Notes under the pieces: model-generated | What the model was told of the DNA's origin: nothing | Seen by the model: only the letters and a program-made list of their open reading frames with translations | Databases searched by the model: none | Source of the DNA: Paludibacter propionicigenes | GTDB lineage: Bacteria; Bacteroidota; Bacteroidia; Bacteroidales; JAIFNL01 | Reading direction: 5' to 3' | Length of the DNA stretch: 64,000 nt | Assembly: GCA_020721325.1 (NCBI GenBank) | Contig: DYNA01000002.1 | Location: 7,037 to 71,036, forward strand | Shown: one piece after another, positions 1 through 64,000 of the stretch | How the letters are laid out: each line of letters opens with the position of its first letter | Numbering within the stretch: the first letter of the stretch is position 1 | Made by a program: the position numbers and the translations under genes

Positions 1-1088
1 AAGATATAATTTTCGGTCAATTGCGCGTTGTTATTGCCACCATGAACATTGAAGAAATTAACAACGACCGCGAAAAATTCCTCCTTCACATATCTGAAGG
101 TGTTGAGCATGAGGTACAAAAGATTGGTTTGAAACTTATAAACGTAAACGTAACCGACATAACCGATGCCAGCGGTTATATCGATGCTTTAGGTAAAGAA
201 GCTGCATCTCAAGCCATTAACGAAGCTAAAAAAGTGGTTGCCGAGAAAAATAGAGACGGTTCGATTGGGGAAGCTGAAGCGCAAAAAGACCAACGTATTC
301 GCGTTTCGGCTGCGTTTGCATCAGCCAAAATTGGGGAAGCTGAAGCCGAGAAAAACGAACGTGTGGCGGTTTCAAAAGCCAATTCTAATGCGGTAGAAGG
401 TGAAAACTTAGCCAAAATTACAATTGCCAACTCCGATGCCAGCCGTAGAGTTAGTGAAGCGGAAGCTCGAAAATTAGCGGTAACCGCTGAAAAAACAAAC
501 GACGCGCAAGCCCTTGAAGAATCATACAAAGCCGAAAAAATGGCGGAAGAAAGTCGTGCCGAAAAACTTAAAGCTACCCAATTTGCCGACATTATCGTTC
601 CGGTTGAAATTGAAAAGCAAAAAATTGAGATTTCTGCCGAAGCCAATGCCGAACAAATTCGTAGAATTGCCAAAGGTCAAGCCGATGCCACTTTCTTTAA
701 AATGGAAGCCGAAGCCAAAGGTATTTTTGAAATTTTGAGCAAGCAAGCTGCCGGTTTCACTCAAATAGTAAAAGCTGCAAACGACGACGCCGACAAAGCT
801 GCCATGTTGATGATTACCGACAAATTAGAAAACTTAGTGAAAACTCAAGTGGAAGCCATCAAAAACATTGAAATTGACAAAATTACCGTTTGGGAAAATG
901 GCGGCGGGGCTAACGGTGGCTCTTCAACTGCCAATTTTATGAAAAATATGATGAGTGCCGTGCCTCCATTGCAAGATTTATTTAACATGGCTGGAATGAA
1001 TTTGCCCGAATATTTAAAAGGCAAAGCCATTGAAAAACAAGATAAATCAAGCAATAAACAAATAGAAGAAGTAAAAATAGAAAAATAA
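1..1088 (+). CDS. Flotillin / SPFH (band-7) family protein, C-terminal part; the 5' end lies outside the window
   Basis: The ORF 21..1088 stays open back to nt 3 in the same frame (DIIFGQLRVV...), so the start is upstream of the window. The translation shows the end of an SPFH domain, then a long Ala/Glu/Lys-rich flotillin-type coiled coil (EAEAQKDQRIRVSAAFASAKIGEAEAEKNERV). A strong terminator follows. Confidence 0.85.
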   Translation, partial: DIIFGQLRVVIATMNIEEINNDREKFLLHISEGVEHEVQKIGLKLINVNVTDITDASGYIDALGKEAASQAINEAKKVVAEKNRDGSIGEAEAQKDQRIRVSAAFASAKIGEAEAEKNERVAVSKANSNAVEGENLAKITIANSDASRRVSEAEARKLAVTAEKTNDAQALEESYKAEKMAEESRAEKLKATQFADIIVPVEIEKQKIEISAEANAEQIRRIAKGQADATFFKMEAEAKGIFEILSKQAAGFTQIVKAANDDADKAAMLMITDKLENLVKTQVEAIKNIEIDKITVWENGGGANGGSSTANFMKNMMSAVPPLQDLFNMAGMNLPEYLKGKAIEKQDKSSNKQIEEVKIEK

Positions 1089-1111
1089 AATCTTTTTTTA
1101 GTTATTCTTTT

Positions 1112-1141
1112 AAACCCGATTTACAAAATCGGGTTTTTTTT
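1112..1141 (+). terminator. Rho-independent terminator of the flotillin gene
   Basis: Perfect 10-bp stem aaacccgatt / aatcgggttt (1112-1121 / 1127-1136) with a 5-nt loop, followed by a T-run. It starts 24 nt after the stop codon. Confidence 0.85.
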
Positions 1142-1290
1142 ATTTTCAAGCGTATTAAAAATGCGAAAATATTTTTTAATACCTAAAAAAATTATTAATT
1201 TTGGCACTTGAATAAAAAAATTGTAATTTCGATATCAAACTTTCGTTTATTAAACAAATAAATATCCGATTCGTTTGTTTTTTTAACTAA

Positions 1291-1410
1291 AAAATCCGCA
1301 AGCCATTGCATCAATCGGTTAATAAACAACTTGTTGATGATTAATTTATACGCATTTTTTAAACAATTGATACAATGACTTTTCAATTCGTTTTAAAAAA
1401 AATAGCGGAT
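1291..1410. repeat. Conserved intergenic element, copy A (second copy at 26768..26888)
   Basis: The blocks AAAATCCGCAA, ATCAAnnnGTTAATAAACAnCTTnTTGATGA, AAACAATTGA and GCGGAT occur in the same order in both copies. Block spacings are identical or near identical (19, 51, 44/45 nt). The spacers between blocks differ. The ends are complementary (ATCCGC...GCGGAT). Confidence 0.6.
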
Positions 1411-1468
1411 TTATACTTTATTCGGTTCTAATTTGAGCTTTTATTTTTATATAATTGCTTTGTAATTA

Positions 1469-1502
1469 GAACTTTGCCAAAGTTTTGAACTTTGGCAAAG
1501 TT
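1469..1502. promoter_or_regulatory. Tandem 15-bp palindromes / perfect 15-bp hairpin upstream of the csp gene (operator or 5'-UTR structure)
   Basis: aactttgccaaagtt (1470-1484), ttg, aactttggcaaagtt (1488-1502). The second arm is the exact reverse complement of the first. Each arm is itself a 7-1-7 palindrome. Confidence 0.5.
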
Positions 1503-1686
1503 ACCGTTTGCAGTATAAATAAATTGTTGAAATAAATTTTAACCTCACTAAAAATAATCCGAAAAATATTTTTTTTGATAAATAAAATAAATTATGCCGT
1601 TTTCTTTTTTTAATAAAAAAATCTTTTTTATATTTGTTGCATTCAATTTTTCTATTTTTTCAGAAACCAACGACTCAACTAATAAC

Positions 1687-1896
1687 ATGCAAGAATCAAC
1701 AAAAATCTATTTCGGTGTTGTAAAATTTTACAACGAAGACAAAGGCTACGGCTATATTATTGACAACGACACAAAAGACGAATTATTTGTGTATGAGGAA
1801 GGTATAATAGACGAAATTTACGACAACGACAACGTGAAATACAATATTCGCGATACAAGAAAAGGACTCGAAGCCTACAATGTTCGCTTACGCTAA
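1687..1896 (+). CDS. Cold-shock domain (CspA-family) protein
   Basis: From the internal ATG at 1687 the product is 69 aa, a typical Csp length. It carries an RNP1-like KGYGYI motif (VVKFYNEDKGYGYII). The 31-aa extension from 1594 is Phe/Ile/Asn-rich AT-rich readthrough and was not used. Confidence 0.75.
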   Translation: MQESTKIYFGVVKFYNEDKGYGYIIDNDTKDELFVYEEGIIDEIYDNDNVKYNIRDTRKGLEAYNVRLR

Positions 1897-1905
1897 AAAA
1901 AAAAA

Positions 1906-1932
1906 ACTGCTAAAAAGTAGCAGTTTTTTTTT
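1906..1932. terminator. Bidirectional terminator between convergent csp and lysozyme genes
   Basis: Stem actgcta / tagcagt with loop aaaag, flanked by an A-run on the left and a T-run on the right. Confidence 0.75.
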
Positions 1933-1950
1933 ATGCAAAATACTTAAAAT

Positions 1951-2532
1951 TTAATCCAAATGATACAATTTTAATTCCCACAAACGCGTTTGATAAGAAA
2001 GCTCACTACGCATCAAACGCCCTTTTCGATTGCGAAAATGCGCCCAGCGCAAAATTTCGGCATCAATCGATTCGCCGGAAATGATTTTTTTCAACAATTT
2101 GCTCCTGCTAAAAGTTCCAACACCTTTAGAATAAACAAAATGAGCAATTGCCAATTTTTGATTGCCTTCCAAATCGGTCAAACGCTCAATGGCTCTAACG
2201 GCTTTATTAAAATCGCTTCGTAACAAGCTATCAGCCTGATACATAGAAATAGAATCGGGAAATACTTCATCGCGCAAAACAACATGTCCGTAGCCAATAG
2301 TAGCGTGTCCACTCAAATCAATATACGATGCTCCCTTGTGATAACCTTCACGTTTTTTGATAAATTGGAGTGTGGATTCATAGTTTTTTTTCCACTGGTG
2401 TTTTTTATTGTTCTCAAAACGTAGTTTAGAATACTCTTTGGCATGTTTCTCATCAATATCTATCGACGAAAGCTCCGTTGGCTGAAAAAGGAAACTAAAG
2501 CCGGTCAATAGAAAAATAGAAATTCGTTTCAT
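1951..2532 (-). CDS. Secreted GH24 (T4-type) lysozyme
   Basis: N-terminal signal-like peptide MKRISIFLLTGFSFLF. The T4-lysozyme catalytic pattern E-x9-D-x6-T-I-G-x-G-H is present (EGYHKGASYIDLSGHATIGYGH). Confidence 0.8.
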   Translation of the reverse strand: MKRISIFLLTGFSFLFQPTELSSIDIDEKHAKEYSKLRFENNKKHQWKKNYESTLQFIKKREGYHKGASYIDLSGHATIGYGHVVLRDEVFPDSISMYQADSLLRSDFNKAVRAIERLTDLEGNQKLAIAHFVYSKGVGTFSRSKLLKKIISGESIDAEILRWAHFRNRKGRLMRSELSYQTRLWELKLYHLD

Positions 2533-3037
2533 TCAATTAATTTTAGTTAAACTTTGATGGAAATTTATTCTTTCCACCTTTTATTGCCCCTTTCGGGTAA
2601 AAGTAGTATTTCTAATGATGTTAAAATGTTGATTTTCAAAAAGTTTTAAAGGAAATAGATACTTGCTTAATTTCAAAAAACATCTGAATATCAACACATT
2701 AAAAATACTCTCGGTGCAAATGTATAACAATATTCGAGTGCAAAAAATTTAAAACTGTTAAAAAACATTTTTTTAGTTTTAAAAAATTGTAAATAATAAA
2801 ACTAAAGTCTTAATTTTTCAAAAAAATATTTCATAAACAATTGATTTTTATTTATTTACATAAAAAAAACTTTGTTTTAATGCTTTAAAAAAATGAGAAT
2901 AAAATATCATTTTAAATGTTAAAAATTTATTTCTACACTTTTTTTACGTTTTATAAAAAAAATAGTTAGGAATTTTAATAATTGAAAACCAATTGATTAG
3001 CAGCTTAAGCCAAAAATAGTTAGGTAAAATATCAAAT

Positions 3038-4057
3038 TTAAAAATTCAAGTCTGAAAATTGTTTTTTCCTCAAAATCAGTGAATTGAACACAATACTTTG
3101 TTTAAATATTTCATTTACATTAGAAATTTTTTTCAGTTTTTTAGCCGTTTTTCGCTTTTTTATTAAATTAGGTAAAGCTTTGTAAAAATGCAAATGCGAT
3201 TTAAAAACCACCCAAAACAATTTGTATTTTCCGTTCATTAGAAAAATCAGAGCAGAAATTCCGTCTAAAGTCATGCGAAAAAATAATATTGGAAAAAGTT
3301 TTGTTAATGGCAAATTTTTAAACAACATGTACAAATTATTTCTAAAATTCAAGTACAATTTAAACGGACTCTCCGCGCTCAAAGTGCCGCCACCTACATG
3401 ATATACAACCGATTGTGGAAAAACACGAATGGAATATCCGGCATTTTTTATTCGCCAACAAAGGTCAATTTCTTCCATGTGAGCAAAAAAATCGCCATCA
3501 AAACCACCCATTTCCCTAAAAACTTCTGCGCGAACTACAAAACATGCACCGGTTGCCCAAAAAATTTCAATTTCACTATCGTATTGATTTTCATCTACTT
3601 CCAAATTTTCCAAAATCCGACCGCGACAAAACGGATAGCCCAAATAATCGATAAATCCGCCACAAGCTCCAGCATGTTCAAATTTCAATTTTTCGTGGAA
3701 AGAACGAATTTTGGGCATCGCGGCAGCTAAATTTGAGTCCGTTTCCATTTTTGAAATTATCGGTTTTAGCCAATTTTCCGTCAATTCTACATCAGAATTT
3801 AACAACACAAAATATTTATAATCTAAATTCTGCAACGCACGATTGTAACCTTCTGCAAAACCAAAGTTTTTTTCTAAAAAAATTAATTGAATTGAAGGAT
3901 AATTTTTTTTCAAAAAATCTATTGAGTTATCACTCGAAGCGTTATCGGCTACAATTACGTCATAATGCTCTGTTTTTGAGTATTTTACAACAAAGGGTAA
4001 AAAAATTTCTAAAAATTTTTCTCCATTCCAATTCAAAATTACAACGGCTGTTTGCAT
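3038..4057 (-). CDS. Family 2 glycosyltransferase
   Basis: N-terminus VVILNWNGEKFL...DVIVADNASSDNS, with later DxD-type region LLNSDVE. This is the typical GT2 (rhamnosyltransferase-like) layout. Confidence 0.8.
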   Translation of the reverse strand: MQTAVVILNWNGEKFLEIFLPFVVKYSKTEHYDVIVADNASSDNSIDFLKKNYPSIQLIFLEKNFGFAEGYNRALQNLDYKYFVLLNSDVELTENWLKPIISKMETDSNLAAAMPKIRSFHEKLKFEHAGACGGFIDYLGYPFCRGRILENLEVDENQYDSEIEIFWATGACFVVRAEVFREMGGFDGDFFAHMEEIDLCWRIKNAGYSIRVFPQSVVYHVGGGTLSAESPFKLYLNFRNNLYMLFKNLPLTKLFPILFFRMTLDGISALIFLMNGKYKLFWVVFKSHLHFYKALPNLIKKRKTAKKLKKISNVNEIFKQSIVFNSLILRKKQFSDLNF

Positions 4058-4073
4058 TCTTATTATTTTTATT

Positions 4074-4113
4074 AAAAAAAGTAAACCTGCAAAAAAAAGT
4101 CTTTTGCAGGTTT
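4074..4113 (-). terminator. Rho-independent terminator of rny
   Basis: 12-bp stem aaacctgcaaaa / ttttgcaggttt (4083-4094 / 4102-4113). On the minus strand a T-run follows (plus-strand A-run 4074-4080). Confidence 0.8.
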
Positions 4114-4141
4114 AAAAATGAATATTTTTTTTCAAAAAAAG

Positions 4142-5704
4142 CTATTTTGCATAACTGATTGCACGGGTTTCGCGGATAACGGTAATTTTTACTTGTCCGG
4201 GATAAGTCATGTCGGTTTGAATTTTTTTAGCTATATCAAAAGCCAATGCTTCGGCGTCTTTATCGCTAACTGTTTCACTACCAACAATAACGCGCAATTC
4301 TCTACCGGCTTGAATGGCATAAGTTTTTAAAACTCCTTCATACGAAAGTGCCAATTCTTCAAGGTCTTTCAAGCGTTTCATGTACGATTCGGCTATCTCG
4401 CGCCGCGCTCCCGGACGTGCGCCCGAAATGGCATCGCAAACCTGAATAATCGGCGAAATCATTGAAGTCATTTCTATTTCGTCGTGGTGCGCACCAATGG
4501 CGTTGCACACATCGGGTTTTTCTTTGTAACGCTCAGCCAATTTCATTCCCAAAATAGCGTGTGGCAATTCGGGTTGGTCGTCGGGAACTTTTCCAATGTC
4601 GTGAAGTAAACCGGCGCGTTTGGCAAGTTTTACATTCAATCCCAATTCGGCTGCCATTACCGAACACAAATTTGCCACTTCGCGCGAGTGTTGCAACAAA
4701 TTTTGACCATAAGAAGAGCGGTATTTCATCTTTCCAATCAAACGAATTAACTCAGGATGAAGACCATGAATGCCCAAATCAATGGCTGTACGTTTTCCGG
4801 TTTCAATAATTTCTTCTTCGAGTTGTTTTTTGGTTTTATTCACCACTTCTTCAATTCGTGCAGGGTGAATGCGACCGTCAGTTACCAATTGATGAATTGC
4901 CAAGCGAGCTACTTCGCGGCGAACGGGGTCAAAGCCCGATAAAACAATGGCTTCGGGCGTATCATCAACTATAATTTCGATGCCGGTTGCTGCCTCAATA
5001 GCGCGAATATTTCTACCTTCGCGACCAATAATTCGTCCTTTCACTTCGTCGCTTTCTATGTGGAAAACCGTAACGGCATTTTCGATGGCGGCTTCCGTTG
5101 CAATGCGCTGAATAGCCTGAAGGACAACACGTTTCGCTTCTTTATTGGCTGTCAATTTAGCTTCTTCCACTATATCGGAAATGTACGACATGGCATTGGT
5201 TTTGGCTTCATCTTTCATCGATTCAATGAGTTGTTGCTTAGCTTCTTCTGCCGAAAGTGCAGCTATTTTTTCGAGCTGCTCAACTTGCTTTTTGTGCGAT
5301 TTATCTAATTCCGCATTTTTCTTTTCAATCAATTCAAGCTGGCTGCCTATATTTTCGCGAATAATATCAATATCTCTTTTTTTAATTTCTACCTCTTTTA
5401 TTCTTTTTTGCAATTCATCTCTACGCTGATTAAAAGCCGTTTCGCGTTGTTTCAATTTATTGTCGGCTAATTGCAATTTATTGTTTTTATCGGCAATAAA
5501 CTTTTCATGCTCTGTTTTTAATTGTAAAAATTTTTCCTTAGCTTTTAAAATTTTATCATTTTTTATGGCTTCTGCCTTTAATTCTGCTTCGCTAATAATA
5601 TTTTGAGCTTTTTCTTTTAACAGCTTTATTTTCAAGTAGTAACCTAAAAAACCTCCTCCTAAAAGAGCCAAAATTCCAATGGTTATATTAATAATAATTT
5701 CCAT
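4142..5704 (-). CDS. rny: Ribonuclease Y
   Basis: 520 aa. It has an N-terminal membrane helix, a long coiled coil, a KH region ([15 protein letters not shown]) and an HD domain (LLHDIGK...GAHH). Confidence 0.95.
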
Positions 5705-5902
5705 ATAATTTGGTTTGTTTAACTTTATTAAAATTTATTAATTATTAATTATTAAGATGTTGATTTCAAACATCAAAAGATGCTGAAAACGGCAAATAAT
5801 TCTAAAAAAATTAGAATAAAATGATTTTTTTAAAGAAAAGTAAAATTACGAAAGACGAATTTTTTAGATGTACAAAGTAAATATTTAATACAAATCAAAA
5901 AT

Positions 5903-6090
5903 GCCCGCAGTTCTGAAAGGTTTTGAAAAACCCCGAATAAGCATTTTTAGAGCCGCCATCATACTTCAAACGTCCAATGTCCTCATTAAGAGAAATCCCC
6001 GAAGGGTTAAGGCCTGTTCTACGCATTCCGAGCTATTCCCTAAATTATTAAGTGTTGAGTTTCCAAACATGAATTTAAGAAGCTGCGGGC
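5903..6090 (-). ncRNA. ssrS: Structured ncRNA, 6S RNA candidate
   Basis: 188-nt GC-richer island in AT-rich spacer. It is closed by an 8-bp stem gcccgcag (5903-5910) / ctgcgggc (6083-6090) that extends imperfectly inward. On the minus strand there is a canonical C(UUCG)G tetraloop hairpin (cccttcgggg). It lies directly downstream of zapA on the same strand, as ssrS does in E. coli. The overlapping ORF 5901..6266 has no protein-like features. Confidence 0.55.
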
Positions 6091-6159
6091 AAAACTTTTT
6101 ATTAGTTAAAAAAGTATTTTTTCAAAAAAAATATTTTTTAATCAATAATGCTTTTTATT

Positions 6160-6459
6160 TTAAAGAACGATTTCTAAATATTCACCCAATTCTCTATCCA
6201 GATTTTCAAGATTACCCAAAAGCAATGAGGTATCTGCACTCATCTCTTTTTCAACCACTTTGGTAGCAAATTGCAAAGCTACCATAGCCAAAAAATCTTG
6301 GTCATCTTTATCTGTATATTTTTTTTTATACAAAATTATTTTGTCATTAATTTCTTTTGCTGCTTTTCTTATTTTCTCTTCATCGGTTTTATCTACTTTT
6401 AGCGGATAAAAGCGTTCAGCTATATTTACTTTTATTGATAATTTGTCTGAAGGCTCCAT
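6160..6459 (-). CDS. zapA: Cell division protein ZapA
   Basis: 99 aa. The opening LSIKVNIAERFYPLKVDKTDEEKIRKAAKEIN and the later FLAMVALQFA match the ZapA family pattern. Confidence 0.8.
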   Translation of the reverse strand: MEPSDKLSIKVNIAERFYPLKVDKTDEEKIRKAAKEINDKIILYKKKYTDKDDQDFLAMVALQFATKVVEKEMSADTSLLLGNLENLDRELGEYLEIVL

Positions 6460-6542
6460 ATACTTTTTTATCTATCTCTTGCTTTTTTTTATATCAAAAT
6501 AAAACTAATATGTAGAGTAAAATTAAAAACCACAGTCAACGA

Positions 6543-6836
6543 TTACTTACTTGCCAATGCTATACATTTATCAATTTCCCGCACCATTCTATTGATTTTT
6601 ATCTTTGCATCGTGCGCTCCTCCTTCGCCGCCGGCAAAAGATTTTGCTAATTTCAGTAATTCGTATTTTTTCAAAAGCTCTTTATATTCTTCTTCGCGTT
6701 CTATCAATTTTGTCAATAAATCTTCTTTTTCGCTAATGAGTTTATTATTAACGTCTTTCTCATTTTCGTACATCGAGATAATTTTTTTAATTTTCTCTCT
6801 TAGCGATTCAAATATTTTTTGCTGTTCTTGATTCAT
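6543..6836 (-). CDS. Small coiled-coil protein upstream of zapA (ZapB-like position), function unknown
   Basis: 97 aa, Glu/Lys/Leu heptad-rich. It lies 83 nt upstream of zapA on the same strand. Confidence 0.6.
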   Translation of the reverse strand: MNQEQQKIFESLREKIKKIISMYENEKDVNNKLISEKEDLLTKLIEREEEYKELLKKYELLKLAKSFAGGEGGAHDAKIKINRMVREIDKCIALASK

Positions 6837-7238
6837 TTTTTTAGCATCGAATACTCTAATTTTTTTTCAAAATTGATTTTTTTTACTTTTACTTCAATAA
6901 CAAAAATAAACTATTTTTTTTAATTTTAAAATTTTTTTTCAAAAAAACTGAAAAAAAATTCTTATTTATCAGATTTACAAGTTCATAACACTTCCTTTTT
7001 TTTATAAAAAATATAAAATAATCTTGTTGAATCTGTTTTTCTATCCTTGAAAAATGATTTTTTTCCATTTTTTTTTATAAAAAAATAATAAAATTTTGTT
7101 CTTTTGACCTTTCGTTTTTACTTTTATAAATCTTTTTTTGTCAAAAAAAAAATCAAACACAATTTTAAGGAAAATTTTCTTTTAAATCCTTTACTTAAAA
7201 CAAATTATATAAAATTCTTTTTAATAAAAAAAATAAAA

Positions 7239-8960
7239 ATGAGATTAAAAATAAATTTTACAATGATATTACTAATTGGATTTATCTCTTTAAATGCTCA
7301 AATTCAATTTGTTACTGATTATTTTCGTTCTCCGATAGATTATAAATTGGTACTTTCCGGCAATTTTGGTGAATTGCGCCCCAATCATTTTCATTCGGGT
7401 ATCGATTTTAAAACCGATAATAAAATTGGCAAGAAACTTTTTGCAATTGCAGATGGTTACATTTCGCGTATCAATGTGTCGCCTTTTGGCTATGGTTTAG
7501 CCGTTTACATCAATCACCCAAACGGTTACACCAGTGTTTATGGGCATTTGTCCACTTTCAACGATAAAATTGCTGAATTTATTAAAAATGAGCAATATAG
7601 CCAAAATAAATTTGCCATCACGCTCTATCCCCCACCCGATTTATTTCCGGTAAAAAAAGGTGATTTGATTGGCATTTCGGGCAATACGGGACATTCTTAC
7701 GGACCTCATTTGCATTTTGAAATTCGCCACACCGAAACCGAACACCCATTGAATACCTTACGCTTTGGTTTTGAGTATGTTGATAACACAAAACCGCGTT
7801 TTTTTCATCTTGTTGTGTATCCGCTAACACTTGAAAAACGATTTTTGCCTGAAGCGAAAAAAATAATTTTTCCGGTAAAATTGCAAGGCGATAAATACAT
7901 TTTGCAACAAAGCCAAATTATTAAAGTTGGAAAAAATACCGGATTTGGTGTGCGTGTTCACGATTTTATGAACGCTTCCCCCGACCGACTCGCTGTTTAT
8001 TCCTTAAAAATGTTTCTCGATAATGAACTGATTTATTGGCATCAAATTGATGAATTTGGGTTTGATGAAACTCGTTTTATCAATAGCCATACCGATTTTG
8101 AATTGAAAAACTCAACCAACAAGTGGACACACAAATGCTTTGTTGAACCCAACAATCAACTGCGTATTTACCAGCATTTAGAAAACAATGGTATTGTAGA
8201 ACTAACTGATTTTGAAATTCATAGCTTGAAGCTTGAAGCCACAGACGTAAAAGGAAATGTTTCTATTTTGGAATCGAAAATTCAACGTTCAGATGCCATA
8301 AAACCTTTTAAAACAGAGCTTTCGGATAGAATTGTGATGCCTTTCGACAAAGAAAATAAAATTGAACAAAATCAAATATCGGTTTATTTTCCAAAAAATT
8401 CTTTTTACGATACACTTTTCTTTAAATTTGAACAAAAACCGAAATTAAAAAATTCTTATGCTCCTGTTTTTGTGCTTCACAATAAAAATGTTCCGGTGCA
8501 TGAATATTTTTCGATTACAATAATACCCGAAAACTTACCTAATGAATTGCTAACGAAAGCGTTAATCGTTAAAGTAAACGGCAATGGATATTTTTCGGCT
8601 CTCGAAAGCCACGTAAACTCAGAAGGTAATTTGAGTGCAAAGTCCGGAGAATTTGGTAGTTACACAATTGCTGTTGATAATATTCCTCCTGCCATTGCCC
8701 CAATAAATATTTCGCAAAACAAAAACGTGAGTGGACAAGAAACTGTAGAATTTTCAGTAACCGACAATTTGTCAGGAATAGCTAAATACAATGCTTATAT
8801 TGATGAACAATGGGTTTTACTGGAATATAACTACATGAAAAAGAAGTTGATATACAAAATTGATGCGGATAGATTAAAAGGAAATAAGCACAAAATGCAA
8901 GTAAAAGTAAGCGATGCAGTTGGGAATGAAACAATTTATAGCATTGATTTTATTCGTTAA
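7239..8960 (+). CDS. M23 family metallopeptidase with a long C-terminal extension
   Basis: HFHSGIDF (HxxxD) and GPHLHFEI (HxH) motifs are present. The start was moved to the ATG at 7239, which yields the signal-like MRLKINFTMILLIGFISLNAQ. The 45 aa from 7104 are low-complexity AT-rich sequence. Confidence 0.85.
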   Translation: MRLKINFTMILLIGFISLNAQIQFVTDYFRSPIDYKLVLSGNFGELRPNHFHSGIDFKTDNKIGKKLFAIADGYISRINVSPFGYGLAVYINHPNGYTSVYGHLSTFNDKIAEFIKNEQYSQNKFAITLYPPPDLFPVKKGDLIGISGNTGHSYGPHLHFEIRHTETEHPLNTLRFGFEYVDNTKPRFFHLVVYPLTLEKRFLPEAKKIIFPVKLQGDKYILQQSQIIKVGKNTGFGVRVHDFMNASPDRLAVYSLKMFLDNELIYWHQIDEFGFDETRFINSHTDFELKNSTNKWTHKCFVEPNNQLRIYQHLENNGIVELTDFEIHSLKLEATDVKGNVSILESKIQRSDAIKPFKTELSDRIVMPFDKENKIEQNQISVYFPKNSFYDTLFFKFEQKPKLKNSYAPVFVLHNKNVPVHEYFSITIIPENLPNELLTKALIVKVNGNGYFSALESHVNSEGNLSAKSGEFGSYTIAVDNIPPAIAPINISQNKNVSGQETVEFSVTDNLSGIAKYNAYIDEQWVLLEYNYMKKKLIYKIDADRLKGNKHKMQVKVSDAVGNETIYSIDFIR

Positions 8961-8978
8961 AAAAAAATGTAAAACATT

Positions 8979-9028
8979 GAATTTAAACAATTTGAATACA
9001 GTTAAACTGTTTCAAACGGTTTAAATTC
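8979..9028. terminator. Hairpin between convergent M23 and groES genes
   Basis: gaatttaaac (8979-8988) pairs with gtttaaattc (9019-9028). An inner hairpin cagtt-a-aactg is also present. A-runs and T-runs lie nearby on both sides. Confidence 0.5.
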
Positions 9029-9048
9029 ATTGAAAAAAATCAAATAAT

Positions 9049-9339
9049 TTAGATACTTTCTGTTTCAATTATTTTAGCTAAAAGATTTGAATAAGGAATA
9101 AACAAATACTTTTTACCTTCAAAATCGATTTCATTTCCCGAAAATTTTGCAAAAAGTACGGTATCGCCTACTTTAATTTCTGCGTTTTCGATGTTTCCCA
9201 ATGCTACAACTTTTGCATAATTGGGTTTTTCAGAAGCCGTTCCGGGAATGTAAATTCCACCGGCTGTTTTTTGTTCTTTTTGTTCTTCCAATGCCAAAAG
9301 AACATTTTGATTTAATGGTTGTAATTCTTTCATTTTCAA
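9049..9339 (-). CDS. groES: Co-chaperonin GroES (no groEL adjacent)
   Basis: 96 aa. It has the GroES mobile loop (KTAGGIYIPGTASEKP) and a C-terminal beta core (GDTVLFAKFSGNEIDFEGKKYLFI). Confidence 0.85.
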   Translation of the reverse strand: MKMKELQPLNQNVLLALEEQKEQKTAGGIYIPGTASEKPNYAKVVALGNIENAEIKVGDTVLFAKFSGNEIDFEGKKYLFIPYSNLLAKIIETESI

Positions 9340-9401
9340 TTGTTTTATGATGTTTTTATTTTTTTATACTATAAAAAACTGGGATAATTTATTAAAATAT
9401 T

Positions 9402-9989
9402 TTATTCAATATCTAATAATTTATTAATTCTTTTTTTATCAAATCCCACTATCATTTCTCCATCAATTTCGGTTTGTGGAACACCTTGTTGTCCGCTTTT
9501 GCGCACCATTTCTTGAGCTGCGCGGTGGTCGCCCGAAACATCAACGTCTGAATAACGAATTTTTTTATCGTTCAAATAGTTTTTTAACGTTGTACACCAT
9601 GAGCAAGTTGGTGTGGAATAGACTGTTACCTGTTTTTGGCGTTTTCCTTCTTCTCCTTGAATTTCGCTGGTAAAAAACGCATTTTTAAACAGTGATGAGT
9701 AGTAAGATTCATCGTTACAGCCTTTTACAATGTTTTTAAATTCACCATTTTCAAAAACCAAAACCGATGGCGCACTGGTTACGTTGTAATTGGGGTGAAT
9801 ATCGCGAACGGTTGCCACGTCTGCAAGTAAAATGAGCGTATCTTCTTCTTTTTCAACTGCTTCCGTGATGCTTTTCAAGGCACATTCACTTACTTCCGAG
9901 CCGCTTTTGTACAATAATAAGAATGCTTTTGCATTGTCTTTTAGCACTTCTCTTAATTCTGCATGCGAGTTTAATTGCTTGATTGCCAT
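9402..9989 (-). CDS. Thioredoxin-fold domain (no CxxC) fused to a glutaredoxin-like (YruB/NrdH-type) domain
   Basis: The C-terminal part VTVYSTPTCSWCTTLKNYL...GVPQTEIDGEMIVGFD is a glutaredoxin-like CxxC fold. The N-terminal ~110 aa look thioredoxin-like but lack the redox cysteine pair. Confidence 0.7.
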   Translation of the reverse strand: MAIKQLNSHAELREVLKDNAKAFLLLYKSGSEVSECALKSITEAVEKEEDTLILLADVATVRDIHPNYNVTSAPSVLVFENGEFKNIVKGCNDESYYSSLFKNAFFTSEIQGEEGKRQKQVTVYSTPTCSWCTTLKNYLNDKKIRYSDVDVSGDHRAAQEMVRKSGQQGVPQTEIDGEMIVGFDKKRINKLLDIE

Positions 9990-10338
9990 TGTTTTATGCT
10001 ATTTTGTTAATTTTCTATATTCCTTTTTTTACTCTTTTGATTTACAATAATTTTACCAAACTTATTTTTTTTACTTTTTTATAAAAAAAACTGACAAAAT
10101 TGCAGGTTCTTTTCGTTTTTTTATAAAAAAAGTTTTATTTTGAAAAAAAATAAATTAAATCCATATTCATTCACAAATCCATTCGTAAAAAAATTGATTT
10201 GTAAATCGAAAACCAGTATTTTAGCAGAAAACTTTTAAAAATTAAGCACCAATTGTATTCGTGGTGTTATCTGTGTTCGTTGTGGATTTTTTTTTAAGTA
10301 CCTCTTAATTTATTTACTAAAACTTGTAAAAAAAAAAT

Positions 10339-11055
10339 TTAAGGTATAAAAAAATTAGAAATATAACTTTGAAATTTATCTTTGTATTGTTCGCCAATGG
10401 GAATGTGTTTGTTGGTAGAAATTAAAACCGATTGCTTTTCGATGCTCACAATTTTGTTCAAATTTATGATGTACGAACGGTGAATGCGCATGAAATCTTT
10501 AATCGGCAAAATACTTTCCAGCGATTTAAAAGTCATAAGCGACATAATTTTTTGTTGCCCCATGTGTATTCGCACATATTCGCGCATTCCCTCGATGTAA
10601 AAAATTTCTTCAAACCTTATTTTCAGCAACTTATGTTCTGTTTTCACAAATAAAAAATCTAATGGCGTATTTTGAGTTTGCAATTCAATTTTTTGAATAG
10701 AATTGTGCCAAATTAGAGCTTTGTTGGCAGCTTTTAAAAAATCGTTGTAGGCAATGGGCTTCAATAAATAATCAATGGCGTTGAGCAAAAATCCATCGAT
10801 TGCATATTGACTATAAGCCGTTGTAAAAATAACAAAAGGCTTGTTTACCAACGACTTAACAAAATCGACACCTTGCAAATCGGGCATATTGATATCTACA
10901 AACATCAAATCTATTGTACTAATATTCAATACGTTTAAAGCCTCTAAAGCACTTTCGCAGGCAGCTACTAAATTCAAAAAAGGTGTTTTTTGAATGTAAT
11001 TCACCATCTGTTTCAAAGCCAAAGGTTCATCGTCTATCGTTATGCAATTTATCAC
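10339..11055 (-). CDS. LytTR-family response regulator
   Basis: Receiver domain (ITIDDEPLA...LMFVDINMPDLQG) plus a C-terminal LytTR DNA-binding domain (IFYIEGMREYVRIH...RIHRSYIINL). Confidence 0.9.
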   Translation of the reverse strand: MINCITIDDEPLALKQMVNYIQKTPFLNLVAACESALEALNVLNISTIDLMFVDINMPDLQGVDFVKSLVNKPFVIFTTAYSQYAIDGFLLNAIDYLLKPIAYNDFLKAANKALIWHNSIQKIELQTQNTPLDFLFVKTEHKLLKIRFEEIFYIEGMREYVRIHMGQQKIMSLMTFKSLESILPIKDFMRIHRSYIINLNKIVSIEKQSVLISTNKHIPIGEQYKDKFQSYISNFFIP

Positions 11056-11153
11056 GGTTTTATTCTTTTTTTTACGGAATTAATTTTTAAAATTATCAAC
11101 AAATTGGGGCTTGAAATATATTTTTTTTTAACAAACAAAAATACAATTTTTTT

Positions 11154-12257
11154 CTATAGAATAAAAATTAATTTTAATTTAAACTTTGCATCATCGCTCG
11201 AAATATCTAATTTATAATTTTTTCCGAAAATTAAATTCAATCTTTTTTTCGTATTTTCAATTCCAATTCCGGCGTGTTGCTGTTTGTTGTTTTTTTCTAT
11301 TATGCTGTTTTCTATGTAAAATTCAAATTCTTTTTCGCTTATTTTCAATTCAATATGTATAAACGAAATTTGTTTGTAGCTAATTCCGTGCTTAAAAGCA
11401 TTTTCAACAAATGAAATTAATAATAAAGGAGGTATTTTTTTATTCGGAATTTCGCCTTCTATGGCGAAAGAAATTTTAACTTTTTCGGAAAATCTCAATT
11501 TCATTAAATTTACAAAACTCTCAAGAAATTCAATTTCTTTGGGAATGGGAACAGTAACTTCATTGGATTCGTATAACAAGTAACGCATTAATTTTGAAAG
11601 AGTTACAATTACTTGTTTTGCTTCTTCGGTGTTTATGTCTATCAAAGAATGAATGTTGTTGAGCGTGTTCATAAAAAAATGCGGACTTATTTGGTATTTT
11701 AAAAAAGCCAATTGATTGTTGATGCTCTCTTTTTCCAAAAAAGCTTTTTCGTTTTCAAAATCAGACCATTTGATTATCATTCGCAAACCCAAATCGAAAC
11801 CAATGATTAACAGACCAATAGCTGCATTTATGAATATTAGAAAATAAAAATTAGGGTGCGGCGGTTTTTTATCGGGTTTATGAAATTGGGGCTTGTGAAG
11901 GTGTGAACTATCTATATTTGAATGAGTTATAGGTTTTCTATCGAAATGGTCTTCTTTTTTATCGAATTTTTTTTCATAAATATAATGTCCAAATCCTATT
12001 ATGCTTAGCGCAAAAATATTGATTAAAATAAATGAAAAGATTTTCTTTTTAAATAAAAAAAATGGAATAAAAAAGTAATGGTGTATTAAAAATAAAATAA
12101 AAAACGGAATTAATATTCTATACGTTCGATAAATTTCTTGCCAATTTAATGTGTTTTCTTTGTAAAAAATAATTATTGGTACAATTAAAATGACCAACCA
12201 AATAAAAAATACTATCAAATTTTCAATTTTAACCGATGTTTTTTTTATTTTTTGCAT
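11154..12257 (-). CDS. LytS/YehU-type sensor histidine kinase
   Basis: Multi-TM N-terminus, His_kinase motif LKYQISPHFFMNTLNNI, and a GHKL ATPase region (NAFKHG...GIGIENTKKRL). Confidence 0.85.
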   Translation of the reverse strand: MQKIKKTSVKIENLIVFFIWLVILIVPIIIFYKENTLNWQEIYRTYRILIPFFILFLIHHYFFIPFFLFKKKIFSFILINIFALSIIGFGHYIYEKKFDKKEDHFDRKPITHSNIDSSHLHKPQFHKPDKKPPHPNFYFLIFINAAIGLLIIGFDLGLRMIIKWSDFENEKAFLEKESINNQLAFLKYQISPHFFMNTLNNIHSLIDINTEEAKQVIVTLSKLMRYLLYESNEVTVPIPKEIEFLESFVNLMKLRFSEKVKISFAIEGEIPNKKIPPLLLISFVENAFKHGISYKQISFIHIELKISEKEFEFYIENSIIEKNNKQQHAGIGIENTKKRLNLIFGKNYKLDISSDDAKFKLKLIFIL

Positions 12258-12335
12258 TTTTTATTTTTTATATTTTTTTGAAAAAAAATTGAAAAAAACG
12301 ATACAAAAGTATATTTTTTTTGAAAAAAAAATTGT

Positions 12336-12370
12336 AAAAAGGCAAACCCCAAAAAAAAGCGAGGTTTGCC
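12336..12370 (-). terminator. Terminator after the beta-helix protein gene
   Basis: 8-bp GC-rich stem ggcaaacc / ggtttgcc (12341-12348 / 12363-12370). A T-run follows on the minus strand. Confidence 0.65.
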
Positions 12371-12402
12371 AACTTAGAAAAAAAACGAGACTAAAAGGTA
12401 TT

Positions 12403-14607
12403 TTAAAAACTCAATGTGGTTACTTTACTGCTGAGAGTAAATGTTTTTTTGAGCGTTCCGGCAGTGTAAACTCCACCCGAATATAAGCCGTTATTGAGCG
12501 TTCCGGTTGAAGAACCGCCTACATAAATGCTGTAAGTAACACCGGATTTTAGAGCCGATGAAGTGAAATGATACGAATATGATGCGCGCAAGGCTTTAAA
12601 TGTTACAATATCGTTGCCCGAAGCATCTTGAATGTGAAAAATGGTTCCGGCTGAAATTTGCGAACTTGATTTTAAAAACATGGAATATTGAGTTGTTGCG
12701 CTCGACATGGGCTTGTTCATGTTTGAGCTTGTGCCGCTCGAAATCAAAAATCCGCCGCTTACAACAAAATTTCCATTGAAATCAAAATCTTCTTCCATAC
12801 CAGAGGTGGGACCGTGTCCGAGCATGGTGCCGCCGTTGATGTAAATGTTTCCGTTGCTATCGATGGCATCGCCCGAAGGTGAACTGAACACGATGAAGCC
12901 GCCGTTTACGGTTAAACTGCTTCCGTCATTGGACTCCGTGCCGCCGGCAACTGTTCCGGCTGTTGCATTGAGTCCATCGTTTGTGGCATTCACTTTTGCA
13001 GTGCCGTTGTTAAAGATAATGTACTTACTTTCAATGCCTTCTACTGCGGTTTGTACATCAATCGAACCACCATTTTGAATGATGGAAGCGGGCGAATAAA
13101 TTCCGTCGTCGGAGGAATTTATTACAAGAATGCCGTTGTCGATGGTCAAAATTCCGGTGCTTTTCATGGCTTTGGGGTGTGCGTAGTCAGAACCCGAAAC
13201 TAAGAATTTTGCGCCGGTTGTGGTTATTGTCAATTGCGGATTGTTAGCAGAATCGCCTACTTTGAGCGTTCCTTCTACTGAAATTCCTTTTCCGGCAGAA
13301 CCGGAGCTTTTTAAAACGATTGTTCCGGCAAAAATGGTGGCATTGCCATCGGTGGTAATGCAAGTGGCTGAATACGAATCGGTTACTCCTGAAGAATTTT
13401 TATAAGTCGCGCCATTTCCCGAAGTTGTTATATTCAAATTGCCGCTCTTCATTGTAAAATCTAAGTCGCTTGAAAATCCCTTACCGCCTGTTCCTGAGCT
13501 TGTTATGGTTATGTCTGCACCGGCTACGGTTATGGAACTGTCGCTTTTAAAAGCTGTGCAATATGAAGGGTCAAAACCCGAACCAGATGTTGCAAGTACC
13601 ACATTTCCAGAAGTTTTGACAGTAAAAACGCCACCATTCAAAAACATACTGCCATCGGATTTGAAAGCTTTTGATTGATTTCCGGTAACGGTTACATTAA
13701 AAACGCCTCCCGAAATGAGCAGGGTGCTGTCGCAAGAAATGGCTTTCGCATCAATTGCGGAAGAATTTATTGTTAAGTTGCCGCTCAAAATAGTAACTCT
13801 GCCTTCGCTGTCGATTCCGTCTCCGGCGGAAGTTAAAGTTAAATTTCCATTTTCCATAGTGAAATAATCTTTGGCGTGAATGGCATCGGTTGCAGCTTTT
13901 GAAACCGTAATGTTGCCCGATTCGATTTTTATGTAGTCGTCGCTACAAAGTGCATGTTTATAAAAGCCTGATAATGTTAAACTTCCCTGTCCGGTGAAAA
14001 TCAATTGTCCCTCGCTAAAAAATGTCCCTTTTTGGTCTTCTTCGCTTTCTTCGTCGTAAGAAGTGCCATCGGATAATGTGTTTTGAGTGTTATCTACCAG
14101 ATACACAGTGGATTTTGTAGAAGATTGAATATTGATAGCCGGTCCGTATTCGTTGGTAATGTTCACACCGTTGAGCAAAAGATTGAAACGCTTTTCGCTG
14201 TAAATTTTAAAATATCCGTTTGAAGTAGAACCGCTCAATTTGTAGTCAATATCTCTAATTTCATTGTTCGAAATTACAGTAATTTTTGCACCCGTTCTAT
14301 AAATCTCAACACCTTGAAAAGCAAAGGGATTGATAATAGTAACTTGGTCTTGATTGTAAATAATTTCTACGGTATTTGAATTTTCGCCAAACGAAATGCT
14401 ATCAATTTGAGTTACATAAAATTCTTTGGTAATTTCACCTACTTTGAAATGAATTTTTTGTCCCTGCTGCGTAAAATAGGCACTGTCGGTATCGGCAACG
14501 TTTGCGCCAAGCGTGATTTTATCCGTTTTGTGTATCAACATTTTTTCTTGAGAAAAAAGCAACGAACCAAACAAAAAAATAGAAACGGTTAAAATAATTT
14601 TTTTCAT
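12403..14607 (-). CDS. Secreted parallel beta-helix repeat protein (Cthe_2159-like carbohydrate-binding family)
   Basis: 734 aa with a signal peptide. Dozens of Gly/Ser/Thr/Asn-rich ~22-aa turns are present (GNLTLTSAGDGIDSEG, GNLTINSSAIDAKAIS ...). No recognisable T9SS C-terminal domain. Confidence 0.65.
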   Translation of the reverse strand: MKKIILTVSIFLFGSLLFSQEKMLIHKTDKITLGANVADTDSAYFTQQGQKIHFKVGEITKEFYVTQIDSISFGENSNTVEIIYNQDQVTIINPFAFQGVEIYRTGAKITVISNNEIRDIDYKLSGSTSNGYFKIYSEKRFNLLLNGVNITNEYGPAINIQSSTKSTVYLVDNTQNTLSDGTSYDEESEEDQKGTFFSEGQLIFTGQGSLTLSGFYKHALCSDDYIKIESGNITVSKAATDAIHAKDYFTMENGNLTLTSAGDGIDSEGRVTILSGNLTINSSAIDAKAISCDSTLLISGGVFNVTVTGNQSKAFKSDGSMFLNGGVFTVKTSGNVVLATSGSGFDPSYCTAFKSDSSITVAGADITITSSGTGGKGFSSDLDFTMKSGNLNITTSGNGATYKNSSGVTDSYSATCITTDGNATIFAGTIVLKSSGSAGKGISVEGTLKVGDSANNPQLTITTTGAKFLVSGSDYAHPKAMKSTGILTIDNGILVINSSDDGIYSPASIIQNGGSIDVQTAVEGIESKYIIFNNGTAKVNATNDGLNATAGTVAGGTESNDGSSLTVNGGFIVFSSPSGDAIDSNGNIYINGGTMLGHGPTSGMEEDFDFNGNFVVSGGFLISSGTSSNMNKPMSSATTQYSMFLKSSSQISAGTIFHIQDASGNDIVTFKALRASYSYHFTSSALKSGVTYSIYVGGSSTGTLNNGLYSGGVYTAGTLKKTFTLSSKVTTLSF

Positions 14608-15080
14608 TGTTTTATAAATTTAAAAATTTGATTGTTCGTTTTTAAAATATAAAATCCTTTGCTCAAGGAAGTAACATCAACCGAAGCTCCGACTTCTAAA
14701 TCATTGATTTGCATTACTTTACTTCCATCAATTCGATAAATGGAAAGCATTAAATTTGGGGTTGCGTTTCCAAAATAAAGAAAATCGGTTGTTGGATTTG
14801 GGTATAAAAAAATAGCCTTAGAGCTTGATTCTGAGTTCTCTATGGCAGTGGCAACTCCCTCAAAATAAATTTTTTTAACATCGGAAAGGTTTACACTTTC
14901 GTAACCAAAACCTACCTTTCGGTGAAGTAAATTGGCATCAGAAAAAATAAAATTTTGAATTTCTGTAAGCAAAATCTTTGTTTGCATATTGCTTTTTGTC
15001 TGAATAACAAAGCTTTGCGCAAAGCCGGATACAAAACTGAAGACTACAAAAAATATTGAAAAAACAATTTTAATATTCAT
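14604..15080 (-). CDS. Small T9SS C-terminal-domain protein
   Basis: 158 aa with a signal peptide. Type-A Por sorting tail LYPNPTTDFLYF...LSIYRIDGSKV...LSKGFYILK. Its TGA overlaps the ATG of the downstream gene (ATGA at 14604-14607). Confidence 0.75.
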   Translation of the reverse strand: MNIKIVFSIFFVVFSFVSGFAQSFVIQTKSNMQTKILLTEIQNFIFSDANLLHRKVGFGYESVNLSDVKKIYFEGVATAIENSESSSKAIFLYPNPTTDFLYFGNATPNLMLSIYRIDGSKVMQINDLEVGASVDVTSLSKGFYILKTNNQIFKFIKQ

Positions 15081-15345
15081 ATTTTTTTGTTTTTAAGATT
15101 TTTATTATCGAAAAAAAAACATCAAAAGTCTAAATTATTTCCAACTGAAATAAAAAATATCAAAAAAACATTTTTTTAAACTTTTAATCTTTTATACAAA
15201 AAAAAGAAAAAAAACAATTCCCGATTTTTTTAATCCACAAACTCACTTTTTTTATCTATAAAATTTAATTTTACATCTACCAACTTCTTTTTAGAACTTT
15301 TATGCTTAATTTTTTGTTTTTGTAGGAAATATTACTTTTTTTTTC

Positions 15346-15353
15346 TATATTTG
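15346..15353 (+). promoter_or_regulatory. Bacteroidota-type -7 box TAtaTTTG
   Basis: Exact TAnnTTTG match. TTTG motifs lie 23-30 nt upstream. The box is 115 nt upstream of the ATG at 15469. Confidence 0.45.
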
Positions 15354-15468
15354 CACAACGACTAAAAGTGTATTTTTGATTTTTTTATAACTTTTAAAAT
15401 TTCAAAAAAAGAAATAGAATTTATAAAAAAGGTTTAAATTAAGTTTAAAAACTCAAATTTTTCTAAAC

Positions 15469-16008
15469 ATGGAAACTTACAATCAAACAGAAATGAATGA
15501 ACTGAAATGGAAAGTGAAAAAATTGCAAAAAATTGTAATTTTTTTAAGTTCGATAATAATTTTATTAATATCATTATCAACTTCTTACATTTACAACACC
15601 GTAATTCAAGCCAATCGAATAGAAATAATAGATGAAAGTGGAAATATAGTGCAAGTGCTTGATAAAAACGGACTTAAAGCGAGCAATACGCACCAAAACC
15701 AATGGCATCAAAACAACAATTTTTATAATACCAACATGGTTCGTTTTGTTTACAAAAAAGTTGGTTCTTCGAGTGGTTTTGTCCAAATCAGTACGCTTTC
15801 GGGAGAATATATTGAAAGCCAAAATTATTACTCCCATTTCGACGAAAAAATAGTTATCAACAATACTTTTGAATATTATTTTGAAAAAAATAGTCAAAAA
15901 GTCTTATTCAACAATGCGTTGGAAATAGGAAGAGCCGAAAATATTGACAAAGCCATCGATTTATGCCTTTTTCACTATGTAAATCAAATTTATCAAGGGA
16001 AAAATTAA
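15469..16008 (+). CDS. Hypothetical membrane-anchored protein
   Basis: 179 aa with one N-terminal TM helix (IVIFLSSIIILLISL). No recognisable motif. A TAnnTTTG box lies upstream. Confidence 0.5.
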   Translation: METYNQTEMNELKWKVKKLQKIVIFLSSIIILLISLSTSYIYNTVIQANRIEIIDESGNIVQVLDKNGLKASNTHQNQWHQNNNFYNTNMVRFVYKKVGSSSGFVQISTLSGEYIESQNYYSHFDEKIVINNTFEYYFEKNSQKVLFNNALEIGRAENIDKAIDLCLFHYVNQIYQGKN

Positions 16009-17657
16009 AATTGAAAATAGATAAACGGCTGTAAATCAGCAGAACGCACTTGATAAATAATGAAAAATACTAAAATAGCAATTGCTCCTTTTACATAAAT
16101 GGAAGAATGAATAAACCAATCTTGATATTTTTGTTTAAAACTATCTGAAAGCCAATGAATTATCATTCCGAACAAAATTACGGAAAAAATTTCTTTGTAA
16201 GCTACCAACATGGCTGGGATTAATGAAAATGTCCAGTCATTTCCAATTTTGTACATTAAATTATTGGCTTGCTCCAAACTATCGGCTCTAAACCAAATTC
16301 GTGTAAAGGAAATAAAATTGAAGGTTAAAAAAATGGCGTAAATTCTTATAAACCAATTGTTTGTATTTTTAAACGGGCTTATTCGTTTCCAATATTTGTA
16401 AACAACCAACCCAATTCCATTCAAGCCGCCCCAAATAACAAATCGCCAACTTGCACCATGCCACAAACCGCCCAATAACATAGTGAGCATCAAGTTGATA
16501 TTGGTATCGATGGCTCTTCTAATGCGTGGAAATTTTTTGGCAATATAAATAACAAAAGCCAGTAAAATTAAAAATATAGGAATTACCAACCAATGATTGA
16601 ATAAAAAGGCAACATAAAACATTATTAATGAAAACATTACATAACTAAAAATAGAGCCTTTTCTATTTCCGCCTATCGGAATGTAAAGATAATCTTTGAG
16701 CCAAGTGGAAAGTGAAATGTGCCAACGTTTCCAAAATTCGGATACATCTAAAGCTTTGTAGGGTGAATTAAAGTTGGTTGGTAAATAAAATCCCATGAGC
16801 AATGCCACTCCAATGGCAATGTCGGTATAGCCCGAAAAATCTGCATAAACTTGCAGCGAATAGCCGTAAAGTGCCATTAAATTTTCAAAACCGGTATAAG
16901 CCATCGGATTTTCAAAAACTCGGTCGATAAAATTAACGGCAATGTAATCGGAAATGAACATTTTTTTTAGTAATCCTTTGAGAATCCAGAAGATAGCTAA
17001 ACCAAATTCATACTGACTTAATTTATAATCTTTGTAAAGCTGTGGAATAAATTCGGAAGCTCTTACAATAGGTCCGGCAACCAACTGCGGAAAAAACGAC
17101 ACATAAAAACCAAAATCGAGAATACTTTTTACCGGTTTAATTTTTTCTCTAAAAACATCTACCGAATAACTTATGGTTTGAAAAGTATAAAATGAAATGC
17201 CTACGGGCAATAAAATTCTATCGACATTGAAATTTCCTCCAAAGAAATTGGCAAATTCGGCAAAATAATTGTGCGGTGCGATGTTTGTTCCCAATAAAGA
17301 ATTGATACTATCGGTTACAAAATAGGAATATTTAAAGTAAAATAATACAAATAAATTGATAAAAACACTTAAACTTAAGAGCCATTTTTTTCGCGAAAGC
17401 GAACTTGTTTGATAAATAAATTTAGCAATATAAAAATCGCTCAAGGTGGAAAATAAAAGTATGATTACAAAAATTCCACTTGTTTTGTAATAAAAAAACA
17501 AACTTACAAAAAATAAATAAGCATTTCGCAAAGTTATTCGCTTGTATAAAAGCGAAAAAATAGCCAAAACAATGGCAAAAAATCCCCAAAAATACAATTG
17601 AGTAAAAATAATGGGTGCCTTTTCGTTAAAAACGAAAATACTTTTTAAATATTCCAC
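16005..17657 (-). CDS. MBOAT-family membrane O-acyltransferase (AlgI/PatA/DltB-like)
   Basis: 550 aa, polytopic. The conserved MBOAT histidine region is present (FWKRWHISLSTWLKDYLYIPIGGNRKG). Confidence 0.9.
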   Translation of the reverse strand: MEYLKSIFVFNEKAPIIFTQLYFWGFFAIVLAIFSLLYKRITLRNAYLFFVSLFFYYKTSGIFVIILLFSTLSDFYIAKFIYQTSSLSRKKWLLSLSVFINLFVLFYFKYSYFVTDSINSLLGTNIAPHNYFAEFANFFGGNFNVDRILLPVGISFYTFQTISYSVDVFREKIKPVKSILDFGFYVSFFPQLVAGPIVRASEFIPQLYKDYKLSQYEFGLAIFWILKGLLKKMFISDYIAVNFIDRVFENPMAYTGFENLMALYGYSLQVYADFSGYTDIAIGVALLMGFYLPTNFNSPYKALDVSEFWKRWHISLSTWLKDYLYIPIGGNRKGSIFSYVMFSLIMFYVAFLFNHWLVIPIFLILLAFVIYIAKKFPRIRRAIDTNINLMLTMLLGGLWHGASWRFVIWGGLNGIGLVVYKYWKRISPFKNTNNWFIRIYAIFLTFNFISFTRIWFRADSLEQANNLMYKIGNDWTFSLIPAMLVAYKEIFSVILFGMIIHWLSDSFKQKYQDWFIHSSIYVKGAIAILVFFIIYQVRSADLQPFIYFQF

Positions 17658-17793
17658 TTTTTTTTAATAAAAATTTTATAAATCCGTGAATTAATAAAAG
17701 AAAGATTTCTTTTTCATAGTCAAATAAAACGCGCGTTTTCTTTTTTTTCATTCTGATGAAATGAAAAAAAGAATTTTTTTTTTGCAAAAAAAA

Positions 17794-19086
17794 TTAAGGT
17801 TGGTTTAAGTTTGTTAAATCGGGAAATTTTATAACATACTCTATTTGAGATAGTTCTCCTTCTCTATAATTTTCCGTATAATTGTCATACGATTTTAAAA
17901 AAGCATTGAACAACAAGTCGGCTTGTAAAAAATATCCGGCTTTGCTGAAATGAAGTTTATCGTTAGCTGTTAAACCGTCTTTGTGCCAGAGGGTTACAGA
18001 ATTTAAACCGCCCATAATATTATAAAAATCCCAACTTGCCAAATTATGCTTTGCTGAGAGTTTTTTTATTTGTTCAGAAACCAATTGCGTATTTTGATTT
18101 ACGTATCGTTTGTATAAATAGCTATCGTTTGGAACTGTCAATAAAATAGGTACATTGGGCAATATTGTTTTTATTCGGGTAATGAGTGAATCGTAATTTG
18201 TGTAATAATATTCGGGATTGAATTTTTTTGAATACGCATCGTTAGTGCCTAAAGTCATTATTATCCAATCGGGACGCAATGCTTTAAGCTGATTTTCAAG
18301 CAAATCGCAGCGCAAAAAAGCCGGAATGGTTGAACCGTTCACGCCAATTCCGTGATAAGTTATTCCGGGTTGGTCGGTTTCGAGTGATATTCCGTAAAGA
18401 GTGAATTGATTTTGTAAACTATCTGTTTTTGAGAAAGTTATTTCTAAAAAATTAGCTTCAGATTTTAATTGATAAAGTGTGTAGCCTTGTTCTGTATTGA
18501 CTTCAATTATTTCATTTTCAACATTTTGAATATTTAAACGAAAAGACGAAGCACTTACATCGTGCAACACTCTTACACGGTTAAAAGTGTAAGGCAAATA
18601 AGAATCGGGACGAAGATAAATATTTAAAGATGAGGCAGTTGAAGTGGTTGTGGTTGATAAACCCGAAACTCCCAAAGTGCATTTCTTTTTGTATTCTACG
18701 TTTCTGCACGAAGTCCAAGTGCCGGTGTGGCGAATGTAATAGTTGCGCGGAACGTTGGTGCGCGTAAGATTGTAAGGAAATACAAACCCTCGACTGCCAA
18801 CTAATCCGGGGTGCATGGTTTGCAAACGCTCTGAGAAGCGTCCGGGCAACGCGCCTGCTTGCACGTGTGAGCCGCCAAAATGAACCACATTTATTTGTCC
18901 TTCACCGCGAAATATTAAATCATCGAATTTTTGATATAAATTAATATAAGCCGAACTGTCTTTATAAAATTCAATTTTGTTAAGGTCATAACGCACAAAA
19001 TCCCGATATTCAATATTATACGGATAATCTTGCGCTCGAACAATAACGGTGAGCCAGAAAAAAATAAATGTTAGTTTTGTTTTCAT
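17794..19086 (-). CDS. Secreted SGNH/GDSL-family hydrolase or acyltransferase
   Basis: Signal peptide. SGNH blocks are present: HFGGSH (I), GTND (III), DKLH (V). Confidence 0.75.
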   Translation of the reverse strand: MKTKLTFIFFWLTVIVRAQDYPYNIEYRDFVRYDLNKIEFYKDSSAYINLYQKFDDLIFRGEGQINVVHFGGSHVQAGALPGRFSERLQTMHPGLVGSRGFVFPYNLTRTNVPRNYYIRHTGTWTSCRNVEYKKKCTLGVSGLSTTTTSTASSLNIYLRPDSYLPYTFNRVRVLHDVSASSFRLNIQNVENEIIEVNTEQGYTLYQLKSEANFLEITFSKTDSLQNQFTLYGISLETDQPGITYHGIGVNGSTIPAFLRCDLLENQLKALRPDWIIMTLGTNDAYSKKFNPEYYYTNYDSLITRIKTILPNVPILLTVPNDSYLYKRYVNQNTQLVSEQIKKLSAKHNLASWDFYNIMGGLNSVTLWHKDGLTANDKLHFSKAGYFLQADLLFNAFLKSYDNYTENYREGELSQIEYVIKFPDLTNLNQP

Positions 19087-19123
19087 TTTTATATCTTTTT
19101 ATATAAATCCAACGGATTTATAA

Positions 19124-20635
19124 TTACTTATTTTTGCGTTTTAAATAATCGTTGTACTCTAAAATAAGAGCATTGTAAAAGATTTTTGAAATAATTTCGG
19201 CTCCTTTGGGAGTAAAATGCGTAAAATCTTTTCCAGCCAGCGGTGGGTCGTGAAATACCCAACTGGGCATTGAGTTTTTTCCACCCATAGCTTCGTACAT
19301 ATCCCAAAAAACGGCATTGTACTTAAAAGCAGCCGTTCGCATGGCAGCAGCAATATTGGGTATATTTGGATACGACACATATTGTCCGCCCTGATTTCGC
19401 GACATATCTGCCGGACCGATTACGATGATGGAAATATCGGGTTTTATTTGGCGTATTACTTCAAGTTGTTTGCCAAACATTTTCCCATAATAATCATAAT
19501 TACTTGTTATATAAGGAGTTACATTTCCTCCAAATTCTAAAATCAAAAGCCTTACATCTAATTCGTGCAACATGGCTTTTAATAATTCCTTATTTTGGGT
19601 TGTAAAAACAAAACCGGAGCTTCCACGTTGCGGAACATTGTCCACTGCAATTCCATTTTCGGCATCTAAACCAATAGCATAGATTTCAGGACTATCGGAA
19701 CCGGAAAATTTGAATAGTAAGTTTTCAGGTGAATTGACAGTCCATTTGGCAGTCATTAGTTTATTGTTTGGAGGTAAAATTTGAGTTCCAACCAATTGCT
19801 CGTTAGCAAAAACACTTACCTGCACAGGACTTTGGTTGAAACCATAAAAAAGCTTAACTTGCTGAAAATTATTGTTGTTAGCATAAGCTCTTTCGGAACG
19901 CTTAAAGCTAATAGAAGCCGAATAACCACCGGAAACGATTGTATCGGCTTTGTTAAAAGCTGTATCAATTGTTCCGCGTATGGGCGAAAAGCGTGAAAAT
20001 CCGGCTAAAATACCAAATCGCTGACCTTTTATGGAATTGGAATGTTCCATTGTGTTGTAGCGATACCATGAACCCGAATTTTGGTGTTTAATAGTAATTC
20101 CGTAATTATAAGGCTGCAAAGCCGGTAAAAGTCCCGGACCTCCACCGCCAAACTGTTGATGCAAATTTTTACGAATTACCGAAGTTATTCTATCTCCTTC
20201 GAGTTGCGAATCGCCATAATGAACAATTCTAAAAACACCTTTTTTAGGTTTTTCTAAATCGGCAAAAAATTTATCTAATACCGTTTTATCATTGTTGGGA
20301 AATTGCAAACGCTGAATAGCCGTAATACTTTCTACTTCAATGCTTACGGTATCGGCTATTTCTAAAACTACTTTATAATCTTTGGTATATTCTTTTAATA
20401 CATTGCGAAAAACAATTTCCTGAAAAGAAAGCAAAGCTGCCGTATCGCCTTTCTCTGATATAATACTTTGAATATCAGCATATTGAACGGGTTCTGCAAA
20501 AATATCTTCCAAAGCAGGCATTTCAAGTTTTTTTTCTTTAGTTATTTGAATGCCATTAACCGGAAACACCAGCATTACTAAAGCAATACTTAAAAAAACT
20601 GCTATTAAAAAAATTAAAGATTGATGTGGTTTCAC
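19124..20635 (-). CDS. Membrane-anchored SGNH/GDSL-family hydrolase or acyltransferase
   Basis: N-terminal TM anchor. SGNH blocks are present: HYGDSQ (I), FGGN (III), DFTH (V). Confidence 0.75.
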   Translation of the reverse strand: MKPHQSLIFLIAVFLSIALVMLVFPVNGIQITKEKKLEMPALEDIFAEPVQYADIQSIISEKGDTAALLSFQEIVFRNVLKEYTKDYKVVLEIADTVSIEVESITAIQRLQFPNNDKTVLDKFFADLEKPKKGVFRIVHYGDSQLEGDRITSVIRKNLHQQFGGGGPGLLPALQPYNYGITIKHQNSGSWYRYNTMEHSNSIKGQRFGILAGFSRFSPIRGTIDTAFNKADTIVSGGYSASISFKRSERAYANNNNFQQVKLFYGFNQSPVQVSVFANEQLVGTQILPPNNKLMTAKWTVNSPENLLFKFSGSDSPEIYAIGLDAENGIAVDNVPQRGSSGFVFTTQNKELLKAMLHELDVRLLILEFGGNVTPYITSNYDYYGKMFGKQLEVIRQIKPDISIIVIGPADMSRNQGGQYVSYPNIPNIAAAMRTAAFKYNAVFWDMYEAMGGKNSMPSWVFHDPPLAGKDFTHFTPKGAEIISKIFYNALILEYNDYLKRKNK

Positions 20636-20664
20636 CTTTTATTTTATTTTGTTTTTATCAAAAT

Positions 20665-22305
20665 TTATTTTACTTTAATCTTTAAAACTTGCCCAACATT
20701 TAATTTGTAATTTTTGGGCAATTTATTAAGTTTTATTATCATTTCTACACTTGTACCTTCAAATTTACGCGAAATATCCCAAAGGTTATCTCCTTTTTTT
20801 ACAGTGTAATAAACAAAATTTGACATATTGTTTACGCTGCTGCTTATTTCAAACCCTGAACTAAATATATCGGAATTATTGTTTTGTGTAGTTGTTTTCT
20901 TTTCAGTTGATGCCGTAGAAGTTACCACTTTTTTACCCGAAGACTTTTGCTTTTCTGCAAAAGATAATGAATTTATATCTTTGTATTTGGAAACTTCATA
21001 TTGAGGAACATAAACGACTAATTCTTGTCCGGGGTAAATTGTTTTTTTGTAATACAAATTGTTCCAAGATTTTATATCGGTAATGCTTACGTTGTACCAC
21101 TGGGCTATTAATCCCAAATTGTCGCCCGTCTTGATTTTATAAGTCAATTTTGCTTTATTTTTGGGAACTACTTCTTCAAAATATTCGGTATTTTTTTCGC
21201 TTGAAGTAACAACTTTAGGCGGTATAACAACCGTTTGTGGTGCTTGAAAATAAACTGTTGCATTGTATTTATAAATGGTATCTTCTAATGTTTTAAAGGC
21301 TTTAATATTTTTAGACGAAATTCGTAAAATATTATTGTCGTTAATGGGCTGAATAATACCCATTTTATACTCCGGATTCAAATCCTTTAATTCTTGCATT
21401 GATATTTTCAAAACCTCAGATATTTGTCCAAAATGAACTTTCTGTTTTACTTCAATATTTTCAATATCTTCCGGCATTTTTATTTTAAACGGTACAATGT
21501 TGTAATCTTTATAATTCTGTGAAATATAAACACTTGCAATAAATGCCGGCAAATATTCGCGTGAAAATTGTGGTAAAAAATTATAAATTTTCCAAACATC
21601 GCGCTCGCCATTGGCACGGCTAATGGCTTTATTTACGTTGGCTGCGCCACAAAAATAGGCAGTAATGGCTAAATTCCAATCGTGATAAATATCGAACATT
21701 TCTTTCAAATATTTTACGGCGGCCAAAGTTGATTTTTCAAAATCGCGCCTTTCATCGGTGTAACTGGTAATATTCAAACCATAACGCTTTGCCACCGGAT
21801 AGGAAAGTTGCCAAATACCTGAAGCTCCCGTGTGAGAAACGGCTGCCGGAAAAAAGGAAGACCCAACCATTGGCAGATACTTCAATTCTAAAGGAAGTTT
21901 GTATTTTTTTAAATTATCTTCTACAACTAACTCATAATGAGACACTAAGCCATAAGCTACTTCTATTTTAGTTCTTTGATTGTAATCGGTATAAAATTTT
22001 ATAAATTTATTAACTTCTTCATTGTAAGTTAATTTTATAAAACTTTCCATTTTAAGAAATTTCTTTTTTACCAAAGAATCTGAAATAGGCGTATTTTTTT
22101 TTGAAGGAGTTTTTCGTGCTGAAACCGTTTTTTCAACATAACTTAATTTTAATAAACTGTCTAAATTGCTTAACAGCAAATTATTTTCAAAACCATAAGC
22201 ATTGGCTTGCGTGGTATTTATATTAATTTCATTTTGGCTGTAGCCAAAAATAAAAAAATGTACAAATACCAACAAAATAAAGCTATTTTTTAAAATAATT
22301 TTCAT
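20665..22305 (-). CDS. MltD-like SLT-domain protein with two LysM domains; catalytic Glu replaced by Gly
   Basis: The SLT motif aligns residue for residue with the upstream paralogue, but reads LKYLPMVGSSFFPAAVSHTGASGIWQL (G148, codon 21862-21864) where the paralogue has ES. Two C-terminal LysM domains are present (YKIKTGDNLGLIA..., YYTVKKGDNLWDIS...). Confidence 0.8.
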   Translation of the reverse strand: MKIILKNSFILLVFVHFFIFGYSQNEININTTQANAYGFENNLLLSNLDSLLKLSYVEKTVSARKTPSKKNTPISDSLVKKKFLKMESFIKLTYNEEVNKFIKFYTDYNQRTKIEVAYGLVSHYELVVEDNLKKYKLPLELKYLPMVGSSFFPAAVSHTGASGIWQLSYPVAKRYGLNITSYTDERRDFEKSTLAAVKYLKEMFDIYHDWNLAITAYFCGAANVNKAISRANGERDVWKIYNFLPQFSREYLPAFIASVYISQNYKDYNIVPFKIKMPEDIENIEVKQKVHFGQISEVLKISMQELKDLNPEYKMGIIQPINDNNILRISSKNIKAFKTLEDTIYKYNATVYFQAPQTVVIPPKVVTSSEKNTEYFEEVVPKNKAKLTYKIKTGDNLGLIAQWYNVSITDIKSWNNLYYKKTIYPGQELVVYVPQYEVSKYKDINSLSFAEKQKSSGKKVVTSTASTEKKTTTQNNNSDIFSSGFEISSSVNNMSNFVYYTVKKGDNLWDISRKFEGTSVEMIIKLNKLPKNYKLNVGQVLKIKVK

Positions 22306-22308
22306 TCG

Positions 22309-23787
22309 TTAAATTCGTTTAATTTTAATTTTATCTCCCGGATTTATTCTGCTATCGGAATTAAAATTATTTATTTTCAATATTTCTGAAGTGCTTACAT
22401 CTTTAAATTTTTGAGAAATTCCCCAAAAACTATCGCCTTCTTTAATGGTATAATACAAATAGCCGTCTTCGCTTTGCGTGCTTGGTTCACTGGTTTTATT
22501 GGATTTAAAACTGGTGCTTGCTACTTGAATTTCAGAAGGGTTAACGGATTGATAAGCATAAATTTCTTTTTCTTTTTGCAAGAAAGTCATCGTTTGTTCA
22601 ATTGGCAAGCGCAGTGCATAACCTTCTTGTACTGACGGAATTAAATCTTTTTTGTATTGAGGGTTCAACAATCGAAGCTGTTCGATAGAAATTCCCAAAA
22701 CACCCGATATTTGGTTAAATGAAACCGATTTATTTGTTATCATTAAAGTATCGGAAGCCAAAGGAAATTCATATTCTAATGGCACTATTTTATGCTCTTT
22801 GTAATAATTCATTATATAAGTTGCGCCAATGTAAGCCGGAACATAATTTTGAGTTTCTTTAGGTAAAAATTGTGAAATTACCCAATAATCTTTGCTCCCA
22901 CCCGATTTTTTTATTGCTCTATTCACATTGCCCGGACCACAATTGTAAGCCGCCAAGGCTAAAGTCCAGTCGCCATAAGTTTGATATAAATTGCTCAAAT
23001 AACGAGCGGCTGCATGCGTAGATTTTATTGGGTCAAAACGCTCATCAATATTGGCATTAATCGTCATTCCGTAAGCTCTGCCGGTGGAATAAATAAACTG
23101 CCAAAGTCCGGCAGCTTTTGCTCGCGACATGGCTATCGGATTTAATGCAGATTCGATGATGGCTAAATATTTTAACTCCAAAGGAACGCCGTAAGCATCA
23201 AAAATCTGTTCAAAAATTGGAAAATAAAACTCGGCTCTTCCTAATAAACGCTGAACGGTTATGACCGATTTTCGGCGTGTGTAACGCTCAATGTATTCTT
23301 TTACTTTTTCGTTGTACGACAAATTTATTACCGTTGAAATATTTTTTAAACGGGCAATATAAGTTGAATCACTACATTCAATTATTGAAGAATCTCTTGT
23401 CCAATTGTCTTGATAATTATACACTTGTGGCTCTATGTTTGTAAACCACAACAGCGACAAACTGTCAATTTCCGTAGCATTTCTACTTACTTTATGTTCG
23501 GCTGTGTAAGGAACATAAGGCGCGGGAACGGTTAAAACAATTTCTTCTTGTTTTGAATTTTCTTCCTGCAACTGTTTTAATACTTTTGTATGAATTTCTG
23601 AAATAAAACTATTAATAAAATATTTATTTTCAGATTTTTCCATGTAATCAATAAACAAACTGTCGTATTGTATTACATCAAAATTCAAATTTTCATTTAA
23701 AATATTAACTTCTTTTTGTGCCATTACTGAATTTTGAAAATACAGCAACATAACAACCAATAATAGTACAATTCTATTCATAATCAT
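22309..23787 (-). CDS. MltD-like lytic transglycosylase with one LysM domain
   Basis: Intact SLT motif LKYLAIIESALNPIAMSRAKAAGLWQF. One C-terminal LysM domain (YYTIKEGDSFWGISQKF). Confidence 0.85.
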   Translation of the reverse strand: MIMNRIVLLLVVMLLYFQNSVMAQKEVNILNENLNFDVIQYDSLFIDYMEKSENKYFINSFISEIHTKVLKQLQEENSKQEEIVLTVPAPYVPYTAEHKVSRNATEIDSLSLLWFTNIEPQVYNYQDNWTRDSSIIECSDSTYIARLKNISTVINLSYNEKVKEYIERYTRRKSVITVQRLLGRAEFYFPIFEQIFDAYGVPLELKYLAIIESALNPIAMSRAKAAGLWQFIYSTGRAYGMTINANIDERFDPIKSTHAAARYLSNLYQTYGDWTLALAAYNCGPGNVNRAIKKSGGSKDYWVISQFLPKETQNYVPAYIGATYIMNYYKEHKIVPLEYEFPLASDTLMITNKSVSFNQISGVLGISIEQLRLLNPQYKKDLIPSVQEGYALRLPIEQTMTFLQKEKEIYAYQSVNPSEIQVASTSFKSNKTSEPSTQSEDGYLYYTIKEGDSFWGISQKFKDVSTSEILKINNFNSDSRINPGDKIKIKRI

Positions 23788-23850
23788 CTCATTTTCTGTA
23801 CAATAGTTTCTTGTATCAACTTTTGTACTAAATTTATATTTTCTATAAAA

Positions 23851-24420
23851 CTAAAAATTCAACGAAACTTTTAAACCAAAAGCCGTTGAATTTGCAAAAT
23901 TTATTTTGTTAAAAAAAGGTTCCGCTTTTATGCTCAAATCCGGACTTACGTCGAAGGTATAAAAATGAGCATCTACATTGGCATCGATAATATTCAAAAT
24001 GTGCAAACCAATGGTAACCAAAAACATAAGGTCGCGATTACGTTTGTACGAATCTTTTACATTTTTGATGTATTCCGCTCGTCCGTCTCCATATAAATCA
24101 ATGGTAGCTTGGTCTTTAGCCATGTAAAGTTGGTAAATATCGCGAACGTAAACATATTGTTTTTGATTGTAAGAAATCGCGTAAATACTTCCGGCAATTG
24201 CACCCCAAACAACGGGGATTTTCCAATATTTTTTATTGTAATATTGCCCCAAACCCGGCAAAACAGCCGACAATAACGCCGCTTTTTTCGGAGAATGCAC
24301 CACCAAGGTATCCGAAATTTTTTCTGTTTCGGGTTTCAAGCTATTTTCTTGAGCATTTGCATTGATGCTCAAAAAACTAAGTATTAAAAATAAAACAATA
24401 TGGTTAAATATTTTTCTCAA
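23851..24420 (-). CDS. DUF5683-like membrane protein
   Basis: Motif SAVLPGLGQYYNKKYWKIPVV. Its position immediately downstream of parB is, as I recall, typical in Bacteroidota. Confidence 0.6.
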   Translation of the reverse strand: MRKIFNHIVLFLILSFLSINANAQENSLKPETEKISDTLVVHSPKKAALLSAVLPGLGQYYNKKYWKIPVVWGAIAGSIYAISYNQKQYVYVRDIYQLYMAKDQATIDLYGDGRAEYIKNVKDSYKRNRDLMFLVTIGLHILNIIDANVDAHFYTFDVSPDLSIKAEPFFNKINFANSTAFGLKVSLNF

Positions 24421-24432
24421 TTAAATTTTATT

Positions 24433-25320
24433 TTAATTTTCCGATAACTTATTAAAAAGTCGGACTAATTCTTCAAATTCGGAATCGTTATTAAACGGAA
24501 TAATTAATTTTCCTTTTCCTTTTGCATCGCGCTTTAAATCAATTTTTTGCTTAACTCGCAAAGCCAATTGTTTTTTAAAATCAAGATATGAATCGGGCAA
24601 AGTAGAAACCGGTTTTTTATTTGGAATTTCAACTGCTTCAGTATCAAGAGCTTCCTTAGCCAATATTTCAACTTTTCTTACCGATAAATCTTCGTTAATT
24701 ATCTGAAAATAAATCTTTAACAACCGTTCATCATCTTCAATAGCAGCCAAAGCACGAGCATGCCCCATGCTTATTTTATTGTCTCTTACTCCTATTTGCA
24801 CTTCTACGGGCAATTTTAATAAACGCAAATAATTTGAAATACTTGCGCGACTCTTGCCAACACGTTCACTCATTGTTTCTTGCGTCAATTGACATTCATC
24901 TATCAAGCGTTGGTACGAAATAGCTATTTCAATCGCATTCAGGTCTTCGCGCTGAATGTTTTCTACCAAAGCCATTTCCAACATCGATTGGTCATCGGCT
25001 TCGCGCACATAGGCAGGAATGGTTTTTAAACCCGATATTTGCGCTGCTCTATAACGTCTTTCACCCGAAATGATTTGAAACTCATCGCCTATTTTTCGCA
25101 ATGTAATAGGCTGAATAATACCCAATTTGGCTACCGATTGTGCTAATTCTTCTAACGCATCGATATTAAAATTAGCACGCGGTTGGAAAGGATTGGCTTT
25201 AATCTTGCCAAGCTCTATTTCATTGACCAATCCCAAAGCTTGCACTTCCGGATTTTTTTCATATTTATTATCGTCAATTAAAGCTCCAAGACCTCTGCCT
25301 AAAACGCTTTTTTTTACCAT
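24433..25320 (-). CDS. parB: Chromosome partitioning protein ParB
   Basis: ParB box GERRYRAA, an HTH region, and N-terminal GRGLGALI. Confidence 0.95.
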   Translation of the reverse strand: MVKKSVLGRGLGALIDDNKYEKNPEVQALGLVNEIELGKIKANPFQPRANFNIDALEELAQSVAKLGIIQPITLRKIGDEFQIISGERRYRAAQISGLKTIPAYVREADDQSMLEMALVENIQREDLNAIEIAISYQRLIDECQLTQETMSERVGKSRASISNYLRLLKLPVEVQIGVRDNKISMGHARALAAIEDDERLLKIYFQIINEDLSVRKVEILAKEALDTEAVEIPNKKPVSTLPDSYLDFKKQLALRVKQKIDLKRDAKGKGKLIIPFNNDSEFEELVRLFNKLSEN

Positions 25321-25350
25321 CTATATTTTTTTTTCTAAAAATTTCAAAAA

Positions 25351-26148
25351 CTATTTGTTTTCATGAGCCAATTCTTGATTTCTTTTTAATTGTTTTTCAA
25401 GAATTTCTTTTGCCAAATTTAAGTAACTTACTGCTCCTTTTGAACTTGCATCGTGCAAAATTACAGGCTCGCCAAAACTTGGAGCTTCTCCCAGCTTGGT
25501 ATTTCGAGCTATTATCGTTTCAAAAACCATATCGGCAAAATGCTTTTGAACCTCTTCAACTACCTGATTTGCAAGCCTTAAACGCGAATCGTACATAGTT
25601 AATACAAAACCTTCAATGTCCAGTTTCGTGTTGATTCGATTTTGAACCATTTTAATGGTATTCAATAATTTACCCAAACCCTCCAGAGCAAAATATTCGC
25701 ATTGCACCGGAATAAGAACCGAATCGGCTGCGCTCAAAGCATTTAAAGTTAAAAGACCCAAAGACGGCGAGCAATCAATCAAAATGTAATCGTATCTATC
25801 GCGTATTTTACTTATAACTTTATCTAAAATTTTTTCTCGCTCATCTACGTTAAGCATCTCTATCTCAGCACCTACCAAATCTATGTGCGAAGGTATTAAA
25901 TCAAAGCCTTCGGTTTTGGTTTTTAAAACCGTTTCCTCTGGATGCATTCCATCAATTAAGCAATCGTAAATATTTTTTTCTATACTTTTTAAATCAAAAC
26001 CTGTACCTGATGTTGCATTAGCTTGAGGGTCAGCATCTATAAGAAGAACTTTTTTTTCAAGCACAGCTAAACTGGCTGCCAAATTGATTGAAGTGGTTGT
26101 TTTTCCAACCCCTCCTTTTTGATTTGCAATGGCAATTACTCTCGACAT
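25351..26148 (-). CDS. parA: Chromosome partitioning ATPase ParA/Soj
   Basis: Deviant Walker A motif NQKGGVGKTT. 265 aa, directly upstream of parB. Confidence 0.95.
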   Translation of the reverse strand: MSRVIAIANQKGGVGKTTTSINLAASLAVLEKKVLLIDADPQANATSGTGFDLKSIEKNIYDCLIDGMHPEETVLKTKTEGFDLIPSHIDLVGAEIEMLNVDEREKILDKVISKIRDRYDYILIDCSPSLGLLTLNALSAADSVLIPVQCEYFALEGLGKLLNTIKMVQNRINTKLDIEGFVLTMYDSRLRLANQVVEEVQKHFADMVFETIIARNTKLGEAPSFGEPVILHDASSKGAVSYLNLAKEILEKQLKRNQELAHENK

Positions 26149-26767
26149 GTTCGTTTTTATTTTATATTAATAGTCTATTTTTCAATTTTTTACACGAAAA
26201 AGCTATCATTCTAAATTATTTTATTTTAAAATTTTAACTCTTCTATAAATCATATTTTTTTTCTTTTTCATTTATTCGCCAAAAGTATAATTTTTTTATT
26301 GAATTATCCTACTTTATTTGATTTTTTAACAGTATTTTATTTAAAGGCTGCAATTCGTAATTTTAGTTAATTAACTAATTTTAAAGCCTTTGAATTTTTA
26401 TTCTTTACTTTTATTGCTTTTTTTTTGTTAAAAATAGTTAAATCTTATTAAAATAAAATTCAACCTTTTAACTAAATAACTTTGAAAAAATCTTTTTTTA
26501 GTTTTTAAAAATCTTTTTTTAAGCCAGCAATATTTTTTTTTAATTCTAAAGCGACTAAGATATATATAATTTTCAAATATAGAAACAATGAATGTTTTTC
26601 TTTAAAATAAATTACTCAAATTATTAATTATTTCAACTACTTTTTTTTGATTTTTTATTTTGTAAAAATCTAATTTATTGATTATTATATACGATTTTCG
26701 TTTCAAACTAAAAAATAATACTTCAGTCATCACACAAAAAAAAATTCCTTAAAATACAGAAATACCT

Positions 26768-26888
26768 AAAATCCGCAAATTATATTATCAATTTGTTAAT
26801 AAACAGCTTATTGATGACTATTTTTTTTGTATTTTGCAAACAATTGAATACGATAACACTCTGGTTAATTAGCAATAAACTTGCGGAT
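26768..26888. repeat. Conserved intergenic element, copy B (see 1291..1410)
   Basis: Same four sequence blocks and spacings as copy A. The terminal complement is ATCCGCAA...TTGCGGAT (8 bp). Confidence 0.6.
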
Positions 26889-26902
26889 ATTTGGAAAAAA
26901 AT

Positions 26903-26910
26903 TATATTTG
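26903..26910 (+). promoter_or_regulatory. Bacteroidota-type -7 box TAtaTTTG upstream of ybaB
   Basis: Exact TAnnTTTG match, 47 nt upstream of the ATG at 26957. Confidence 0.5.
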
Positions 26911-26956
26911 CAAAAAAAAAATAGAGTAAAAAATCATTTAAAATACGAAAAAAGTT

Positions 26957-27256
26957 ATGTTTGGAGATTTTATGAGCAAAATGCAAGATGCTCAAAAACA
27001 GATGGAAGTAATCAAAAACCGCCTCAATGATGTGTACGTGGAAGGTGTAGCCGAAAATGGACTGATTAAAGTAACGGCGAATGCTAATAAAAAAATTATC
27101 AATATTTCAATTGATAATGAGCTACTTACAGACAAAGAGAGTTTAGAAGATTTGCTAATAGTAGCTATAAATAAAGCACTTGAAAAAGCGGAAAATGTAA
27201 ATAATTCGGAAATGGGTGGTTTGGCACAAGGCATGATGCCCAATTTATTCGGATAA
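26957..27256 (+). CDS. ybaB: YbaB/EbfC nucleoid-associated protein
   Basis: 99 aa. MQDAQKQMEVIKNRL...GLIKVTANANKKIINISID...ALEKA matches the YbaB family layout. Confidence 0.85.
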   Translation: MFGDFMSKMQDAQKQMEVIKNRLNDVYVEGVAENGLIKVTANANKKIINISIDNELLTDKESLEDLLIVAINKALEKAENVNNSEMGGLAQGMMPNLFG

Positions 27257-27841
27257 TAAAGTTTTTTGGTAATTTACTAAATCGTTATAAATTTTAAAAC
27301 CCACCCATGCATCGGTAGCAGCATAAATTTGCTGCTCTGATGTCAATTTTTGGCTTTCCCAATTTGATAATTGCTGGGCTTTGGATATCCGAAAATTTAA
27401 TACAATGGCACTGAGTTTCTTTAGCGAAAGGCACTCAATACCAAATTGTTTGACAAAATTTTGTAAGTCCACAAAGCCTGCGGCATGAAAATAATTCAGT
27501 TTTTGAAGTGCTTTTATATCGTCGTGAATGGCTACGCCAACTTTGGTTATTTGAGGATTTCGCAAAAGTTTGGTCATTTCGGTAGGTAAACCTATTTCTT
27601 TGAGTTTAAACAAGTAAGCTTTTTTTTCGGTCGATAGTTGCAACAATGCCACTTTATTGGTATCACCTTTTTTAAAATTTGGACGCGTTTCGGTATCAAA
27701 ACCCAAAATAGCCTCTTTTTTAAGCTCATCGATAACTTGATTAAAGATTTTAAAATTATAAACAACAACTATTTCACCTTCAAAATACTTTAAAGGCAAT
27801 TCGTTCATTTCTTGTGAAGTTATTGTTTTTTTTAATATCAA
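27245..27841 (-). CDS. DEDDy 3'-5' exonuclease (RNase D / WRN-exonuclease-like)
   Basis: ExoI GFDTET, ExoII VAIHDDIKAL and ExoIII YAATDAW motifs are present. Confidence 0.85.
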   Translation of the reverse strand: MILKKTITSQEMNELPLKYFEGEIVVVYNFKIFNQVIDELKKEAILGFDTETRPNFKKGDTNKVALLQLSTEKKAYLFKLKEIGLPTEMTKLLRNPQITKVGVAIHDDIKALQKLNYFHAAGFVDLQNFVKQFGIECLSLKKLSAIVLNFRISKAQQLSNWESQKLTSEQQIYAATDAWVGFKIYNDLVNYQKTLLSE

Positions 27842-27868
27842 AATACCTGTTTTAATAAAATTTTATCG

Positions 27869-28510
27869 TTAAAAAAATTCAGAATCGTCTGTTGTCTCAA
27901 AAAAATTATTTACCCAATTTTTTTTTTGAGTTTTTGGTGATTTTTGAACTACTGGCTCGTTTTCTTCCAGACCTTCCGGACTATGCAAAATGAAATGAAG
28001 ATTGTTTAAAGTTCCTAAAATTTTAAAACCCCAAATTTGCTTAAAATTTTCTTTACAATCCCACAATGCCTCATGTATGCTTTCAGATATGCCTAATTGA
28101 TAGCTACTTACAAAATCTTTTATATCTTGATAAGTATCCGCTAAACATTCTGAAATGCTCATGCTCGATGTTTCGGAAGTTGCTGATTGTAAATTGTTTA
28201 CATCTACAAAATTATCGTGAATACCTAATTTTTGAGATATTGTGTCTTTAATAAATTCCCAATCCTCCAATGTAACAAAACCTTCCGGTTCAAATTCGCT
28301 TAAATTTTCAAAATCGGGAACCGAAATGGCTTTAAAATAGAGCAAAGGCAATATTTTAACAGCTTTTGCAACCCAATCGGACAATGAAAAATGGGCTGAA
28401 TTTTCTAAAAATTTGCAATATTCGTTGGAAACAGCTACAAATTCAAGCACAGAAACCGAATAAATTAAGTCTCCATCTGAATCTAAATTTTGTTGGTCTT
28501 TTTCAAGCAT
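27869..28510 (-). CDS. Acidic hypothetical protein (DUF5063-like, from memory)
   Basis: 213 aa and Asp/Glu-rich. It lies 27 nt upstream of the exonuclease gene on the same strand. No catalytic motif recognised. Confidence 0.5.
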   Translation of the reverse strand: MLEKDQQNLDSDGDLIYSVSVLEFVAVSNEYCKFLENSAHFSLSDWVAKAVKILPLLYFKAISVPDFENLSEFEPEGFVTLEDWEFIKDTISQKLGIHDNFVDVNNLQSATSETSSMSISECLADTYQDIKDFVSSYQLGISESIHEALWDCKENFKQIWGFKILGTLNNLHFILHSPEGLEENEPVVQKSPKTQKKNWVNNFFETTDDSEFF

Positions 28511-28516
28511 AACTTT

Positions 28517-28561
28517 AAAAAAAAATAAAAATGGACAAGCTTAACATTTTGACTTATCCAT
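28517..28561 (-). terminator. Terminator after the 28583..29056 gene
   Basis: Stem atggacaag / cttatccat (one mismatch), preceded on the plus strand by a long A-run, which reads as a T-run on the minus strand. Confidence 0.6.
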
Positions 28562-28582
28562 CTTTACTAAATATTCGCTGGA

Positions 28583-29056
28583 TTATTCTTGCGTAATTTC
28601 TTCTTTACTTTCAGTAATTTCTTCTTTACTTTCAGTAATTTCTTCAATGCTTTCAGTTTTTTCTTCTTGGTCAAATTTGAGCATATCGAATTTTAATAGC
28701 AAATTATACCAAGTTATAAGTCTTTTTATATCAGACACATAAACTCTTTCGCGGTCATAAGTGGGTAAAACATCGGCTAAAAAATTTTTAAGCATTTCAG
28801 GCTTATCTGATGGCTTCACTGTAATCTCTGTAGCACCTTGTTTTTCGTATATTTTTTTCAAAATTTCAGCTAAAGGAACTTCTTCATCGGTCGTGTACAT
28901 GGCTATGTCTTCCAAAGCACTTATTTTTGATGAAGCATAAGCCGGCATACGTTTCTTGGTTTCCAAATGTTCTACAATAATCGCATTTTTTGAATGGGTT
29001 ACCAACTTAAATAAGCCGGAATGTCCTGAAATTGATAATATTCCTTTTAAATCCAT
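28583..29056 (-). CDS. Hypothetical protein (DUF5606-like, from memory) with a C-terminal acidic heptad repeat
   Basis: N-terminus MDLKGILSISGHSGLFKLV. The C-terminus contains EEITESK repeated three times. Confidence 0.55.
   Translation of the reverse strand: MDLKGILSISGHSGLFKLVTHSKNAIIVEHLETKKRMPAYASSKISALEDIAMYTTDEEVPLAEILKKIYEKQGATEITVKPSDKPEMLKNFLADVLPTYDRERVYVSDIKRLITWYNLLLKFDMLKFDQEEKTESIEEITESKEEITESKEEITQE
28593..28655. repeat. 21-bp tandem repeat x3 inside a CDS
   Basis: gtaatttcttctttactttca occurs at 28593-28613 and 28614-28634. A diverged third unit is at 28635-28655. The repeat is in frame and encodes the ITESKEE heptads. Confidence 0.9.
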
Positions 29057-29191
29057 AAAATTTCTTTAATTTTTAAAATCTAAACTTTTCTAAGTTTGCA
29101 AAATTATAAAAAAAAATTGCATCTTAAAAAAAAAAATTCATTTTAATCGTTTTTTTTAATTTTTTAACTTAATTTTTTAAAAATTTTATTT

Positions 29192-29893
29192 TTATTCAAA
29201 AAAATTTTCAGGTATTAATTCAGCCCAATTTCCTTTTATTGTTTCAAATTTATTACTGTGAGTTAATAACTTTAAAAATACCTTACGATTTATTTCTTTT
29301 GCGCCAAGCGATAACAAATGTTTGGTATGTGTTTGAGCGTCAATCATCTTAAAATCAAAATGTTTTACAAGTTTTACTAAATAATAAAATGCCACTTTTG
29401 AAGCATCGGTCATTTCGTGAAACATTGACTCCCCAAAAAAAGCTTTTCCCAACGATACTCCATAGAGTCCACCGACTAATTTGCCTTCAAAATAAGTTGA
29501 AATAGAATGAGCAAAACCGTTGATATACAGATTATTATACGCACTTTGTATAGCGGGAGTAATCCAAGTTCCATCTTGTCCTTCTCGTTTGATTTGAGCG
29601 CATTTAACAATTATTTTATCAAAATCAGTATCAATTTTTACTTCAAATTTTTTCTGCAAAACGGTCTTTTTTAAGCTTTTAGAAACTTTAAATTGGTCGG
29701 GAAATAATACAAGTCGCGGATTGGGCGAATACCATAATACCGGATTTTTTTCATCATTTGGCCATGGAAAAATACCGTGTGAATAGGCTAAAAGCAAACG
29801 GTCTTGCGATAAATCACCACCAAAAGCTAAAAATCCATCTTTGTTGGCATATTTTGGATGGGGAAATATTAAATCGGCTGATAACAAATACAT
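29192..29893 (-). CDS. aat: Leucyl/phenylalanyl-tRNA--protein transferase
   Basis: 233 aa. FPWPNDEKNPVLWYSPNPR...GESMFH matches the Aat family signature. Confidence 0.85.
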   Translation of the reverse strand: MYLLSADLIFPHPKYANKDGFLAFGGDLSQDRLLLAYSHGIFPWPNDEKNPVLWYSPNPRLVLFPDQFKVSKSLKKTVLQKKFEVKIDTDFDKIIVKCAQIKREGQDGTWITPAIQSAYNNLYINGFAHSISTYFEGKLVGGLYGVSLGKAFFGESMFHEMTDASKVAFYYLVKLVKHFDFKMIDAQTHTKHLLSLGAKEINRKVFLKLLTHSNKFETIKGNWAELIPENFFE

Positions 29894-29894
29894 T

Positions 29895-30485
29895 TCATAA
29901 AAAATTATTAATCAATATATTGTGAATTTTTAACACTTGCAAAATAACCGATTGGGTTTCATCATTGTAAATAATAAAATCACTTTTTTGAAGTTTTTCT
30001 TCTTCCGGCATTTGGCTATTTATTCGTTTTAAAACTTCTGTTTCTGATATGTTTTCCCGTAAAATAACTCGCTTTATTCTCAAATCAATGGGTGCAAAAA
30101 CAGTTATAACTTTATCCACCTGTCTATAAGCACCACTTTCAAATAAAATTGCGGCTTCTTTTAGAGTATAAGGTGTTGATTGATTGCTAATTGCCCACTT
30201 TTCATAATCATTTCTAACTGCTGGGTGAATAATAGAATTTACTTTTTCAAGTTCCCGTTTATCCTGAAAAATAATACCGGCTAATTTTTTTCTATTCAAA
30301 TAGCCATCTTCATAAATATCTTCACCAAAAGCAGAAATCAATTGAGTCTTAACTTCCGAAGACCTGTGTGTGATAACTGCGGCAGCTACATCGGCATTGT
30401 AAACCGGTATTTTTAAGGCTGCAAATATTTTACAAATAGTTGATTTTCCGCTGCCTATACCACCTGTAATACCTATTTTTAACAT
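29895..30485 (-). CDS. coaE: Dephospho-CoA kinase
   Basis: N-terminal P-loop IGITGGIGSGKST. 196 aa. Confidence 0.9.
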   Translation of the reverse strand: MLKIGITGGIGSGKSTICKIFAALKIPVYNADVAAAVITHRSSEVKTQLISAFGEDIYEDGYLNRKKLAGIIFQDKRELEKVNSIIHPAVRNDYEKWAISNQSTPYTLKEAAILFESGAYRQVDKVITVFAPIDLRIKRVILRENISETEVLKRINSQMPEEEKLQKSDFIIYNDETQSVILQVLKIHNILINNFL

Positions 30486-30492
30486 AAAAAAA

Positions 30493-31494
30493 TTATTTTT
30501 CCAAAATATACTCTACTCGTTGAGGAGAAAAATCTAAATTAAATGCAAACTTTGAAGTATTTTCCAAATTAACTCTTAAAGTCTTTGAATTTTCCATGAT
30601 TTCTTTGTAATCTACTGTAAATTTAAAATCTTCCGCCTTTACTTTTAAATAATTGGATATTGATATATTAAACTGAATATGAATATTTTGTGGAAATAAT
30701 TGCAAGTCATATTGCGAAGGTAAATTTACTATTTCAATTGGAATTTGCATTGTTTTTTCTGTAAATTCTTCTATCGGAACAAATACTTTTACTCGTGGGA
30801 TTGAAAAAGAAATGCCGGAAATTTCTTGCAGTTCACATGTTAAATCCAAATGATTATCTATTGAAAAAAACTCATATTCCTCTGTCTGTACGAAAGCTAT
30901 TTTTTCCAATAATTGCCTTGAACCGGAAATGATAATACTATCTGGAATAATTCTTTCGGGTGTAGTTTGAAAAAACTGTTGTTTTAGTGATAATTTGATG
31001 TTACTTTTTACCGGAACTTTTTTTGTTTGTATGTTTTCATACAAAAAGAAAAGACTATCGGGGCGAATAGCTATTATTTTAAAGTTATCGCCTATGTGGG
31101 CTGAAATCAGATTTTTTAGCTTTGATGTTCTTACAAAATACGAGACCGAATCGGTTTTCATTCGATTCACATAGCGTGAATCGGATTTTATTTTTATGGT
31201 ATTTTTAAATATGGTTGTATTGAAATCGAGAATGCTAAAACCGCGTGCATTTATTTGTACTGTCAAATTACCTATTGACGTTTTATTTTGTATAAGTGCT
31301 TGATTATTAAATGTATTAATAAATTCATAAGGTACTTCAATAAAACTGTTGTACTGCTTAGCTAACGCATTTAAGAACCAAAAAATAGTAGATAAAAACA
31401 AAAAAAATAAAAAAACAAAGTACTTTTTTTGCAATTTAAAATTTCGTACTCTTTTAACTGTTAAAAGATAAAATATTCGTATTTTTTTTTCCAC
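30493..31494 (-). CDS. YbbR-like domain protein
   Basis: 333 aa with an N-terminal TM helix and repeated beta-rich modules. Its position between yajC and coaE is, as I recall, typical of Bacteroidota. No strong motif seen. Confidence 0.5.
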   Translation of the reverse strand: MEKKIRIFYLLTVKRVRNFKLQKKYFVFLFFLFLSTIFWFLNALAKQYNSFIEVPYEFINTFNNQALIQNKTSIGNLTVQINARGFSILDFNTTIFKNTIKIKSDSRYVNRMKTDSVSYFVRTSKLKNLISAHIGDNFKIIAIRPDSLFFLYENIQTKKVPVKSNIKLSLKQQFFQTTPERIIPDSIIISGSRQLLEKIAFVQTEEYEFFSIDNHLDLTCELQEISGISFSIPRVKVFVPIEEFTEKTMQIPIEIVNLPSQYDLQLFPQNIHIQFNISISNYLKVKAEDFKFTVDYKEIMENSKTLRVNLENTSKFAFNLDFSPQRVEYILEK

Positions 31495-31577
31495 ATTTTC
31501 ACTTATTTTAAAATAAAAAGTAAATTGCTTATATTAAAATATAAACAATTTACAAAAATTTTTAAAGTTTACGAGTA

Positions 31578-31910
31578 TTATTTTTGCTGCCCGATAAGAC
31601 CAGTATTATCTAAATTAATTGCTGTTTTATCTACTCGTAACTTAACATCATTGTCCACATCAAGCACTACAATATTGTCTTTAATATCGGCAATTTTACC
31701 ATAAATACCGCCAATAGTAATCACTTTATCGCCTTTTTTAAGTTCTTCTCTGAATTTTTTTAACTCCTTTTGTTTTTTAATTTGTGGGCGAATCATAAAG
31801 AAATAAAATACCACAATAATTAAAATTAATGGTAAAAAAGTCATAAGTGGGTTAGCCTCTTGTCCTTGAGGTTGCGACATCAAAAAAATGGATAATAAAT
31901 TAATCTTCAT
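31578..31910 (-). CDS. yajC: Preprotein translocase subunit YajC
   Basis: Motif LPLILIIVVFYFFMIRPQIKKQKE...GDKVITIGGIYGKI. Confidence 0.9.
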   Translation of the reverse strand: MKINLLSIFLMSQPQGQEANPLMTFLPLILIIVVFYFFMIRPQIKKQKELKKFREELKKGDKVITIGGIYGKIADIKDNIVVLDVDNDVKLRVDKTAINLDNTGLIGQQK

Positions 31911-31939
31911 TTGCTAAAAATATATTAAGTTAGTATTTT

Positions 31940-32398
31940 TTATTGCTTGGGTGCAGTTACTTCTGCTACAAAATTTACTTCAACAACTCGTTCGGTGGAA
32001 TTGGTTATTAATTTCACACTTTTGCTTTGTTTTCCATATCTTCCGGAGCTGTCGAAAGTTATTTCGAGTTGTCCCTCACCTCCTTTGGGAATGGGTTCTT
32101 TAGTCCACTTGGGTACTGTACACCCACAACTGGCTGTAGCTGAAGTTATTATAAGTAAATCTTCGCCAGTGTTTTTAAATGTTATGGTGTATTTGACTAT
32201 TTCGCCTTGCACCATACTGCCCAGATTATAAACCTCTTTATCAAAAACACATTTTGAATTAGCACCCGATTGTTTTACAAATCCTTTGGGTTCTTGGCTT
32301 TCGTTTACATTTTTTTTATCTGTATCTTCATTATTTGTGCAAAATGTAAATAGAGATACAGAGACCAGTAAGATTATATAAATTATTTTTTTTATCAT
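31940..32398 (-). CDS. DUF1573 domain lipoprotein
   Basis: Lipoprotein-like signal ending in FTFC. DUF1573 core FTFKNTGEDLLIITSATASCGCTVP. Confidence 0.75.
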   Translation of the reverse strand: MIKKIIYIILLVSVSLFTFCTNNEDTDKKNVNESQEPKGFVKQSGANSKCVFDKEVYNLGSMVQGEIVKYTITFKNTGEDLLIITSATASCGCTVPKWTKEPIPKGGEGQLEITFDSSGRYGKQSKSVKLITNSTERVVEVNFVAEVTAPKQ

Positions 32399-32415
32399 AT
32401 AAAAATATAAGCTAA

Positions 32416-33363
32416 TTATTCTTTTAAACCTCTACCGACTTTTTTAATTTTTCCGGTATTTTTAAGTTCGTCTATACAATTCTCTAAAACAGCATTTATA
32501 AACTCACTGCTTCTTTCTGTACTGTAAAATTTTGATAGCTCAATGTACTCATTCATACTCACTTTAACAGGAATAGAATCGAAAAATTCAATTTCTGCTA
32601 AAGCCATCAAAATTAGAATGATGTCAATTTGGGCAATACGCTCAATATCCCAATTCGTAATGTGCCTTTTAATTAACTCTTCAAATTCTTTTTTATGAAT
32701 TAAAGTTTTACGAATTAAATTTTTCGCAAACTCTATATCATCTTCATTATTAAATGATTGAACAATTTTTTTTGTTTCAGTATTGCCAATTTTCATTGCT
32801 TCAATGCTTTTGATAAGCATACTCAATACAAATTCAAAATCATCTGTCCAAAAGATACTTGTTTCTTCGAGCCATAAAAAAAGAGCCTCATTTTCAGCAA
32901 AAATATTTTCAATTATTTGTATAATTAATTCTTGGTCTTCGCTATATTTATTAAGCTCATTTTCAGACATATATTGCTTATAAATATCACTTTCCAAAAC
33001 TTTATTGAAAACATCTTTAACTACTTCGTCATATTTTGACCATGATAATTTTTCTCTTTGAATATAGTCTTTAAACTGCTGGTTTTCATTTAATTGCTTT
33101 ATAATTTTATTATTTACAAAGCGTAGATTCGGATTCAAATCTTCATTTGACGGAAGTCTTTTATTTTTTGCTTTTTCTATTTTATCTTCTGCTAATTTTA
33201 CTAATTCACTTAACAAGGCTACATTATAAAAAAATAAATCATACGATTTATTTATACTAAAAAAAAGCTCTTTTTCAGCCTGTTGTATCGATTTTTCGGG
33301 CGTTTGCATATAAGAATATAATATTTGCATTCCCTTTATTCGTAGAAGTCTTCTACTGACCAT
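32416..33363 (-). CDS. nusB: Transcription antitermination factor NusB (long Bacteroidota form)
   Basis: N-terminus SRRLLRIKGMQILY. C-terminal NusB core NWDIERIAQIDIILILMALAEI...FINAVL. Confidence 0.8.
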   Translation of the reverse strand: MVSRRLLRIKGMQILYSYMQTPEKSIQQAEKELFFSINKSYDLFFYNVALLSELVKLAEDKIEKAKNKRLPSNEDLNPNLRFVNNKIIKQLNENQQFKDYIQREKLSWSKYDEVVKDVFNKVLESDIYKQYMSENELNKYSEDQELIIQIIENIFAENEALFLWLEETSIFWTDDFEFVLSMLIKSIEAMKIGNTETKKIVQSFNNEDDIEFAKNLIRKTLIHKKEFEELIKRHITNWDIERIAQIDIILILMALAEIEFFDSIPVKVSMNEYIELSKFYSTERSSEFINAVLENCIDELKNTGKIKKVGRGLKE

Positions 33364-33668
33364 GAAGTTATTTAATTAAAAATGAACAATTTAATATTTT
33401 TCTAATCTTTCTATTTTTTAGTTTGCAAAGGTAAAAAAAATATTGAAAACAATAAGTTAAAAAATAAAAAAAGGTTCTATTACTCTTTTTTCAAAGAGTG
33501 AAATAAAAAAAAGTTATTCTATTAATATTCAATACTTTAAATTTATTCATTTATTTTGTGTAAAAAAAAATGATTTTTTCAAAACATTGACATTCTTGCA
33601 TTTACATTAAAAAGAACTTTTATTTAAAAATTAGAGTGAAAAATAAATATTTCTTTTGAAAAAAAATA

Positions 33669-33676
33669 TTATTTTT
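33669..33676 (+). promoter_or_regulatory. Bacteroidota-type -7 box TAttTTTG
   Basis: Exact TAnnTTTG match, 31 nt upstream of the ATG at 33708. Confidence 0.5.
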
Positions 33677-33707
33677 GTAGAACGATAAATTTTTAAATAA
33701 TATAGCT

Positions 33708-33944
33708 ATGGAAGAAAAAACAAATATAAACAAACCCGCTGTTGTTGAATTAGTTAAGGGGCAAACGTACAAATGGTGTACATGCGATTTTTCAAAAAAT
33801 CAGCCCTTTTGCGATGCAAGTCATAAAGGCAAAACCGATTTAAAATCGCTCCATTTCACTGCCGAAAATGATGGGAAAGCCTATCTTTGCCAATGCAAAA
33901 AAACAAAAACTCCGCCTTATTGCGATGGTTCGCATAGATTGTAG
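33708..33944 (+). CDS. CDGSH-type iron-sulfur domain protein (two motifs)
   Basis: Two CxC-x8/9-C-D-[AG]-S-H motifs are present: WCTCDFSKNQPFCDASH and LCQCKKTKTPPYCDGSH. Confidence 0.9.
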   Translation: MEEKTNINKPAVVELVKGQTYKWCTCDFSKNQPFCDASHKGKTDLKSLHFTAENDGKAYLCQCKKTKTPPYCDGSHRL

Positions 33945-33959
33945 TCTTTATCGAATTAA

Positions 33960-34005
33960 AATTTCCGGTATATTTTAATTTGTAATTAATTATATACCAG
34001 AAATT
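33960..34005. terminator. Hairpin between convergent CDGSH and FGGY kinase genes
   Basis: 14-nt arms aatttccggtatat / atataccagaaatt with one mismatch and an AT-rich loop. Confidence 0.5.
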
Positions 34006-34014
34006 TAGCGTTCA

Positions 34015-35565
34015 TTAGTTTTCCGGATATTTTGTTATTTCCCTTATATTTTTATAAAGCGATTCCAGTTTTTTATACATTTTTAAATATACTTTTTTAT
34101 ATAAATCCTTATAAATTAAGGCATTTTCTTTGTTTGGCAAAAAAGTTTTTTCAAAAGCAACCATTTTTGTAACCGCTTCATTTAGAGTTGAATAAATACC
34201 TACTCCATAAGCGGTAATAATTGCAGCTCCTAAACCTGAAGTTTCATAAGTTTTTCCTCGCAAAAGTGGCATATTAAAAACATCGGCTGTAATTTGGCAA
34301 ATTTCATCACTTTGCGACGCTCCTCCCGAAACAGCAATTTGGCTAAATTTAAAGCCTCCTCGCTTTTGTAATCGGTGCATTCCATCAAGCAAACCATACG
34401 CAAGTCCTTCAATTACAGCTCTATAAACATGTTCCTTTTTATGCACATCGCCAAAACCAATCATTGCACCTTTGGCATTTTTTTCGCCCAAACCCGGCGA
34501 CCAGTAAGGTTGCACGATTAACCCCATTGCTCCAGCAGGTGATTTATTAAGTAATTCATTCATAACTACTTCCGCTGGAATATTTAATTCGGACGCTTTT
34601 TGAACTTCCTTGAAAGCAAACTCGTTTTTAAACCAACTTATCATCCAAAAGCCCCGATAAATCTCAATTTCTGGATTCCAATGATTAGCCATTAACGAAG
34701 GATATGCCGGAAAAAAACGAATGGGTTCTAAATATTTTGCCACTGTGGTTTGCACGGTAGCAGTCGTGCCAAAACTTAAACTTGCTGTTTTACAATTAGT
34801 TACACCCATACCCAGCGTTTCGCAGCCTTTATCCGAGCCACATGCAATTACGGGCGTTCCGACCGGAATGGCAGTTTGTTCAAATGCTTTTTCAGAAATT
34901 TTGCCTATTAGTCCTCCGGGTTTTACAAGGTTTGGAAGCTTCTCTTTTTCAATCGGATACAATTTTCCACTTAACTCAAAAATATCTTTTGGATTAGACC
35001 AATCTTGTTTTTTATAATCAAAAGGAATGTATCCGATTTGCGAAGCAATCGAATCTGAAAAAACACCGGTTAATTTATAGTTCAAAAAACCCGAAATTTG
35101 TAAATATTTATAAGTTTTTTTCCATAGTAGCGGTTCATTTTGTCTTATCCAATTGCATTGTCCTTTACGTTCCATTTTTTTTAAAGTTGTCTTTACTCCA
35201 ATTGCTTTGAAAATCAAATCGATAAAAAAATTTGGCTTGTAAACATTTTTAGCTGTACGTTGGTCGAGCCACAAAAGCGATGGACGTAAAACGGTTCCAT
35301 TTTCATCAACATTTACCATTGTACTGCGCAAAGTAGTAACGCCAACACCCTTTATGTGCTTAAAAACTTGAGAGTTACGCTTTTCCAATTCAACACTTGC
35401 CTTACAAAGGCTATTCCAGTAAATATCAGCATGTTGCTCTGCCCACCCTGCTTTTGGGCTTTGGTAGGGTTCATAAAAAACTTGCTCTTTATCAATTACT
35501 TCCCCTTTTTCACTAAACAAAATAGCTCTGGTACTTTGCGTGCCACAATCAATGGATAATATCAT
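34015..35565 (-). CDS. FGGY-family carbohydrate/polyol kinase
   Basis: N-terminus ILSIDCGTQSTRAILF. C-terminus VSGGASQSD. 516 aa. Substrate cannot be determined from the sequence. Confidence 0.85.
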   Translation of the reverse strand: MILSIDCGTQSTRAILFSEKGEVIDKEQVFYEPYQSPKAGWAEQHADIYWNSLCKASVELEKRNSQVFKHIKGVGVTTLRSTMVNVDENGTVLRPSLLWLDQRTAKNVYKPNFFIDLIFKAIGVKTTLKKMERKGQCNWIRQNEPLLWKKTYKYLQISGFLNYKLTGVFSDSIASQIGYIPFDYKKQDWSNPKDIFELSGKLYPIEKEKLPNLVKPGGLIGKISEKAFEQTAIPVGTPVIACGSDKGCETLGMGVTNCKTASLSFGTTATVQTTVAKYLEPIRFFPAYPSLMANHWNPEIEIYRGFWMISWFKNEFAFKEVQKASELNIPAEVVMNELLNKSPAGAMGLIVQPYWSPGLGEKNAKGAMIGFGDVHKKEHVYRAVIEGLAYGLLDGMHRLQKRGGFKFSQIAVSGGASQSDEICQITADVFNMPLLRGKTYETSGLGAAIITAYGVGIYSTLNEAVTKMVAFEKTFLPNKENALIYKDLYKKVYLKMYKKLESLYKNIREITKYPEN

Positions 35566-35582
35566 GCTAAAAAATATTATAT

Positions 35583-37310
35583 TTATTTATAACTTACATC
35601 TAAACCTAATTGCTTACCGGCATTCATAATATTATTTGGGTCAAAATGCTTTTTCAAAGCTTTTAACACATTCATTTGGCTTTCGCCCAAATGTTTTGGC
35701 ATCAATCGAGCAATCATTCGACCAACTCCGTGATGGTGCGATAGCGAACCGCCACTTTTTTCAATCGTGTCAATCAAGCCTTCTTGAAATGCCAAATAAC
35801 TTTTTAAATCATTTTCTTTTATAATGAAAATAAAATACAAATTTGTTCCTTGCATATAAAAATGCGAGGCATGAGTCATGCAAATTGTTTTGGGACGTGA
35901 TTTTACATAATTTCTACATTTTTCGTGTACTTCATGCAAATTATCCCAATAAACCGAAGTTTCCAATGTATCAATAATAATACCGAAATCCATTAAATCC
36001 TCGCGCATATACGGGTCGCGATATCGACCGGGTTCCCACTTTTTTACCGGAAAAGCCGTTAATGACATTGCACCATGTTTTTTACAAATTCGTTTTACCT
36101 GATTTTTTATATTTTTAGTAAAAAGTTTTTCGCCATCGGCAGAAGCTAAAAACAAACATCTCTGCATTGGTTTATAGCCTCGAAATATCATTAATTTATC
36201 AAAAATTGTATCTTCTATGCCATAAAGTTTTAAACCAATATGAGTTTCTTCAGGGTCTGAAATTCTAAAAACAGCCGGCATACCAAATTCTCCTTGCGAA
36301 ATTTCGCGACTCGCCTCTACGGCTGCCTCCCAAGTTGGAAAAATAAAGCTAAAATATTTCCTATTTTCGAGCTTATATCTAAAAATTTTCCAAGTCAATT
36401 CTACAACAATTCCAAAAACACCTTCGCTGCCTTTAATTATATCTAAAACCTTTGGACCGGTGGCTGTTGCAGCATAATTTTTGGTTACAATAGTGCCTTG
36501 TGGAGTTATCATTTCCACACCCAAAACCAAGTCGCCGGCATCGCCATAGTACGATGACTGCTGCCCAGAACCAAGCGTTACAAACCAACCGCCAACTGAC
36601 GAATATTCAAAGGATTGTGGAAAATGACCACATGTAAAATTGTGCTTTGTTTTAAAAAGTTTTTTGGCATTATTTAAAGCCTCTTCAAATGCCGGTCCAA
36701 ACATACCCGCTTCAACTATAACTGTTTGATTTTTTTCATTTAATTGAATTATTTTATTCAAATGAGTGGATAAAACCAATGTTACTCCGCCTTTTTCTGG
36801 CAAAAAGCCTAAATTTACTGAAGAACCTCCACCAAAAATATAAATAGGTAGCTTTTCTACATTGCAAAAATCAACAATTTGCTTAATTTCTTCTTTATTT
36901 CTTGGGTGAATAACCAAATCAGTTATCTGTTCTACCTGTTTAGTACGCAATTTGATGGCTTCTTCTACTGTTTTACCGGTTGAAAACTTCAATCTCTCAT
37001 ATTCATCTGCTGAAATATTTTCGTTACCTGAAATTTCACTAAACTTTTTTATCTGATATTCCGTTAATTTACTTTTTAATTGAAAATCAACTACTTCATT
37101 TCCCGTTGATGTATATTGTTCAAAATCGGAATCTGATAAGTCAAAAGTAGCTTTAATCTCCTGAAAAAGCCTAAAATTAGGGTGTTTAAAGCCATTTGGC
37201 GCACCGTATTTAAAAATGGAACGAAAACTTTTTTCTTGAGGAGCTTCATTTATCCAACGAGGCTCAAATCTTTCATTTTTTACCATGTTTTTTTTAATAA
37301 AAATTATCAA
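35583..37310 (-). CDS. FAD-linked oxidase, alkyl-dihydroxyacetonephosphate synthase (AGPS)-like
   Basis: 575 aa with a long N-terminal extension before the FAD-binding PCMH domain. The C-terminal SLSHHHGVGRM contains the His-His-His loop characteristic of AGPS rather than GlcD-type oxidases. An alternative start exists at 37286 (MVKNERF). Confidence 0.7.
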   Translation of the reverse strand: MIIFIKKNMVKNERFEPRWINEAPQEKSFRSIFKYGAPNGFKHPNFRLFQEIKATFDLSDSDFEQYTSTGNEVVDFQLKSKLTEYQIKKFSEISGNENISADEYERLKFSTGKTVEEAIKLRTKQVEQITDLVIHPRNKEEIKQIVDFCNVEKLPIYIFGGGSSVNLGFLPEKGGVTLVLSTHLNKIIQLNEKNQTVIVEAGMFGPAFEEALNNAKKLFKTKHNFTCGHFPQSFEYSSVGGWFVTLGSGQQSSYYGDAGDLVLGVEMITPQGTIVTKNYAATATGPKVLDIIKGSEGVFGIVVELTWKIFRYKLENRKYFSFIFPTWEAAVEASREISQGEFGMPAVFRISDPEETHIGLKLYGIEDTIFDKLMIFRGYKPMQRCLFLASADGEKLFTKNIKNQVKRICKKHGAMSLTAFPVKKWEPGRYRDPYMREDLMDFGIIIDTLETSVYWDNLHEVHEKCRNYVKSRPKTICMTHASHFYMQGTNLYFIFIIKENDLKSYLAFQEGLIDTIEKSGGSLSHHHGVGRMIARLMPKHLGESQMNVLKALKKHFDPNNIMNAGKQLGLDVSYK

Positions 37311-37316
37311 TTAATT

Positions 37317-38960
37317 TTATTGTGGAATAGCTAAAATCTGCTCTAATTTTTCAATTTCCGAAACTGTTTTTTCAACCGACCAAGATAATTCTTTTGCAGC
37401 AATTTGAGCTATTTTTTCAATAATTTCTTTTCCCGGATTGCCTAATAGCGCTATTCCAGTACGTCTTAAAACAATATCTGTCAATGATTTAGCCATCTCA
37501 TTACGTATTGCAAAAACTACCTGTGCCAAATTTTCGCCATCTGAATTAAGTGGTTTTAACCATTCTTCATTTTCTTTTCCCAAATCTATTATGCTATCTA
37601 TCTCATTACCATAGCTTTTGCTCAAGTACAATGCTTGCTGAGAAGTCATGAAAGGATATTTTTGCGTGTTCTTCAGAAAAAAATCTTCAAAATCTTCAAT
37701 TTCAGAACTATGCAAATATTTTTTTTCTGAAATGGATTTTTGTTTTGGATATTTTAGAATTCTAAATATCTTATCTACAGCTTTTTGCGCAAGCATCCGG
37801 CTTGTTGTAAATTTTCCACCTTCAACAGTCAACAAACCGGCTATTCCATTTTTTTTCTCGCCCGTAATTTCGTATTTTCGAGACGAATTGTAAACATCTT
37901 CCGTCTGGTCTTCTACCAAAGGGCGTAAACCGCCATAAACATAACTAATATCTTCATATTTAATAAGTTGTGGCTGTTCTAACGCCTGATTAACATCTTC
38001 CAATAATTCTAAAATAGCCTTTTTTGTAACTTTGTAATCATCTGGTTTTCCGATATATTCCTTGTCCGTAGTGCCTATTAAAGTTTTATTTCGGTAAGGA
38101 ACTAAAAAAAAGTGTTTTCCCTTTGCTGTTGAGCCTGAAAAAACATAAGTTTCATTCAATTTTTTGGTAACAATGTGAATGCCTTCTGAGCGTCTAAGTT
38201 CTTGATTTTCTGTATTTTTCTTTACTTTATCCAATAAAATATCAGCCCAAGGACCGGAACAATTAATTACTAATTTTGCATGAATTTGCTTTTTTTCGCC
38301 CGAAAGTTTATCCAATGCCAAAACTCCTTTAACTTTTTTTAACAGACCATTTTGTTCTATCAAGAAATCGAGCATTTCAGTATAATTTGCCACTGAAGCA
38401 CCACATTTTACAGCCGATTTGGCAAAAGCCAATGTAAAACGCTCGGGCGAGTGACTCGAACAATCATAATACAATTGCCCGCCAAGTAATTCACTTTCAG
38501 GAGCTATCGGAATTAATTCTTTTAATTTCTTAGCACTAATTGTTTGAAAATGTGGTATTTTTTTACTTTTATCGCGAACCCAATTTTTGTCAAACGAAAA
38601 TAGTTCATACAACATCATTCCGATTTTCATTACTAAAGGTGTAATCTTATTTTTTTTATACATTGAAAAAATAAAAGGTAATGGGTGTATAAAATTGGGC
38701 GCAATATCCGATAAAATGCGCCTTTCACGCAATGATTCGCGAACTAAACGAAATTCAAATATTGATAAATAACGCAAACCGCCGTGAATCATGCGCGAAG
38801 TAGCTGATGATGTGGCACTTGCAAAGTCATTTTTTTCTATCAATGCCACCGACAAACCGCGTGAGGCTGCTTCGTAAGCAACTGATACTCCGGTTATTCC
38901 ACCTCCAATGACTAACAAATCAAATTCTTTTCCGGTATAATTTTCAATAAATCTTTCCAT
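37317..38960 (-). CDS. glpD: FAD-dependent glycerol-3-phosphate dehydrogenase/oxidase
   Basis: N-terminal dinucleotide fold DLLVIGGGITGVSVAYEAASRG...SSATSRMIHGGLRYL. 547 aa. Confidence 0.85.
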   Translation of the reverse strand: MERFIENYTGKEFDLLVIGGGITGVSVAYEAASRGLSVALIEKNDFASATSSATSRMIHGGLRYLSIFEFRLVRESLRERRILSDIAPNFIHPLPFIFSMYKKNKITPLVMKIGMMLYELFSFDKNWVRDKSKKIPHFQTISAKKLKELIPIAPESELLGGQLYYDCSSHSPERFTLAFAKSAVKCGASVANYTEMLDFLIEQNGLLKKVKGVLALDKLSGEKKQIHAKLVINCSGPWADILLDKVKKNTENQELRRSEGIHIVTKKLNETYVFSGSTAKGKHFFLVPYRNKTLIGTTDKEYIGKPDDYKVTKKAILELLEDVNQALEQPQLIKYEDISYVYGGLRPLVEDQTEDVYNSSRKYEITGEKKNGIAGLLTVEGGKFTTSRMLAQKAVDKIFRILKYPKQKSISEKKYLHSSEIEDFEDFFLKNTQKYPFMTSQQALYLSKSYGNEIDSIIDLGKENEEWLKPLNSDGENLAQVVFAIRNEMAKSLTDIVLRRTGIALLGNPGKEIIEKIAQIAAKELSWSVEKTVSEIEKLEQILAIPQ

Positions 38961-38985
38961 TTTTATTTTATTAAAAGTCTGTTAT

Positions 38986-39684
38986 TCAACTATTTACATT
39001 AAAAATGTCTTCCCAACTTTGCTTACTTGACTGCATAACTTTAGTAACCAAGTCGTCAATTTTTGTTGGATTTGTAAGTATTAATTCTTTTAAATTTTTA
39101 TAAAAATCATTTGATATTTTTTTTGTTGCATCTGCAAAAAAATATTTTTGAGCCTGCTCGTAATAAATTTCAGATAAATCGTTGTAAAGCATCAGAGCCA
39201 CAGTATTTTGACTTTCTTTAATTAACAAAACTTGCAAGTTCCAATCGAAAAGTGCCCAAATTTTAGCTTCTGAAAGCAATGCTGGAATATTTTCTAAAAA
39301 CGGCAAAATTTTTTCGGCATTTTTAGTTATCGCTTTTTGTGCCAAATGCGGTAAAATTAAACTTCTAAATTCGAGCCAATCCAAAACCAATTTTTGCGAT
39401 GTAAATTCACTGAATTGAACTAAGGTTTTAAGCACACCTAAACCTCCAACTTCTTGATAATCATTAATTAATGTCGGTCTTCCATGTTTAATACTAATCC
39501 AACCATCTCGTGAAAGTCGTTGCAATACTTCGCGCAAAGTAGGTCGCGTAATCCCCAGTAATTGTGCCAATTCGCGTTCGGGTGGTAAAGAATTACCAAC
39601 TTTGAATTTTCCAGACAAAATTGACTTAACAATTTCTTTTTCAGCAAATTGTGCCGGTTTAATAAATTTTTCAAATTGTTCCAT
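38986..39684 (-). CDS. fadR: FadR-type GntR-family regulator (acyl-CoA-responsive type)
   Basis: [38 protein letters not shown] closely parallels the E. coli FadR wHTH as I remember it ([23 protein letters not shown]). The start was placed at MEQFEKF. The ORF extends to 39717. Confidence 0.7.
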   Translation of the reverse strand: [232 protein letters not shown]

Positions 39685-39869
39685 TTTTCTAAAAATTGGT
39701 TTGAGGTCTGACCACAAAAATACATATTTTTTAAATAAAAAAAAAATTTTATATAAAATTTTGAAAAAGAAAAAAAAAATATTAAATTGCAGTTAATTAA
39801 TTGTTTTGCAAATTAATCAGTCATTTCTGATTATTTTTTTTAAAATAAAATTTACTTAATAAAAAAAAG

Positions 39870-41798
39870 ATGAAAAAATTAGCTTTTATTGTTATTTGTC
39901 TATTTTATAATTCCATAACTTACTCTCAAACTGATATTTATGACTTATCATTAGAAGAATTGCTTTCTATGGAAGTGAGTGTAGCCTCTAAGGAACATGA
40001 AAAAATTAACGATGCCGCTGGCATCATTTCGGTTCTTACAAATAAAGAAATTGAAAATTTTGGTGCTTTAAACTTAGGAGAATTGCTCAATAGAATTACA
40101 AGTATGTATCACTTGCAAGGCGGAATGTTGCCTTTCAATGTGGCGTCGATGAGAGCACAACACAACGGAGTGTTTGATAATCATATACTTATACTGCTCA
40201 ACGGTCGCCCCTTGCGCGATGCCAGCTCTGGCGGTTTTAATAACGTGATTTACAACTCATTTCCTATCGGAATGATTGACCGCATCGAAATTATTCGAGG
40301 TCCGGGTTCGGCTCTTTATGGCTCGAACGCTTTTTCAGGTGTACTTAATATTGTAACTAAATTGATTGAAAATGATGGTTTAGCTGCAAAAAATTGCTTT
40401 ACAACCGGAAGTTTTGAAACTATCAAAGACCAAATATGCGGAATTTATAGCAAAAACTACCTAAAATTGAATTTTGCAGCAGAAATATCACGCGATAAAG
40501 GTGAATTTTATCAATATTATGATGCCAGTAAGACTTTGGGCAGTGCAAATTATGAAAAAGATGGCGAAAGTTTATTTCTCAATGCCGAATATAAGAATTT
40601 CAAAGCCGATTTTCTATATCTCAATTTTGTACCTTTTTATATAGGAAATAAAATTTTATGGAAAAATGCCGGAGAAATTGAATCGATGAATAGATTATTT
40701 GGAAATTTAACACATCAAGCACATTTTACCGAAAAATTAGAATTAGAATCAAATTTAACTTACAATGGATTTGAGTGGAATCCAGAGAACGCAAAAAGTT
40801 ATTCCTTGCTTTTGGAATTGATTTTAAAATTCAATCCAACAGAAAAAATTCATCTGATAGCTGCATCTGTGAACGATTTTAGCGACTGGACTGGGAGCGA
40901 TTTTTCTTCAGGAACAAGCTTTCAATCAAATATTTATGCGCAATTCACTTACGATGCTTTTTCATTCTTAAAAATTATAGGCGGCTTTCAACTCAATAAT
41001 ATTGGCAATACCACGCAGCATCTTTCCCCGCGCGTAGGTTTGGTGTCGAATTTTACGAAACATATAGGAGCTAAAATACTGTATAGCAATGCTTTTAGAA
41101 ATCCTTATCCTACAGAAACTCGTTTTTTGCGCGACAATGTTGTAGGAAATCCGGATTTGTTACCCGAAAAAATAAACACCATTGAGACCCAAGCATTTTA
41201 CCAAAATACAAATTTTCAAGTTTCCCTTACTTATTATAATTCGGAAATGACGGATATTATAACTAAAAAAAGAAATCCGGTAACTGGAAAAGGCGAATTT
41301 TTAAATTTGCTTGAGCATAATTTTTGGGGCTTAGAATTTGAAAGCAAATTAAATTTAATTCAGCGAATTTCTTTTTTCACATCGGCTACTTACCAGGAAA
41401 ATAAAAATAGCCTTGAGCAGAAAAATGCTACTTATGTACCTAATGTAATGGCTAAAATTGGCGTTTTTTATAATTGCCCGCGTGTCGTTTTTGGTGTTTT
41501 CGACAGTTATTTTGGCGAACCGACCCAATCGAACGAACTTTTGCCGGCAACGGCTCAAATTCCTGAACTTAATATAAAACCGACTGATTTTCATTTACTT
41601 TCGGCAAATTTGAGCTTAAAATTAAATTCCATTTTCAAAATAAAAGGTTCAACTTCTTTTACGACCGAATTTTACGTAAGTAATTTATTAGATAAAAAAA
41701 TTTATTTTCCAGAAATATCTGTAAATGCTATAAATGGTGTGCCTTTATATCCGGGAAGAGCTTATTTTGGAAAATTAATTATTAAAATAAATAGGTAA
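39870..41798 (+). CDS. TonB-dependent receptor (small, 642 aa)
   Basis: Signal peptide. Plug motifs (IEIIRGPGSALYGSNAFSGVLNIVTK) and a beta-barrel ending in an aromatic-rich C-terminus. Confidence 0.85.
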   Translation: MKKLAFIVICLFYNSITYSQTDIYDLSLEELLSMEVSVASKEHEKINDAAGIISVLTNKEIENFGALNLGELLNRITSMYHLQGGMLPFNVASMRAQHNGVFDNHILILLNGRPLRDASSGGFNNVIYNSFPIGMIDRIEIIRGPGSALYGSNAFSGVLNIVTKLIENDGLAAKNCFTTGSFETIKDQICGIYSKNYLKLNFAAEISRDKGEFYQYYDASKTLGSANYEKDGESLFLNAEYKNFKADFLYLNFVPFYIGNKILWKNAGEIESMNRLFGNLTHQAHFTEKLELESNLTYNGFEWNPENAKSYSLLLELILKFNPTEKIHLIAASVNDFSDWTGSDFSSGTSFQSNIYAQFTYDAFSFLKIIGGFQLNNIGNTTQHLSPRVGLVSNFTKHIGAKILYSNAFRNPYPTETRFLRDNVVGNPDLLPEKINTIETQAFYQNTNFQVSLTYYNSEMTDIITKKRNPVTGKGEFLNLLEHNFWGLEFESKLNLIQRISFFTSATYQENKNSLEQKNATYVPNVMAKIGVFYNCPRVVFGVFDSYFGEPTQSNELLPATAQIPELNIKPTDFHLLSANLSLKLNSIFKIKGSTSFTTEFYVSNLLDKKIYFPEISVNAINGVPLYPGRAYFGKLIIKINR

Positions 41799-41938
41799 TT
41801 TTTATTCAATAATAAAAAAAAAACTCTCTTTTGTCTTAACGCAAAAAAATAACAAATGTGTAATAATTAAATATTTGAAATTCAATTATTTAATTATATT
41901 TTTAAATGTTTTAATGCAAAAAAACATCTATTAAAAAA

Positions 41939-41971
41939 AAGACGAACCGTAAGGAGTTTTCGTCTTTTTTT
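41939..41971. terminator. Bidirectional rho-independent terminator
   Basis: 8-bp stem aagacgaa / ttcgtctt (41939-41946 / 41959-41966), flanked by A8 upstream and T-run downstream. It lies 140 nt after the receptor stop codon. Confidence 0.7.
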
Positions 41972-42215
41972 GTGGTTTTTCAAATTTATATATTAAATTT
42001 TCATTAAATATAAATTTTCACAAAAAACAACAATTTATTGAAAATTAATAAGTAAAACACTCATTTTACTTACAAATCAAAACATTTTTCTTTTTTTTTA
42101 TAAAAAATTGAAATAAAATTTGTGTATATTGAATAAATATTCTTTTTTAGCACAAAAATTAAATCAGAATGCAACTTTTTTTCAAAAGAAAAATTATTAA
42201 TTAAAATTCAAATAA

Positions 42216-43877
42216 ATGTGTTCAATTTTAGGAGTTTTTGAAAGCAAAAACGATGTGAGTTTGCTCAGAGAGCAAGCTCTTGACATGTCGCGCCGCATGC
42301 GACACAGAGGTCCGGATTGGTCGGGAATTTTTTCGTCAGAAAAAGCTATTTTGGCTCACGAACGGCTGTCGATTGTAGATGTTGTAAATGGAGCGCAGCC
42401 ACTTTATTCAACTGATAAACAGATTGTTCTGGCTGTAAACGGCGAAATTTACAATCACGTAGAAATAAGAAATCGCCTTGATTATCATTTTACAACCAAC
42501 TCCGATTGCGAAGTAATAATACCGCTTTACTTACAAAAAGGAACAGATTTTTTTAACGAATTGAACGGCATTTTTGCATTTGCATTATACGACCAAAATA
42601 CTGATTCATACCTAATTGCACGTGACCCAATTGGAATTATTCCTCTTTATTACGGCAGAGATGATAACGGTATTTTGTATGTAGCTTCGGAAATGAAAGC
42701 TTTGGTAAAATATTGCAATCAAATAGAGGATTTTCCTCCCGGACATTTTTGGTACAGCAAAACCGGAAAAATTGAACCGTATTATAAAAAAGCTTGGACA
42801 AATTTTGAAACTCTTGACATAAAAGAAACTGATATTCAAGCTCTTAAAGCGGGTTTAGAATCAGCCGTTCACCGTCAGTTGATGTCTGATGTGCCTTATG
42901 GCGTATTGCTTTCGGGTGGTTTGGATTCATCGGTTATTTCGGCTATTGCCAAAAAATTTGCGGCAAAACGCATCGAATCGAACGACACGAAAGAGGCTTG
43001 GTGGCCTCAGTTGCACAGTTTTGCCATTGGATTGAAAGATTCGCCCGACTTAGTGGCTGCTCGCAAAGTTGCCGAACACATTGGAACGGTGCATCACGAA
43101 ATTAATTTTACCGTTCAAGAAGGTTTTGATGCCTTGCGCGATGTTATCTATCATCTTGAAAGTTACGATGTTACAACCATTCGCGCCAGTACGCCCATGT
43201 ATTTGATGGCGCGTGTAATCAAATCGATGGGAATAAAAATGGTTTTGAGTGGTGAAGGTGCCGACGAAATGTTTGGAGGGTATTTATATTTTCATAAAGC
43301 TCCGAATGCCAAAGAGTTACACAATGAAACGGTGCGAAAAATCGGACAACTTTATAAATACGATTGCTTGCGAAGCAATAAATCAATGGCGGCTTGGGGC
43401 GTAGAAAGTCGCGTTCCGTTTTTAGATTTGGAATTTTTAGATATTGCCATGAATATCAATCCTGAAGATAAATTACCAAGTAAATACAAAATTGAAAAAT
43501 ACATTTTGCGCAAAGCCTTTGAAGATTATTTACCCGAAAGTGTGGTTTGGCGGCAAAAAGAGCAATTCTCTGATGGCGTAGGCTACTCCTGGATTGATGG
43601 TTTAAAAGCCAAAGCAGAACAGGAAGTTACTCAACATCAGTTAGATACGGCAAAATATCGTTTCCCGATAAATACTCCTCAAACCAAAGAAGAGTATTTA
43701 TATCGGTCTATTTTTTCGGAGCTTTTTCCGAAAGACGATGCCGCTAAATGCGTTGCTTTTCAGGCATCTGTGGCTTGCAGCACGCCAATTGTGTTTGAAT
43801 GGGACAAGTCGCTCAAAGAAATTATTGACCCTTCCGGCAGAGCGGTTAAAAATATTCATACCCAAAGTTATCAATAA
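42216..43877 (+). CDS. asnB: Asparagine synthase (glutamine-hydrolysing)
   Basis: N-terminal nucleophile MC-SILGV. Synthetase PP-loop LLSGGLDSS. 553 aa. Confidence 0.95.
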   Translation: MCSILGVFESKNDVSLLREQALDMSRRMRHRGPDWSGIFSSEKAILAHERLSIVDVVNGAQPLYSTDKQIVLAVNGEIYNHVEIRNRLDYHFTTNSDCEVIIPLYLQKGTDFFNELNGIFAFALYDQNTDSYLIARDPIGIIPLYYGRDDNGILYVASEMKALVKYCNQIEDFPPGHFWYSKTGKIEPYYKKAWTNFETLDIKETDIQALKAGLESAVHRQLMSDVPYGVLLSGGLDSSVISAIAKKFAAKRIESNDTKEAWWPQLHSFAIGLKDSPDLVAARKVAEHIGTVHHEINFTVQEGFDALRDVIYHLESYDVTTIRASTPMYLMARVIKSMGIKMVLSGEGADEMFGGYLYFHKAPNAKELHNETVRKIGQLYKYDCLRSNKSMAAWGVESRVPFLDLEFLDIAMNINPEDKLPSKYKIEKYILRKAFEDYLPESVVWRQKEQFSDGVGYSWIDGLKAKAEQEVTQHQLDTAKYRFPINTPQTKEEYLYRSIFSELFPKDDAAKCVAFQASVACSTPIVFEWDKSLKEIIDPSGRAVKNIHTQSYQ

Positions 43878-43988
43878 ATAAATATATCTTTGAAGTGTTT
43901 AAAATAATTTTTTATGAATAAAAAAAGAGGCTTTTTGTCTCTTTTTTTATTTTAGTGAAAAAAGATTTTCAGTTTTAAAAAAAATATC

Positions 43989-43996
43989 TATTTTTG
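43989..43996 (+). promoter_or_regulatory. Bacteroidota-type -7 box TAttTTTG
   Basis: Exact TAnnTTTG match, 105 nt upstream of the ATG at 44102. Confidence 0.45.
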
Positions 43997-44101
43997 CAAC
44001 TCTTTTTCCTCCCTTTTTCCAAGTAAAAAGCAGATTCAATCTCGAATCTTAAAAAGTCTTTTAAAATTACATAATTATCTGATTTTTATTTTTTTACAAA
44101 A

Positions 44102-44863
44102 ATGAAAAAAACTTTAAAATTAAAAATTTTTGCAAGTTTTATGTTATTAACATTAATGCTTGCCGTAGCCGGAGCTATTTCTATCATCGAATTTCGGTGG
44201 CTCACAAATTCTGTAGAGAGCTTAATACAAGACAATTACAAATCAATTGAAGCATCAAAAAGCATGTTGGAAGCTTTAGAAAGAGAAGACAGCGGAATTT
44301 TGCTTTTAATGCTGGGCGAATGGCAAGAAGGCACAACAATTATTCAAGCCGCAGACAGCAGTTTCATGGAAGCTTTAAAAATAGCCGAAAATAATTTAAC
44401 GGAAGAAAATGAGGATAAATATATTAACAAAATTAAAGAAAATTATACCCAATTTAAGGAAAATTGGCAACGCCCGATTGCAGAAACAGACAAACAAGGA
44501 AATTTACTTTGGTATAAAAATGAAAGCCATAAACTTTTTGCAAATACCAAAAATGCCGTTACCGAAATAATGAATTTAAACCAAAAAAGTATGTACAAAG
44601 AGGCTTCCGAGCTAAAAGAAAAATCGAAACGCGCCATTATGCACGGGATTGTTTCCATTTTAGCGGCTTTGATTTTTTCACTTTTGCTCAATTTTTTCAT
44701 TACCCGCTATTTTGTACGCCCCATTTCTCAATTAAATAATGCAATTTTGCAATTGCAAGATGGTGAATATCAATTAGATGTGAGAATTAATTCAAACGAT
44801 GAAATTAAAATGTTAGAAAAAAATATAAATAAACTTTTGAATAGAATTAAGCAAACATCATAA
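44102..44863 (+). CDS. Membrane sensor-like protein: TM - periplasmic four-helix-bundle-like domain - TM - HAMP, with no output domain
   Basis: 253 aa. TM1 is FASFMLLTLMLAVAGAISII. TM2 is GIVSILAALIFSLLLNFFI. A HAMP-like segment follows (RYFVRPISQLNNAILQLQDGEYQLDVRINSNDEIKMLEKNIN). The protein then ends. Confidence 0.65.
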   Translation: MKKTLKLKIFASFMLLTLMLAVAGAISIIEFRWLTNSVESLIQDNYKSIEASKSMLEALEREDSGILLLMLGEWQEGTTIIQAADSSFMEALKIAENNLTEENEDKYINKIKENYTQFKENWQRPIAETDKQGNLLWYKNESHKLFANTKNAVTEIMNLNQKSMYKEASELKEKSKRAIMHGIVSILAALIFSLLLNFFITRYFVRPISQLNNAILQLQDGEYQLDVRINSNDEIKMLEKNINKLLNRIKQTS

Positions 44864-44875
44864 AATCAGCAACTT

Positions 44876-46309
44876 ATGAAAAAGCAAATTATAATAAAAC
44901 ATATAGGCTATGTTTTTTTATTTAATGGAATTTTTTTATTTATCTCATTTTTAATTTCATTTTTTTTAAAAGAATCGTCCGTCCTTCCATTGCTTTTTAG
45001 CTCTTTTTTATGCGGAATTTTTGGAATTTTTCCGCTTATTTTTGTAGAACGAACCGAAAATTTATCGTATGAAGAAGGTTTGATAATTGTTGTTTTTGGC
45101 TGGATAACTACTTGTTTGATAGGCATTTTACCCTACATTATGTGGGGAGGAGAATTTACCATAGCCAATGCGTGGTTTGAAAGTGTATCGGGCTTTACTA
45201 CAACAGGTTCCACTATTTTGAACAATATCGAAGCCCTTCCCAAAGGTCTTTTGTTTTGGCGTTCATCAACCCATTGGATAGGTGGAATTGGAATCATTTT
45301 GTTTGTATTGCTTATTTTGCCGCAAGCACGCGGAAATAGAATAAGTATTTATAATACCGAAATTTCAAGTTTATCGAAATTAAATTTTCGGGTAAAAACT
45401 AAAAAAATAGCACAAATTTTGGCAATTGTCTATTTGAGTTTAACCGTTGCGCAAACTACTTTACTAATGGTCTTTGGCATGAATTTTTTCGACGCCATCA
45501 ACCATTCTTTCGCTACCATTGCTACCGGTGGTTTTTCTACTAAAAATCTGAGCATTGCTGCGTACAAAAGCTTAAATATTGAAGTTATTATAATGATTTT
45601 CATGGTTTTAAGTGGTATTCACTTTGGCTTACTTTACGGAACATTTACCGGAAGCAGAGAAAATATTTTCCGTTCGCCTTTGGTTCGAACTTTTATTTTA
45701 GTTTTGTTAATCGGAATTGTGTTGGTTTCATTAAAATTATATTATTCCGGTTATTTTAATTGGTGGGAATCAGTGCGATATGCTTCGTTTCAGGTCATTT
45801 CAGTAGGTACAACTACGGGTTTTGCAACCATTGATACAGCCAATTGGCCAATTTTTACACAAATGGTTTTAATTTATTTTACCATTCAATGTGCCATGGC
45901 AGGTTCAACTTCGGGTGGATTAAAATTTGACCGTATATACATATTTTTCAGGTCATTAGCTAAACAAATGAAAGTATTAAAACACCCTTTTGGCATATTT
46001 TCAACCAAGATTAACGGAAAAAAAATAGACGAAAAACTTGAAGAACAAACCATTGTTTTTATTGCTTTATATATCGTCATTTTTTTTATATCTTCTACAC
46101 TTTTAACTTTCATGGACATTGACGGAATGACTGCATTTTCGGCATCTATCACCACTATAGGCAATGTAGGACCGGGCTTTGGTGGCGTAAGTTCACTCGG
46201 AAATTTTGCCAACCTTCCCGATTTAGCCAAATATTTACTCTCAATTAATATGCTTTTAGGACGATTGGAAATTTTTACTATTTTAGCATTATTTACAATC
46301 AAAAAATAA
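44876..46309 (+). CDS. trkH: TrkH/KtrB-family potassium transporter
   Basis: Four pore-loop motifs are present (GFTTTGST, TGGFST, VGTTTGFAT, GNVGPGFG). 477 aa. It starts 12 nt after the HAMP protein gene. Confidence 0.9.
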   Translation: MKKQIIIKHIGYVFLFNGIFLFISFLISFFLKESSVLPLLFSSFLCGIFGIFPLIFVERTENLSYEEGLIIVVFGWITTCLIGILPYIMWGGEFTIANAWFESVSGFTTTGSTILNNIEALPKGLLFWRSSTHWIGGIGIILFVLLILPQARGNRISIYNTEISSLSKLNFRVKTKKIAQILAIVYLSLTVAQTTLLMVFGMNFFDAINHSFATIATGGFSTKNLSIAAYKSLNIEVIIMIFMVLSGIHFGLLYGTFTGSRENIFRSPLVRTFILVLLIGIVLVSLKLYYSGYFNWWESVRYASFQVISVGTTTGFATIDTANWPIFTQMVLIYFTIQCAMAGSTSGGLKFDRIYIFFRSLAKQMKVLKHPFGIFSTKINGKKIDEKLEEQTIVFIALYIVIFFISSTLLTFMDIDGMTAFSASITTIGNVGPGFGGVSSLGNFANLPDLAKYLLSINMLLGRLEIFTILALFTIKK

Positions 46310-46475
46310 TTTTTTTATAAAAAAATATAAATTATTTTTATTTTTTTTACAAAAAAACTTAGAAATTAATAAATACGTTTTTTTATTTTCATTTTTATCT
46401 ATTATATTTACAAAAAATGTTTTTTAAAGTTTAATAAAAATAATCTAAATTTTTTATCTCAATAAAAAAATAAAA

Positions 46476-47348
46476 ATGAAACAAAAATATCTCTTAATCA
46501 CAATTTTAGCTATCGTAAGCTTTTCTTTTAAAAGCGACAATCCAGCTTATTTATTATACAATTATAAAGGAAAACAAGCTGAATACGATAAAATGATAGA
46601 AGATTTATCCAAAGCAGATGTTGTTTTTTTTGGCGAATTACACACAGACCCCATTGCCCATTGGTTACAACTTGAAATCACTCAAGATTTTTTTGAATTA
46701 AAAAAACAAGACTTGATTTTAGGTGCTGAGATGTTTGAATCAGATAATCAATTACTTGTAAATGAATATCTTGCAGATTTCTACGACGACAAAAAATTTG
46801 AAGCCGAAGCCAAACTTTGGAACAACTACAAAACCGATTACAAGCCGGTTTTAGATTTTGCAAAAGCCAATCAATTGAAATACATTGCAACAAACATTCC
46901 TCGCCGATATGCTTCAATTGTGCATAAAAAAGGTTTTGAAGGACTTAAAGAACTCAGCCCCGAAGCTAAAGCACTGATAAGCCCAGACTTAGAACGACTC
47001 TACGATAAAGATGTAAAATGCTACGCCGAAATGTTGAACATGGCAGGCATGGGCGGACATGTAAACGAAAATTTTCCAAAAGCGCAAGCTGCTAAAGATG
47101 CTACAATGGCACATTTCATTTTAAAAAACTGGCAAAAAGGCAAACTTTTTTTCCATTTTGACGGTGCTTACCACTCCGATAATTACGAAGGAATTGTTTG
47201 GTGGTTGAAAAAATTAAAACCCGAACTCAACATAAAAACCATTAGCACGGTTTACCAAAAAAATATTCAAGAATTAGATGAAAATAACAAGAACAGAGCC
47301 GATTACATTATTGCGGTTCCGGAAAATATGACTCAAACGCAACGATAG
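46476..47348 (+). CDS. ChaN-family (haem/iron-associated) lipoprotein
   Basis: VVFFGELHTDPIAHWLQLEI near the N-terminus matches the ChaN/Cofac_haem_bdg pattern as I recall it. Signal peptide present. Confidence 0.6.
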   Translation: MKQKYLLITILAIVSFSFKSDNPAYLLYNYKGKQAEYDKMIEDLSKADVVFFGELHTDPIAHWLQLEITQDFFELKKQDLILGAEMFESDNQLLVNEYLADFYDDKKFEAEAKLWNNYKTDYKPVLDFAKANQLKYIATNIPRRYASIVHKKGFEGLKELSPEAKALISPDLERLYDKDVKCYAEMLNMAGMGGHVNENFPKAQAAKDATMAHFILKNWQKGKLFFHFDGAYHSDNYEGIVWWLKKLKPELNIKTISTVYQKNIQELDENNKNRADYIIAVPENMTQTQR

Positions 47349-47388
47349 CCTACTCAGGTAAAATAAAAAATAAAACGGTAAAAAAAAA

Positions 47389-47453
47389 GAATTAAATTTT
47401 GTATTTGTTTTTTAACAAAAAAGAAAAAATAGAACAAATACAAAATTTAATTC
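47389..47453. terminator. Long perfect inverted repeat between convergent genes
   Basis: 21-bp perfect arms gaattaaattttgtatttgtt (47389-47409) and aacaaatacaaaatttaattc (47433-47453), with a 23-nt spacer. Confidence 0.6.
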
Positions 47454-47485
47454 GCTAAATACACATTCAATAAATAACTTTTATT

Positions 47486-50400
47486 TCAAATTTTTATTCC
47501 AAAAACCAAAACATCGTCAATTTGTTCTAAATCGCGTTTCCATTTAATATAGGCTCTCTCTAAAATTTCCTTCTGTTCCTTCATAGACTTGTCTTGAATG
47601 GATAAAAGCAACTCTTTAAATTGTTTTGCCTTAAATTTATCACCGATTTCTCCTCCAAATTGGTCAACATAACCATCTGAAAATGAGTACAATGTATCAC
47701 CGCGTTGAATTTTAAAAGTTTGTGTAGAAAAAGGAATTTCTTTCATGTAAATTCCAATTGGCTGCCTGTCGGCTTTTAATTGGAAAAATTCATAAGCGTG
47801 CTCGTCTTTTGTTTCAACGGGTCGAATGATGTAAAGTGGATTATAAGCTCCTGAAAATAAGACTTCTAAGTTTTCAAAATCAATGATAGTCAAAGCTATA
47901 TCCATGCCATCTTTCTGTTCTCCCGATTTTCCTTCTTGGTGCAGCGAAGTTTTAACTTTTTCACGTAACTTGTCTAAAATAAAACCGGAATTTTTTATAT
48001 TTTGCTCATTCACTATTTCATTTAAAAAAGCACTTCCCAACAAACTCATAAAGGCTCCGGGTACACCATGTCCAGTACAATCGGCAGCAACTACAACTAC
48101 TTGATTATCAATCTTTTTCACCCAATAAAAATCGCCACTTACAATATCGCGGGGCTTATACATAATAAAATGGTCGTATAAAATAGAATGAACATATTCG
48201 TCGGAAGGTAAAACGGCTTCCTGAATTTTTTGAGCATAACTAATACTATCAAGAATATGTTTTCGATGTTTATAAGCTATATCACGCTGTTCCTCAATAT
48301 GTTTCTTGCTTTCATTAATTTCATAAGTTCTCTCCCGAACAATTTCTTCCAAAGCCTCTTTCTCTTTTGCAGAAGCACGCATTCGCCAGTCAAATAAAAG
48401 TTTTATGGTAATAATAAATACCAAAATATATATTAAAATTGCCCACCAACGTCTGAAAATAGGAGTCAAAATTTTAAAACTTAGAGTTGCTTTTTCGGCA
48501 TTTAAGCCAAATTCATTTTTGGCTTCTACTACAAAAACATAATTTCCATCGGGTAAATTGGTATAATCTTTCATTGCCGTAGAACTCCAATCAGATGTAT
48601 CTTTGTCAAAACCCTGCAAATAATATCGGTATAAAATTTGTCCTTTGGCAGGAAACACGGGCAAAGTGTACTCAAAATGAAGGGAATTAAAATCGTAATT
48701 CAATTTAAGAACTTCGCCTTTTTTATTTTCAATTTGAAAAAAAGTATCTGCAAGAATACTCGAAAATTTTGTAATGAGCGTTTTAAATTGATTTGAATAA
48801 TTATAGGGTAAAGTATTGTTTACTAAAACGATACCTTCTTTTCCACCCAACCATAATTTATTTGTTGAAACATCTTTGAAAAAAGTATTAACTTGAAAAT
48901 CTGTAATGGGCTTGAATACAGTATGATAAGTATGTCTGTTTTGTTTTTGTTTTTCGGCATCGAAAGTAAAAATATAAGAATTGCGTAGTTCACCATTTGT
49001 TATAAAAAACTCATTTTCAGACATTTGTATAAAATTCCCTATCCATTGCTGATACGAAGTAGTATCGCTTTTCATTAAATTATAATTTTCTAAACGCATA
49101 TTTTTCCAATCGATTGAAAATAAACCTTTTTCACTTGAAAAGAAAACATCTTCTTGAAAATTGTTTAAGTGAAATGTAATAACATCTTCGTTGGTTTGAA
49201 TTGTTTCAATTCGCTGTTTTTCAATATCATAAGTAATTATTCGATTGGGTAAAATTTCAAAAATTAAATGAGAACCATACTCCGCCATTTTATTAACATC
49301 GCCCAGTAAATTATTGATTTGCTGAACAATTTTTATCTCTGGTTTTGAAATATCAATAATATTACACGCCTGAGTATGAGCAGAATATATCCAGTTTGAA
49401 TTTATTTTTGATTGCAAAAGTGAAAAAGTAAATTCGTTTATTGATGTTTTATTTAATTTATTGTTGCTATTTAATACGTAAATTCCATTTGAACATGATA
49501 TAAACATCTGATTATTAGCTACTAATAAATCTGTACAAGCATATTTAATATCTGAATTTTTTTGAAATTTATCGTTTTGCAAATGAAACAATCCATTGGT
49601 AGTAGCAATAAAAATTAAATTATTAAACTCTTGAATATCAACAACTTCACCTTCTAAACCCGAAGTAATATTATTAAAAAACTGTATGGGAAAATTTATT
49701 TCTACCTTTGAAATACCATCACTTGTAGCTAACCAAATTGAATTTTTGGCATCTAAAAAAACTTTATTAACCGTTTCACTTTGCAAATCAGAGGTTTTAT
49801 CAATTATTTGAACTACAACACCTGAATTGTTTACAATCACCATTCCCCCAGAAAGTGTTCCCAAAGCATAAAAATTTTCAGATGCCTTTACAACGCTTGA
49901 AACTCCATGCGTTTTTAAATAATCGCTAAGTAATATTTGCATAGGAGTCAAAGAATTATCTTTCAAAACATAAAATCCTTGTTTTGAGGTAATTACAGCA
50001 ATACTACTATCCGAAGTAAGCTCTATCATATCCACAACATCGTAAAGTTTTTCCTCAAAATTTACCGGAATTTTAGCCACTTTTTTATTTTTAAAAATAG
50101 CCAATCCGTCATTCTGCGGAAATTCATTATCTTCCGAAAATAAATACAAAACATCTTTTATTCCAAAAGCCGAACGAATTTTTGATTTGAATTTGAAAAT
50201 CGAAAGTTTTTTATTTTCATAAATAAACATTTTATCTTCTTCAATAAAATACTGGGTATTTTTTATACAAACGACTTTAAAAATACGCCCAACATCTTGA
50301 TTTTTAAGAGAATCAGCAAGTGAAACAAAAGATAGATTTCCAAATTTATCGTGTTGTAAAAAGCCAAAATCGGATAATCCTCCGGCAAAAATGACACCAT

Positions 50401-50683
50401 GCTCGTTTTTTGCCAGCGACAATACACGCATTCCGCTATTCATGGCTATTTTTGTCCATTTTGTACCATCAAATTCTAAAATTCCGGCAAAATTTGCAAA
50501 ATACATTTTGCCGTTTTTAGCTTGAAGAACATCATAATTTTGCTCATGCGATTGATACTGTTTTGTAGTAAAATTTAATACAAATGGACTCGCATTTTCG
50601 CGTGTAAAATTCTGAGCTGCAAGGTTTAACACTAAGAATATTAAAAAAATTTGCAGCTTTATTTTTAAAATTATAGTTTTCAT
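47486..50683 (-). CDS. Periplasmic beta-propeller/Y_Y_Y sensor fused through one TM helix to a SpoIIE (PP2C-type) phosphatase
   Basis: Signal peptide from MKTIILKIKLQIFLIFLVLNLAAQ; the ORF extends to 50710. About 740 aa of propeller-type repeats plus a Y_Y_Y-like module (YRYYLQGFDKDTSDWS). TM helix WWAILIYILVFIITIKLLF. C-terminal PP2C region (SGDFYWV...ADCTGHGVPGA...SDGYVDQFGG). Confidence 0.8.
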   Translation of the reverse strand: MKTIILKIKLQIFLIFLVLNLAAQNFTRENASPFVLNFTTKQYQSHEQNYDVLQAKNGKMYFANFAGILEFDGTKWTKIAMNSGMRVLSLAKNEHGVIFAGGLSDFGFLQHDKFGNLSFVSLADSLKNQDVGRIFKVVCIKNTQYFIEEDKMFIYENKKLSIFKFKSKIRSAFGIKDVLYLFSEDNEFPQNDGLAIFKNKKVAKIPVNFEEKLYDVVDMIELTSDSSIAVITSKQGFYVLKDNSLTPMQILLSDYLKTHGVSSVVKASENFYALGTLSGGMVIVNNSGVVVQIIDKTSDLQSETVNKVFLDAKNSIWLATSDGISKVEINFPIQFFNNITSGLEGEVVDIQEFNNLIFIATTNGLFHLQNDKFQKNSDIKYACTDLLVANNQMFISCSNGIYVLNSNNKLNKTSINEFTFSLLQSKINSNWIYSAHTQACNIIDISKPEIKIVQQINNLLGDVNKMAEYGSHLIFEILPNRIITYDIEKQRIETIQTNEDVITFHLNNFQEDVFFSSEKGLFSIDWKNMRLENYNLMKSDTTSYQQWIGNFIQMSENEFFITNGELRNSYIFTFDAEKQKQNRHTYHTVFKPITDFQVNTFFKDVSTNKLWLGGKEGIVLVNNTLPYNYSNQFKTLITKFSSILADTFFQIENKKGEVLKLNYDFNSLHFEYTLPVFPAKGQILYRYYLQGFDKDTSDWSSTAMKDYTNLPDGNYVFVVEAKNEFGLNAEKATLSFKILTPIFRRWWAILIYILVFIITIKLLFDWRMRASAKEKEALEEIVRERTYEINESKKHIEEQRDIAYKHRKHILDSISYAQKIQEAVLPSDEYVHSILYDHFIMYKPRDIVSGDFYWVKKIDNQVVVVAADCTGHGVPGAFMSLLGSAFLNEIVNEQNIKNSGFILDKLREKVKTSLHQEGKSGEQKDGMDIALTIIDFENLEVLFSGAYNPLYIIRPVETKDEHAYEFFQLKADRQPIGIYMKEIPFSTQTFKIQRGDTLYSFSDGYVDQFGGEIGDKFKAKQFKELLLSIQDKSMKEQKEILERAYIKWKRDLEQIDDVLVFGIKI

Positions 50684-50724
50684 ACGATATTTTCTACAAA
50701 AAAAAATCAAAATTTAATATCATT

Positions 50725-53718
50725 TTATAAACTCCAAACTTTTGAAGCATATTTTTGTGCAAAAATTTCATCTTCTAAAAGTAAATTATTTAAAATATAA
50801 ATCTTTGCTCTTAACAAAACACACTGATTTTTAGCTGTATAAACTAATTCTCTCAAATTATCAGTTGTGTTGTAAATACATAAAATATCACCATCGGATA
50901 TATAGCTATTTTTTTCATTATCAAGCAATAATCCCGAAAATAAGATATAGAACCAACTTGCATTTTCTACACTGATATGCAACTCAGAACCATTATTTAA
51001 TTCCAAAATCTGAGTTTCTTCAGCCAAACTTTGCAATTTATGATATTCGATGGTTTTAAATAAATCTTTTGCGTGTAAATATACTAATTTATTGTATATC
51101 AATTTATTAAAATTATTTCGTAATTCATTTTTAGTAGGTAAAAGTTTTAAAAATGTAAATTTTGGAGTATTTAAAACTACAAATTCGTCGTAAAGATTTT
51201 CATTTAATACCAATAAACTTTGTGCAGCTATTTGACGCATCATCTCACTTTTATTGATTATATTAGCCTTTAAAACTGCTATAACTTCTGATGTAGGAAA
51301 ATTTAAAAGGTATTTAAGAGCAGTCGTTTTTGAAAAAAAACTAATTTTGCCTACAGGCGAATTTACAATATTAATTAAACGCTGTTTAACAGTTAAATTT
51401 GGATATGCAAAGGTTAATTTGAATATTTTGAGTAATTCACTGATACTTAGCTTGTTAAAAATCGGTAAAACAATATTCTTATGCTCTTCATCTATCACTA
51501 AATCAGCTATTTCAAGTGCAAAACTTCTATTTTCAGATGTTTCACTATCTAAATTTTGTTTAATCAAATAAATAGCTGTAGAATCATAAATTACAGACAA
51601 CAATGACATGATTTTGTTCAAAGTGAGCAATAATTCTGTTTGTAAAGCACTCAAAATCAACTCATCATCATTCAATTCTTTCAAATCAAATAAACAAGCA
51701 GTAATGTAAACATAATTATCAATTTCTTCTTCTAACTTATTAGAAAACAATAACTTCTCACTTTTATTGGATTTATAATTCAAACTTCCCAAAGCCAAAA
51801 TTATTCGTTCACTTATAATTTTATTGGGATAATTCAAATTCGTTTTAAAAAAATTCACAACTTCCTTTCCACCAATTTCTTCCAAAACCGAAATAATTTT
51901 TAATTGCAATTCGGTATTAAATTCCATTCGCCGAAAAAGTTGAATAATACTTGTAACAATCTCATTACCAACATTTTTTATTGCTGATGCAGACGTATCG
52001 CTAAATTCACGAATAGAAAAATTGTTAATTAAAGCATAGAAAAAATCTTTATCTTTCATTTTTCCTGCTGTAATAATGGCTTCGGTGCGAACGCGAAAAT
52101 TTTCGTCTGTAAGCAATTTTTTCAACAAACGTTCAACCTTATATATCTGATAATTAGAAAATTCGGCTGCTGCAAAACGGCGTTCGGTCGGTTTTTCAGA
52201 TTTTGACCACAGCATTAAATCTTTAAATTTAAAATTCGATTCTACCGTTTCAAACATCTGAATATCATGCTCTTTAACCAACTTATAGGTATGAAAAGGC
52301 AAAATAATTCGAGTTAATTTTACAATCGAAAGTTGACTTCGCGTTTTTGCATTTAAAATGTAGTGCGCTAAAATATCAAATATTTTATCCGTTTTAGTTT
52401 GTGGTTTAAAATTTTCTTTACTTTTTAAAACACTTTGCAAAATTATCTTGTACTCGGTATAAATATCGAAAGTAAATTTGAGCCAGATGAGAATTACAAT
52501 AAATAAAAATACGGCAAAATATTCTAAATTCATGCCGGGAATTTTTACAAAAATAAATAGTAAAATTCCAGCTACTATGCTCGCATAAGCTTTGGGACCG
52601 CTTTCTACTCTGTTCTGAAAAATAACTCTTTCATCGGCGGGTAAAGGCTGAAATAATATTTGAGACGCAGGGTCGTTGAACGATGTGCGCACTGCACGTG
52701 TAAAAAGTCTGCCCAAAGCTACAAATGAAAAAAACAAACTTATTGTACCATAAACCACTCCTACCATTGAAGCCAGCAAAAAGCTAAACGCCAAAACTAC
52801 CGGAAAGGCTAAAAGTCCCAATTTTATTCCATATTTACTCATCATGCGCCCAGACACAAAAGCCTTGAGTATGAACTCAATAATAGAACTTACACCAAAA
52901 AAAACACTCACAAAAGTCGTTAAAGCGTCTTTGTCGGGAAATTCGATTTTCAATTGGGCTTGAAAAATAAAATCGACAAAAAACTGAGCAAAAATAGGGA
53001 TAAATGCAATAAAAAAGATAAGTTTATAATATTTATTTTGAAAAAAAGATATTTTTATAGTGCTTTTTTCAACGTCTTGGGATTGATTTTTTTTAACATG
53101 AGTTTGAAGTTTATCGGCATTTTTTGAAACTAAAAACATCATGAGAATATATGCCACAATTAGAGCCAAACCCGAAATAATTAATAATTGCTCGGTACTT
53201 AAAAATTTGACTAACAGAGGAATAGAAAAAAAACTTATGATACTTGCCAAAACTTCACCTCCGGTAATCAACCCAAAAACCCTTTTAGCTTGCTGCAATT
53301 CAAACAACCGTCCCAATGTACCCCAAAAAGTAACCGCTTGTAGGTATGCAAACACCCGAATCCAAGCGTATAACAAAAAAATAGCAAACACCGAAAGTGT
53401 TAAACTATATGAAATAACTAATAAAACAACCGACAATAATAAAAATGCCATACCCATTTTAACGGTAGTATGAAACATTTTCTTTTTTTGTATAAATGAA
53501 TACCACTGACCTATTAACCAAACAATTATGCCCGATGCGATGAATACCACTGAAAGCATATCGCGCGAAAAAGAACTAATAAAAATAGCTGTGGCACTCG
53601 TTACAAAAAAAGCCAGCGCAACACCCGAAAAAAAAGAATACATAAAAGGCAAGAATATTTTTTTAGAATCATCACCTTTTAAGCCAAAAATGACTTGTAT
53701 TTGCTTTGTTAAATTCAA
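50725..53718 (-). CDS. Polytopic transporter-like domain fused to HEAT repeats and a C-terminal cNMP-binding-like domain
   Basis: 997 aa. The first ~430 aa contain about 12 hydrophobic helices (MFS or NTT/TLC-like). The middle has HEAT/PBS-type repeats (LLTDENFRVRTEAIITAGKM). The last ~130 aa have a CAP-effector-domain pattern (FYILFSGLLL...DGDILC) with a degenerate phosphate-binding cassette. Confidence 0.6.
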   Translation of the reverse strand: MNLTKQIQVIFGLKGDDSKKIFLPFMYSFFSGVALAFFVTSATAIFISSFSRDMLSVVFIASGIIVWLIGQWYSFIQKKKMFHTTVKMGMAFLLLSVVLLVISYSLTLSVFAIFLLYAWIRVFAYLQAVTFWGTLGRLFELQQAKRVFGLITGGEVLASIISFFSIPLLVKFLSTEQLLIISGLALIVAYILMMFLVSKNADKLQTHVKKNQSQDVEKSTIKISFFQNKYYKLIFFIAFIPIFAQFFVDFIFQAQLKIEFPDKDALTTFVSVFFGVSSIIEFILKAFVSGRMMSKYGIKLGLLAFPVVLAFSFLLASMVGVVYGTISLFFSFVALGRLFTRAVRTSFNDPASQILFQPLPADERVIFQNRVESGPKAYASIVAGILLFIFVKIPGMNLEYFAVFLFIVILIWLKFTFDIYTEYKIILQSVLKSKENFKPQTKTDKIFDILAHYILNAKTRSQLSIVKLTRIILPFHTYKLVKEHDIQMFETVESNFKFKDLMLWSKSEKPTERRFAAAEFSNYQIYKVERLLKKLLTDENFRVRTEAIITAGKMKDKDFFYALINNFSIREFSDTSASAIKNVGNEIVTSIIQLFRRMEFNTELQLKIISVLEEIGGKEVVNFFKTNLNYPNKIISERIILALGSLNYKSNKSEKLLFSNKLEEEIDNYVYITACLFDLKELNDDELILSALQTELLLTLNKIMSLLSVIYDSTAIYLIKQNLDSETSENRSFALEIADLVIDEEHKNIVLPIFNKLSISELLKIFKLTFAYPNLTVKQRLINIVNSPVGKISFFSKTTALKYLLNFPTSEVIAVLKANIINKSEMMRQIAAQSLLVLNENLYDEFVVLNTPKFTFLKLLPTKNELRNNFNKLIYNKLVYLHAKDLFKTIEYHKLQSLAEETQILELNNGSELHISVENASWFYILFSGLLLDNEKNSYISDGDILCIYNTTDNLRELVYTAKNQCVLLRAKIYILNNLLLEDEIFAQKYASKVWSL

Positions 53719-53759
53719 ATTGATAATTTTTTATTAATTTTTATTTAAAAAATAAAATT

Positions 53760-54407
53760 TTATTCTTTTTTTCCTAAATTAAAACGATAACCTAAACGAG
53801 TATAAAGCATATTCGATTGAGTATGAAAAATATCTTTTGTAAGTGCTAAATGCAAATTAAAAGCCTTATTCATTTCATAATCAACCGAAGGTCCGACAAA
53901 CCAACTGCCTTCGTTAAACGATTTATCAATTTTCCAATTTCCATAAGCCAAAACTCCAACTAATACTTTAGAAACCACGCGATAACGAATGTATTGAACT
54001 AAATAATAATGGGTTTTCGATTTTTCATTTACACCCCAAAAATAACGTTCTTGGATGTTGATTAATAGTTTTTTATCAAAAAAATCGATATTTTGGTCAA
54101 AACGAAATCCTGTCCAAATTTCTCCGGTTTCGTTAAATTTTGAATATGAAAATAGCTTAAAATATTTATTTGTAATTCCCAACATTAAATCGGTTCGAGC
54201 TACTCTTCCTGAAGGAACGTATTCTTCGGGCAAATAAATAACATCAATCGGTCGCCAACGAAACTCAAACGGAGTATTTTCAATGTTCATACGAATTTCA
54301 GGCGATAATTTTACCCACAATTCTTGCTCCGACTGCGCAAAATTGATTTTACTTCCTAAGAGAAATAATATCAAAAAAAAGTATAATTTATTATAATTTT
54401 TTCCCAT
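53760..54407 (-). CDS. Small predicted outer-membrane beta-barrel protein, function unknown
   Basis: 215 aa with a signal peptide. Alternating amphipathic beta pattern. C-terminal segment LYTRLGYRFNL is aromatic-rich. Confidence 0.5.
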   Translation of the reverse strand: MGKNYNKLYFFLILFLLGSKINFAQSEQELWVKLSPEIRMNIENTPFEFRWRPIDVIYLPEEYVPSGRVARTDLMLGITNKYFKLFSYSKFNETGEIWTGFRFDQNIDFFDKKLLINIQERYFWGVNEKSKTHYYLVQYIRYRVVSKVLVGVLAYGNWKIDKSFNEGSWFVGPSVDYEMNKAFNLHLALTKDIFHTQSNMLYTRLGYRFNLGKKE

Positions 54408-54418
54408 CTCTTCTATTT

Positions 54419-55630
54419 TTATATATTTTTAAAAATCTGCAATAACTCTTCTTCAGGAAAAACCGAACGTCCCAATTGGTAAGCTTTTTCTTTTACATGA
54501 ATTAATGCTTTTTGTATCTGATTATCAGTGAGTTCAACTCCTAACTCGGTGCTTACTTCTTTTATAACACGCGAACTTGCCAGTTGAGTTACAAAAACTT
54601 TTTTACGAATACCTAATATTTCATCAGGGTCAAAAGGCTGAAAACTAAGGGTATCGACAAATGGAGTACCTGTAGAAATGGTATTAACGCCTGTTCCAAC
54701 AATGGGGTCGGTAATAATTATTGGAACTCCGGTCAATTGACTTACTTTTTGAGCGATTTCGGGCAATAATTTTAAATTTGGATTCGATAAAAACAAATTT
54801 TCGCCTTCTATACCCAACCTTTTTTTGAGTAAATGCGGTTCGTGCGAAAGCAAAAACGTTAGTAACTCCGTTTTTAATAAGCCATTTCGCTCAGCCATAC
54901 CCAGCCAAGATGTTGAGGGTAAATAGATTCCATGCCGTATAGCCTCCAAATTATTTTCGAGCGCAAACCCCAAATCGTTGTGAAAATGCACCGAAAATCG
55001 TACTTTCGGGCTTGCATTTTGTTTTACAATTCGCAAAAATTCGGACGTTTCGTAAGGATAAATTTTACCTTGTGTATCGCCCATTCCTACCGTTGCAATG
55101 CCAAGTTCGTGCAATTCGGAAGCTAACTCGCCCAATAGCTGAGGATTACCATCGAAAGCAGCAGCTAACTGAATATCAATTGGCATACCGGCAGCTTTAT
55201 CGAGAGCAAATTTGGCCATATTTAGAGCCGATTCTTTGGCTTCTTTGAGCGTTTTATGCAACATTACGCTGCACAAACGTTCAGAAAATGGTGAAACAAA
55301 AGCCACTCTACCATATTTTGCATTTTTTAAAGATGCTATACTATTGGTTATTTCATCTTTTGAACTGCGACAATTTACTGCCAAATAACAATTATCAACA
55401 TTTTCTGCTAAGTCTTCAATAGCTTTAACTTCTTCTTTTCCAATAGAATAAAAACCGGCAGCAAATACCAAATGGTCAGGTCCATTTTGATTAAATACCG
55501 AAGCATGCAACTTGGCTATTTCAATCCGTTGTTTACCACTCAAAATTGTTTTGGCTTGCGCGCCATCTCTGGCTACCTCTTCCCAAAAAACGATTCTACG
55601 ATTATCTAATGAATTTGTTATTCTATCCAT
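54419..55630 (-). CDS. HMGL-like (DRE-TIM metallolyase) enzyme, homocitrate/isopropylmalate synthase-like
   Basis: Metal/substrate motifs EVARDGAQA and SVHFHNDLGFALEN are present. 403 aa, with no LeuA-type C-terminal regulatory domain. Confidence 0.7.
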   Translation of the reverse strand: MDRITNSLDNRRIVFWEEVARDGAQAKTILSGKQRIEIAKLHASVFNQNGPDHLVFAAGFYSIGKEEVKAIEDLAENVDNCYLAVNCRSSKDEITNSIASLKNAKYGRVAFVSPFSERLCSVMLHKTLKEAKESALNMAKFALDKAAGMPIDIQLAAAFDGNPQLLGELASELHELGIATVGMGDTQGKIYPYETSEFLRIVKQNASPKVRFSVHFHNDLGFALENNLEAIRHGIYLPSTSWLGMAERNGLLKTELLTFLLSHEPHLLKKRLGIEGENLFLSNPNLKLLPEIAQKVSQLTGVPIIITDPIVGTGVNTISTGTPFVDTLSFQPFDPDEILGIRKKVFVTQLASSRVIKEVSTELGVELTDNQIQKALIHVKEKAYQLGRSVFPEEELLQIFKNI

Positions 55631-55716
55631 ACAAAAAAAACTATTTTTTATATAAAAAAAACGTATATTATTTTTTTATACAAAAAAAAATTAAACAATA
55701 TTTTTTTATAAAAAAA

Positions 55717-58323
55717 TTAAAATTCGTATTTAATCGTTAAATACAAATTTCTTCCATTTTGCTTCAAACTTGAAGCCAACTCGCCTTGTACTTGGTCAAG
55801 ACCGGGCGAGAAATATTCTTTATTTAAAAGATTAAAAAATGTTAATTGAAAAGAAAATCCATAAAAATTTTGTGGATTATATGTAATTGCTCCATTAAAA
55901 ATAATATACGAGCCAAAAGTATCCAAATTTTGTGGAACACTTGTGTTTTCGCCCGTTATGCGCTTGCTCCTAAAATTCATACGCAAATTAAAATTCCATT
56001 TCTCTTGCCATAAATAATTAGCACCCAAATTGGCTTGATGGGTAGAAATGTCGCTGATTCTCAATTTATTATATGGCTCGCCGGCATCGTTGGTCAAAAT
56101 ATTTCCTTCTGAATCTGTTGGATTGATTAAAAATGGAGCAGTCAATGTATAATTTGCATATAAACTTAACTTATTTATCTGATAATCAGCCATTGCATTA
56201 ATTCCATCGCCCCTTGCCTCACCTTTCGATTGATTTTGATTTGTAAAAGTACCATCGGCTTTTTCTACTCTAACTTCTTGAATGATATTACTATAAAGCG
56301 AGTGGTATGCTGAAATATTAAGAAAAAGCTTTTTATAAAACGTGTGAGCTATTGAAATTTCATAATTTTTAACTTTTTCGGGAGCCAAATTCGGATTTGA
56401 TAGTTCGCGTTTTCCGGCTGCGGTTGAATATTTTTCTCTGTTGGTGGCATCTTTAAATGCTTCGGCATATATCAACTTGAAAATAAAATTATTAGGTGAA
56501 TATACCAAAACAAAACGTGGATTTACGGCATGTTTATATCCTTGATTTTCACGTATTTTGTTGTTATCGTATCGAATACCAACAGTTAAATTCAAATTAT
56601 AAAGTAAACCGACTTTTGCCTGAGAATAAAATCCTAAATCGCGTGAAAAAATGTGATTCCCTCCCGGAATTTCGGTTAAAGGATTTCCTTCTTCTTGGGC
56701 ATTGTTTTTGGTGGACATTGTATAATCGCCTTGTATTGAGCTGTATCGAATTTCAAAACCCGAAATTAAATCCACTCTTTTGTGGGGTGTGTAAATGACT
56801 TTAAATTCATTCCTCATCTGATTTGAAATCTGAAAAAGGTACATGCTATCCCAAGTTGGAATTTTTCCATCAATCAATTTTGTTAAATCAAAATGACCGG
56901 AAGAATAATTTTTTCTATACCGAACTACATTATTATTTTTGTCAAAATCATGAACTTTAAAATTCAAAAAATTGCTTATATCTAATTTTTCCGAAAGGGA
57001 TTTATTGTATTTTACGTAAAAATTATTGTGAATCGGTCGCCATGCTTGACCTTGCTCAAAAGTCATCTCTATTAAATCATTGTATTGCGCACCGGGTCCC
57101 TCGGCTTTATTCCAATACATGTATCCGAGCAAAAAATCATAAATCTTTAACTTTGCCTCTATTGAATATGCCTGTGTTTTATCCGAAAATTCAACTTTAT
57201 TTAATACATCGTTATCATATTCAAGGGCTTGGGAAATTCCGGTTTCTGTTAAAATTATTTTTCCATCTATATACGAATACAAATCACTGTTTTCGGGATA
57301 TTTTTCTAAAAAAGAAGTTACTTTTTCTGAATTTGTTATATCTAATTTTGAATGATAAAGACTTGATAATTCATCTGTTAAAACATTAGGTTCGTAATCA
57401 TGCCAAGAATAATCCGACAGATTTTGTTCGTTTGATAAAAAAATGCGGGGTGTTATTGAAAACGAAACCGAATTCTTTTTTGAACGAATTGCAAAACTCA
57501 TATCCAACATTCGCGTATTGTACGAGCCATAAGTTAATTGAGCTTTTATACCAAAGTTTTTTCCTGTTTCAATAAAATCTTCCGGATTTTTGGTTATCAC
57601 ATTTATTACTCCCAAAAAAGCATTTGAACCATACATAGTTGAAGCAGGTCCGTAAACAACTTCTATGTTTTTAACATTTGTAAGTGCATATTGCCGAGAT
57701 AAATACACATTACTCGACCACAAATCGTTGTCTTCAACTCCATCAAATAAAAATAAGGTTCGGTTGGTATTTATCGACCTGTAACCCCGTTGATAGGCAT
57801 GAGTATATAAATTGCCGTTGGAGCGAGAAATATCAAATCCGGGCAAATCGTGAAGCACGGCTTCCAAATCCAAATAACCTCTTTCAAGTATCTGTTTTTC
57901 AGTAATTAACGAAACTGTTGCCGGTGCTTCGTTCAAATTCTCTTCCTTCTTAGAAACGGAAGTTACAATTTGGGTAACATTTTCTCTCTTTAATTTCTCA
58001 AATAACGTAATAAACAACAAGTTATCTGAAAGTAAATCGGGTTGAAATTTAGGGTCGATTTGCATAATTCGCTTCATAGCTTGTACCGCGCTTGTGTCGT
58101 CATCGAGGGCTAAATGTGTTTTAACGATTAATTTAAAAGCTTGAATGCGCAAATTGTTATCTGCCGAAAAGTTTGTACACGATTCAAGTTCTTTTAAAAC
58201 CCGTTTGAAATCGCCTGTTTTGTAATCATTTAAAGCGTCGTCTATAATGGCTCTATCGCAATTTTGCGCATAAATCCAACTCTGACTGACCAATAATATA
58301 AAAAATAAAGCTAATTTTTTCAT
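55717..58323 (-). CDS. TonB-dependent receptor with an N-terminal TPR-like helical extension
   Basis: Start taken at MKKLALFFILLVSQSWIYAQ; the ORF extends to 58377. About 100 aa of helical TPR-like sequence precede the plug (NIEVVYGPASTMYGSNAFLGVINVITK). A long barrel follows, ending in YLTIKYEF. Confidence 0.85.
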   Translation of the reverse strand: MKKLALFFILLVSQSWIYAQNCDRAIIDDALNDYKTGDFKRVLKELESCTNFSADNNLRIQAFKLIVKTHLALDDDTSAVQAMKRIMQIDPKFQPDLLSDNLLFITLFEKLKRENVTQIVTSVSKKEENLNEAPATVSLITEKQILERGYLDLEAVLHDLPGFDISRSNGNLYTHAYQRGYRSINTNRTLFLFDGVEDNDLWSSNVYLSRQYALTNVKNIEVVYGPASTMYGSNAFLGVINVITKNPEDFIETGKNFGIKAQLTYGSYNTRMLDMSFAIRSKKNSVSFSITPRIFLSNEQNLSDYSWHDYEPNVLTDELSSLYHSKLDITNSEKVTSFLEKYPENSDLYSYIDGKIILTETGISQALEYDNDVLNKVEFSDKTQAYSIEAKLKIYDFLLGYMYWNKAEGPGAQYNDLIEMTFEQGQAWRPIHNNFYVKYNKSLSEKLDISNFLNFKVHDFDKNNNVVRYRKNYSSGHFDLTKLIDGKIPTWDSMYLFQISNQMRNEFKVIYTPHKRVDLISGFEIRYSSIQGDYTMSTKNNAQEEGNPLTEIPGGNHIFSRDLGFYSQAKVGLLYNLNLTVGIRYDNNKIRENQGYKHAVNPRFVLVYSPNNFIFKLIYAEAFKDATNREKYSTAAGKRELSNPNLAPEKVKNYEISIAHTFYKKLFLNISAYHSLYSNIIQEVRVEKADGTFTNQNQSKGEARGDGINAMADYQINKLSLYANYTLTAPFLINPTDSEGNILTNDAGEPYNKLRISDISTHQANLGANYLWQEKWNFNLRMNFRSKRITGENTSVPQNLDTFGSYIIFNGAITYNPQNFYGFSFQLTFFNLLNKEYFSPGLDQVQGELASSLKQNGRNLYLTIKYEF

Positions 58324-58333
58324 TTTTTTAAAC

Positions 58334-61300
58334 TTATTTTGGCAAATTTTCATCGTATTTGATACCTTCACCCACAAATTTTAACCAATTTTTTTCACTC
58401 ATATTTTTTGAAACTTTGCTTCTTACAAAATTTTTCAAATCTGTAATATTAATTGCTGTAATTAATATCGATTTGTCGGCACTTACGGAAATGATATTCT
58501 TCTTTTCGTTTATAAAACCTAAAGCATAAACCCATGAGTCATGTTTGTCAATTACCAAAGGAGGTATCAACTCAAAATCTGCTGCATTCCACACTTTTAT
58601 TAATCCATCATAACTTGCTGATATTAAACGCTTTCTGCTTTCATCATAAAGCAATGCAGTTACACCCGACTGATGAGCTAAAAATTCATTAACAGGCTTA
58701 TTACCAAGTATTTCTATTATTCCCGAATAAAAACCGACAGCTAACTCATCGCCGGTTGTAAAACACAGTGAAGTTATTTCTCCTTTACCAGTATTTACCC
58801 GTTTTTTTTCTGAAAAATCAAAAGTATTTAGATAAATTAATTCTCCTGAAACCGTTCCCAAAACTAAAATTTCTCCATTTGAGGTCAGAGCCATGCTGTT
58901 GATACGTTCTGTGGCTTTATGCACGGTTTTTACACTAAGTAAATTGCTTGTGTTCCAAGATTTTACAGTTCCATCAAGGCTTAGCGAATAATACGTTGAA
59001 AAACTACTATTACTCAAAATTTGTGTAACTACTCCAGAGTGCAAATTTAAAATGGTCGGTTTTTCGGATAAATTATTTTTATTCCAAATAACCACATCAC
59101 CTTTGTTGGTTCCGCCAATGATAATATCGTTTCCGCCAAAAAGTAAACTTCTGTAAATCACTTTTGAAAGAAGAGGAGTTTTTAAATTCTGTGGTGCATC
59201 CAAACTTTTTAAAGAAAACATTTTTACACTTCCATCATCTGACGAAGTTACAAAATTTACACCGTCAGGTGAAATTGCAACAGCTCTAACTGCCTCATTA
59301 TGAGAAATTTTCCCTTTCAAATGAATTGATAAATTTGCAACATCGGCAAGAGCATTAAAAATTTCGGGGCTGTTTGGGTCGCCTCCAAAATTTGAATTGA
59401 AATAGTATGCTTGCAAAGCCAAAATCATTGGTAATTCACGCTCTTGCTCTGTGAGTTGAAAAATCTCACTTTGCGATTCTTTTAACTTTATTGCATTAAC
59501 TGCCAATGCTTTAGCAATAGCCAAACGCCGCATTGTATCCGTTTTAGCCTCCGAAAATTCGGCTCGTAATTTTTGTTCTAAGGCTATTTTTTCATTTTTA
59601 ACAGCTTGGTCGCGCATTTTTTCGGCTTCTTTTTTGGAGCGAAACGCGGCATCTCGAGAATTTAAAGCTTCTTTTTCTGCCAAAAGAGCCAGTCCTTTTT
59701 GCCTAATCGCCTCATTTTGTTGCGTTACGGCGATTAATTTTTGGGCATCAGCCAAAAGTTTTTGCTCTTCAGCTATAAAACGTTGTTGCTGAGCTATTTT
59801 TCCTTGCGAAATAGCTTCTTTTCGCTTTTCTTCGGCTAATTTACTTTCCGAAATGGCTATTTTTTCTTTTTCTTTTGCCTTTTTCTCACTTGCCTCGGCT
59901 TTGTATTGCAAATTTAGGGCAACAACCAAAAACAAAATGGAAATAATAGATGCAGCCGCTAAAATGATTACAAAAATTCGAGTTCTTCTAAGAGATTGAT
60001 GCTGCTTTCGCTCCTTTACTCCTATCACTCGTTCATCTTCTTCTTTGCTGAAATTCAAGTAATTAATTGCCCTATCATAAGCCGGATTGTAGCGTTTTGC
60101 CCAAGTTTGATTGGGTGAATTATCTTCAAACCATTTCAGAGCCAACAATAAATCCGGTCCCGAAAGCAAACCACTTTTTCCAATTTGATACAATTCTGCC
60201 GAATTTGAAATTCGTAAATAAATTTGCGCCGATTCGGTTTCCTCTCTTACCCAATCAATTAAACGTTTCCAAATACGCATAATACTTTCGTGAGAAATGT
60301 CAATAATTACCGAAGAATTTAATCTGACACTTTCAGGTGGAAATAAAAAACTATTGCCTTCTGCACGAAAAACATTGATTACCTCAATTACATCTTCTTC
60401 TTTACTTACAGTGATTGAGCAAATATCGCCCAATGATGTCGGACGGCGAGTAGCTCGATTATCATCACCTAAAAAAGTTAAAGCTTTAAAAATTTTTTCG
60501 GTAATTTTTTGTAAAGCATCATCGTGCAACTGTTCATAAATAAATTCGGCATGTACCGAAAGTGCATCTGAAATTGTTCCTACTGCTGTATAATGCTCTA
60601 ATTCAATTACATTGTTGCCTTCCGAATTGAGCAACCAATAATCCCAAGTTCGCATTAAGGCATGTTGCAAAATGGGCAAACTTACATCATTTTTTGTAAT
60701 TTGTTCGGTTATTTCAGCCAACAAAACTTCAGAAAACTCCGCTCCGGCAATGTTTGCAGGTCCTAAAATAGCCCTTTTTTGCTCATCAACAGTCATTCGC
60801 GGAATCAAATAATGCCCCTGATTGATTATATTTGGAAAATCGGCAAATTCAGTACAATCGCTCAAAAAATCAGCTCGCAATGAAATAATAACCGAAAATT
60901 TATGCTCTTTGCAATGCGCCAAATCAATTATTAATTTAACAAAAAAATCAGACTCGGCTTTTGCTTGAGCAATGTATTCATTTTGTCTAAATCGAAAAAT
61001 CTCTTCAAATTGGTCGATATAAACAAGTAAATTTTTATTATAATTAACTTGTTTTAAAATACTTACAAAATCTCTTACACCTTTTTTTAATAAATCTTCT
61101 ATCTCCTTTGGGTTTCGTAAAGTCTTTAATGATATGTTTTCATTGATAAATAAATCTTGAAAAGCCTCTGACATGCTGAAAAACAAGCTGTTACCCGGTC
61201 TAAATACAATTGAACTCCAATGCTGGTTTTCTTTTTTCAATTTCGGAATTACTCCGGCTTTTATCAAAGAAGACTTACCACTGCCCGAAGCTCCAGTAAT

Positions 61301-61447
61301 TGCCACAAAATTAGATGTTTGCAATATTTCCAAAAGCTCATTGATTTGCTTTTCTCTGCCAAAAAACAAATCGCTCTCTTCTTCACGAAAACTTCTAATT
61401 CCGGGATATGGATTTTTTACATATTTTATTTTTACCTCTGAAGCCAT
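58334..61447 (-). CDS. nSTAND1-like STAND NTPase - TM helix - coiled coil - WD40 repeat protein
   Basis: NPYPGIRSFREEESDLFFGRE, then Walker A GASGSGKS (aa 52-59) and Walker B LLVYIDQFEE. Hydrophobic helix at aa 491-513. Lys/Glu/Ala/Gln coiled coil at aa ~514-665. At least 6 WD40 blades at aa ~712-1000 (e.g. SASYDGLIKVWN, SSDDGSVKMFS). Confidence 0.8.
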   Translation of the reverse strand: MASEVKIKYVKNPYPGIRSFREEESDLFFGREKQINELLEILQTSNFVAITGASGSGKSSLIKAGVIPKLKKENQHWSSIVFRPGNSLFFSMSEAFQDLFINENISLKTLRNPKEIEDLLKKGVRDFVSILKQVNYNKNLLVYIDQFEEIFRFRQNEYIAQAKAESDFFVKLIIDLAHCKEHKFSVIISLRADFLSDCTEFADFPNIINQGHYLIPRMTVDEQKRAILGPANIAGAEFSEVLLAEITEQITKNDVSLPILQHALMRTWDYWLLNSEGNNVIELEHYTAVGTISDALSVHAEFIYEQLHDDALQKITEKIFKALTFLGDDNRATRRPTSLGDICSITVSKEEDVIEVINVFRAEGNSFLFPPESVRLNSSVIIDISHESIMRIWKRLIDWVREETESAQIYLRISNSAELYQIGKSGLLSGPDLLLALKWFEDNSPNQTWAKRYNPAYDRAINYLNFSKEEDERVIGVKERKQHQSLRRTRIFVIILAAASIISILFLVVALNLQYKAEASEKKAKEKEKIAISESKLAEEKRKEAISQGKIAQQQRFIAEEQKLLADAQKLIAVTQQNEAIRQKGLALLAEKEALNSRDAAFRSKKEAEKMRDQAVKNEKIALEQKLRAEFSEAKTDTMRRLAIAKALAVNAIKLKESQSEIFQLTEQERELPMILALQAYYFNSNFGGDPNSPEIFNALADVANLSIHLKGKISHNEAVRAVAISPDGVNFVTSSDDGSVKMFSLKSLDAPQNLKTPLLSKVIYRSLLFGGNDIIIGGTNKGDVVIWNKNNLSEKPTILNLHSGVVTQILSNSSFSTYYSLSLDGTVKSWNTSNLLSVKTVHKATERINSMALTSNGEILVLGTVSGELIYLNTFDFSEKKRVNTGKGEITSLCFTTGDELAVGFYSGIIEILGNKPVNEFLAHQSGVTALLYDESRKRLISASYDGLIKVWNAADFELIPPLVIDKHDSWVYALGFINEKKNIISVSADKSILITAINITDLKNFVRSKVSKNMSEKNWLKFVGEGIKYDENLPK

Positions 61448-61484
61448 TTATTTTTTATTCTTTCATATTTCATATTTTAAAAAT

Positions 61485-61492
61485 CAAAGATA
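61485..61492 (-). promoter_or_regulatory. Bacteroidota-type -7 box TAtcTTTG (minus strand)
   Basis: Plus-strand caaagata is the reverse complement of TATCTTTG. It lies 38 nt upstream of the ATG at 61447. Confidence 0.5.
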
Positions 61493-61653
61493 AAAAAAAA
61501 AAACTAAAAACAAATAAATTAATATAATATTTTTATGCTAATTTCAAAATTAATCTAATTAATTAGGTATTCTTAAAAAAAATAATTTGCTTTTTTAATT
61601 AAAAGAATATCATTCAATTTGTAAAAATATTTTTTTATTTAAAAAAAAATTTC

Positions 61654-61661
61654 TATTTTTG
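61654..61661 (+). promoter_or_regulatory. Bacteroidota-type -7 box TAttTTTG
   Basis: Exact TAnnTTTG match, 55 nt upstream of the ATG at 61717. Confidence 0.5.
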
Positions 61662-61716
61662 ATTTGAAAGAATATATTTTTTTAAGAAATTTAATAATTT
61701 ATAAATAAACAAAAAC

Positions 61717-63486
61717 ATGAAGATAAAATTCATATTAATAAGCTTTTTTTTACTTTTTTCTATTCATTCTTTTTCTCAAAAAGATATAACTGAAAAAGAG
61801 CTTATTGAACATATTTCATTTTTAGCATCTGATGATTTGAAAGGCAGAAAACCCGGAACGCCCGAAGATTTAAAATCGGCTGAATACATTGCTAACAATT
61901 TGAAAAAGAGCGGTTTTATACTTAAATCCAACAACGGACTTCAACATTTTAATGTAATTACCGGAGTTGAATTAAAGGGAGAAAATTCTGTGTTTTTTTT
62001 AGATAATAAATTAACCGTTGAAACCGATTTTATACCTTTAAGTTTTTCAAAAAATGGAAAGTTTTCAGGTGAAATAGTTTTTGCCGGTTATGGTTTCGAT
62101 ATTAATGAAGACAACCTGAAATGGAATGATTACCAAGATATTGACGTTACAGGAAAGTGGGTTATGGTTTTACAAGGCGACCCCGAACCCAACAATCGCA
62201 ACAGCCTATTCATTCCCTACTCCAATTCGCGCAGTAAAACATTGACAGCCAAAGACAAAGGAGCATTAGGTATTATTTTTGTTTCGGGAAAAATTCAAAA
62301 CGAAAAAGACATACTTACTCCTTTAGACAAACCCAGAGGATTAATTAAAGCGGCAATTCCTGCTTTTGAGATGACACGAAATTTTGCCGACAAACTTTTA
62401 AAAGAAAAAACCATAGATGAATTGGAAAATGAAATGAATACGAATATGAAAAGTGTTCAATTTCAAGTAAATACAAATTTAGAAGCCGTTATAAACGTAG
62501 AATTTATAGAACAACAAACTCAAAATATAGTTGGGTTTTTAGAAGGAAATGACCCAAAATTGAAACACGAACTGATTGTAATTGGCGCACATTTCGACCA
62601 CTTGGGCATGGGCGGATTTGGCTCAGGTTCACGAGTTCCCGACACTACTGCCGTTCACAACGGTGCTGACGATAATGCTTCAGGAGTGAGCGGTATTTTA
62701 GAAATAGCTGAAAAAATAGCTGCAAATAAAAACCAAATCAAAAGAAGTTTGTTGGTTGTTTCGTTTGGCGCAGAAGAAATGGGGCTTTTAGGGTCAAAAT
62801 ATTTTGTGGAAAACCCTATAATGGAGTTAAAAAATATTAAAGCAATGCTCAATTTTGATATGATAGGGCGTTTGGACAAAAATACCAAAAAACTTTCCAT
62901 TGGAGGTACAGGTACCGGAACTGAAACCGAAAACTTGCTTCAAACAATAAAAAATCCATTAAATTTAGAACTTTCATTTTCTAAAGAAGGATTTGGACCC
63001 TCAGACCATGCTTCTTTTTATATAAATAATATTCCGGTATTTTTTATTTCGAGCGGTGCGCACAATGATTACCACACTCCAAAAGATGATTTGGAATTTA
63101 TTAATGGTGAAGGAATGAAACTTATCAGCGACTTTTCTTATGAATTGATAATGAAGCTTTTAAATCAATCCGAGAACTTAACGTTTCAAGAATCCGGACC
63201 TAAAACAGCTCAAAGTTCGAGCCGTGGTTTGAAAGTTACACTCGGCATAATGCCCGCTTTTGGCGAATCGAAACAACCCGGATTGGGTGTTGATGCCGTT
63301 ACTCCCAACCGTCCGGCTCATAAAGGTGGAATGCTTAAAGGTGATATTATTACAGCAATTAATGGAAAAGAAGTTACAAATATTTATGATTATATGAATC
63401 GTTTACAAACTCTTAAAATTGGTGAAACCATTACGGTTGATGTTATTCGCAACGATGAGAAAAAAGTATTACTTATTCAATTATAA
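61717..63486 (+). CDS. M28-family aminopeptidase with PA-like insert and C-terminal PDZ domain
   Basis: M28 metal ligands are present (GAHFDHLG, GADDNASG, FGAEEMGLLGS, DYHTPKDD). C-terminal PDZ domain (GGMLKGDIITAINGKEV). Confidence 0.85.
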   Translation: MKIKFILISFFLLFSIHSFSQKDITEKELIEHISFLASDDLKGRKPGTPEDLKSAEYIANNLKKSGFILKSNNGLQHFNVITGVELKGENSVFFLDNKLTVETDFIPLSFSKNGKFSGEIVFAGYGFDINEDNLKWNDYQDIDVTGKWVMVLQGDPEPNNRNSLFIPYSNSRSKTLTAKDKGALGIIFVSGKIQNEKDILTPLDKPRGLIKAAIPAFEMTRNFADKLLKEKTIDELENEMNTNMKSVQFQVNTNLEAVINVEFIEQQTQNIVGFLEGNDPKLKHELIVIGAHFDHLGMGGFGSGSRVPDTTAVHNGADDNASGVSGILEIAEKIAANKNQIKRSLLVVSFGAEEMGLLGSKYFVENPIMELKNIKAMLNFDMIGRLDKNTKKLSIGGTGTGTETENLLQTIKNPLNLELSFSKEGFGPSDHASFYINNIPVFFISSGAHNDYHTPKDDLEFINGEGMKLISDFSYELIMKLLNQSENLTFQESGPKTAQSSSRGLKVTLGIMPAFGESKQPGLGVDAVTPNRPAHKGGMLKGDIITAINGKEVTNIYDYMNRLQTLKIGETITVDVIRNDEKKVLLIQL

Positions 63487-63489
63487 AAG

Positions 63490-64000
63490 ATGAAAGTTAA
63501 ATTTAAAAAAGGGTTTAGTTGGATTTTTGCTGTCGTATTAGTCATTGGCACAAGTACTTACCAAAAACGTACAGGACCTACATATCCAAAAAGCGAAGAA
63601 TTGAAAATTGAAAGCTCAACATTAAAATTTGAATTGCTTCGCACGCATGGAGGAACAGAAAATTGCAAATATCAAATTCCGGTAGGCAAAGAAATTACCG
63701 GAAAACTTTATTACAGAGTTTATCCTACCAAGAGTGAATTTACTGTGGTAGAGCTAAAGAACATCAACGATAGTTTACAAATTGAATTACCACATCAACC
63801 GCCTGCCGGAAAACTGGAATATTTTTTGGAACTTATTCACAACAACAATTCGTATTTCGTGAATAAAGACCAACCGATAATTATTCGGTTCAAAGGAGAT
63901 GTACCCAACTCTATACTTATTCCGCACATTATTTTTATGTTTTTTGGACTGTTATTTGTTGTAATATCAGCACTTTACAGTTTATATAATTTTCCAGAAT
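63490..64000 (+). CDS. Hypothetical membrane protein, 3' end outside the window
   Basis: ATG at 63490, 4 nt after the M28 stop codon. The frame is open to the window end (170 codons read by hand, no stop). It has an N-terminal TM helix (FSWIFAVVLVIGT) and a second hydrophobic segment at the end. It is absent from the ORF track because no stop codon is reached. Confidence 0.6.
   Translation, partial: MKVKFKKGFSWIFAVVLVIGTSTYQKRTGPTYPKSEELKIESSTLKFELLRTHGGTENCKYQIPVGKEITGKLYYRVYPTKSEFTVVELKNINDSLQIELPHQPPAGKLEYFLELIHNNNSYFVNKDQPIIIRFKGDVPNSILIPHIIFMFFGLLFVVISALYSLYNFPE

Follow-up and report, generated by a model that had tools for sequence, protein, structure and literature searches.

The three enzyme families of the locus described here have been reported together before. 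In Pseudomonas aeruginosa, the PA3026-PA3025-PA3024 operon is activated by the AraC regulator GliR (PA3027); the available text of that study reports co-activation of the trio with the phospholipase C PlcA, places the lipid kinase PA3023 next to it and proposes ether-lipid synthesis (Kotecka et al. 2021, PMC8151288). By the annotation in that paper, our locus resembles this operon in joining enzymes of those three families, and it likewise has a divergent local regulator and a putative "glycerolipid" role. However, an AraC activator serves there, whereas the regulator here resembles FadR-type repressors and has a palindromic predicted operator; the gene order differs, and the YegS-type lipid kinase that follows in Pseudomonas does not follow here. 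In Myxococcus xanthus, the Agps protein (MXAN_1676), a bacterial AGPS homologue, is implicated in ether-lipid/plasmalogen formation (cited in PMC13159169 and PMC11868695). The available text of these two papers reports no kinase/GlpD neighbourhood for MXAN_1676, and the likeness is by description only.

A related arrangement, glpD - TetR - FAD oxidoreductase - lipid kinase, occurs in actinobacteria (Streptomyces fungicidicus p1 and a Tsukamurella tyrosinosolvens plasmid) and shares with our locus a GlpD-like protein, an AGPS-like protein with the full R/R/Y/HHH set, a kinase and a local repressor. It differs in its TetR regulator and in its kinase slot, filled by a YegS/Rv2252-type lipid kinase of the DAGK family where our locus has an FGGY kinase; its AGPS-like proteins are 27.5-28.8% identical to ours (tblastn) and branch outside our clade. 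A mycobacterial pairing of this kind had been mentioned in the preliminary description, which was made from the sequence alone, and the Tsukamurella (Mycobacteriales) and Streptomyces records bear it out; we take the M. tuberculosis counterpart to be Rv2249c-Rv2252. The ygc cluster of E. coli K-12 encodes YgcU, which falls in the AGPS clade and has the Tyr and the HHH loop (26% identity, E = 1e-41), and YgcE, the nearest named relative of our kinase (27% identity, E = 7e-67). YgcU is without the N-terminal ~100 residues, is much farther from true AGPS and has ETF-like flavoproteins, MFS transporters and an SDR as neighbours, but no GlpD. A literature search found no functional study of YgcU or YgcE.

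Organization of the gene cluster

Within the window, the 64-kb stretch of DNA that was analysed, four tightly spaced ORFs on the minus strand encode a FadR-family regulator (38986-39717, 243 aa from a TTG; Pfam GntR and FadR_C), a GlpD/GlpO-family FAD dehydrogenase (37317-38960, 547 aa; DAO and DAO_C), an AGPS-family flavoenzyme (35583-37310, 575 aa from a TTG; FAD_binding_4 and FAD-oxidase_C) and an FGGY kinase (34015-35565, 516 aa; FGGY_N and FGGY_C). All four consecutive genes of the preliminary description were recovered, and the Pfam identities agree with those it proposed. The intergenic gaps of 17, 6-30, and 25 nt amount to operon-like packing, and a single self-regulated operon is the best explanation for the four genes.

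Two of the start codons are probably internal to the ORFs. For the regulator, the most likely start is ATG 39684 (38986..39684, 232 aa, comprising the GntR wHTH and FadR_C), because this ATG and the codons after it are kept in two sister species (G001 and G002) and because TTG 39717 sits within a conserved promoter/operator block. For the flavoenzyme, ATG 37286 (35583..37286, 567 aa) is most likely, since 567 aa is the length of an identical database protein (P0005). On the plus strand, a divergent gene (39870..41798, 642 aa; Pfam Plug and TonB_dep_Rec_b-barrel) encodes a TonB-dependent receptor, which adjoins the cluster only in the same-genus genomes G001 and G002. Since only 1 of 80 related loci has such a receptor covering at least 50% of the query, its membership in the module is uncertain and its adjacency may be plain synteny of close relatives.

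Assignment of the flavoenzyme to the AGPS family

Sequence, profile and fold searches each ranked AGPS first by wide margins. With phmmer, the flavoenzyme matched Dictyostelium AGPS (2uuu; E = 8.6e-71, 242 bits) and guinea-pig AGPS (4bby; E = 1e-51), whereas the match to D-LDH reached only E = 1e-20 and was confined to the FAD domain. The profile search favoured the AGPS family (8e-113 vs 5.7e-40), and in a Foldseek search with the AlphaFold model (pLDDT 89.3) ranks 1 to 37 were all AGPS (TM 0.73-0.82). R349, R436 and Y492 (575-aa numbering) align with Dictyostelium R352, R447 and Y508, listed as important for catalysis (PMC3509576). These three residues, proven by mutagenesis, and the HHH loop (H525-H527) are all kept; across the family, R349, Y492 and HHH occur in 84 of 84 members and R436 in 83. 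Sequence and modelled fold thus place the protein in the AGPS family with its catalytic set intact, and not among GlcD/D-LDH relatives.

The preliminary description had reached this family from the C-terminal string SLSHHHGVGRM, which is indeed in the translation, and from the idea that GlcD-type enzymes lack the HHH loop. Its choice of family stands, AGPS being far closer than the D-lactate/glycolate oxidases, but the loop is not exclusive, as YgcU also has it. Compared with eukaryotic AGPS/ADPS (2UUU and 4BBY; EC 2.5.1.26), our flavoenzyme has the same fold over the full length, with the FAD domain, catalytic Tyr, two Arg and HHH loop in common. It is, however, only ~27% identical in the Foldseek alignment, its first ~74 residues are unalignable by sequence, and its gene neighbours encode a kinase and a dehydrogenase in place of GNPAT and FAR; its activity is a prediction.

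A dedicated kinase and a GlpD-type dehydrogenase

The kinase has clear FGGY domains (FGGY_N, 1e-39; FGGY_C, 9.6e-24). It is neither a XylB, its best NCBIfam match (235 bits, cut-off 380), nor a GlpK (152 bits, cut-off 590). In a phylogeny, 39 module kinases, the window's included, formed one clade (99% SH-aLRT), apart from the genome's own GlpK and from YgcE, and by sequence we assign the kinase to a dedicated FGGY subfamily. The dehydrogenase (DAO, 1.9e-54; DAO_C, 6.3e-19) matched solved G3P dehydrogenases/oxidases over its full length (E = 3e-62 to 3e-55) and scored 319.7 bits on the NCBIfam GlpD model PRK12266, below the cut-off of 360. Elsewhere, the genome encodes a canonical GlpK (745 bits vs 590) and a second GlpD-like protein, 29% identical to the module's, so the module is not its only glycerol route.

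These results bear on plain glycerol catabolism, in which the kinase and GlpD would do the work and an unrelated flavoenzyme would share the operon by chance. Membership in the GlpD family is clear, and some non-Pseudomonas carriers are without other glpD/glpK homologues, according to the available text of PMC8151288. We nevertheless consider this explanation improbable: the kinase is not a GlpK and belongs to a clade of module kinases, a canonical GlpK lies elsewhere, and chance does not account for an AGPS-like gene that is the constant member, with GlpD alongside in 44 of 55 loci.

A FadR-type regulator and its predicted operator

The regulator (GntR, 1.3e-18; FadR_C, 7.3e-21) shares the wHTH and FadR_C architecture of FadR, and its best solved relatives are the V. 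cholerae and E. coli proteins (E = 3e-34 to 9e-33); it falls just below the NCBIfam FadR cut-offs (PRK04984, 184.2 bits vs 189; a second model, 180.5 vs 249.2). Of the eight FadR DNA-contact residues listed in PMC7797058, seven are kept (E34, R35, T44, R45, R49, H65 and G66) and T46 is replaced by Pro, in keeping with the FadR-like wHTH noted earlier. The C-terminal 30 residues, by contrast, could not be aligned to E. coli FadR, nor could the acyl-CoA-binding region; the acyl-CoA sensing first proposed for the regulator is therefore unsupported.

An operator-like palindrome lies at 39704..39714 (AGGTCTGACCA on the plus strand, TGGTCAGACCT on the gene strand) and fits the FadR-subgroup signature TGGTNxACCA (PMC7797058) in seven of eight letters. 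GGTCNGACC occurs once in the window, against 0.03 expected; across the 4.36-Mb assembly, no other copy is both intergenic and outside repeats. In both G001 and G002 the palindrome keeps its place upstream of the regulator gene, within a 25-nt invariant block of an otherwise diverged spacer, and TGGTCAGACCT is invariant across the three species. Abutting it is a candidate Bacteroidota-type -7 promoter box (39715..39722, minus strand; TATTTTTG on the gene strand), whose form, TAnnTTTG, is the Bacteroidota -7 consensus and is kept in all three species. By these comparisons the locus has a FadR-family regulator with a matching predicted operator and, with no second intergenic site in the assembly, it is predicted to control a single local operon, a point of difference from the FadR proteins of E. 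coli and V. cholerae.

Conservation of the module and the search for ether-lipid partners

Only four families occurred in more than 8 of the 80 related loci: AGPS-like (77), GlpD-like (57), FadR/GntR (44) and FGGY (37). No acyltransferase, reductase or any other family recurred beside the module in this set. A subset of 55 loci was well flanked, extending 4 kb or more upstream and 2 kb or more downstream; in it, GlpD was present in 44, the regulator in 30, FGGY in 27, all three in 15 and none in 9. The module regulators are of the FadR_C type. Judged from gene neighbourhoods, the four genes form a conserved module, and the tight GlpD-AGPS pairing suggests that the product of the dehydrogenase is the substrate of the AGPS-like enzyme.

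De novo ether-lipid synthesis, the role first suggested for the cluster, would have the kinase and GlpD convert glycerol to DHAP, an unlinked acyltransferase form acyl-DHAP, and the AGPS-like enzyme produce alkyl-DHAP by putting a fatty alcohol in place of the acyl group. The complete catalytic set of true AGPS and a fold spanning the whole AGPS length fit this scheme, as do the closest relatives beyond Bacteroidota, which include Desulfobacterales such as Desulfosarcina, an order for which alkylglycerol lipids have been reported. Bacterial Agps homologues are, moreover, treated as potential ether-lipid genes in the available text of PMC13159169 and PMC11868695. Yet Pfam and NCBIfam profiles found no acyltransferase or fatty-acyl reductase gene in the cluster, as had been noted at the outset, and no DHAP acyltransferase, fatty-alcohol-forming reductase or alkyl-DHAP reductase was linked in the 80 loci. 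The genome-wide search recommended earlier produced no convincing FAR (the best NAD_binding_4 match is a 332-aa epimerase-type protein) and no HGD-D (PlsA/Ger-type) match, in a genome 91% complete. A role for GlpD as DHAP supplier is a weak idea: what AGPS uses is not DHAP itself, and DHAP already arises in glycolysis, so that no dedicated kinase and dehydrogenase would be required to provide it. Local repressor-type control and a patchy distribution (of 41 genomes in the order, 8 have strong matches) resemble an accessory trait rather than core membrane synthesis. On balance, de novo synthesis seems rather doubtful.

The module could instead act on a soluble small molecule, the kinase using a polyol, ketose or glycerol derivative and the two flavoenzymes serving as ordinary dehydrogenases of the phosphorylated product, with the AGPS-like protein a redox enzyme, as suspected for YgcU. 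FGGY kinases are known for soluble substrates, which counts in favour, as does the divergent TonB-dependent receptor. YgcU keeps the Tyr, Arg and HHH yet lies among ETF-like flavoproteins, MFS transporters and the related kinase YgcE, and a Roseibium homologue lies beside a LacI regulator, a xylulokinase, a sugar ABC transporter and a glycerol dehydrogenase. However, our enzyme is much closer to AGPS than YgcU is (242 vs 135 bits to 2uuu) and has an N-terminal region absent from YgcU (567 vs 484 aa); an ETF, an Fe-S partner and a sugar transporter are all missing from our locus and from the recurrent families of the 80 loci; and the FadR_C-type regulators and the lipid kinase in the actinobacterial kinase slot also speak against it. 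We regard a soluble substrate as unlikely.

Proposed turnover of 1-O-substituted glycerols

Our preferred reading, held tentatively, is that the operon turns over or salvages preformed glycerolipids (monoacyl- or monoalkyl-glycerols) instead of making ether lipids de novo. The FadR-family repressor would bind the TGGTCAGACCT palindrome next to the -7 box and keep the operon off until released by a ligand, probably lipid-derived. We infer a pathway, in its substrates, step order and direction, in which a glycerol backbone substituted on O-1 passes through the three enzymes one after another. The dedicated FGGY kinase would phosphorylate O-3; the GlpD-type flavoenzyme would oxidise C-2, so that 1-O-substituted glycerol-3-phosphate would directly yield what an AGPS-type enzyme requires, 1-O-substituted DHAP; and the AGPS-family flavoenzyme would break or exchange the C1-O bond through flavin-DHAP adduct chemistry.

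GlpD-type quinone-linked enzymes run in the oxidative direction, which we count for a catabolic reading. Toward a lipid or catabolic link we also count the FadR_C regulators, the actinobacterial lipid kinase, PlcA co-activation, the lack of a linked biosynthetic partner gene, the beta-oxidation-type genes of the genome and the co-occurrence of alkylglycerol kinases with AGPS, prokaryotes included, given in the available text of a preprint (PMC13596139).

Several points weigh against salvage. Neither our locus nor the 80 related loci have a linked lipase, esterase or FadL-type lipid porter, and the AGPS-like gene stands alone in 9 of the 55 well-flanked loci. We know of no FGGY kinase that acts on a lipid, nor of any demonstration of ether cleavage by AGPS run backwards. 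On the canonical GlpD model the module GlpD slightly outscores the second GlpD-like protein of the genome (287.1 bits, also below the cut-off), and it may simply oxidise plain glycerol-3-phosphate. The YgcE/YgcU setting, with its MFS transporters and ETF-like flavoproteins, suggests that the substrate is soluble and the role a redox one. Deletion of PA3026-PA3024 gave no phenotype on glycerol or Biolog plates, according to the available text of PMC8151288. Whatever the substrate, the locus is the Bacteroidota copy of a widespread, previously reported bacterial operon, equipped here with its own predicted repressor of the FadR type.

Gene content and surroundings of the module

The module consists of four minus-strand open reading frames (ORFs), which the ORF listing placed exactly where the preliminary description had put them. 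Based on Pfam and NCBIfam matches, they encode a regulator with a GntR winged helix-turn-helix (wHTH) and a FadR_C domain (R, 38986 to 39717), a DAO/DAO_C dehydrogenase of the GlpD/GlpO type (D, 37317 to 38960), a flavoenzyme with FAD_binding_4 and FAD-oxidase_C domains (A, the oxidase, 35583 to 37310), and an FGGY kinase (K, 34015 to 35565). Intergenic gaps within the module are 17 to 30 nucleotides (nt), and none of the four proteins reaches an NCBIfam equivalog cutoff. A database protein of 567 amino acids (P0005) is 100% identical to the oxidase, which fits an ATG start at 37286; residue numbers below follow the 575-residue form. For the regulator, an alignment of the upstream spacer from the window and two same-genus sister genomes shows that the ATG at 39684 and the codons after it are conserved and that the TTG listed as the start, at 39717, lies within a conserved noncoding block.

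On the upstream side are a divergent TonB-dependent receptor gene (39870 to 41798) and asparagine synthase B; on the downstream side are a NusB-like gene and the gene for a small CDGSH protein in convergent orientation. The CDGSH ORF (33708 to 33944, plus strand), convergent with the FGGY gene, encodes 78 residues, below the 80-residue limit of the ORF list, and carries two CDGSH iron-sulfur motifs (Pfam zf-CDGSH, 9.6e-18). It occurs at the equivalent position only in the two same-genus genomes (87 to 89% identity) and is thus probably unrelated to the module. The NusB-family protein (32416 to 33363, minus strand) has 315 residues, with the NusB domain confined to residues ~184 to 300. Its N-terminal extension of ~180 residues had no family match in Pfam or NCBIfam, and neither did a 333-residue ORF between yajC and coaE (30493 to 31494, minus strand). 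No Rfam family or tRNA was detected in the window, and its G+C content is low (0.27 to 0.39 per 2-kb block).

Assignment of the oxidase to the AGPS family

The oxidase combines a VAO-type FAD-binding domain (PF01565, 6.5e-30) with a FAD-oxidase C-terminal cap domain (PF02913, 9.7e-35). When searched by phmmer against all PDB sequences, it matched best to alkyl-dihydroxyacetonephosphate synthase (AGPS) from Dictyostelium (8.6e-71, residues 98 to 566) and guinea pig (1e-51). D-Lactate dehydrogenase (1.1e-20), glycolate oxidase, and D-2-hydroxyglutarate dehydrogenase (both 1e-20 or weaker) matched over the FAD domain only. A 40-sequence family profile of the oxidase gave 8e-113 for AGPS versus 5.7e-40 for other VAO-family enzymes. 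In Foldseek searches with the AlphaFold model (pLDDT 89.3, pTM 0.88), AGPS chains held ranks 1 to 37 (TM 0.73 to 0.82), with alignments of 520 to 584 columns for the 567-residue model; mouse D-LDH came next, at about 497 columns. ADPS is distinguished by an extra N-terminal domain that bears a gating helix; in the oxidase, the first ~74 residues have no sequence alignment to AGPS in the profile.

The review PMC3509576 (available text) names R352, Y508, and R447 as catalytically important residues in Dictyostelium AGPS. With a three-residue chain offset allowed for, they align by phmmer to R349, Y492, and R436 of the oxidase. R349, Y492, and the triple-histidine (HHH) loop H525-H527 are present in all 84 aligned family sequences and R436 in 83, the sole exception being a Roseibium plasmid homologue. 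Sequence, profile, and fold searches thus all place AGPS first, as had been proposed, and clustering with D-lactate or glycolate oxidases is not what they show, so the assignment stands at the family level. An identity as GlcD or D-lactate dehydrogenase was rejected, since the NCBIfam GlcD model scored 143.9 against a cutoff of 567.9 and AGPS was far ahead. The oxidase is therefore an AGPS-family protein with an intact catalytic set, for which the AGPS reaction (acyl-DHAP plus a fatty alcohol to alkyl-DHAP) is a candidate activity.

The HHH loop had been taken as a hallmark of AGPS. It is invariant in the family, but E. coli K-12 YgcU (26% identical to the window oxidase, E 1e-41) keeps the Tyr, the Arg, and the HHH too, so the loop marks a clade rather than a proven activity. 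AGPS is also the best PDB match of YgcU, yet the window oxidase is much nearer to true AGPS (242 bits to the Dictyostelium structure 2uuu, versus 135 for YgcU) and is about 80 residues longer at the N terminus.

Conservation and phylogeny of the module

Of 41 genomes of the order, 8 had a strong match to the oxidase (E below 1e-130); 22 more gave weak matches only, to proteins of roughly 950 to 1000 residues. Proteins about 70% identical occur in Maribellus species. The GlpD-like and FGGY genes were adjacent in five of seven relatives' loci, and the oxidase stood alone in two. We then clustered 841 ORFs from the best 80 loci of a scan of one genome per species, which belonged to Bacteroidales, Spirochaetota, and Thermodesulfobacteriota (e.g., Desulfosarcina, Desulfoluna, and Smithella). 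Four families, and no others, were present in more than 8 of these 80 loci: AGPS-like (77), GlpD-like (57), GntR/FadR_C (44), and FGGY (37). No acyltransferase, reductase, lipase, or transporter recurred among them. When the count was confined to the 55 loci whose flanks extend 4 kb or more upstream and 2 kb or more downstream of the oxidase, GlpD was found in 44, the regulator in 30, FGGY in 27, all three in 15, and none in 9.

Gene order is R-D-A-K in the window, other Bacteroidales, and Smithella, R-D-A in most Spirochaetota, and R-D-K-A or d-r-K-A in Desulfobacterales. These comparisons firmly establish a conserved operon with a local repressor-type regulator, whose core is a GlpD-type and an AGPS-family enzyme, usually with a dedicated kinase. 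A DUF362 protein (444 residues) lies between the AGPS-like gene and the kinase in L079 and L092, the two Smithella-type loci in which its position was checked; its ORF family (family 8) is present in 6 of the 80 loci.

In an oxidase tree built without eukaryotic AGPS and Myxococcus xanthus Agps, the window protein belongs to a clade of ten Bacteroidota members (99% support) that is surrounded by Spirochaetota sequences. A separate, deeper AGPS-like lineage is found in four other genomes of the order (G023, G034, G027, and G038; loci L012 to L015). This sequence-based topology suggests that the module may move between phyla. One genome of the order (G016; L004, L011, and C647) has at least two AGPS-like copies, 77% and 50% identical to the window's, and a second module type in the order has a GlpD-like gene only 26 to 31% identical to the window's.

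The kinase, the dehydrogenase, and the ordinary glycerol route

One rival reading of the module is plain glycerol catabolism. The GlpD-like protein joins a DAO to a DAO_C domain and resembles solved GlpD/GlpO along its whole length, and it scores 319.7 against the NCBIfam GlpD equivalog cutoff of 360. A second GlpD-like paralogue of the genome, located on another contig and 29% identical to the first, also misses this cutoff, at 287.1 bits. Since the module GlpD is no worse on the GlpD model than its paralogue, plain glycerol-3-phosphate could be its substrate, and oxidation of this compound is a candidate activity judged by sequence. However, the genome also encodes a canonical GlpK on another contig (745 bits, cutoff 590). 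This separate GlpK, the second GlpD-like gene, and the low score of the module kinase on the GlpK model indicate that the module is not the genome's only glycerol route, and we consider plain glycerol catabolism a very improbable account of it.

The module kinase scored best on the NCBIfam XylB model (235.4, cutoff 380.25), with GlpK at 152.2 (cutoff 590.35), and it missed the equivalog cutoffs for GlpK, XylB, GntK, LsrK, FucK, AraB, and RhaB. The 39 module kinases, including the window's, form one clade (99% SH-aLRT), outside which lie the genome's GlpK, E. coli YgcE, and the Roseibium xylulokinase. In a comparison with the genome's GlpK at what we take to be the glycerol-binding positions of the E. 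coli enzyme, the module kinase keeps the Arg, Trp, and catalytic Asp equivalents and lacks those of Glu, Tyr, and Phe. A term search of the FGGY family paper (PMC3245297) returned no subfamily fitting the module kinase, and the cluster names in ESM Atlas went no further than a generic "FGGY carbohydrate kinase".

A FadR-type regulator with a local operator

The closest solved relatives of the regulator are V. cholerae and E. coli FadR (3e-34 to 9e-33). FadR contacts DNA through E34, R35, T44, R45, T46, R49, H65, and G66 (PMC7797058, available text); seven of the eight are kept, with T46 replaced by Pro. Together with the domain architecture and the operator, this upholds the earlier designation as FadR type, but the protein falls below the FadR equivalog cutoffs (PRK04984, 184.2 versus 189; TIGR02812, 180.5 versus 249.2). 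Alignment to E. coli FadR ends at residue 202 of 232, and since the last 30 residues cannot be aligned, acyl-CoA sensing, in which long-chain acyl-CoA would release the protein from DNA, is a guess.

The operator signature of the FadR subgroup is TGGTNxACCA, as stated in the accessible portion of PMC7797058. We found the palindrome TGGTCAGACCT on the gene strand 20 nt upstream of the regulator ATG, invariant in three species. Its core, GGTCNGACC, has one copy in the window versus 0.03 expected, is present at the equivalent position in both sister genomes, and is absent from the 13 other loci compared. In the same-genus alignment the core lies within an invariant 25-nt block, the rest of the spacer having diverged. 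Directly 5' of the palindrome is TATTTTTG (TACTTTTG in the sister genomes), which fits what we take to be the Bacteroidota -7 box, TAnnTTTG. Because the palindrome abuts this box, a bound protein would cover the region where transcription starts and work as a repressor. A sigma-70 promoter scan gave no excess (37 found versus 36.9 expected in shuffled sequence).

The assembly contains 42 GGTCNGACC sites. Most (about 34) have the CGGTCWGACCG form that also occurs in a repeated MITE-like element, and seven other nonrepeat sites lie inside ORFs, leaving the local site as the only intergenic nonrepeat copy. The regulator thus looks dedicated to the module operon and perhaps the divergent receptor. 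A wider FadR regulon was rejected, as the genome-wide operator search left only the local site. The repeat itself is intergenic, ~130 nt long, and located outside the window (e.g., C1:2600-2760 and contigs C18, C110, C114, C177, and C199). It has inverted repeats at its ends, paired CGGTCWGACCG motifs inside, and apparent short flanking duplications. Eight exact copies of its 29-nt core were aligned, with two GGTCNGACC sites each, so at least 16 of the 42 sites come from the repeat.

Partner genes for ether-lipid synthesis

The preliminary description proposed an ether-lipid or glycerolipid module. Its AGPS-family and FadR-type assignments hold, but the ether-lipid partner genes are absent from the linked DNA: neither a DHAP acyltransferase nor a fatty-alcohol-forming or alkyl-DHAP reductase was linked in the window by Pfam or NCBIfam, and none recurs in the best 80 loci. 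Genome-wide, the best NAD_binding_4 match is a 332-residue epimerase-type protein, and an HGD-D domain (PlsA/Ger type) was not found. With the genome 91% complete, these absences are short of proof. FAR_C (PF03015) had no match in the 41 genomes, a search made uninformative by control genomes that were silent too. The genome does encode a DAGK-type lipid kinase elsewhere, as well as beta-oxidation-type genes.

Bacterial Agps homologues are treated as potential ether-lipid genes, with no functional proof outside Myxococcus in the available text of PMC13159169 and PMC11868695. Given an AGPS-family enzyme with its catalytic set but no linked partner genes, we regard de novo ether-lipid synthesis as a doubtful, though possible, function.

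Related gene clusters

In the closest described counterpart, the Pseudomonas aeruginosa PA3026-PA3024 operon, a FAD-linked oxidase to which the alkylglycerone-phosphate step is assigned stands with a GlpD homologue and an FGGY kinase, and the lipid kinase PA3023 follows (PMC8151288, available text). By that description, the window resembles this operon in having AGPS-like, GlpD-like, and FGGY genes in one operon beside a local regulator. GliR, an AraC regulator, activates both the operon and the phospholipase C PlcA. Strains lacking the operon showed no phenotype with glycerol, in Biolog plates, or in tests of motility and biofilm formation, and clustered orthologues were found in few genomes (same portion of PMC8151288). 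The window thus places a FadR-type regulator with a defined operator on an operon type already in print for Pseudomonas. The main-text literature searched made no mention of a FadR-type regulator with an AGPS-like module. Among the papers listed for PA3024-PA3026, Rv2249c/Rv2251/Rv2252/Rv3107c, and ygcU/ygcE/ygcS/ygcW, there was no functional study of AGPS-like genes beyond PMC8151288.

More distant AGPS-like homologues in plasmid and chromid records are 27 to 30% identical to the window oxidase. The glpD/AGPS-like pairing that the preliminary description gave for mycobacteria was found in the actinobacteria Streptomyces fungicidicus and Tsukamurella tyrosinosolvens, where the order is glpD, a TetR regulator, a FAD oxidoreductase, and a YegS/Rv2252-family lipid kinase. 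The kinase slot is thus occupied by a lipid kinase in these clusters and by an FGGY kinase in the window.

Other contexts point toward a redox pathway for a soluble substrate. The neighbors of the Roseibium homologue are a LacI regulator, a xylulokinase, a sugar ABC transporter, and a glycerol dehydrogenase. YgcU has the FGGY kinase YgcE among its neighbors, along with ETF-like flavoproteins and MFS transporters, and ether lipids are not known from E. coli. The uncharacterized ygc cluster (L114, E. coli K-12 2892657 to 2903374) comprises YgcU, YgcE, ETF-like YgcQ/R, YgcN/O, two MFS proteins, and an SDR, and it may be a tractable model for AGPS-clade chemistry. The soluble-substrate habits of FGGY kinases fit such a pathway, whereas the lipid-type regulators and the actinobacterial lipid kinase speak for lipids, and we consider it unlikely for the window.

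A possible role in lipid turnover

DHAP is not the AGPS substrate and is plentiful from glycolysis, so the best explanation for the tight pairing of dehydrogenase and AGPS-like enzyme is that the first directly produces the substrate of the second. The kinase would act one step before the dehydrogenase, which would oxidize a glycerol-3-phosphate with a 1-O-substituent, giving the matching DHAP derivative as substrate for the AGPS-like enzyme. We tentatively read the module as one of lipid turnover. Several features favor turnover over de novo synthesis: the lipid-type regulators, the lipid kinase in the actinobacterial kinase slot, the Pseudomonas coregulation with PlcA, the lack of linked biosynthetic partner genes, and the oxidative direction of GlpD-type enzymes. 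Counting against turnover are the soluble substrates usual for FGGY kinases, the gene neighborhoods in E. coli and Roseibium, the lack of a phenotype in the Pseudomonas knockout, and the fact that AGPS is not known to run in reverse.

A more specific version of lipid turnover, which we put forward as speculative and rather improbable, is an oxygen-independent route for 1-O-alkyl (ether) glycerols. The dedicated FGGY kinase would be an alkyl/acyl-glycerol kinase, the GlpD paralogue would turn 1-O-alkyl-glycerol-3-phosphate into alkyl-DHAP, and the AGPS-family enzyme would run its second half-reaction in reverse, expelling a fatty alcohol and leaving DHAP or acyl-DHAP. A preprint (PMC13596139, available text) identifies the ACAD10 kinase domain as an alkylglycerol kinase, reports that 55% of AGPS-holding organisms encode a kinase domain of this type, and states that its prokaryotic homologues phosphorylate chimyl alcohol. 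If the ether route is correct, it would be the first anaerobic ether-lipid cleavage pathway, and a GlpD-type enzyme, not a DHAP acyltransferase, would feed a bacterial AGPS.

Implications

In environmental genomics, a bacterial AGPS homologue is widely taken to mark the potential for ether lipids (PMC13159169 and PMC11868695, available text). Here, the homologue is accompanied by a dehydrogenase, a dedicated kinase, and a lipid-type repressor, and ether-lipid biosynthesis partners are missing from its neighborhood, which calls for caution in such surveys. The widespread module offers a concrete three-enzyme pathway open to test, and the conserved operator and small regulator provide a simple handle on the inducing molecule. 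If 1-O-substituted glycerols are the substrates, the module would explain how AGPS substrate is supplied or disposed of without a DHAP acyltransferase. It might also break ether lipids anaerobically; sediments and animal tissues are rich in these lipids, which persist there.

Follow-up and report, generated by a model that had tools for sequence, protein, structure and literature searches.

What unites six neighbouring minus-strand genes that encode a signalling NTPase, a TonB-dependent receptor, a metabolic enzyme, an outer-membrane barrel, a transporter and a sensor phosphatase? The genes (G1 to G6) occupy positions 47486–61447 of the 64-kb stretch of Paludibacter propionicigenes DNA analysed here (the window), and a preliminary description had proposed that they form an undescribed envelope module. 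The six open reading frames were found where that description had placed them, with its domain assignments confirmed except for TPR in G2. The gaps it listed (10, 86, 11, 41 and 14–41 nt) were reproduced by placing the start of G2 at the ATG at 58323 (MKKLALFF..., a signal peptide), 10 nt past the G1 stop. The junctions were thus 10–41 nt apart, except for an 86-nt A/T-only spacer between G2 and G3 (55631–55716), which contained the reported A/T runs and imperfect palindromes and had no Rfam match. This spacer had been taken as a sign of two transcription units, which were not upheld as a conserved feature because relatives have spacers of varying length here (2 to ~190 nt) and no intrinsic terminator or terminator-like site was found at any G1–G6 junction. 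Beyond G6, the perfect 21-bp inverted repeat (arms 47389–47409 and 47433–47453, 100% complementary, with a 23-nt loop) lies between convergent genes and probably either terminates transcription in both directions or marks where the unit ends. The proposed −7 promoter box of Bacteroidota type, TATCTTTG (61485–61492, minus strand), is present, with 37 nt between it and the ATG of G1, but the evidence for a promoter role is weak: TAnnTTTG is barely and not significantly enriched in the AT-rich window (139 matches versus 120 expected), making TATCTTTG a candidate promoter element only.

The check on conserved co-localisation that the preliminary description had called for showed that the G1–G6 order was kept on one strand in ~23 independent Bacteroidota or Chlorobiota-labelled lineages; every locus so labelled and long enough to show all six genes keeps order and strand. 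Across these lineages, G3 was 46–81% identical and G6 identity fell to 27%, with the lowest protein identities at 27–48%, and the genes flanking the cluster were different and unrelated. Given this recurrence with unrelated flanks, the arrangement is far beyond chance. Full-text searches of a literature library found no published description of the six-gene cluster, which together with the conserved order supports the proposal of an undescribed multi-layer module. We propose that the six genes form one conserved functional envelope module, in which a small-molecule enzyme and three sensors are combined with transporters and channels for the inner and outer membranes.

The sensor phosphatase G6 (47486–50710, minus strand; Pfam Y_Y_Y and SpoIIE) contained a signal/anchor, a periplasmic tandem-propeller and Y_Y_Y sensor of the kind known from hybrid two-component systems (HTCS), a TM segment at ~aa 744–768, and a cytoplasmic SiaA-like PP2C/SpoIIE domain (aa 868–1073, nt 47492–48109; NCBIfam SiaA, E = 3e-53). 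In the PDB, the phosphatase domain matched 6k4e (E = 2e-31; deposited as ‘putative serine phosphatase’), while the sensor matched the solved HTCS sensor domains 4a2l, 3v9f and 3ott. The reported absence of RsbV/RsbW nearby holds across the whole 64-kb window. Relatives account for the seemingly missing substrate of the phosphatase, as they carry one beside the cluster, with STAS and RsbW-like genes directly upstream of G1 in three loci (L013, L023 and L028) and SiaC downstream of G6 in two (L015 and L018). Dyadobacter (L023) instead has the sensor joined to a histidine kinase, and after it come a HisKA-HATPase protein and a Response_reg-SpoIIE protein. Judged from gene content, the cluster output is consistently a PP2C. 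The SiaA match, along with the SiaC or STAS and RsbW-like genes adjoining relatives’ clusters, is reminiscent of SiaABCD and RsbU/RsbV/RsbW. By contrast, G6 has a different sensor domain, is set in a cluster of transport and enzyme genes, and lies in a window that encodes no kinase, partner-switch substrate or diguanylate cyclase.

The TonB-dependent receptor G2 (55717–58323 within the ORF 55717–58377, minus strand; Pfam Plug and TonB-dependent barrel) contained a signal peptide, a ~105-aa periplasmic extension, a TonB-box-like VTSVSKKxEN, a plug and a barrel. The extension, previously described as TPR, is real and conserved, including two conserved Cys residues, but TPR had no Pfam match even at E ≤ 10, and the sole match was to TssQ_fam, below threshold. 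The best solved relatives of G2 (PhuR, Cir and BtuB) matched the plug only. The neighbouring G1 (58334–61447, minus strand; Pfam nSTAND1, E = 1e-86, and WD40) is a membrane-anchored STAND NTPase comprising an nSTAND1 domain (aa 13–421; Walker A GASGSGKSS, Walker B VYIDQFEE), a single TM segment (aa 486–517) and a ~180-aa coiled coil from hydropathy and topology analysis, and a C-terminal WD40 propeller (aa ~714–1011) that has WD40 matches in PDB and is predicted to be periplasmic, in a predicted N-in, C-out topology. A G1 homologue was present in every relative whose contig spans that position. The pairing of a receptor whose TonB box is preceded by an additional periplasmic domain with an adjacent single-pass inner-membrane protein, which has a periplasmic domain and a cytoplasmic signalling domain, resembles TonB-dependent transducers of the FecA-FecR-FecI type. 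Unlike in those transducers, however, the G2 extension matched neither STN nor any other Pfam family, a STAND NTPase bearing WD40 repeats takes the place of a FecR-type anti-sigma factor, and the locus lacks an ECF sigma factor.

G5 (50725–53718, minus strand; weak MFS_1 and HEAT_2) is an inner-membrane NTT/TLC-like MFS transporter with ~12 TM segments (aa 20–440), which matched the NTT-like structure 9j3n (E = 4e-7), followed by cytoplasmic HEAT repeats and a C-terminal domain. The NTT transporters characterised so far act as importers or antiporters and are not known to be dedicated exporters. The C-terminal domain (aa 860–997; 50728–51141, minus strand), previously called cNMP-like, adopts a cyclic-nucleotide-binding fold (AF2 pLDDT 92.1; Foldseek TM-score 0.72–0.76 to the cNBDs of PKA-R, HCN and MloK1) but lacks the conserved phosphate-binding cassette, so the likeness extends to the fold and not to the cNMP-binding residues. 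Passages of Major et al. (2017; PMC5381601) matching a term search already describe an uncharacterised family of NTT-HEAT(-cNBD) fusion transporters, whose three-part architecture G5 shares, and these passages make no mention of a fixed six-gene context. The phosphate-binding residues were lost in the G5 clade, whereas distant homologues carry a bona fide PF00027 domain.

The small outer-membrane protein G4 (53760–54407, minus strand; 215 aa) was confidently modelled as a 12-strand β-barrel with a signal peptide (AF2 pLDDT 92.8), and its closest folds in Foldseek were the KdgM/NanC/OmpG porins. Similar to the acidic-solute porins KdgM and NanC, it is a 12-strand barrel of ~200 aa (TM-score 0.59 and rmsd 3.9 Å to KdgM) with numerous conserved basic residues, including many invariant Arg/Lys. 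It differs from them in its identity of only ~11%, the lack of a KdgM Pfam match and its occurrence in the six-gene cluster only. Among 5.8 billion proteins, only 44 homologues were found, none with a Pfam domain, and the family is specific to the cluster.

The cytoplasmic enzyme G3 (54419–55630, minus strand; Pfam HMGL-like, E = 6e-29) is a DRE-TIM metallolyase with an isopropylmalate/homocitrate-synthase-like fold, and its best matches, covering the whole catalytic domain and subdomains, were 2-isopropylmalate, homocitrate and citramalate synthases (3rmj, 9e-38; 6ktq, 3e-35). The Asp and HxH metal ligands of the Claisen-condensing DRE-TIM synthases are retained as D22, H215 and H217. By contrast, all scores lie far under the equivalog cut-offs, the LeuA regulatory domain is absent, and RDGEQ is replaced by RDGAQ, HxSGIH by ISTGTP and the catalytic Glu by Ala, removing the Glu/His dyad with which the closest relatives enolise acetyl-CoA; the reaction could be a cleavage. 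On a constant chassis of G1, G2, G4 and G5, the enzyme slot is swappable. Most loci carry an HMGL-like enzyme, while others contain a P-loop protein and an HMGL-methyltransferase fusion (L027 and L055), a SAM-methyltransferase and a D-2-hydroxyacid dehydrogenase (L057), or an Acetyltransf_5/FeeM-like GNAT (L064 and L068, two contigs of only 1.3 kb), and L015, L018 and L029 carry an extra O-methyltransferase. These enzymes are of biosynthetic or tailoring types; the window’s own cluster has no tailoring enzyme. Outside the cluster, G3 homologues in Actinobacteria and Myxococcota adjoin aconitase large and small subunits, a Rieske oxygenase and an AMP-binding enzyme, which are biosynthetic-looking contexts. 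In Chloroflexi, clusters of an HMGL enzyme, an MFS transporter, a solute-binding protein, a dCache-HAMP-SpoIIE protein, a STAND-type cyclase and a cNMP-binding protein repeat the logic of the six-gene cluster using non-homologous parts. They also carry a P-loop protein homologous to that of L055 (E = 2e-38) and STAS/RsbW proteins 44–48% identical to the Dyadobacter pair.

We tentatively favour, at a little short of even confidence, a circuit in which a small anionic metabolite is made, exported, taken back up and sensed, and whose output is a PP2C partner switch. Against it count the importer or antiporter character of known NTT transporters, the lack of the synthase dyad in G3, and the absence of a tailoring enzyme from the window’s own cluster and of a partner-switch substrate from its 64 kb. 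The strongest alternative, which we consider unlikely, is a locus for nutrient uptake and catabolism, comparable to a polysaccharide-utilisation locus that lacks glycosidases, in which an exogenous anionic compound would enter via G2 and G4, be imported by G5 and be cleaved by G3 as a lyase or aldolase, while G6 (and G1) would sense the periplasmic substrate and induce the locus. A TonB receptor with a propeller/Y_Y_Y sensor is the hallmark of Bacteroidota nutrient-uptake loci, and here, as in SusC/SusD and HTCS loci, the two share a putative operon, with the G6 sensor homologous to the solved HTCS sensor domains. However, the cluster contains no SusD, hydrolase or carbohydrate-active enzyme, and its sensor signals through a PP2C phosphatase, or in variants through a kinase that feeds a Response_reg-SpoIIE protein, in place of an AraC-type DNA-binding domain. 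Lyases and aldolases are among the members of the DRE-TIM superfamily, and G3 lacks the synthase dyad, but one enzyme is insufficient for assimilation, the methyltransferases, O-methyltransferase and FeeM-like N-acyl synthase of variant loci are tailoring or biosynthetic rather than catabolic, and the Actinobacteria homologues of G3 lie in biosynthesis-like clusters. KdgM/NanC-type barrels, which G4 resembles, are uptake channels, and the solute-binding protein of the Chloroflexi clusters is typical of import, both of which fit catabolism.

It is improbable that the STAND NTPase heads a conflict or defence system, in which G1 would act as an NLR-like envelope monitor, detecting for instance an attack on the TonB receptor by phage or bacteriocin, with the other genes accessory. 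The definition of nSTAND1 as a family came from prokaryotic conflict systems, papers using the term deal with NOD-like receptors, apoptosis/immunity and putative antigen sensors, L057 encodes a TIR_2/DUF4062 protein immediately upstream of its G1 homologue, and one Chloroflexi cluster carries an Imm5 immunity-type protein. Yet none of the six proteins matched any PADLOC defence model, the window’s G1 lacks an effector domain, the synteny of the cluster is stable from order to order instead of being patchy or island-like, and a defence system would not be expected to include an enzyme, a transporter and a porin. Finally, an internal promoter could sit in the A/T-rich G2–G3 spacer, but a coincidental meeting of a STAND gene, an uptake operon and a sensor phosphatase, as two or three units with no shared function, is highly implausible, being contradicted by full synteny at 27–60% identity, by junctions as short as 2–10 nt and by the co-variation of G6 output domains with accessory genes of the same locus.

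All functional steps of the metabolite circuit are inferred. In this circuit, G3, by its enzyme family, would make or modify a small α-hydroxy/oxo-carboxylate in the cytoplasm, and G5 may move the compound across the inner membrane, with its HEAT repeats and degenerate cNBD tail as a putative regulatory or docking arm. G4, its conserved basic residues lining the barrel, would pass the compound through the outer membrane, and G2 would recapture it, or a complexed form, at low concentration, its periplasmic extension, placed ahead of the TonB box as in TonB-dependent transducers, possibly reporting receptor occupancy. Given its predicted topology, G1 could take this signal in the periplasm and switch its NTPase. 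The propeller/Y_Y_Y sensor of G6 would sense the compound in the periplasm and activate the cytoplasmic SiaA-like PP2C, which, as the gene context of relatives suggests, would dephosphorylate a STAS- or SiaC-type protein encoded elsewhere in the genome. The compound itself may be a cell–cell signal or a metal-binding scavenger (metallophore).

The six minus-strand genes between 47486 and 61447, numbered G1 to G6 in the order of transcription and read in the preliminary description as a candidate envelope module, recur with order and strand unchanged in ~23 lineages, including a Dyadobacter chromosome, the nearest relatives being MAGs under the labels Draconibacterium or Bacteroidetes. Contexts of G3 homologues, which are abundant in Bacteroidota metagenomes, were collected by contig look-ups and by a G3 profile scan of 185,579 species genomes, further contexts came from metagenomes searched with a G4 profile, and the loci (labelled L plus a number below) were compared by tblastn with all six window proteins followed by ORF clustering. 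Every locus labelled Bacteroidota or Chlorobiota that was long enough for a given position held the expected gene there, with order and strand kept, and identity to the window proteins ranged across relatives from 34-68% for G1, 41-73% for G2, 46-81% for G3, 33-74% for G4 and 29-61% for G5 to 27-60% for G6. The G4 profile scan returned only 11 loci, mostly short and with no long new contexts among them, confirming the gene order and adding a variant with a GNAT enzyme. Only the closest relatives have a peptidase M28-PDZ gene beside the cluster, and PFOR, radical SAM and DUF2851 genes are among the neighbours in other loci; given that the order is kept while the flanks differ, the six-gene block is the conserved unit. 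A family of 424-aa proteins, DUF2851-like by eye, recurs upstream of the cluster (L014 1508-3763, L016 1403-2677 and L067 1384-2658), and in L067 a G4 homologue follows it directly.

Searches with Pfam and NCBIfam bore out the earlier domain calls, with the exception of the TPR ascribed to the N-terminal extension of the receptor, for which Pfam gave no match even at E≤10. G1 (58334-61447) encodes an nSTAND1 NTPase with WD40 repeats, G2 (55717-58323) a TonB-dependent receptor with plug and barrel, G3 (54419-55630) an HMGL-like protein, G4 (53760-54407) a protein without any family match, G5 (50725-53718) a protein with weak MFS_1 and HEAT_2 matches, and G6 (47486-50710) a Y_Y_Y and SpoIIE protein with a SiaA-like phosphatase part. 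With the true start of G2 at the ATG at 58323 (MKKLALFF, opening a signal peptide), 10 nt past the G1 stop, the intergenic spacings of 10, 86, 11, 41 and 14-41 nt were reproduced, and the 21-bp inverted repeat at 47389-47453 past G6 is perfect. The candidate -7 box TATCTTTG is indeed present at 61485-61492 on the minus strand, 37 nt upstream of the G1 ATG, but the motif is hardly enriched in a window of 31% GC, and a sigma-70 scan was uninformative (54 sites versus 68 expected). No terminator-like site was found at any G1-G6 junction and no intergenic site by the terminator scan. The proposed split into two transcription units at the 86-nt A/T spacer between G2 and G3 gained no support as a conserved feature: this gap varies from 2 to ~190 nt among relatives, so the spacer in the window is not a conserved break, nor is it a known riboswitch, since no Rfam family matched 47000-62000 at E≤1.

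Several other genes of the window are recorded here as separate observations. Convergent to G6 across the inverted repeat lies a gene for a ChaN/Tiki-type haem-binding uptake protein (46476-47348, plus strand; Cofac_haem_bdg, E 5e-56), which is not kept beside the cluster in relatives. At 44102-46309 on the plus strand, a gene for a 253-aa 4HB_MCP-HAMP protein without an output domain precedes one for a TrkH cation transporter by 12 nt, and the two products may work as a pair in sensor-gated K+ uptake. ParB-like (GRGLGALI) and ParA-like (KGGVGKTT) genes, judged by their N-terminal sequences, occupy 24433-26148 on the minus strand; if these calls hold, the origin or partition region of the chromosome may be close to the window. 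A 158-aa protein with a type IX secretion C-terminal sorting domain (Por_Secre_tail; 14604-15080, minus strand), whose gene shares 4 nt with the end of that for a 734-aa secreted-looking protein (12403-14607, minus strand), confirms a Bacteroidota host.

G1 combines an intact Walker A (GASGSGKSS) and Walker B (VYIDQFEE) module, matching nSTAND1 (PF20703) with a score of 292 bits (cut-off 27), with a C-terminal WD40 repeat sensor, and is thus a STAND NTPase. One strongly hydrophobic segment at residues 486-517, preceded by basic residues, is followed first by a long coiled coil and then by the WD40 propeller; from this sequence layout, the NTPase is predicted to lie inside the cell and the propeller in the periplasm. 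In L057, which carries a methyltransferase/2-hydroxyacid-dehydrogenase variant of the cluster, a TIR_2 and DUF4062 protein (1191-2723) is encoded directly upstream of the nSTAND1-WD40 gene and may partner the STAND protein as its effector.

The adjoining receptor G2 carries, after its signal peptide, a ~105-aa extension with two conserved cysteines and a helical-repeat-like sequence, conserved in all 20 homologues aligned, downstream of which the same 20 share a TonB-box-like VTSVSKKxEN...EAPATV and then the start of the plug. G2 shares with TonB-dependent transducers an additional periplasmic domain placed before the TonB box; by contrast, transducers use an STN domain with a FecR anti-sigma and an ECF sigma factor, whereas Pfam detected no STN domain in the G2 extension, no sigma or anti-sigma gene was found in the locus, and the neighbour here is a STAND NTPase. 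The best NCBIfam and PDB matches of G2 are heme/hemoglobin receptors, but these are below cut-off or confined to the plug, and by eye G2 has no His between its FRAP-like and NPNL motifs, so we rejected an assignment as a heme receptor. The matches to solved relatives (PhuR, Cir and BtuB) are likewise restricted to the plug, and no ligand specificity can therefore be assigned to G2. A second TonB-dependent receptor in the window (39870-41798, plus strand) is short (642 aa), has no N-terminal extension and lies upstream of an asparagine-synthase-like gene (42216-43877), the latter called by eye from its N-terminus.

The closest relatives of G3 are isopropylmalate and homocitrate synthases, which it resembles over the whole catalytic domain, with full-length profile matches to 3rmj and 6ktq. 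The metal site of these TIM-barrel enzymes (Asp and HxH) is retained, D22, H215 and H217 being invariant in 17 family members. In characterised synthases (LiCMS, MtIPMS and SpHCS), a catalytic Glu on the 'xED' strand and the His of HxSGIH enolise acetyl-CoA. The G3 family, however, has RDGAQ for RDGEQ, Ala for the catalytic Glu and ISTGTP for HxSGIH without exception, STG being invariant; in the alignment to 3rmj, the catalytic Glu position is Ala in G3, and HESGIH stands opposite ISTGTP. G3 thus shares the metal site with isopropylmalate, homocitrate and citramalate synthases but lacks both the Glu/His dyad and an equivalog-level score, its best NCBIfam score being 106 bits to nifV against a cut-off of 463 and all others also falling below their cut-offs. 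On these sequence criteria, G3 is a distinct clade of isopropylmalate-synthase-like enzymes.

The position held by G3 is swappable on a constant chassis of G1, G2, G4 and G5. L027 and L055 fill this enzyme slot with a P-loop protein and an HMGL-methyltransferase fusion, three loci (L015, L018 and L029) have an additional O-methyltransferase, L057 replaces HMGL by a SAM-methyltransferase and adds a D-2-hydroxyacid dehydrogenase, and an Acetyltransf_5/FeeM-like GNAT occupies the slot in L064 and L068. Outside Bacteroidota, G3 homologues of Actinobacteria and Myxococcota occur with large and small aconitase subunits, a Rieske oxygenase and an AMP-binding enzyme, and those of Planctomycetota adjoin a Sua5/YciO-like gene. 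As a side observation, the set in Nocardia, Pseudonocardia and Myxococcota (L034, L035, L032 and L031, ~4700-12300), comprising LigXa-like Rieske, AMP-binding, aconitase-subunit, HMGL and DUF3179 genes, looks like an uncharacterised biosynthetic cluster.

G4 has only 44 homologues among 5.8 billion proteins, with a Pfam domain in none of the 44. Its AlphaFold model (pLDDT 92.8) shows a signal peptide and a 12-strand barrel, for which KdgM, NanC and OmpG are the best-fitting solved structures (KdgM 4pr7/4fqe, TMt 0.58-0.59). As modelled, G4 would share with KdgM/NanC porins an outer-membrane barrel of 12 strands and ~200-230 aa, yet it is only ~11% identical to KdgM and has no Pfam or NCBIfam match, the KdgM family included. 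The invariant residues include many Arg and Lys, in keeping with an anion-selective channel.

G5 is a member of the NTT-HEAT(-cNBD) family of fusion transporters. Its membrane domain has ~12 hydrophobic segments, as in NTT/TLC-like 12-TM carriers, and matches an ADP,ATP carrier (PDB 9j3n, E 3.7e-7) over residues 110-436; some homologues match PF03219 and are named ATP:ADP antiporter or Npt1/Npt2 at source. HEAT_2 matches at E 3e-10, and the C-terminal 138 residues are modelled (pLDDT 92.1) as a cNBD fold with a TM-score of 0.72-0.76 to PKA-R, HCN and MloK1, the family profile also matching PKG, PKA-R and HCN by sequence. The tail is like functional cyclic-nucleotide-binding domains in fold but differs from them in the phosphate-binding cassette (FGE[LM]A...R[ST]A), which is not conserved in the G5 clade, where only F28, L36 and G70 are near-invariant, and is present in distant relatives (P0245, P0248, P0250 and P0251). 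Major et al. 2017 (PMC5381601) described the NTT-HEAT(-cNBD) family without characterising it.

The periplasmic part of G6 is a sensor with homology to sensor domains solved from hybrid two-component systems of Bacteroides; a TM segment links it to a PP2C domain. The phosphatase matches SpoIIE (E 1e-14), NCBIfam SiaA (E 3e-53, below the equivalog cut-off) and PDB 6k4e, deposited as 'putative serine phosphatase' (E 2e-31), and the motifs SGDFY, DCTGHG, DGMD and SDGY identify a catalytic PPM/SpoIIE domain with the Asp metal motifs common to SiaA/RsbU-type partner-switch phosphatases. In four relatives (L023, L024, L028 and L055), the sensor carries a fused histidine-kinase ATPase in place of PP2C; in Dyadobacter (L023), a HisKA-HATPase protein and a Response_reg-SpoIIE protein come after this sensor-kinase. 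The output of the cluster is thus always PP2C, reached in Dyadobacter by phosphorelay instead of direct fusion. As noted before, no RsbV/RsbW-type substrate lies nearby, STAS/SiaC and RsbW/SiaB-type kinase genes being absent from the 64-kb window; L013, L023 and L028 have STAS and RsbW-like (HATPase_c_2) genes immediately upstream of G1, and L015 and L018 a SiaC-family gene downstream of G6. Just upstream of G1, L014 has an extra 751-aa SpoIIE phosphatase with a repeat-rich N-terminus, TPR-like by eye.

A cluster in Chloroflexi is a parallel system built from non-homologous parts. It encodes STAS and RsbW-like proteins, an MFS transporter, a solute-binding protein, a P-loop protein and HMGL, together with a dCache-HAMP-SpoIIE protein, more STAS-like and SpoIIE proteins, STAND-type cyclases and a cNMP-binding protein. 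Its STAS and RsbW proteins share 44-48% identity with the pair found next to the Dyadobacter cluster. The 818-aa MFS protein was negative in a homology test with G5 and is an analogue, and a 284-aa protein considered as a G4 relative is unrelated to G4 and matches the L055 P-loop protein, of which the Chloroflexi P-loop protein is a homologue (E 2e-38). This parallel suggests that selection maintains the function itself. In the Chloroflexia cluster L026, an Imm5 immunity-type protein (11606-12364) is encoded between HMGL and the sensor phosphatase.

Given the constant chassis, the variable biosynthetic or tailoring slot, the cluster-specific basic-lined porin and the transducer-like receptor, we tentatively favour a module that would let the cell produce, export, recapture and sense a small anionic metabolite, and report on it through a PP2C partner switch. 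The compound may be a signal or a metallophore. Alpha-hydroxy-carboxylates are classic metal ligands, and hydroxy-acid methyl esters serve as signals in yeast (3-isopropylmalate methyl ester) and Ralstonia (3-OH-PAME); both precedents bear on the cluster as analogies. The main rival, uptake and catabolism of an exogenous compound, appears rather unlikely: the pairing of receptor and sensor is reminiscent of polysaccharide-utilisation loci, and the loss of the synthase dyad in G3 also speaks for it, whereas such loci are marked by a SusC/SusD pair with glycan-degrading enzymes, and neither SusD-like nor CAZyme genes were found in the cluster or its relatives. We doubt strongly that the cluster is a conflict system led by its STAND protein; PADLOC defence models gave the cluster proteins only trivial P-loop matches (E>1e-4), and a known anti-phage defence system was rejected on this basis. 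Chance juxtaposition of the six genes is highly improbable, the block being kept while its flanks differ.

The cluster is a combination of TonB-linked signalling with partner switching, and all six families were already known as families. The metabolite module could be extended to a new trans-envelope circuit, a joint reading that we regard as unlikely in its entirety, with an autoinducer or public good as ligand and a PP2C partner switch as output. An NLR-like STAND NTPase spanning the inner membrane would read the occupancy of the TonB-dependent receptor through its periplasmic WD40 propeller, the receptor would bear a novel N-terminal signalling extension, and the ligand would be self-made by the swappable synthase and released via the dedicated NTT-HEAT transporter and porin. 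Full-text literature searches returned no description of the cluster or its swappable enzyme slot, of a pairing between a transmembrane STAND protein and an extended TonB receptor, or of the G4 porin family.

The conserved block provides a fixed, testable genomic context for the NTT-HEAT-cNBD transporters, widespread and uncharacterised since 2017, and for the transmembrane nSTAND1-WD40 protein, as well as for a new 12-strand porin family (G4) and a divergent isopropylmalate-synthase-like clade (G3). If the trans-envelope circuit were true, it would give the NTT-HEAT-cNBD transporter family its first function. To our knowledge, few self-produced extracellular signals are known in Bacteroidota, and the swappable enzyme slot offers a discovery route to secreted signals or small metallophores. 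The cluster also suggests that an outer-membrane TonB transporter could be coupled to cytoplasmic signalling without sigma and anti-sigma factors.

Follow-up and report, generated by a model that had tools for sequence, protein, structure and literature searches.

Comparison with described systems

Cell-surface signalling systems of the FecA-FecR-FecI, FpvA and PupB type are encoded by adjacent genes, which specify a TonB-dependent receptor with an extra periplasmic domain and a single-pass inner-membrane partner, the N-terminus of which is cytoplasmic and the C-terminus periplasmic. The signalling domain of such transducers as FecA and FpvA lies N-terminal to the TonB box. A similar arrangement is found in a 64-kb window of the Paludibacter propionicigenes genome (the whole stretch of DNA that was analysed), where adjacent genes encode a putative inner-membrane protein of the same orientation (gene 1) and a TonB-dependent receptor with an extra domain N-terminal to a TonB-box-like motif (gene 2). 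The extra domain, here called the NTE, is a helical extension of two TPRs rather than the STN of the FecA-type transducers, and in place of the FecR anti-sigma factor there is a 1037-aa STAND NTPase-coiled coil-WD40 protein. In addition, the cluster has no ECF sigma factor, and the NTE is also found on small barrels without a plug. No description of such an NTPase-receptor pair was found in the searchable literature.

STAND and NLR-type NTPases are understood as cytoplasmic switches. The STAND or NLR-like proteins with WD40 and TIR-like NADase parts, such as Apaf-1, the DUF4062-NACHT-WD40 proteins TEP1 and NWD1, and Avs2 with DUF4062, share with the gene 1 product a P-loop STAND module, helical domains and a C-terminal seven-bladed WD40, and relatives of the gene 1 protein are paired with a TIR+DUF4062 protein. 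The gene 1 product differs from these in its transmembrane (TM) helix and its stalk of ~146 residues, which are predicted to put the sensor in another compartment, and in its dedicated outer-membrane partner. Other Avs-like features are absent from the window, where there is no fused or nearby effector, no match to a known defence model and no defence-island context; the cluster is instead core-genome and phylum-wide.

Three further comparisons can be drawn. In TolA/TolB-Pal and TonB-ExbBD, likewise, a long rod anchored in the inner membrane spans the periplasm, and a domain at the C-terminal end makes contact with a partner fixed in the outer membrane; in TolB this domain is a beta-propeller, as in the gene 1 product, and TonB contacts TonB-dependent receptors near their N-terminus, where contact is also proposed here. 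The likeness drawn is one of architecture. The gene 1 product differs in that its rod is coupled to a cytoplasmic NTPase, in place of a proton-motive-force stator, and in that, unlike in TolA/TolB-Pal, a single polypeptide holds rod and propeller. Receptor kinases in which a beta-propeller lies outside the cytoplasm, such as PknD of M. tuberculosis, join it by one TM helix to a large enzymatic domain on the cytoplasmic side, and so provide a precedent for the predicted topology, although the enzyme is a kinase and there is neither a long stalk nor an outer-membrane partner. Finally, gene 5 of the cluster resembles the NTT-HEAT-cNBD fusions, a widespread family of unknown function (Major et al. 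2017, PMC5381601), for which that study draws no link to STAND NTPases or to outer-membrane proteins. The gene 5 family also joins an NTT/TLC-like membrane domain to HEAT, with cNMP_binding detected in 11 of 27 members, whereas the window copy has no detectable Pfam match to cNMP_binding.

A predicted membrane-spanning nSTAND1 NTPase

Gene 1 and its parts are as follows.

58334..61447, minus strand: gene 1, bitopic nSTAND1 NTPase-TM-coiled coil-WD40 protein (open reading frame, 1037 aa; Pfam)
60185..61411, minus strand: nSTAND1 NTPase module, predicted cytoplasmic, aa 13-421 (Pfam match and Walker motifs)
59909..59977, minus strand: single TM helix, aa 491-513 (Kyte-Doolittle mean 3.18)
59471..59908, minus strand: coiled-coil stalk, predicted periplasmic, aa 514-659, 146 residues (heptad pattern; AF2)
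58337..59470, minus strand: helical cap aa 660-707, WD40 aa 708-1000 and ordered tail aa 1001-1037 (AF2, Pfam, Foldseek)
61485..61492, minus strand: TATCTTTG, 37 nt before the ATG of gene 1, matching the -7 motif of the Bacteroidetes type (read directly)

A preliminary description of this DNA had placed gene 1 in the nSTAND1 class, an assignment borne out by profile-HMM search: PF20703 matches aa 13-421 over model positions 1-372 of 379 with E 1e-86, at 292.4 bits against a gathering cutoff of 27.1. An NPYPGIRSF motif occupies aa 12-20. The two Walker motifs are present, A as GASGSGKS (aa 52-59, 61271..61294) and B as LLVYIDQFEE (aa 140-149, 61001..61030), and the hydrophobic helix lies at the coordinates first proposed. 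Residues G52, S54, G55, G57, K58, S59 and S60 are unchanged in 117 orthologues, as are D145, Q146, F147, E148 and E149, which suggests that the NTPase is an active switch. The domain is preceded by just 11-12 residues both here and in the 117 orthologues, leaving no fused N-terminal effector, in agreement with the preliminary description. Homologues of the gene 1 product number 3654; the top 120 are mostly of ~1027-1084 aa, and four of them have only 775-913 aa.

The AF2 model of the protein (mean pLDDT 84) has Apaf-1 as its best full-length PDB match by Foldseek (E 2e-20, ~1080 columns aligned), and the order of parts is that of STAND/NLR proteins, with the NTPase followed by helical domains and then a repeat array, here a WD40. 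Separation of the NTPase from the sensor by a membrane is atypical for this architecture.

The helix and the coiled coil of ~150 aa that had been described between NTPase and WD40 are both present. One TM helix stands at an equivalent position after the NTPase in 66 of 73 relatives, and its N-flank carries a net positive charge (6+/1- in the window protein, against 3+/2- in the C-flank); the helix is exactly 23 aa long in 117/117 orthologues and is the most conserved segment of the protein. In the stalk, Ala recurs at every seventh residue over 17 heptads and Gln at +3 over 6 heptads. AF2 models aa 551-659 as helix, with low confidence for aa 516-590. Of 117 orthologues, 113 have a stalk of 146 residues and one has a stalk seven residues longer, and across orders the length takes the values 109, 116, 123, 130, 137, 144, 151 and 158. 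Stalk length therefore changes only in steps of seven, which would follow if propeller and TM helix must keep a given rotational phase to one another. TM helix and stalk together are 60% identical, compared with 51% for the NTPase, and the WD40 part is the least conserved, at 31%. The WD40 was previously counted as having at least six blades, and the AF2 model refines this to seven (28 strands, pLDDT about 90); WD40 families match in Pfam, and the top PDB matches by Foldseek are seven-bladed WD40s with TM 0.85-0.90.

Because there is one TM helix with a positive N-flank, rules of hydrophobicity and charge predict that the WD40 lies outside the cytoplasm, in the periplasm, which answers the question of topology that had been raised earlier. 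This placement is supported by the nature of the partners, which are secreted outer-membrane proteins, and by two near-invariant Cys residues in the NTE, which fit an oxidising compartment.

The preliminary description also pointed to a -7 box 38 nt upstream of gene 1. The motif TATCTTTG is present, at a distance of 37 nt, and is a weak candidate promoter element at most, since the window contains 139 copies of TAnnTTTG where 120 +/- 10 are expected, so that the motif alone carries no weight.

The receptor and its NTE

55717..58323, minus strand: gene 2, 868 aa, TonB-dependent receptor carrying a TPR module at its N-terminus (open reading frame; Pfam)
58009..58263, minus strand: NTE, predicted periplasmic two-TPR domain, aa ~21-105, ~85 aa (alignment, HMM, AF2)
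57955..57975, minus strand: TonB-box-like motif TQIVTSV, aa 117-123, between NTE and plug (assigned by inspection)

The ATG of gene 2 (58323) lies 10 nt past the stop codon of gene 1 (58334-58336), the gap originally reported; a start at either of the in-frame alternatives, ATG 58353 or TTG 58377, would make gene 2 run into the NTPase gene. Pfam identifies a plug at aa 130-239 (E 4e-16) and a barrel at aa 398-832 (TonB_dep_Rec_b-barrel, E 1e-32), and the protein ends in ...KYEF. Its nearest NCBIfam subfamilies are of the TonB-hemin and haemoglobin/transferrin types, with scores below the cutoffs. A SusD-like lipoprotein is not found by Pfam among the neighbours of the receptor.

The plug had been said to follow ~100 aa of TPR-like sequence instead of an STN or carboxypeptidase-like domain. 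This description holds, in that Pfam gives no match to STN or CarboxypepD_reg and the extension is all-helical. The AF2 model of the NTE (pLDDT 88) consists of four helices, forming two TPR repeats, and a C-terminal helix, and almost all of its top 50 Foldseek matches in the PDB are TPR proteins (probability 1.0), superposed with rmsd 1.8-2.1 A over 67-71 columns, with an E-value that is weak (0.05), the domain being small. Profile matches are weak as well: no Pfam TPR family is found at E <= 0.01, TssQ_fam of NCBIfam scores 24 bits against a cutoff of 65, and the best PDB profile match has E 1.5e-3. Alignment shows C22, G37, C49 and D100 to be near-invariant. The TonB-box-like motif is kept in receptor-type partners as x(I/L)(V/T)(T/S)SVSKK, and the NTE lies N-terminal to it, just as the signalling domain precedes the TonB box in the transducers.

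Conservation of the pairing

When the neighbourhoods of orthologues were compared, a barrel with an NTE was found directly after the NTPase gene at 36 of 42 Bacteroidota loci, 11 of them with TonB-dependent receptors (that of the window included) and 25 with small plug-less barrels. Four orthologous loci (L021, L028, L029 and L051) have no adjacent outer-membrane partner. An HMM of the NTE trained on the N-termini of small barrels only recovers every receptor with E 1e-12 to 1e-28, the gene 2 product among them at E 8e-21, and nothing unrelated among 1035 ORFs, which establishes at the profile level that the NTE is homologous in the two types of partner. Proteins identified by the profile only are located just downstream of an nSTAND1-WD40 gene in 4/4 cases. 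NTE-type barrels form > 1,200 clusters at E <= 1e-10, and the receptor-type gene cluster is also present in the cultivable Sediminibacterium goheungense, Mucilaginibacter galii and M. hurinus.

Judged from these comparisons, the adjacency of NTPase and barrel is beyond chance and kept across orders, and the specific partner of the NTPase is the TPR module of ~85 aa rather than the TonB-dependent receptor itself. The proposal that the pair serves trans-envelope signalling or gated uptake is consequently divided. None of the three outcomes named beforehand as refuting it was obtained: orthologues are neighbours, the WD40 is predicted to lie outside the cytoplasm and the N-terminus belongs to a STAND NTPase. 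Coupling across the envelope gains support from adjacency and topology, but gated uptake as a general function is weakened because the module is mostly carried by a small plug-less barrel (25 against 11).

The six-gene cluster

The pair was first viewed as a two-gene operon. The tight adjacency is conserved, but the two genes sit within a conserved cluster of six (47486..61447), which continues downstream of gene 2 with four more.

54419..55630, minus strand: gene 3, divergent HMGL-like enzyme (DRE-TIM, homocitrate/isopropylmalate-synthase-like), 403 aa (Pfam)
53760..54407, minus strand: gene 4, secreted protein of 215 aa, no family match (N-terminus reads as signal peptide)
50725..53718, minus strand: gene 5, NTT/MFS-like membrane domain and HEAT, with a diverged cNMP-binding-like C-terminus, 997 aa
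47486..50710, minus strand: gene 6, Y_Y_Y sensor-TM-PP2C (SpoIIE) phosphatase, 1074 aa (Pfam Y_Y_Y, SpoIIE)

All six genes, gene 3 included, are retained in relatives at 67% and 48% identity, in which the upstream flanks differ. Gene 3 matches the HMGL-like family of Pfam with E 6e-29 and scores ~100 bits in NCBIfam, far under equivalog cutoffs. The gene 4 product has no family match in Pfam or NCBIfam, and counterparts of 216-219 aa occur in loci L081-L083. The gene 5 family is found in 36 loci, and its gene remains in the cluster even where its side switches. The window copy matches HEAT_2 (E 3e-10), with MFS_1 below cutoff in Pfam, while the family profile matches the NTT ADP/ATP carrier (E 9e-21), HEAT and cNMP-binding (E 2e-21) in the PDB. 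The gene 6 product has a hydrophobic segment at aa 755, and its PP2C module is 40-47% identical to HAMP-SpoIIE proteins of small-barrel-type clusters. Across Bacteroidota, the NTPase-barrel pair is accompanied by a protein of the NTT-HEAT-cNMP type and by a PP2C phosphatase.

Pfam finds no FecR-type anti-sigma factor or ECF sigma factor among the six genes and the upstream gene, and the cluster contains no transcription factor, sigma factor or fused effector. In related genomes the flanks are housekeeping genes (parE/parC, aroK, queA, iPGM). In the window, a ChaN-like haem-uptake gene (46476..47348) adjoins the cluster.

Proposed function and alternatives

We put at about even the chance that the NTPase and the NTE receptor form a trans-envelope sensor or relay that bridges the inner and outer membranes. 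The gene 1 product would be an inner-membrane STAND switch, with its NTPase in the cytoplasm and one TM helix, and a rigid, heptad-phased stalk, whose 146 residues would extend about 20 nm as an unbroken helix, would hold the WD40 at its tip in the periplasm. The gene 2 product would be the outer-membrane receptor, with the NTE as its first folded element, facing the periplasm. We propose that the NTE binds to the stalk at its WD40 end, such that the two membranes would be bridged and the outer-membrane protein could signal its state, be it ligand load, engagement with TonB or integrity, through the stalk to the NTPase switch. This mode would be like FecA-FecR cell-surface signalling, with a STAND NTPase replacing the anti-sigma factor. 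The cytoplasmic readout probably goes via the cluster partners, the NTT-HEAT-cNMP-type protein and the PP2C phosphatase, and in most relatives probably also via the TIR+DUF4062 NADase-type protein. Reporting of receptor occupancy cannot be the general function, because the majority of partners are small barrels that lack a plug and an obvious ligand.

A broader reading, possible but more doubtful, is that Bacteroidota have a class of relay that consists of a transmembrane, NLR-like STAND protein with a periplasmic sensor, wired by TPR-barrels, gated by NTP and with a nucleotide- or NAD-type cytoplasmic side (TIR+DUF4062, NTT-HEAT-cNMP, PP2C), and that the class exists in several other phyla in other forms. 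In the receptor-type variant of the window, such a relay would give the cell another way, independent of TonB, to communicate with a TonB-dependent receptor.

It is rather unlikely that the system is instead an envelope-guarding immune sensor, NLR-like and leading to abortive infection, in which STAND oligomerisation activates an NADase effector. The WD40 would watch an outer-membrane protein exploited by invaders or bind invader proteins in the periplasm, and in the window the effector gene would have been lost from a system that is decaying or re-purposed. TonB-dependent receptors are classic phage receptors, and the WD40 is the fastest-evolving part of the gene 1 protein, both as this explanation would have it. 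A gene for a TIR+DUF4062 (NADase-type) protein lies immediately upstream, on the same strand, of 50 of 73 related NTPase genes (among 38 such proteins, TIR is found in 25 and DUF4062 in 26). The term effector-less, used in the preliminary description, is therefore true of the window but not of these relatives; the NTPase family appears usually to have an effector in trans, which the window lineage lacks. Both DUF4062 and TIR have been demonstrated to act as NADase effectors in immunity, also when fused to STAND proteins (preprints 10.64898/2026.05.01.722283 and 10.64898/2026.09.04.749371), and nSTAND1 was originally defined among predicted counter-invader systems (PMC8195603). However, no TIR+DUF4062 homologue is found within the window or in the closest relatives, and the gene is missing from about 18 of 42 Bacteroidota loci, while the other genes of the cluster are kept under constraint. 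PADLOC models give P-loop-level matches only (E >= 1e-4), which amount to noise. The housekeeping surroundings, apparently vertical inheritance across orders and constant architecture also contrast with defence islands, which are patchy.

Still less probable is a structural or transport bridge that senses nothing. In one form of this proposal, the stalk and its outer-membrane anchor set or maintain the distance between the membranes, for which TolA/TolB-Pal and Lpp, helical tethers that span the periplasm, are precedents; in the other, they form a contact site that cooperates with the NTT-like transporter in the passage of a nucleotide-type metabolite, and the NTPase has a part in assembly. 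The fixed, heptad-quantised and very highly conserved stalk length would suit a bridge, as would the partners, mostly small barrels that resemble pure anchors, and the constant association of an NTT-family membrane protein. STAND NTPases, though, are known as switches and not as structural proteins, and the invariant Walker motifs belong to signalling, as do the associated modules of the PP2C, cNMP-binding and TIR kinds.

That the two genes are mere co-transcribed neighbours, the receptor importing a substrate and the NTPase serving unrelated ends in the cytoplasmic membrane, is very improbable and already disfavoured by the comparative data: the haem/haemoglobin-type subfamilies nearest to the receptor (below cutoffs), the ChaN-like gene beside the cluster and the very large number of TonB-dependent receptors in Bacteroidota are in its favour, but the NTE is found only on barrels beside these NTPase genes, on two unrelated barrel types, and the adjacency outlasts rearrangements across orders.

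Significance

The data point to a link between inner and outer membranes that is conserved across Bacteroidota and undescribed in the searchable literature. If the relay reading is true, a periplasmic sensor, a phase-preserving stalk and an outer-membrane docking domain would together be a new way for a Gram-negative cell to read the state of its outer membrane. It would also provide the first functional context for three large families that are uncharacterised, the NTE barrels, the NTT-HEAT-cNBD proteins and the separately encoded TIR+DUF4062 proteins. The cultivable receptor-type carriers, S. goheungense and the two Mucilaginibacter species, open the system to experiment, and it may reveal how NLR-like modules were used before or outside immunity.

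Architecture of the NTPase and the receptor

The NTPase and receptor genes open a cluster of six genes on the minus strand of the window:

47486..61447 (-), six-gene cluster
58334..61447 (-), gene 1, 1037-aa nSTAND1 NTPase with a WD40 propeller
55717..58323 (-), gene 2, 868-aa TonB-dependent receptor with an N-terminal domain of about 85 aa (NTE)
54419..55630 (-), divergent HMGL-like (homocitrate/isopropylmalate-synthase-like) enzyme, retained in relatives down to 48% identity
53760..54407 (-), 215-aa secreted protein without matches to known families, retained in relatives down to 48% identity

ORF calling placed both genes of the pair at the coordinates given in the preliminary description. 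Gene 1 lies on the minus strand and encodes 1037 aa, of which aa 13-421 match Pfam nSTAND1 (E 1e-86, 292 bits, cutoff 27) and aa 715-1000 match many WD40 propeller families in Pfam. Both Walker motifs (A at aa 52-59, B at aa 140-149) are there, and they are invariant across 117 orthologues. Given that just 11-12 residues lie N-terminal of the NTPase domain, gene 1 carries no fused effector. A strongly hydrophobic segment of 23 residues (aa 491-513, 59909..59977) is found C-terminal of the NTPase domain.

An AlphaFold2 model of gene 1 was generated from the 117 orthologues (mean pLDDT 84, with low confidence at aa 516-590). In the model, a helix at 457-517 takes in the membrane segment; a further helix, of 109 residues (551-659), leads into a helical cap and then 28 strands that make up a seven-bladed propeller. 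The best full-length PDB match to the model is Apaf-1 (E 2e-20), which gene 1 resembles in build while being a member of nSTAND1, and the propeller matches seven-bladed WD40 proteins with TM 0.85-0.90 in a PDB structure search. The C-terminal tail of the NTPase was considered as a free peptide ligand of the receptor's TPR domain, which is not favoured because the tail is predicted to be ordered and packed (pLDDT 85-90).

The ATG of gene 2 lies at 58323, 10 nt past the gene 1 stop; with an in-frame start at 58353 or 58377 instead, it would overlap gene 1. The Pfam domains of the receptor, which ends in ...KYEF, are a Plug at aa 130-239 and, at aa 398-832, a TonB-dependent barrel. A TPR-like extension had been proposed to stand where an STN or carboxypeptidase-like domain would be expected, and this is borne out, as neither domain was found in the Pfam scan and the NTE (aa ~21-105) is modelled as a TPR fold. 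The AlphaFold2 model of the NTE has four helices and then a long helix (pLDDT 88), and its best PDB matches are nearly all TPR proteins (probability 1.0, rmsd 1.8-2.1 A over 67-71 columns), with E-values of just ~0.05 because the domain is small. The NTE gives weak TPR matches to sequence profiles and no match to the Pfam TPR models. An NCBIfam TssQ_fam match (24 bits, cutoff 65) was set aside as generic TPR likeness with no link to T6SS.

After the signal peptide, the NTE has in order a Cys, Y..G.F, a second Cys ~27 residues on, EK..AY.LL..Y and DP.EF, with C22, G37, C49 and D100 (window numbering) invariant or nearly so. C-terminal of the NTE is TQIVTSV (aa 117-123), conserved among the receptor-type partners and, by inspection, at the expected place of a TonB box. 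Since the NTE precedes this putative TonB box, it holds the position of the STN signalling domain in TonB-dependent transducers.

The nearest NCBIfam subfamilies of gene 2 are haem and haemoglobin types, with scores below their cutoffs. Just outside the cluster are the genes for a ChaN-like haem-binding uptake protein (46476..47348, +) and for a second TonB-dependent receptor (39870..41798, +), which has no N-terminal extension and a plug from aa 46.

Conservation of the pairing

One genome per species was scanned to give 80 loci with relatives of gene 1, in all of which ORFs were called and clustered. Pairing was counted over the 42 Bacteroidota-type loci that have a called gene downstream of the NTPase. 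In 11 of these, the window included, the NTPase gene is followed by one for a TonB-dependent receptor of the gene 2 family, and in 25 by one whose ~355-aa product contains a small barrel (Pfam OMP_b-brl_2). A phosphoglycerate mutase gene directly follows the NTPase in four loci (L021, L028, L029 and L051); of the remaining two, one has an opposite-strand gene next and one has barrel genes 2.5 kb off. The proposed pairing of gene 1 with an outer-membrane gene is thus conserved, with an NTE barrel next in 36/42 loci.

Aligned, the small barrels and the receptors visibly share one and the same N-terminal domain. An HMM made from the small-barrel N-termini alone recovers all 11 receptors (E 1e-12 to 1e-28; 8e-21 for the window), and its sole extra match among 1035 ORFs is a receptor that an Acidobacteriota MAG encodes next to an NTPase. 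In the converse test, four of four proteins found by the NTE profile alone are encoded directly downstream of an nSTAND1-WD40 gene. A word-indexed search by NTE profile gave mainly short fragments of genes and no architectures. In an exhaustive search of representatives, used in its place, 2256 representative clusters reached E <= 1e-3, and 1206 reached E <= 1e-10. The best 150 matches are almost all 335-375 aa long, so the small-barrel form predominates. The receptor-fused NTE of the window is a minority form, present in genomes of Bacteroidales, Chitinophagaceae and Mucilaginibacter. Judged from these comparisons of sequence, the conserved pairing of the NTPase is specifically with the ~85-aa NTE, which is borne by two unrelated types of outer-membrane barrel.

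In some genomes tandem pairs of NTE-small-barrel genes lie near the NTPase gene (two pairs in L013, at 3757-5840 and 13000-15074; also L043:15529-17567), so the NTPase partner has been duplicated. In six Acidobacteriota loci (L049, L050, L052, L053, L060, L063), a ~390-aa Phenol_MetA_deg-type outer-membrane protein without an NTE is encoded beside an nSTAND1-TM-TPR gene, on the same strand in five and on the opposite strand in one (L063). This neighbour suggests an independent link of the NTPase family to outer-membrane barrels in another phylum.

Predicted topology and the stalk

Of 73 related NTPases, drawn from several phyla, 66 have one hydrophobic helix at the equivalent position; those outside Bacteroidota keep the helix and continue with TPR or WD40 arrays. 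Its N-terminal flank typically has a net charge of +5 to +6 and its C-terminal flank about +1, the positive-inside pattern of a protein predicted to be N-in and C-out. A periplasmic WD40 domain, as this topology predicts, fits with the absence of a signal peptide, with the secreted outer-membrane partners and with the conserved Cys pair of the NTE.

Neither the TM helix (23 aa) nor the 34-aa helix before it varies in length among the 117 orthologues, and the stalk that follows (59471..59908, NTPase aa 514-659) has 146 aa in 113/117, three being one residue shorter and one seven longer. Identity to the window copy among these orthologues is highest in the TM helix and proximal stalk (60%), followed by the NTPase (51%) and the WD40 domain (31%). 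The core of the stalk has an unusual make-up: Ala stands at each seventh residue through 17 consecutive heptads, with Gln at +3 in six. Across Bacteroidota orders (loci L001-L065), stalk lengths fall at 109, 116, 123, 130, 137, 144, 151 and 158 residues, steps of one heptad in classes that carry 1-2 residues of alignment noise. Because length varies by whole heptads, the angular register of the propeller relative to the membrane helix is kept, which is the behaviour expected of a coiled coil that carries a signal. At ~0.15 nm per residue, we estimate that 146 residues would span roughly 20 nm, on the order of the width of a periplasm. The shortest stalks (109-116) occur in the four loci without an adjoining outer-membrane partner (L021, L028, L029 and L051).

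The cluster and its flanks

The cluster encodes, in order, the NTPase, the receptor, the HMGL-like enzyme, the secreted protein (~216 aa), a ~1000-aa HEAT membrane protein and a Y_Y_Y-PP2C phosphatase. In the window the successive intergenic gaps are 10, 86, 11, about 41 and about 14 nt, and a terminator scan found no terminator-like site between the genes. Relatives at 67% and 48% identity have the identical six genes in identical order with different upstream flanks. In other receptor-type clusters a formyltransferase-like gene replaces the HMGL-like and 215-aa genes, and small-barrel clusters have an additional gene for a ~405-aa lipoprotein. The PP2C module of the window phosphatase is 40-47% identical to HAMP-SpoIIE proteins of the small-barrel clusters.

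The ~1000-aa family is found in 36 loci, 5' or 3' of the NTPase depending on lineage. The family profile matches cNMP-binding domains (E 2e-21) and HEAT repeats as well as NTT carriers of ADP/ATP (E 9e-21). By these matches it is the NTT-HEAT-cNBD family, reported as widespread and uncharacterised (Major et al. 2017, PMC5381601).

The closest sequenced relative (L081, 67% identity) has CheR- and CheD-like chemotaxis genes at 3102..5435, a few kb upstream of its cluster; such proteins are, to our knowledge, uncommon in Bacteroidota. The window has at 44102..44863 (+) a gene for a 253-aa protein that is just a 4HB_MCP sensor and HAMP with no output domain, ending 12 nt short of a TrkH-type cation transporter gene (44876..46309, +).

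Regulatory signals

A -7 box had been noted upstream of the NTPase gene. The TATCTTTG motif is present at 61485..61492, 37 nt 5' of the gene 1 ATG, but its significance does not stand: the window has 139 occurrences of TAnnTTTG where 120 +/- 10 would be expected, and at this background frequency the TATCTTTG motif alone carries nothing. The NTPase gene and a divergently oriented M28 peptidase-PDZ gene are separated by 269 nt (61448..61716) of extremely AT-rich sequence in which T and A form long runs; this intergenic region has two minus-strand TAnnTTTG matches (61485..61492 and 61545..61552). A sigma-70 promoter scan gave fewer sites than in shuffles and terminator-like matches were located within genes; neither is informative for this type of organism. 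A riboswitch was sought that might name a ligand, and Rfam gave no match in the whole window.

A possible trans-envelope relay and its alternatives

The reading we favour, at about even odds, is that genes 1 and 2 form a trans-envelope relay. We infer that the NTE, at the inner face of the outer membrane, would dock onto the WD40 end of the stalk, that a change in the outer-membrane protein would pass inward through the phase-locked coiled coil and the TM helix to switch the NTPase, and that the output would be an action of the switched NTPase on cytoplasmic partners from the cluster. Where a TonB-dependent receptor carries the NTE, the relay could respond to ligand load or to engagement by TonB, by analogy with FecA-FecR signalling.

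Alternatively, the NTPase could be an immune guard of an outer-membrane protein whose NADase output has been lost in the window, which we consider doubtful. Directly upstream of 50 of 73 related NTPase genes, on the same strand, is a gene for a ~500-aa protein with a TIR domain in 25 of 38 members and DUF4062 in 26 of 38, in six phyla or more (Bacteroidota, Acidobacteriota, Verrucomicrobiota, Planctomycetota, Cyanobacteria and Proteobacteria). Its layout is an N-terminal TIR, a central DUF4062 and a third similar-looking domain at the C-terminus (e.g. L010:8456-9934; also L002 and L004). DUF4062 is a TIR-like NADase of antiphage systems and human TEP1 and is also found fused to STAND NTPases (10.64898/2026.05.01.722283; 10.64898/2026.09.04.749371). 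This association favours a guard, but the setting is that of the core genome, with housekeeping flanks in other genomes (parE/parC, aroK, queA, iPGM), and PADLOC defence models gave only P-loop noise for seven proteins (four from the window, three from locus L010). The TIR+DUF4062 gene is, moreover, missing from the window and from its closest relatives, as it is from about 18 of the 42 Bacteroidota loci, and the cluster is retained there without this effector. The preliminary label "effector-less" is therefore apt for the window locus, with neither a fused effector nor this gene, but does not hold for the family at large.

A structural or transport bridge is improbable, and mere co-transcription of the two genes, disfavoured by the comparative data, very improbable indeed.

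Comparison with known systems

Gene 1 differs from Avs-type defence proteins in the three features compared: it has no fused effector, no match to known defence models beyond P-loop noise, and no island context. Gene 2 is a TonB-dependent receptor; with neither an STN domain nor a sigma/anti-sigma pair, it is no FecA-type transducer, nor is it SusC-like. In the literature searched, nSTAND1 is described solely within predicted cytoplasmic conflict systems (PMC8195603), periplasmic sensor domains on STAND proteins receive a passing mention only, for DGR targets, and no paper ties STAND NTPases to outer-membrane barrels or NTT-HEAT proteins. On the proposed reading, the NTPase would be a STAND switch turned into a receptor that spans the membrane and has an outer-membrane partner of its own.
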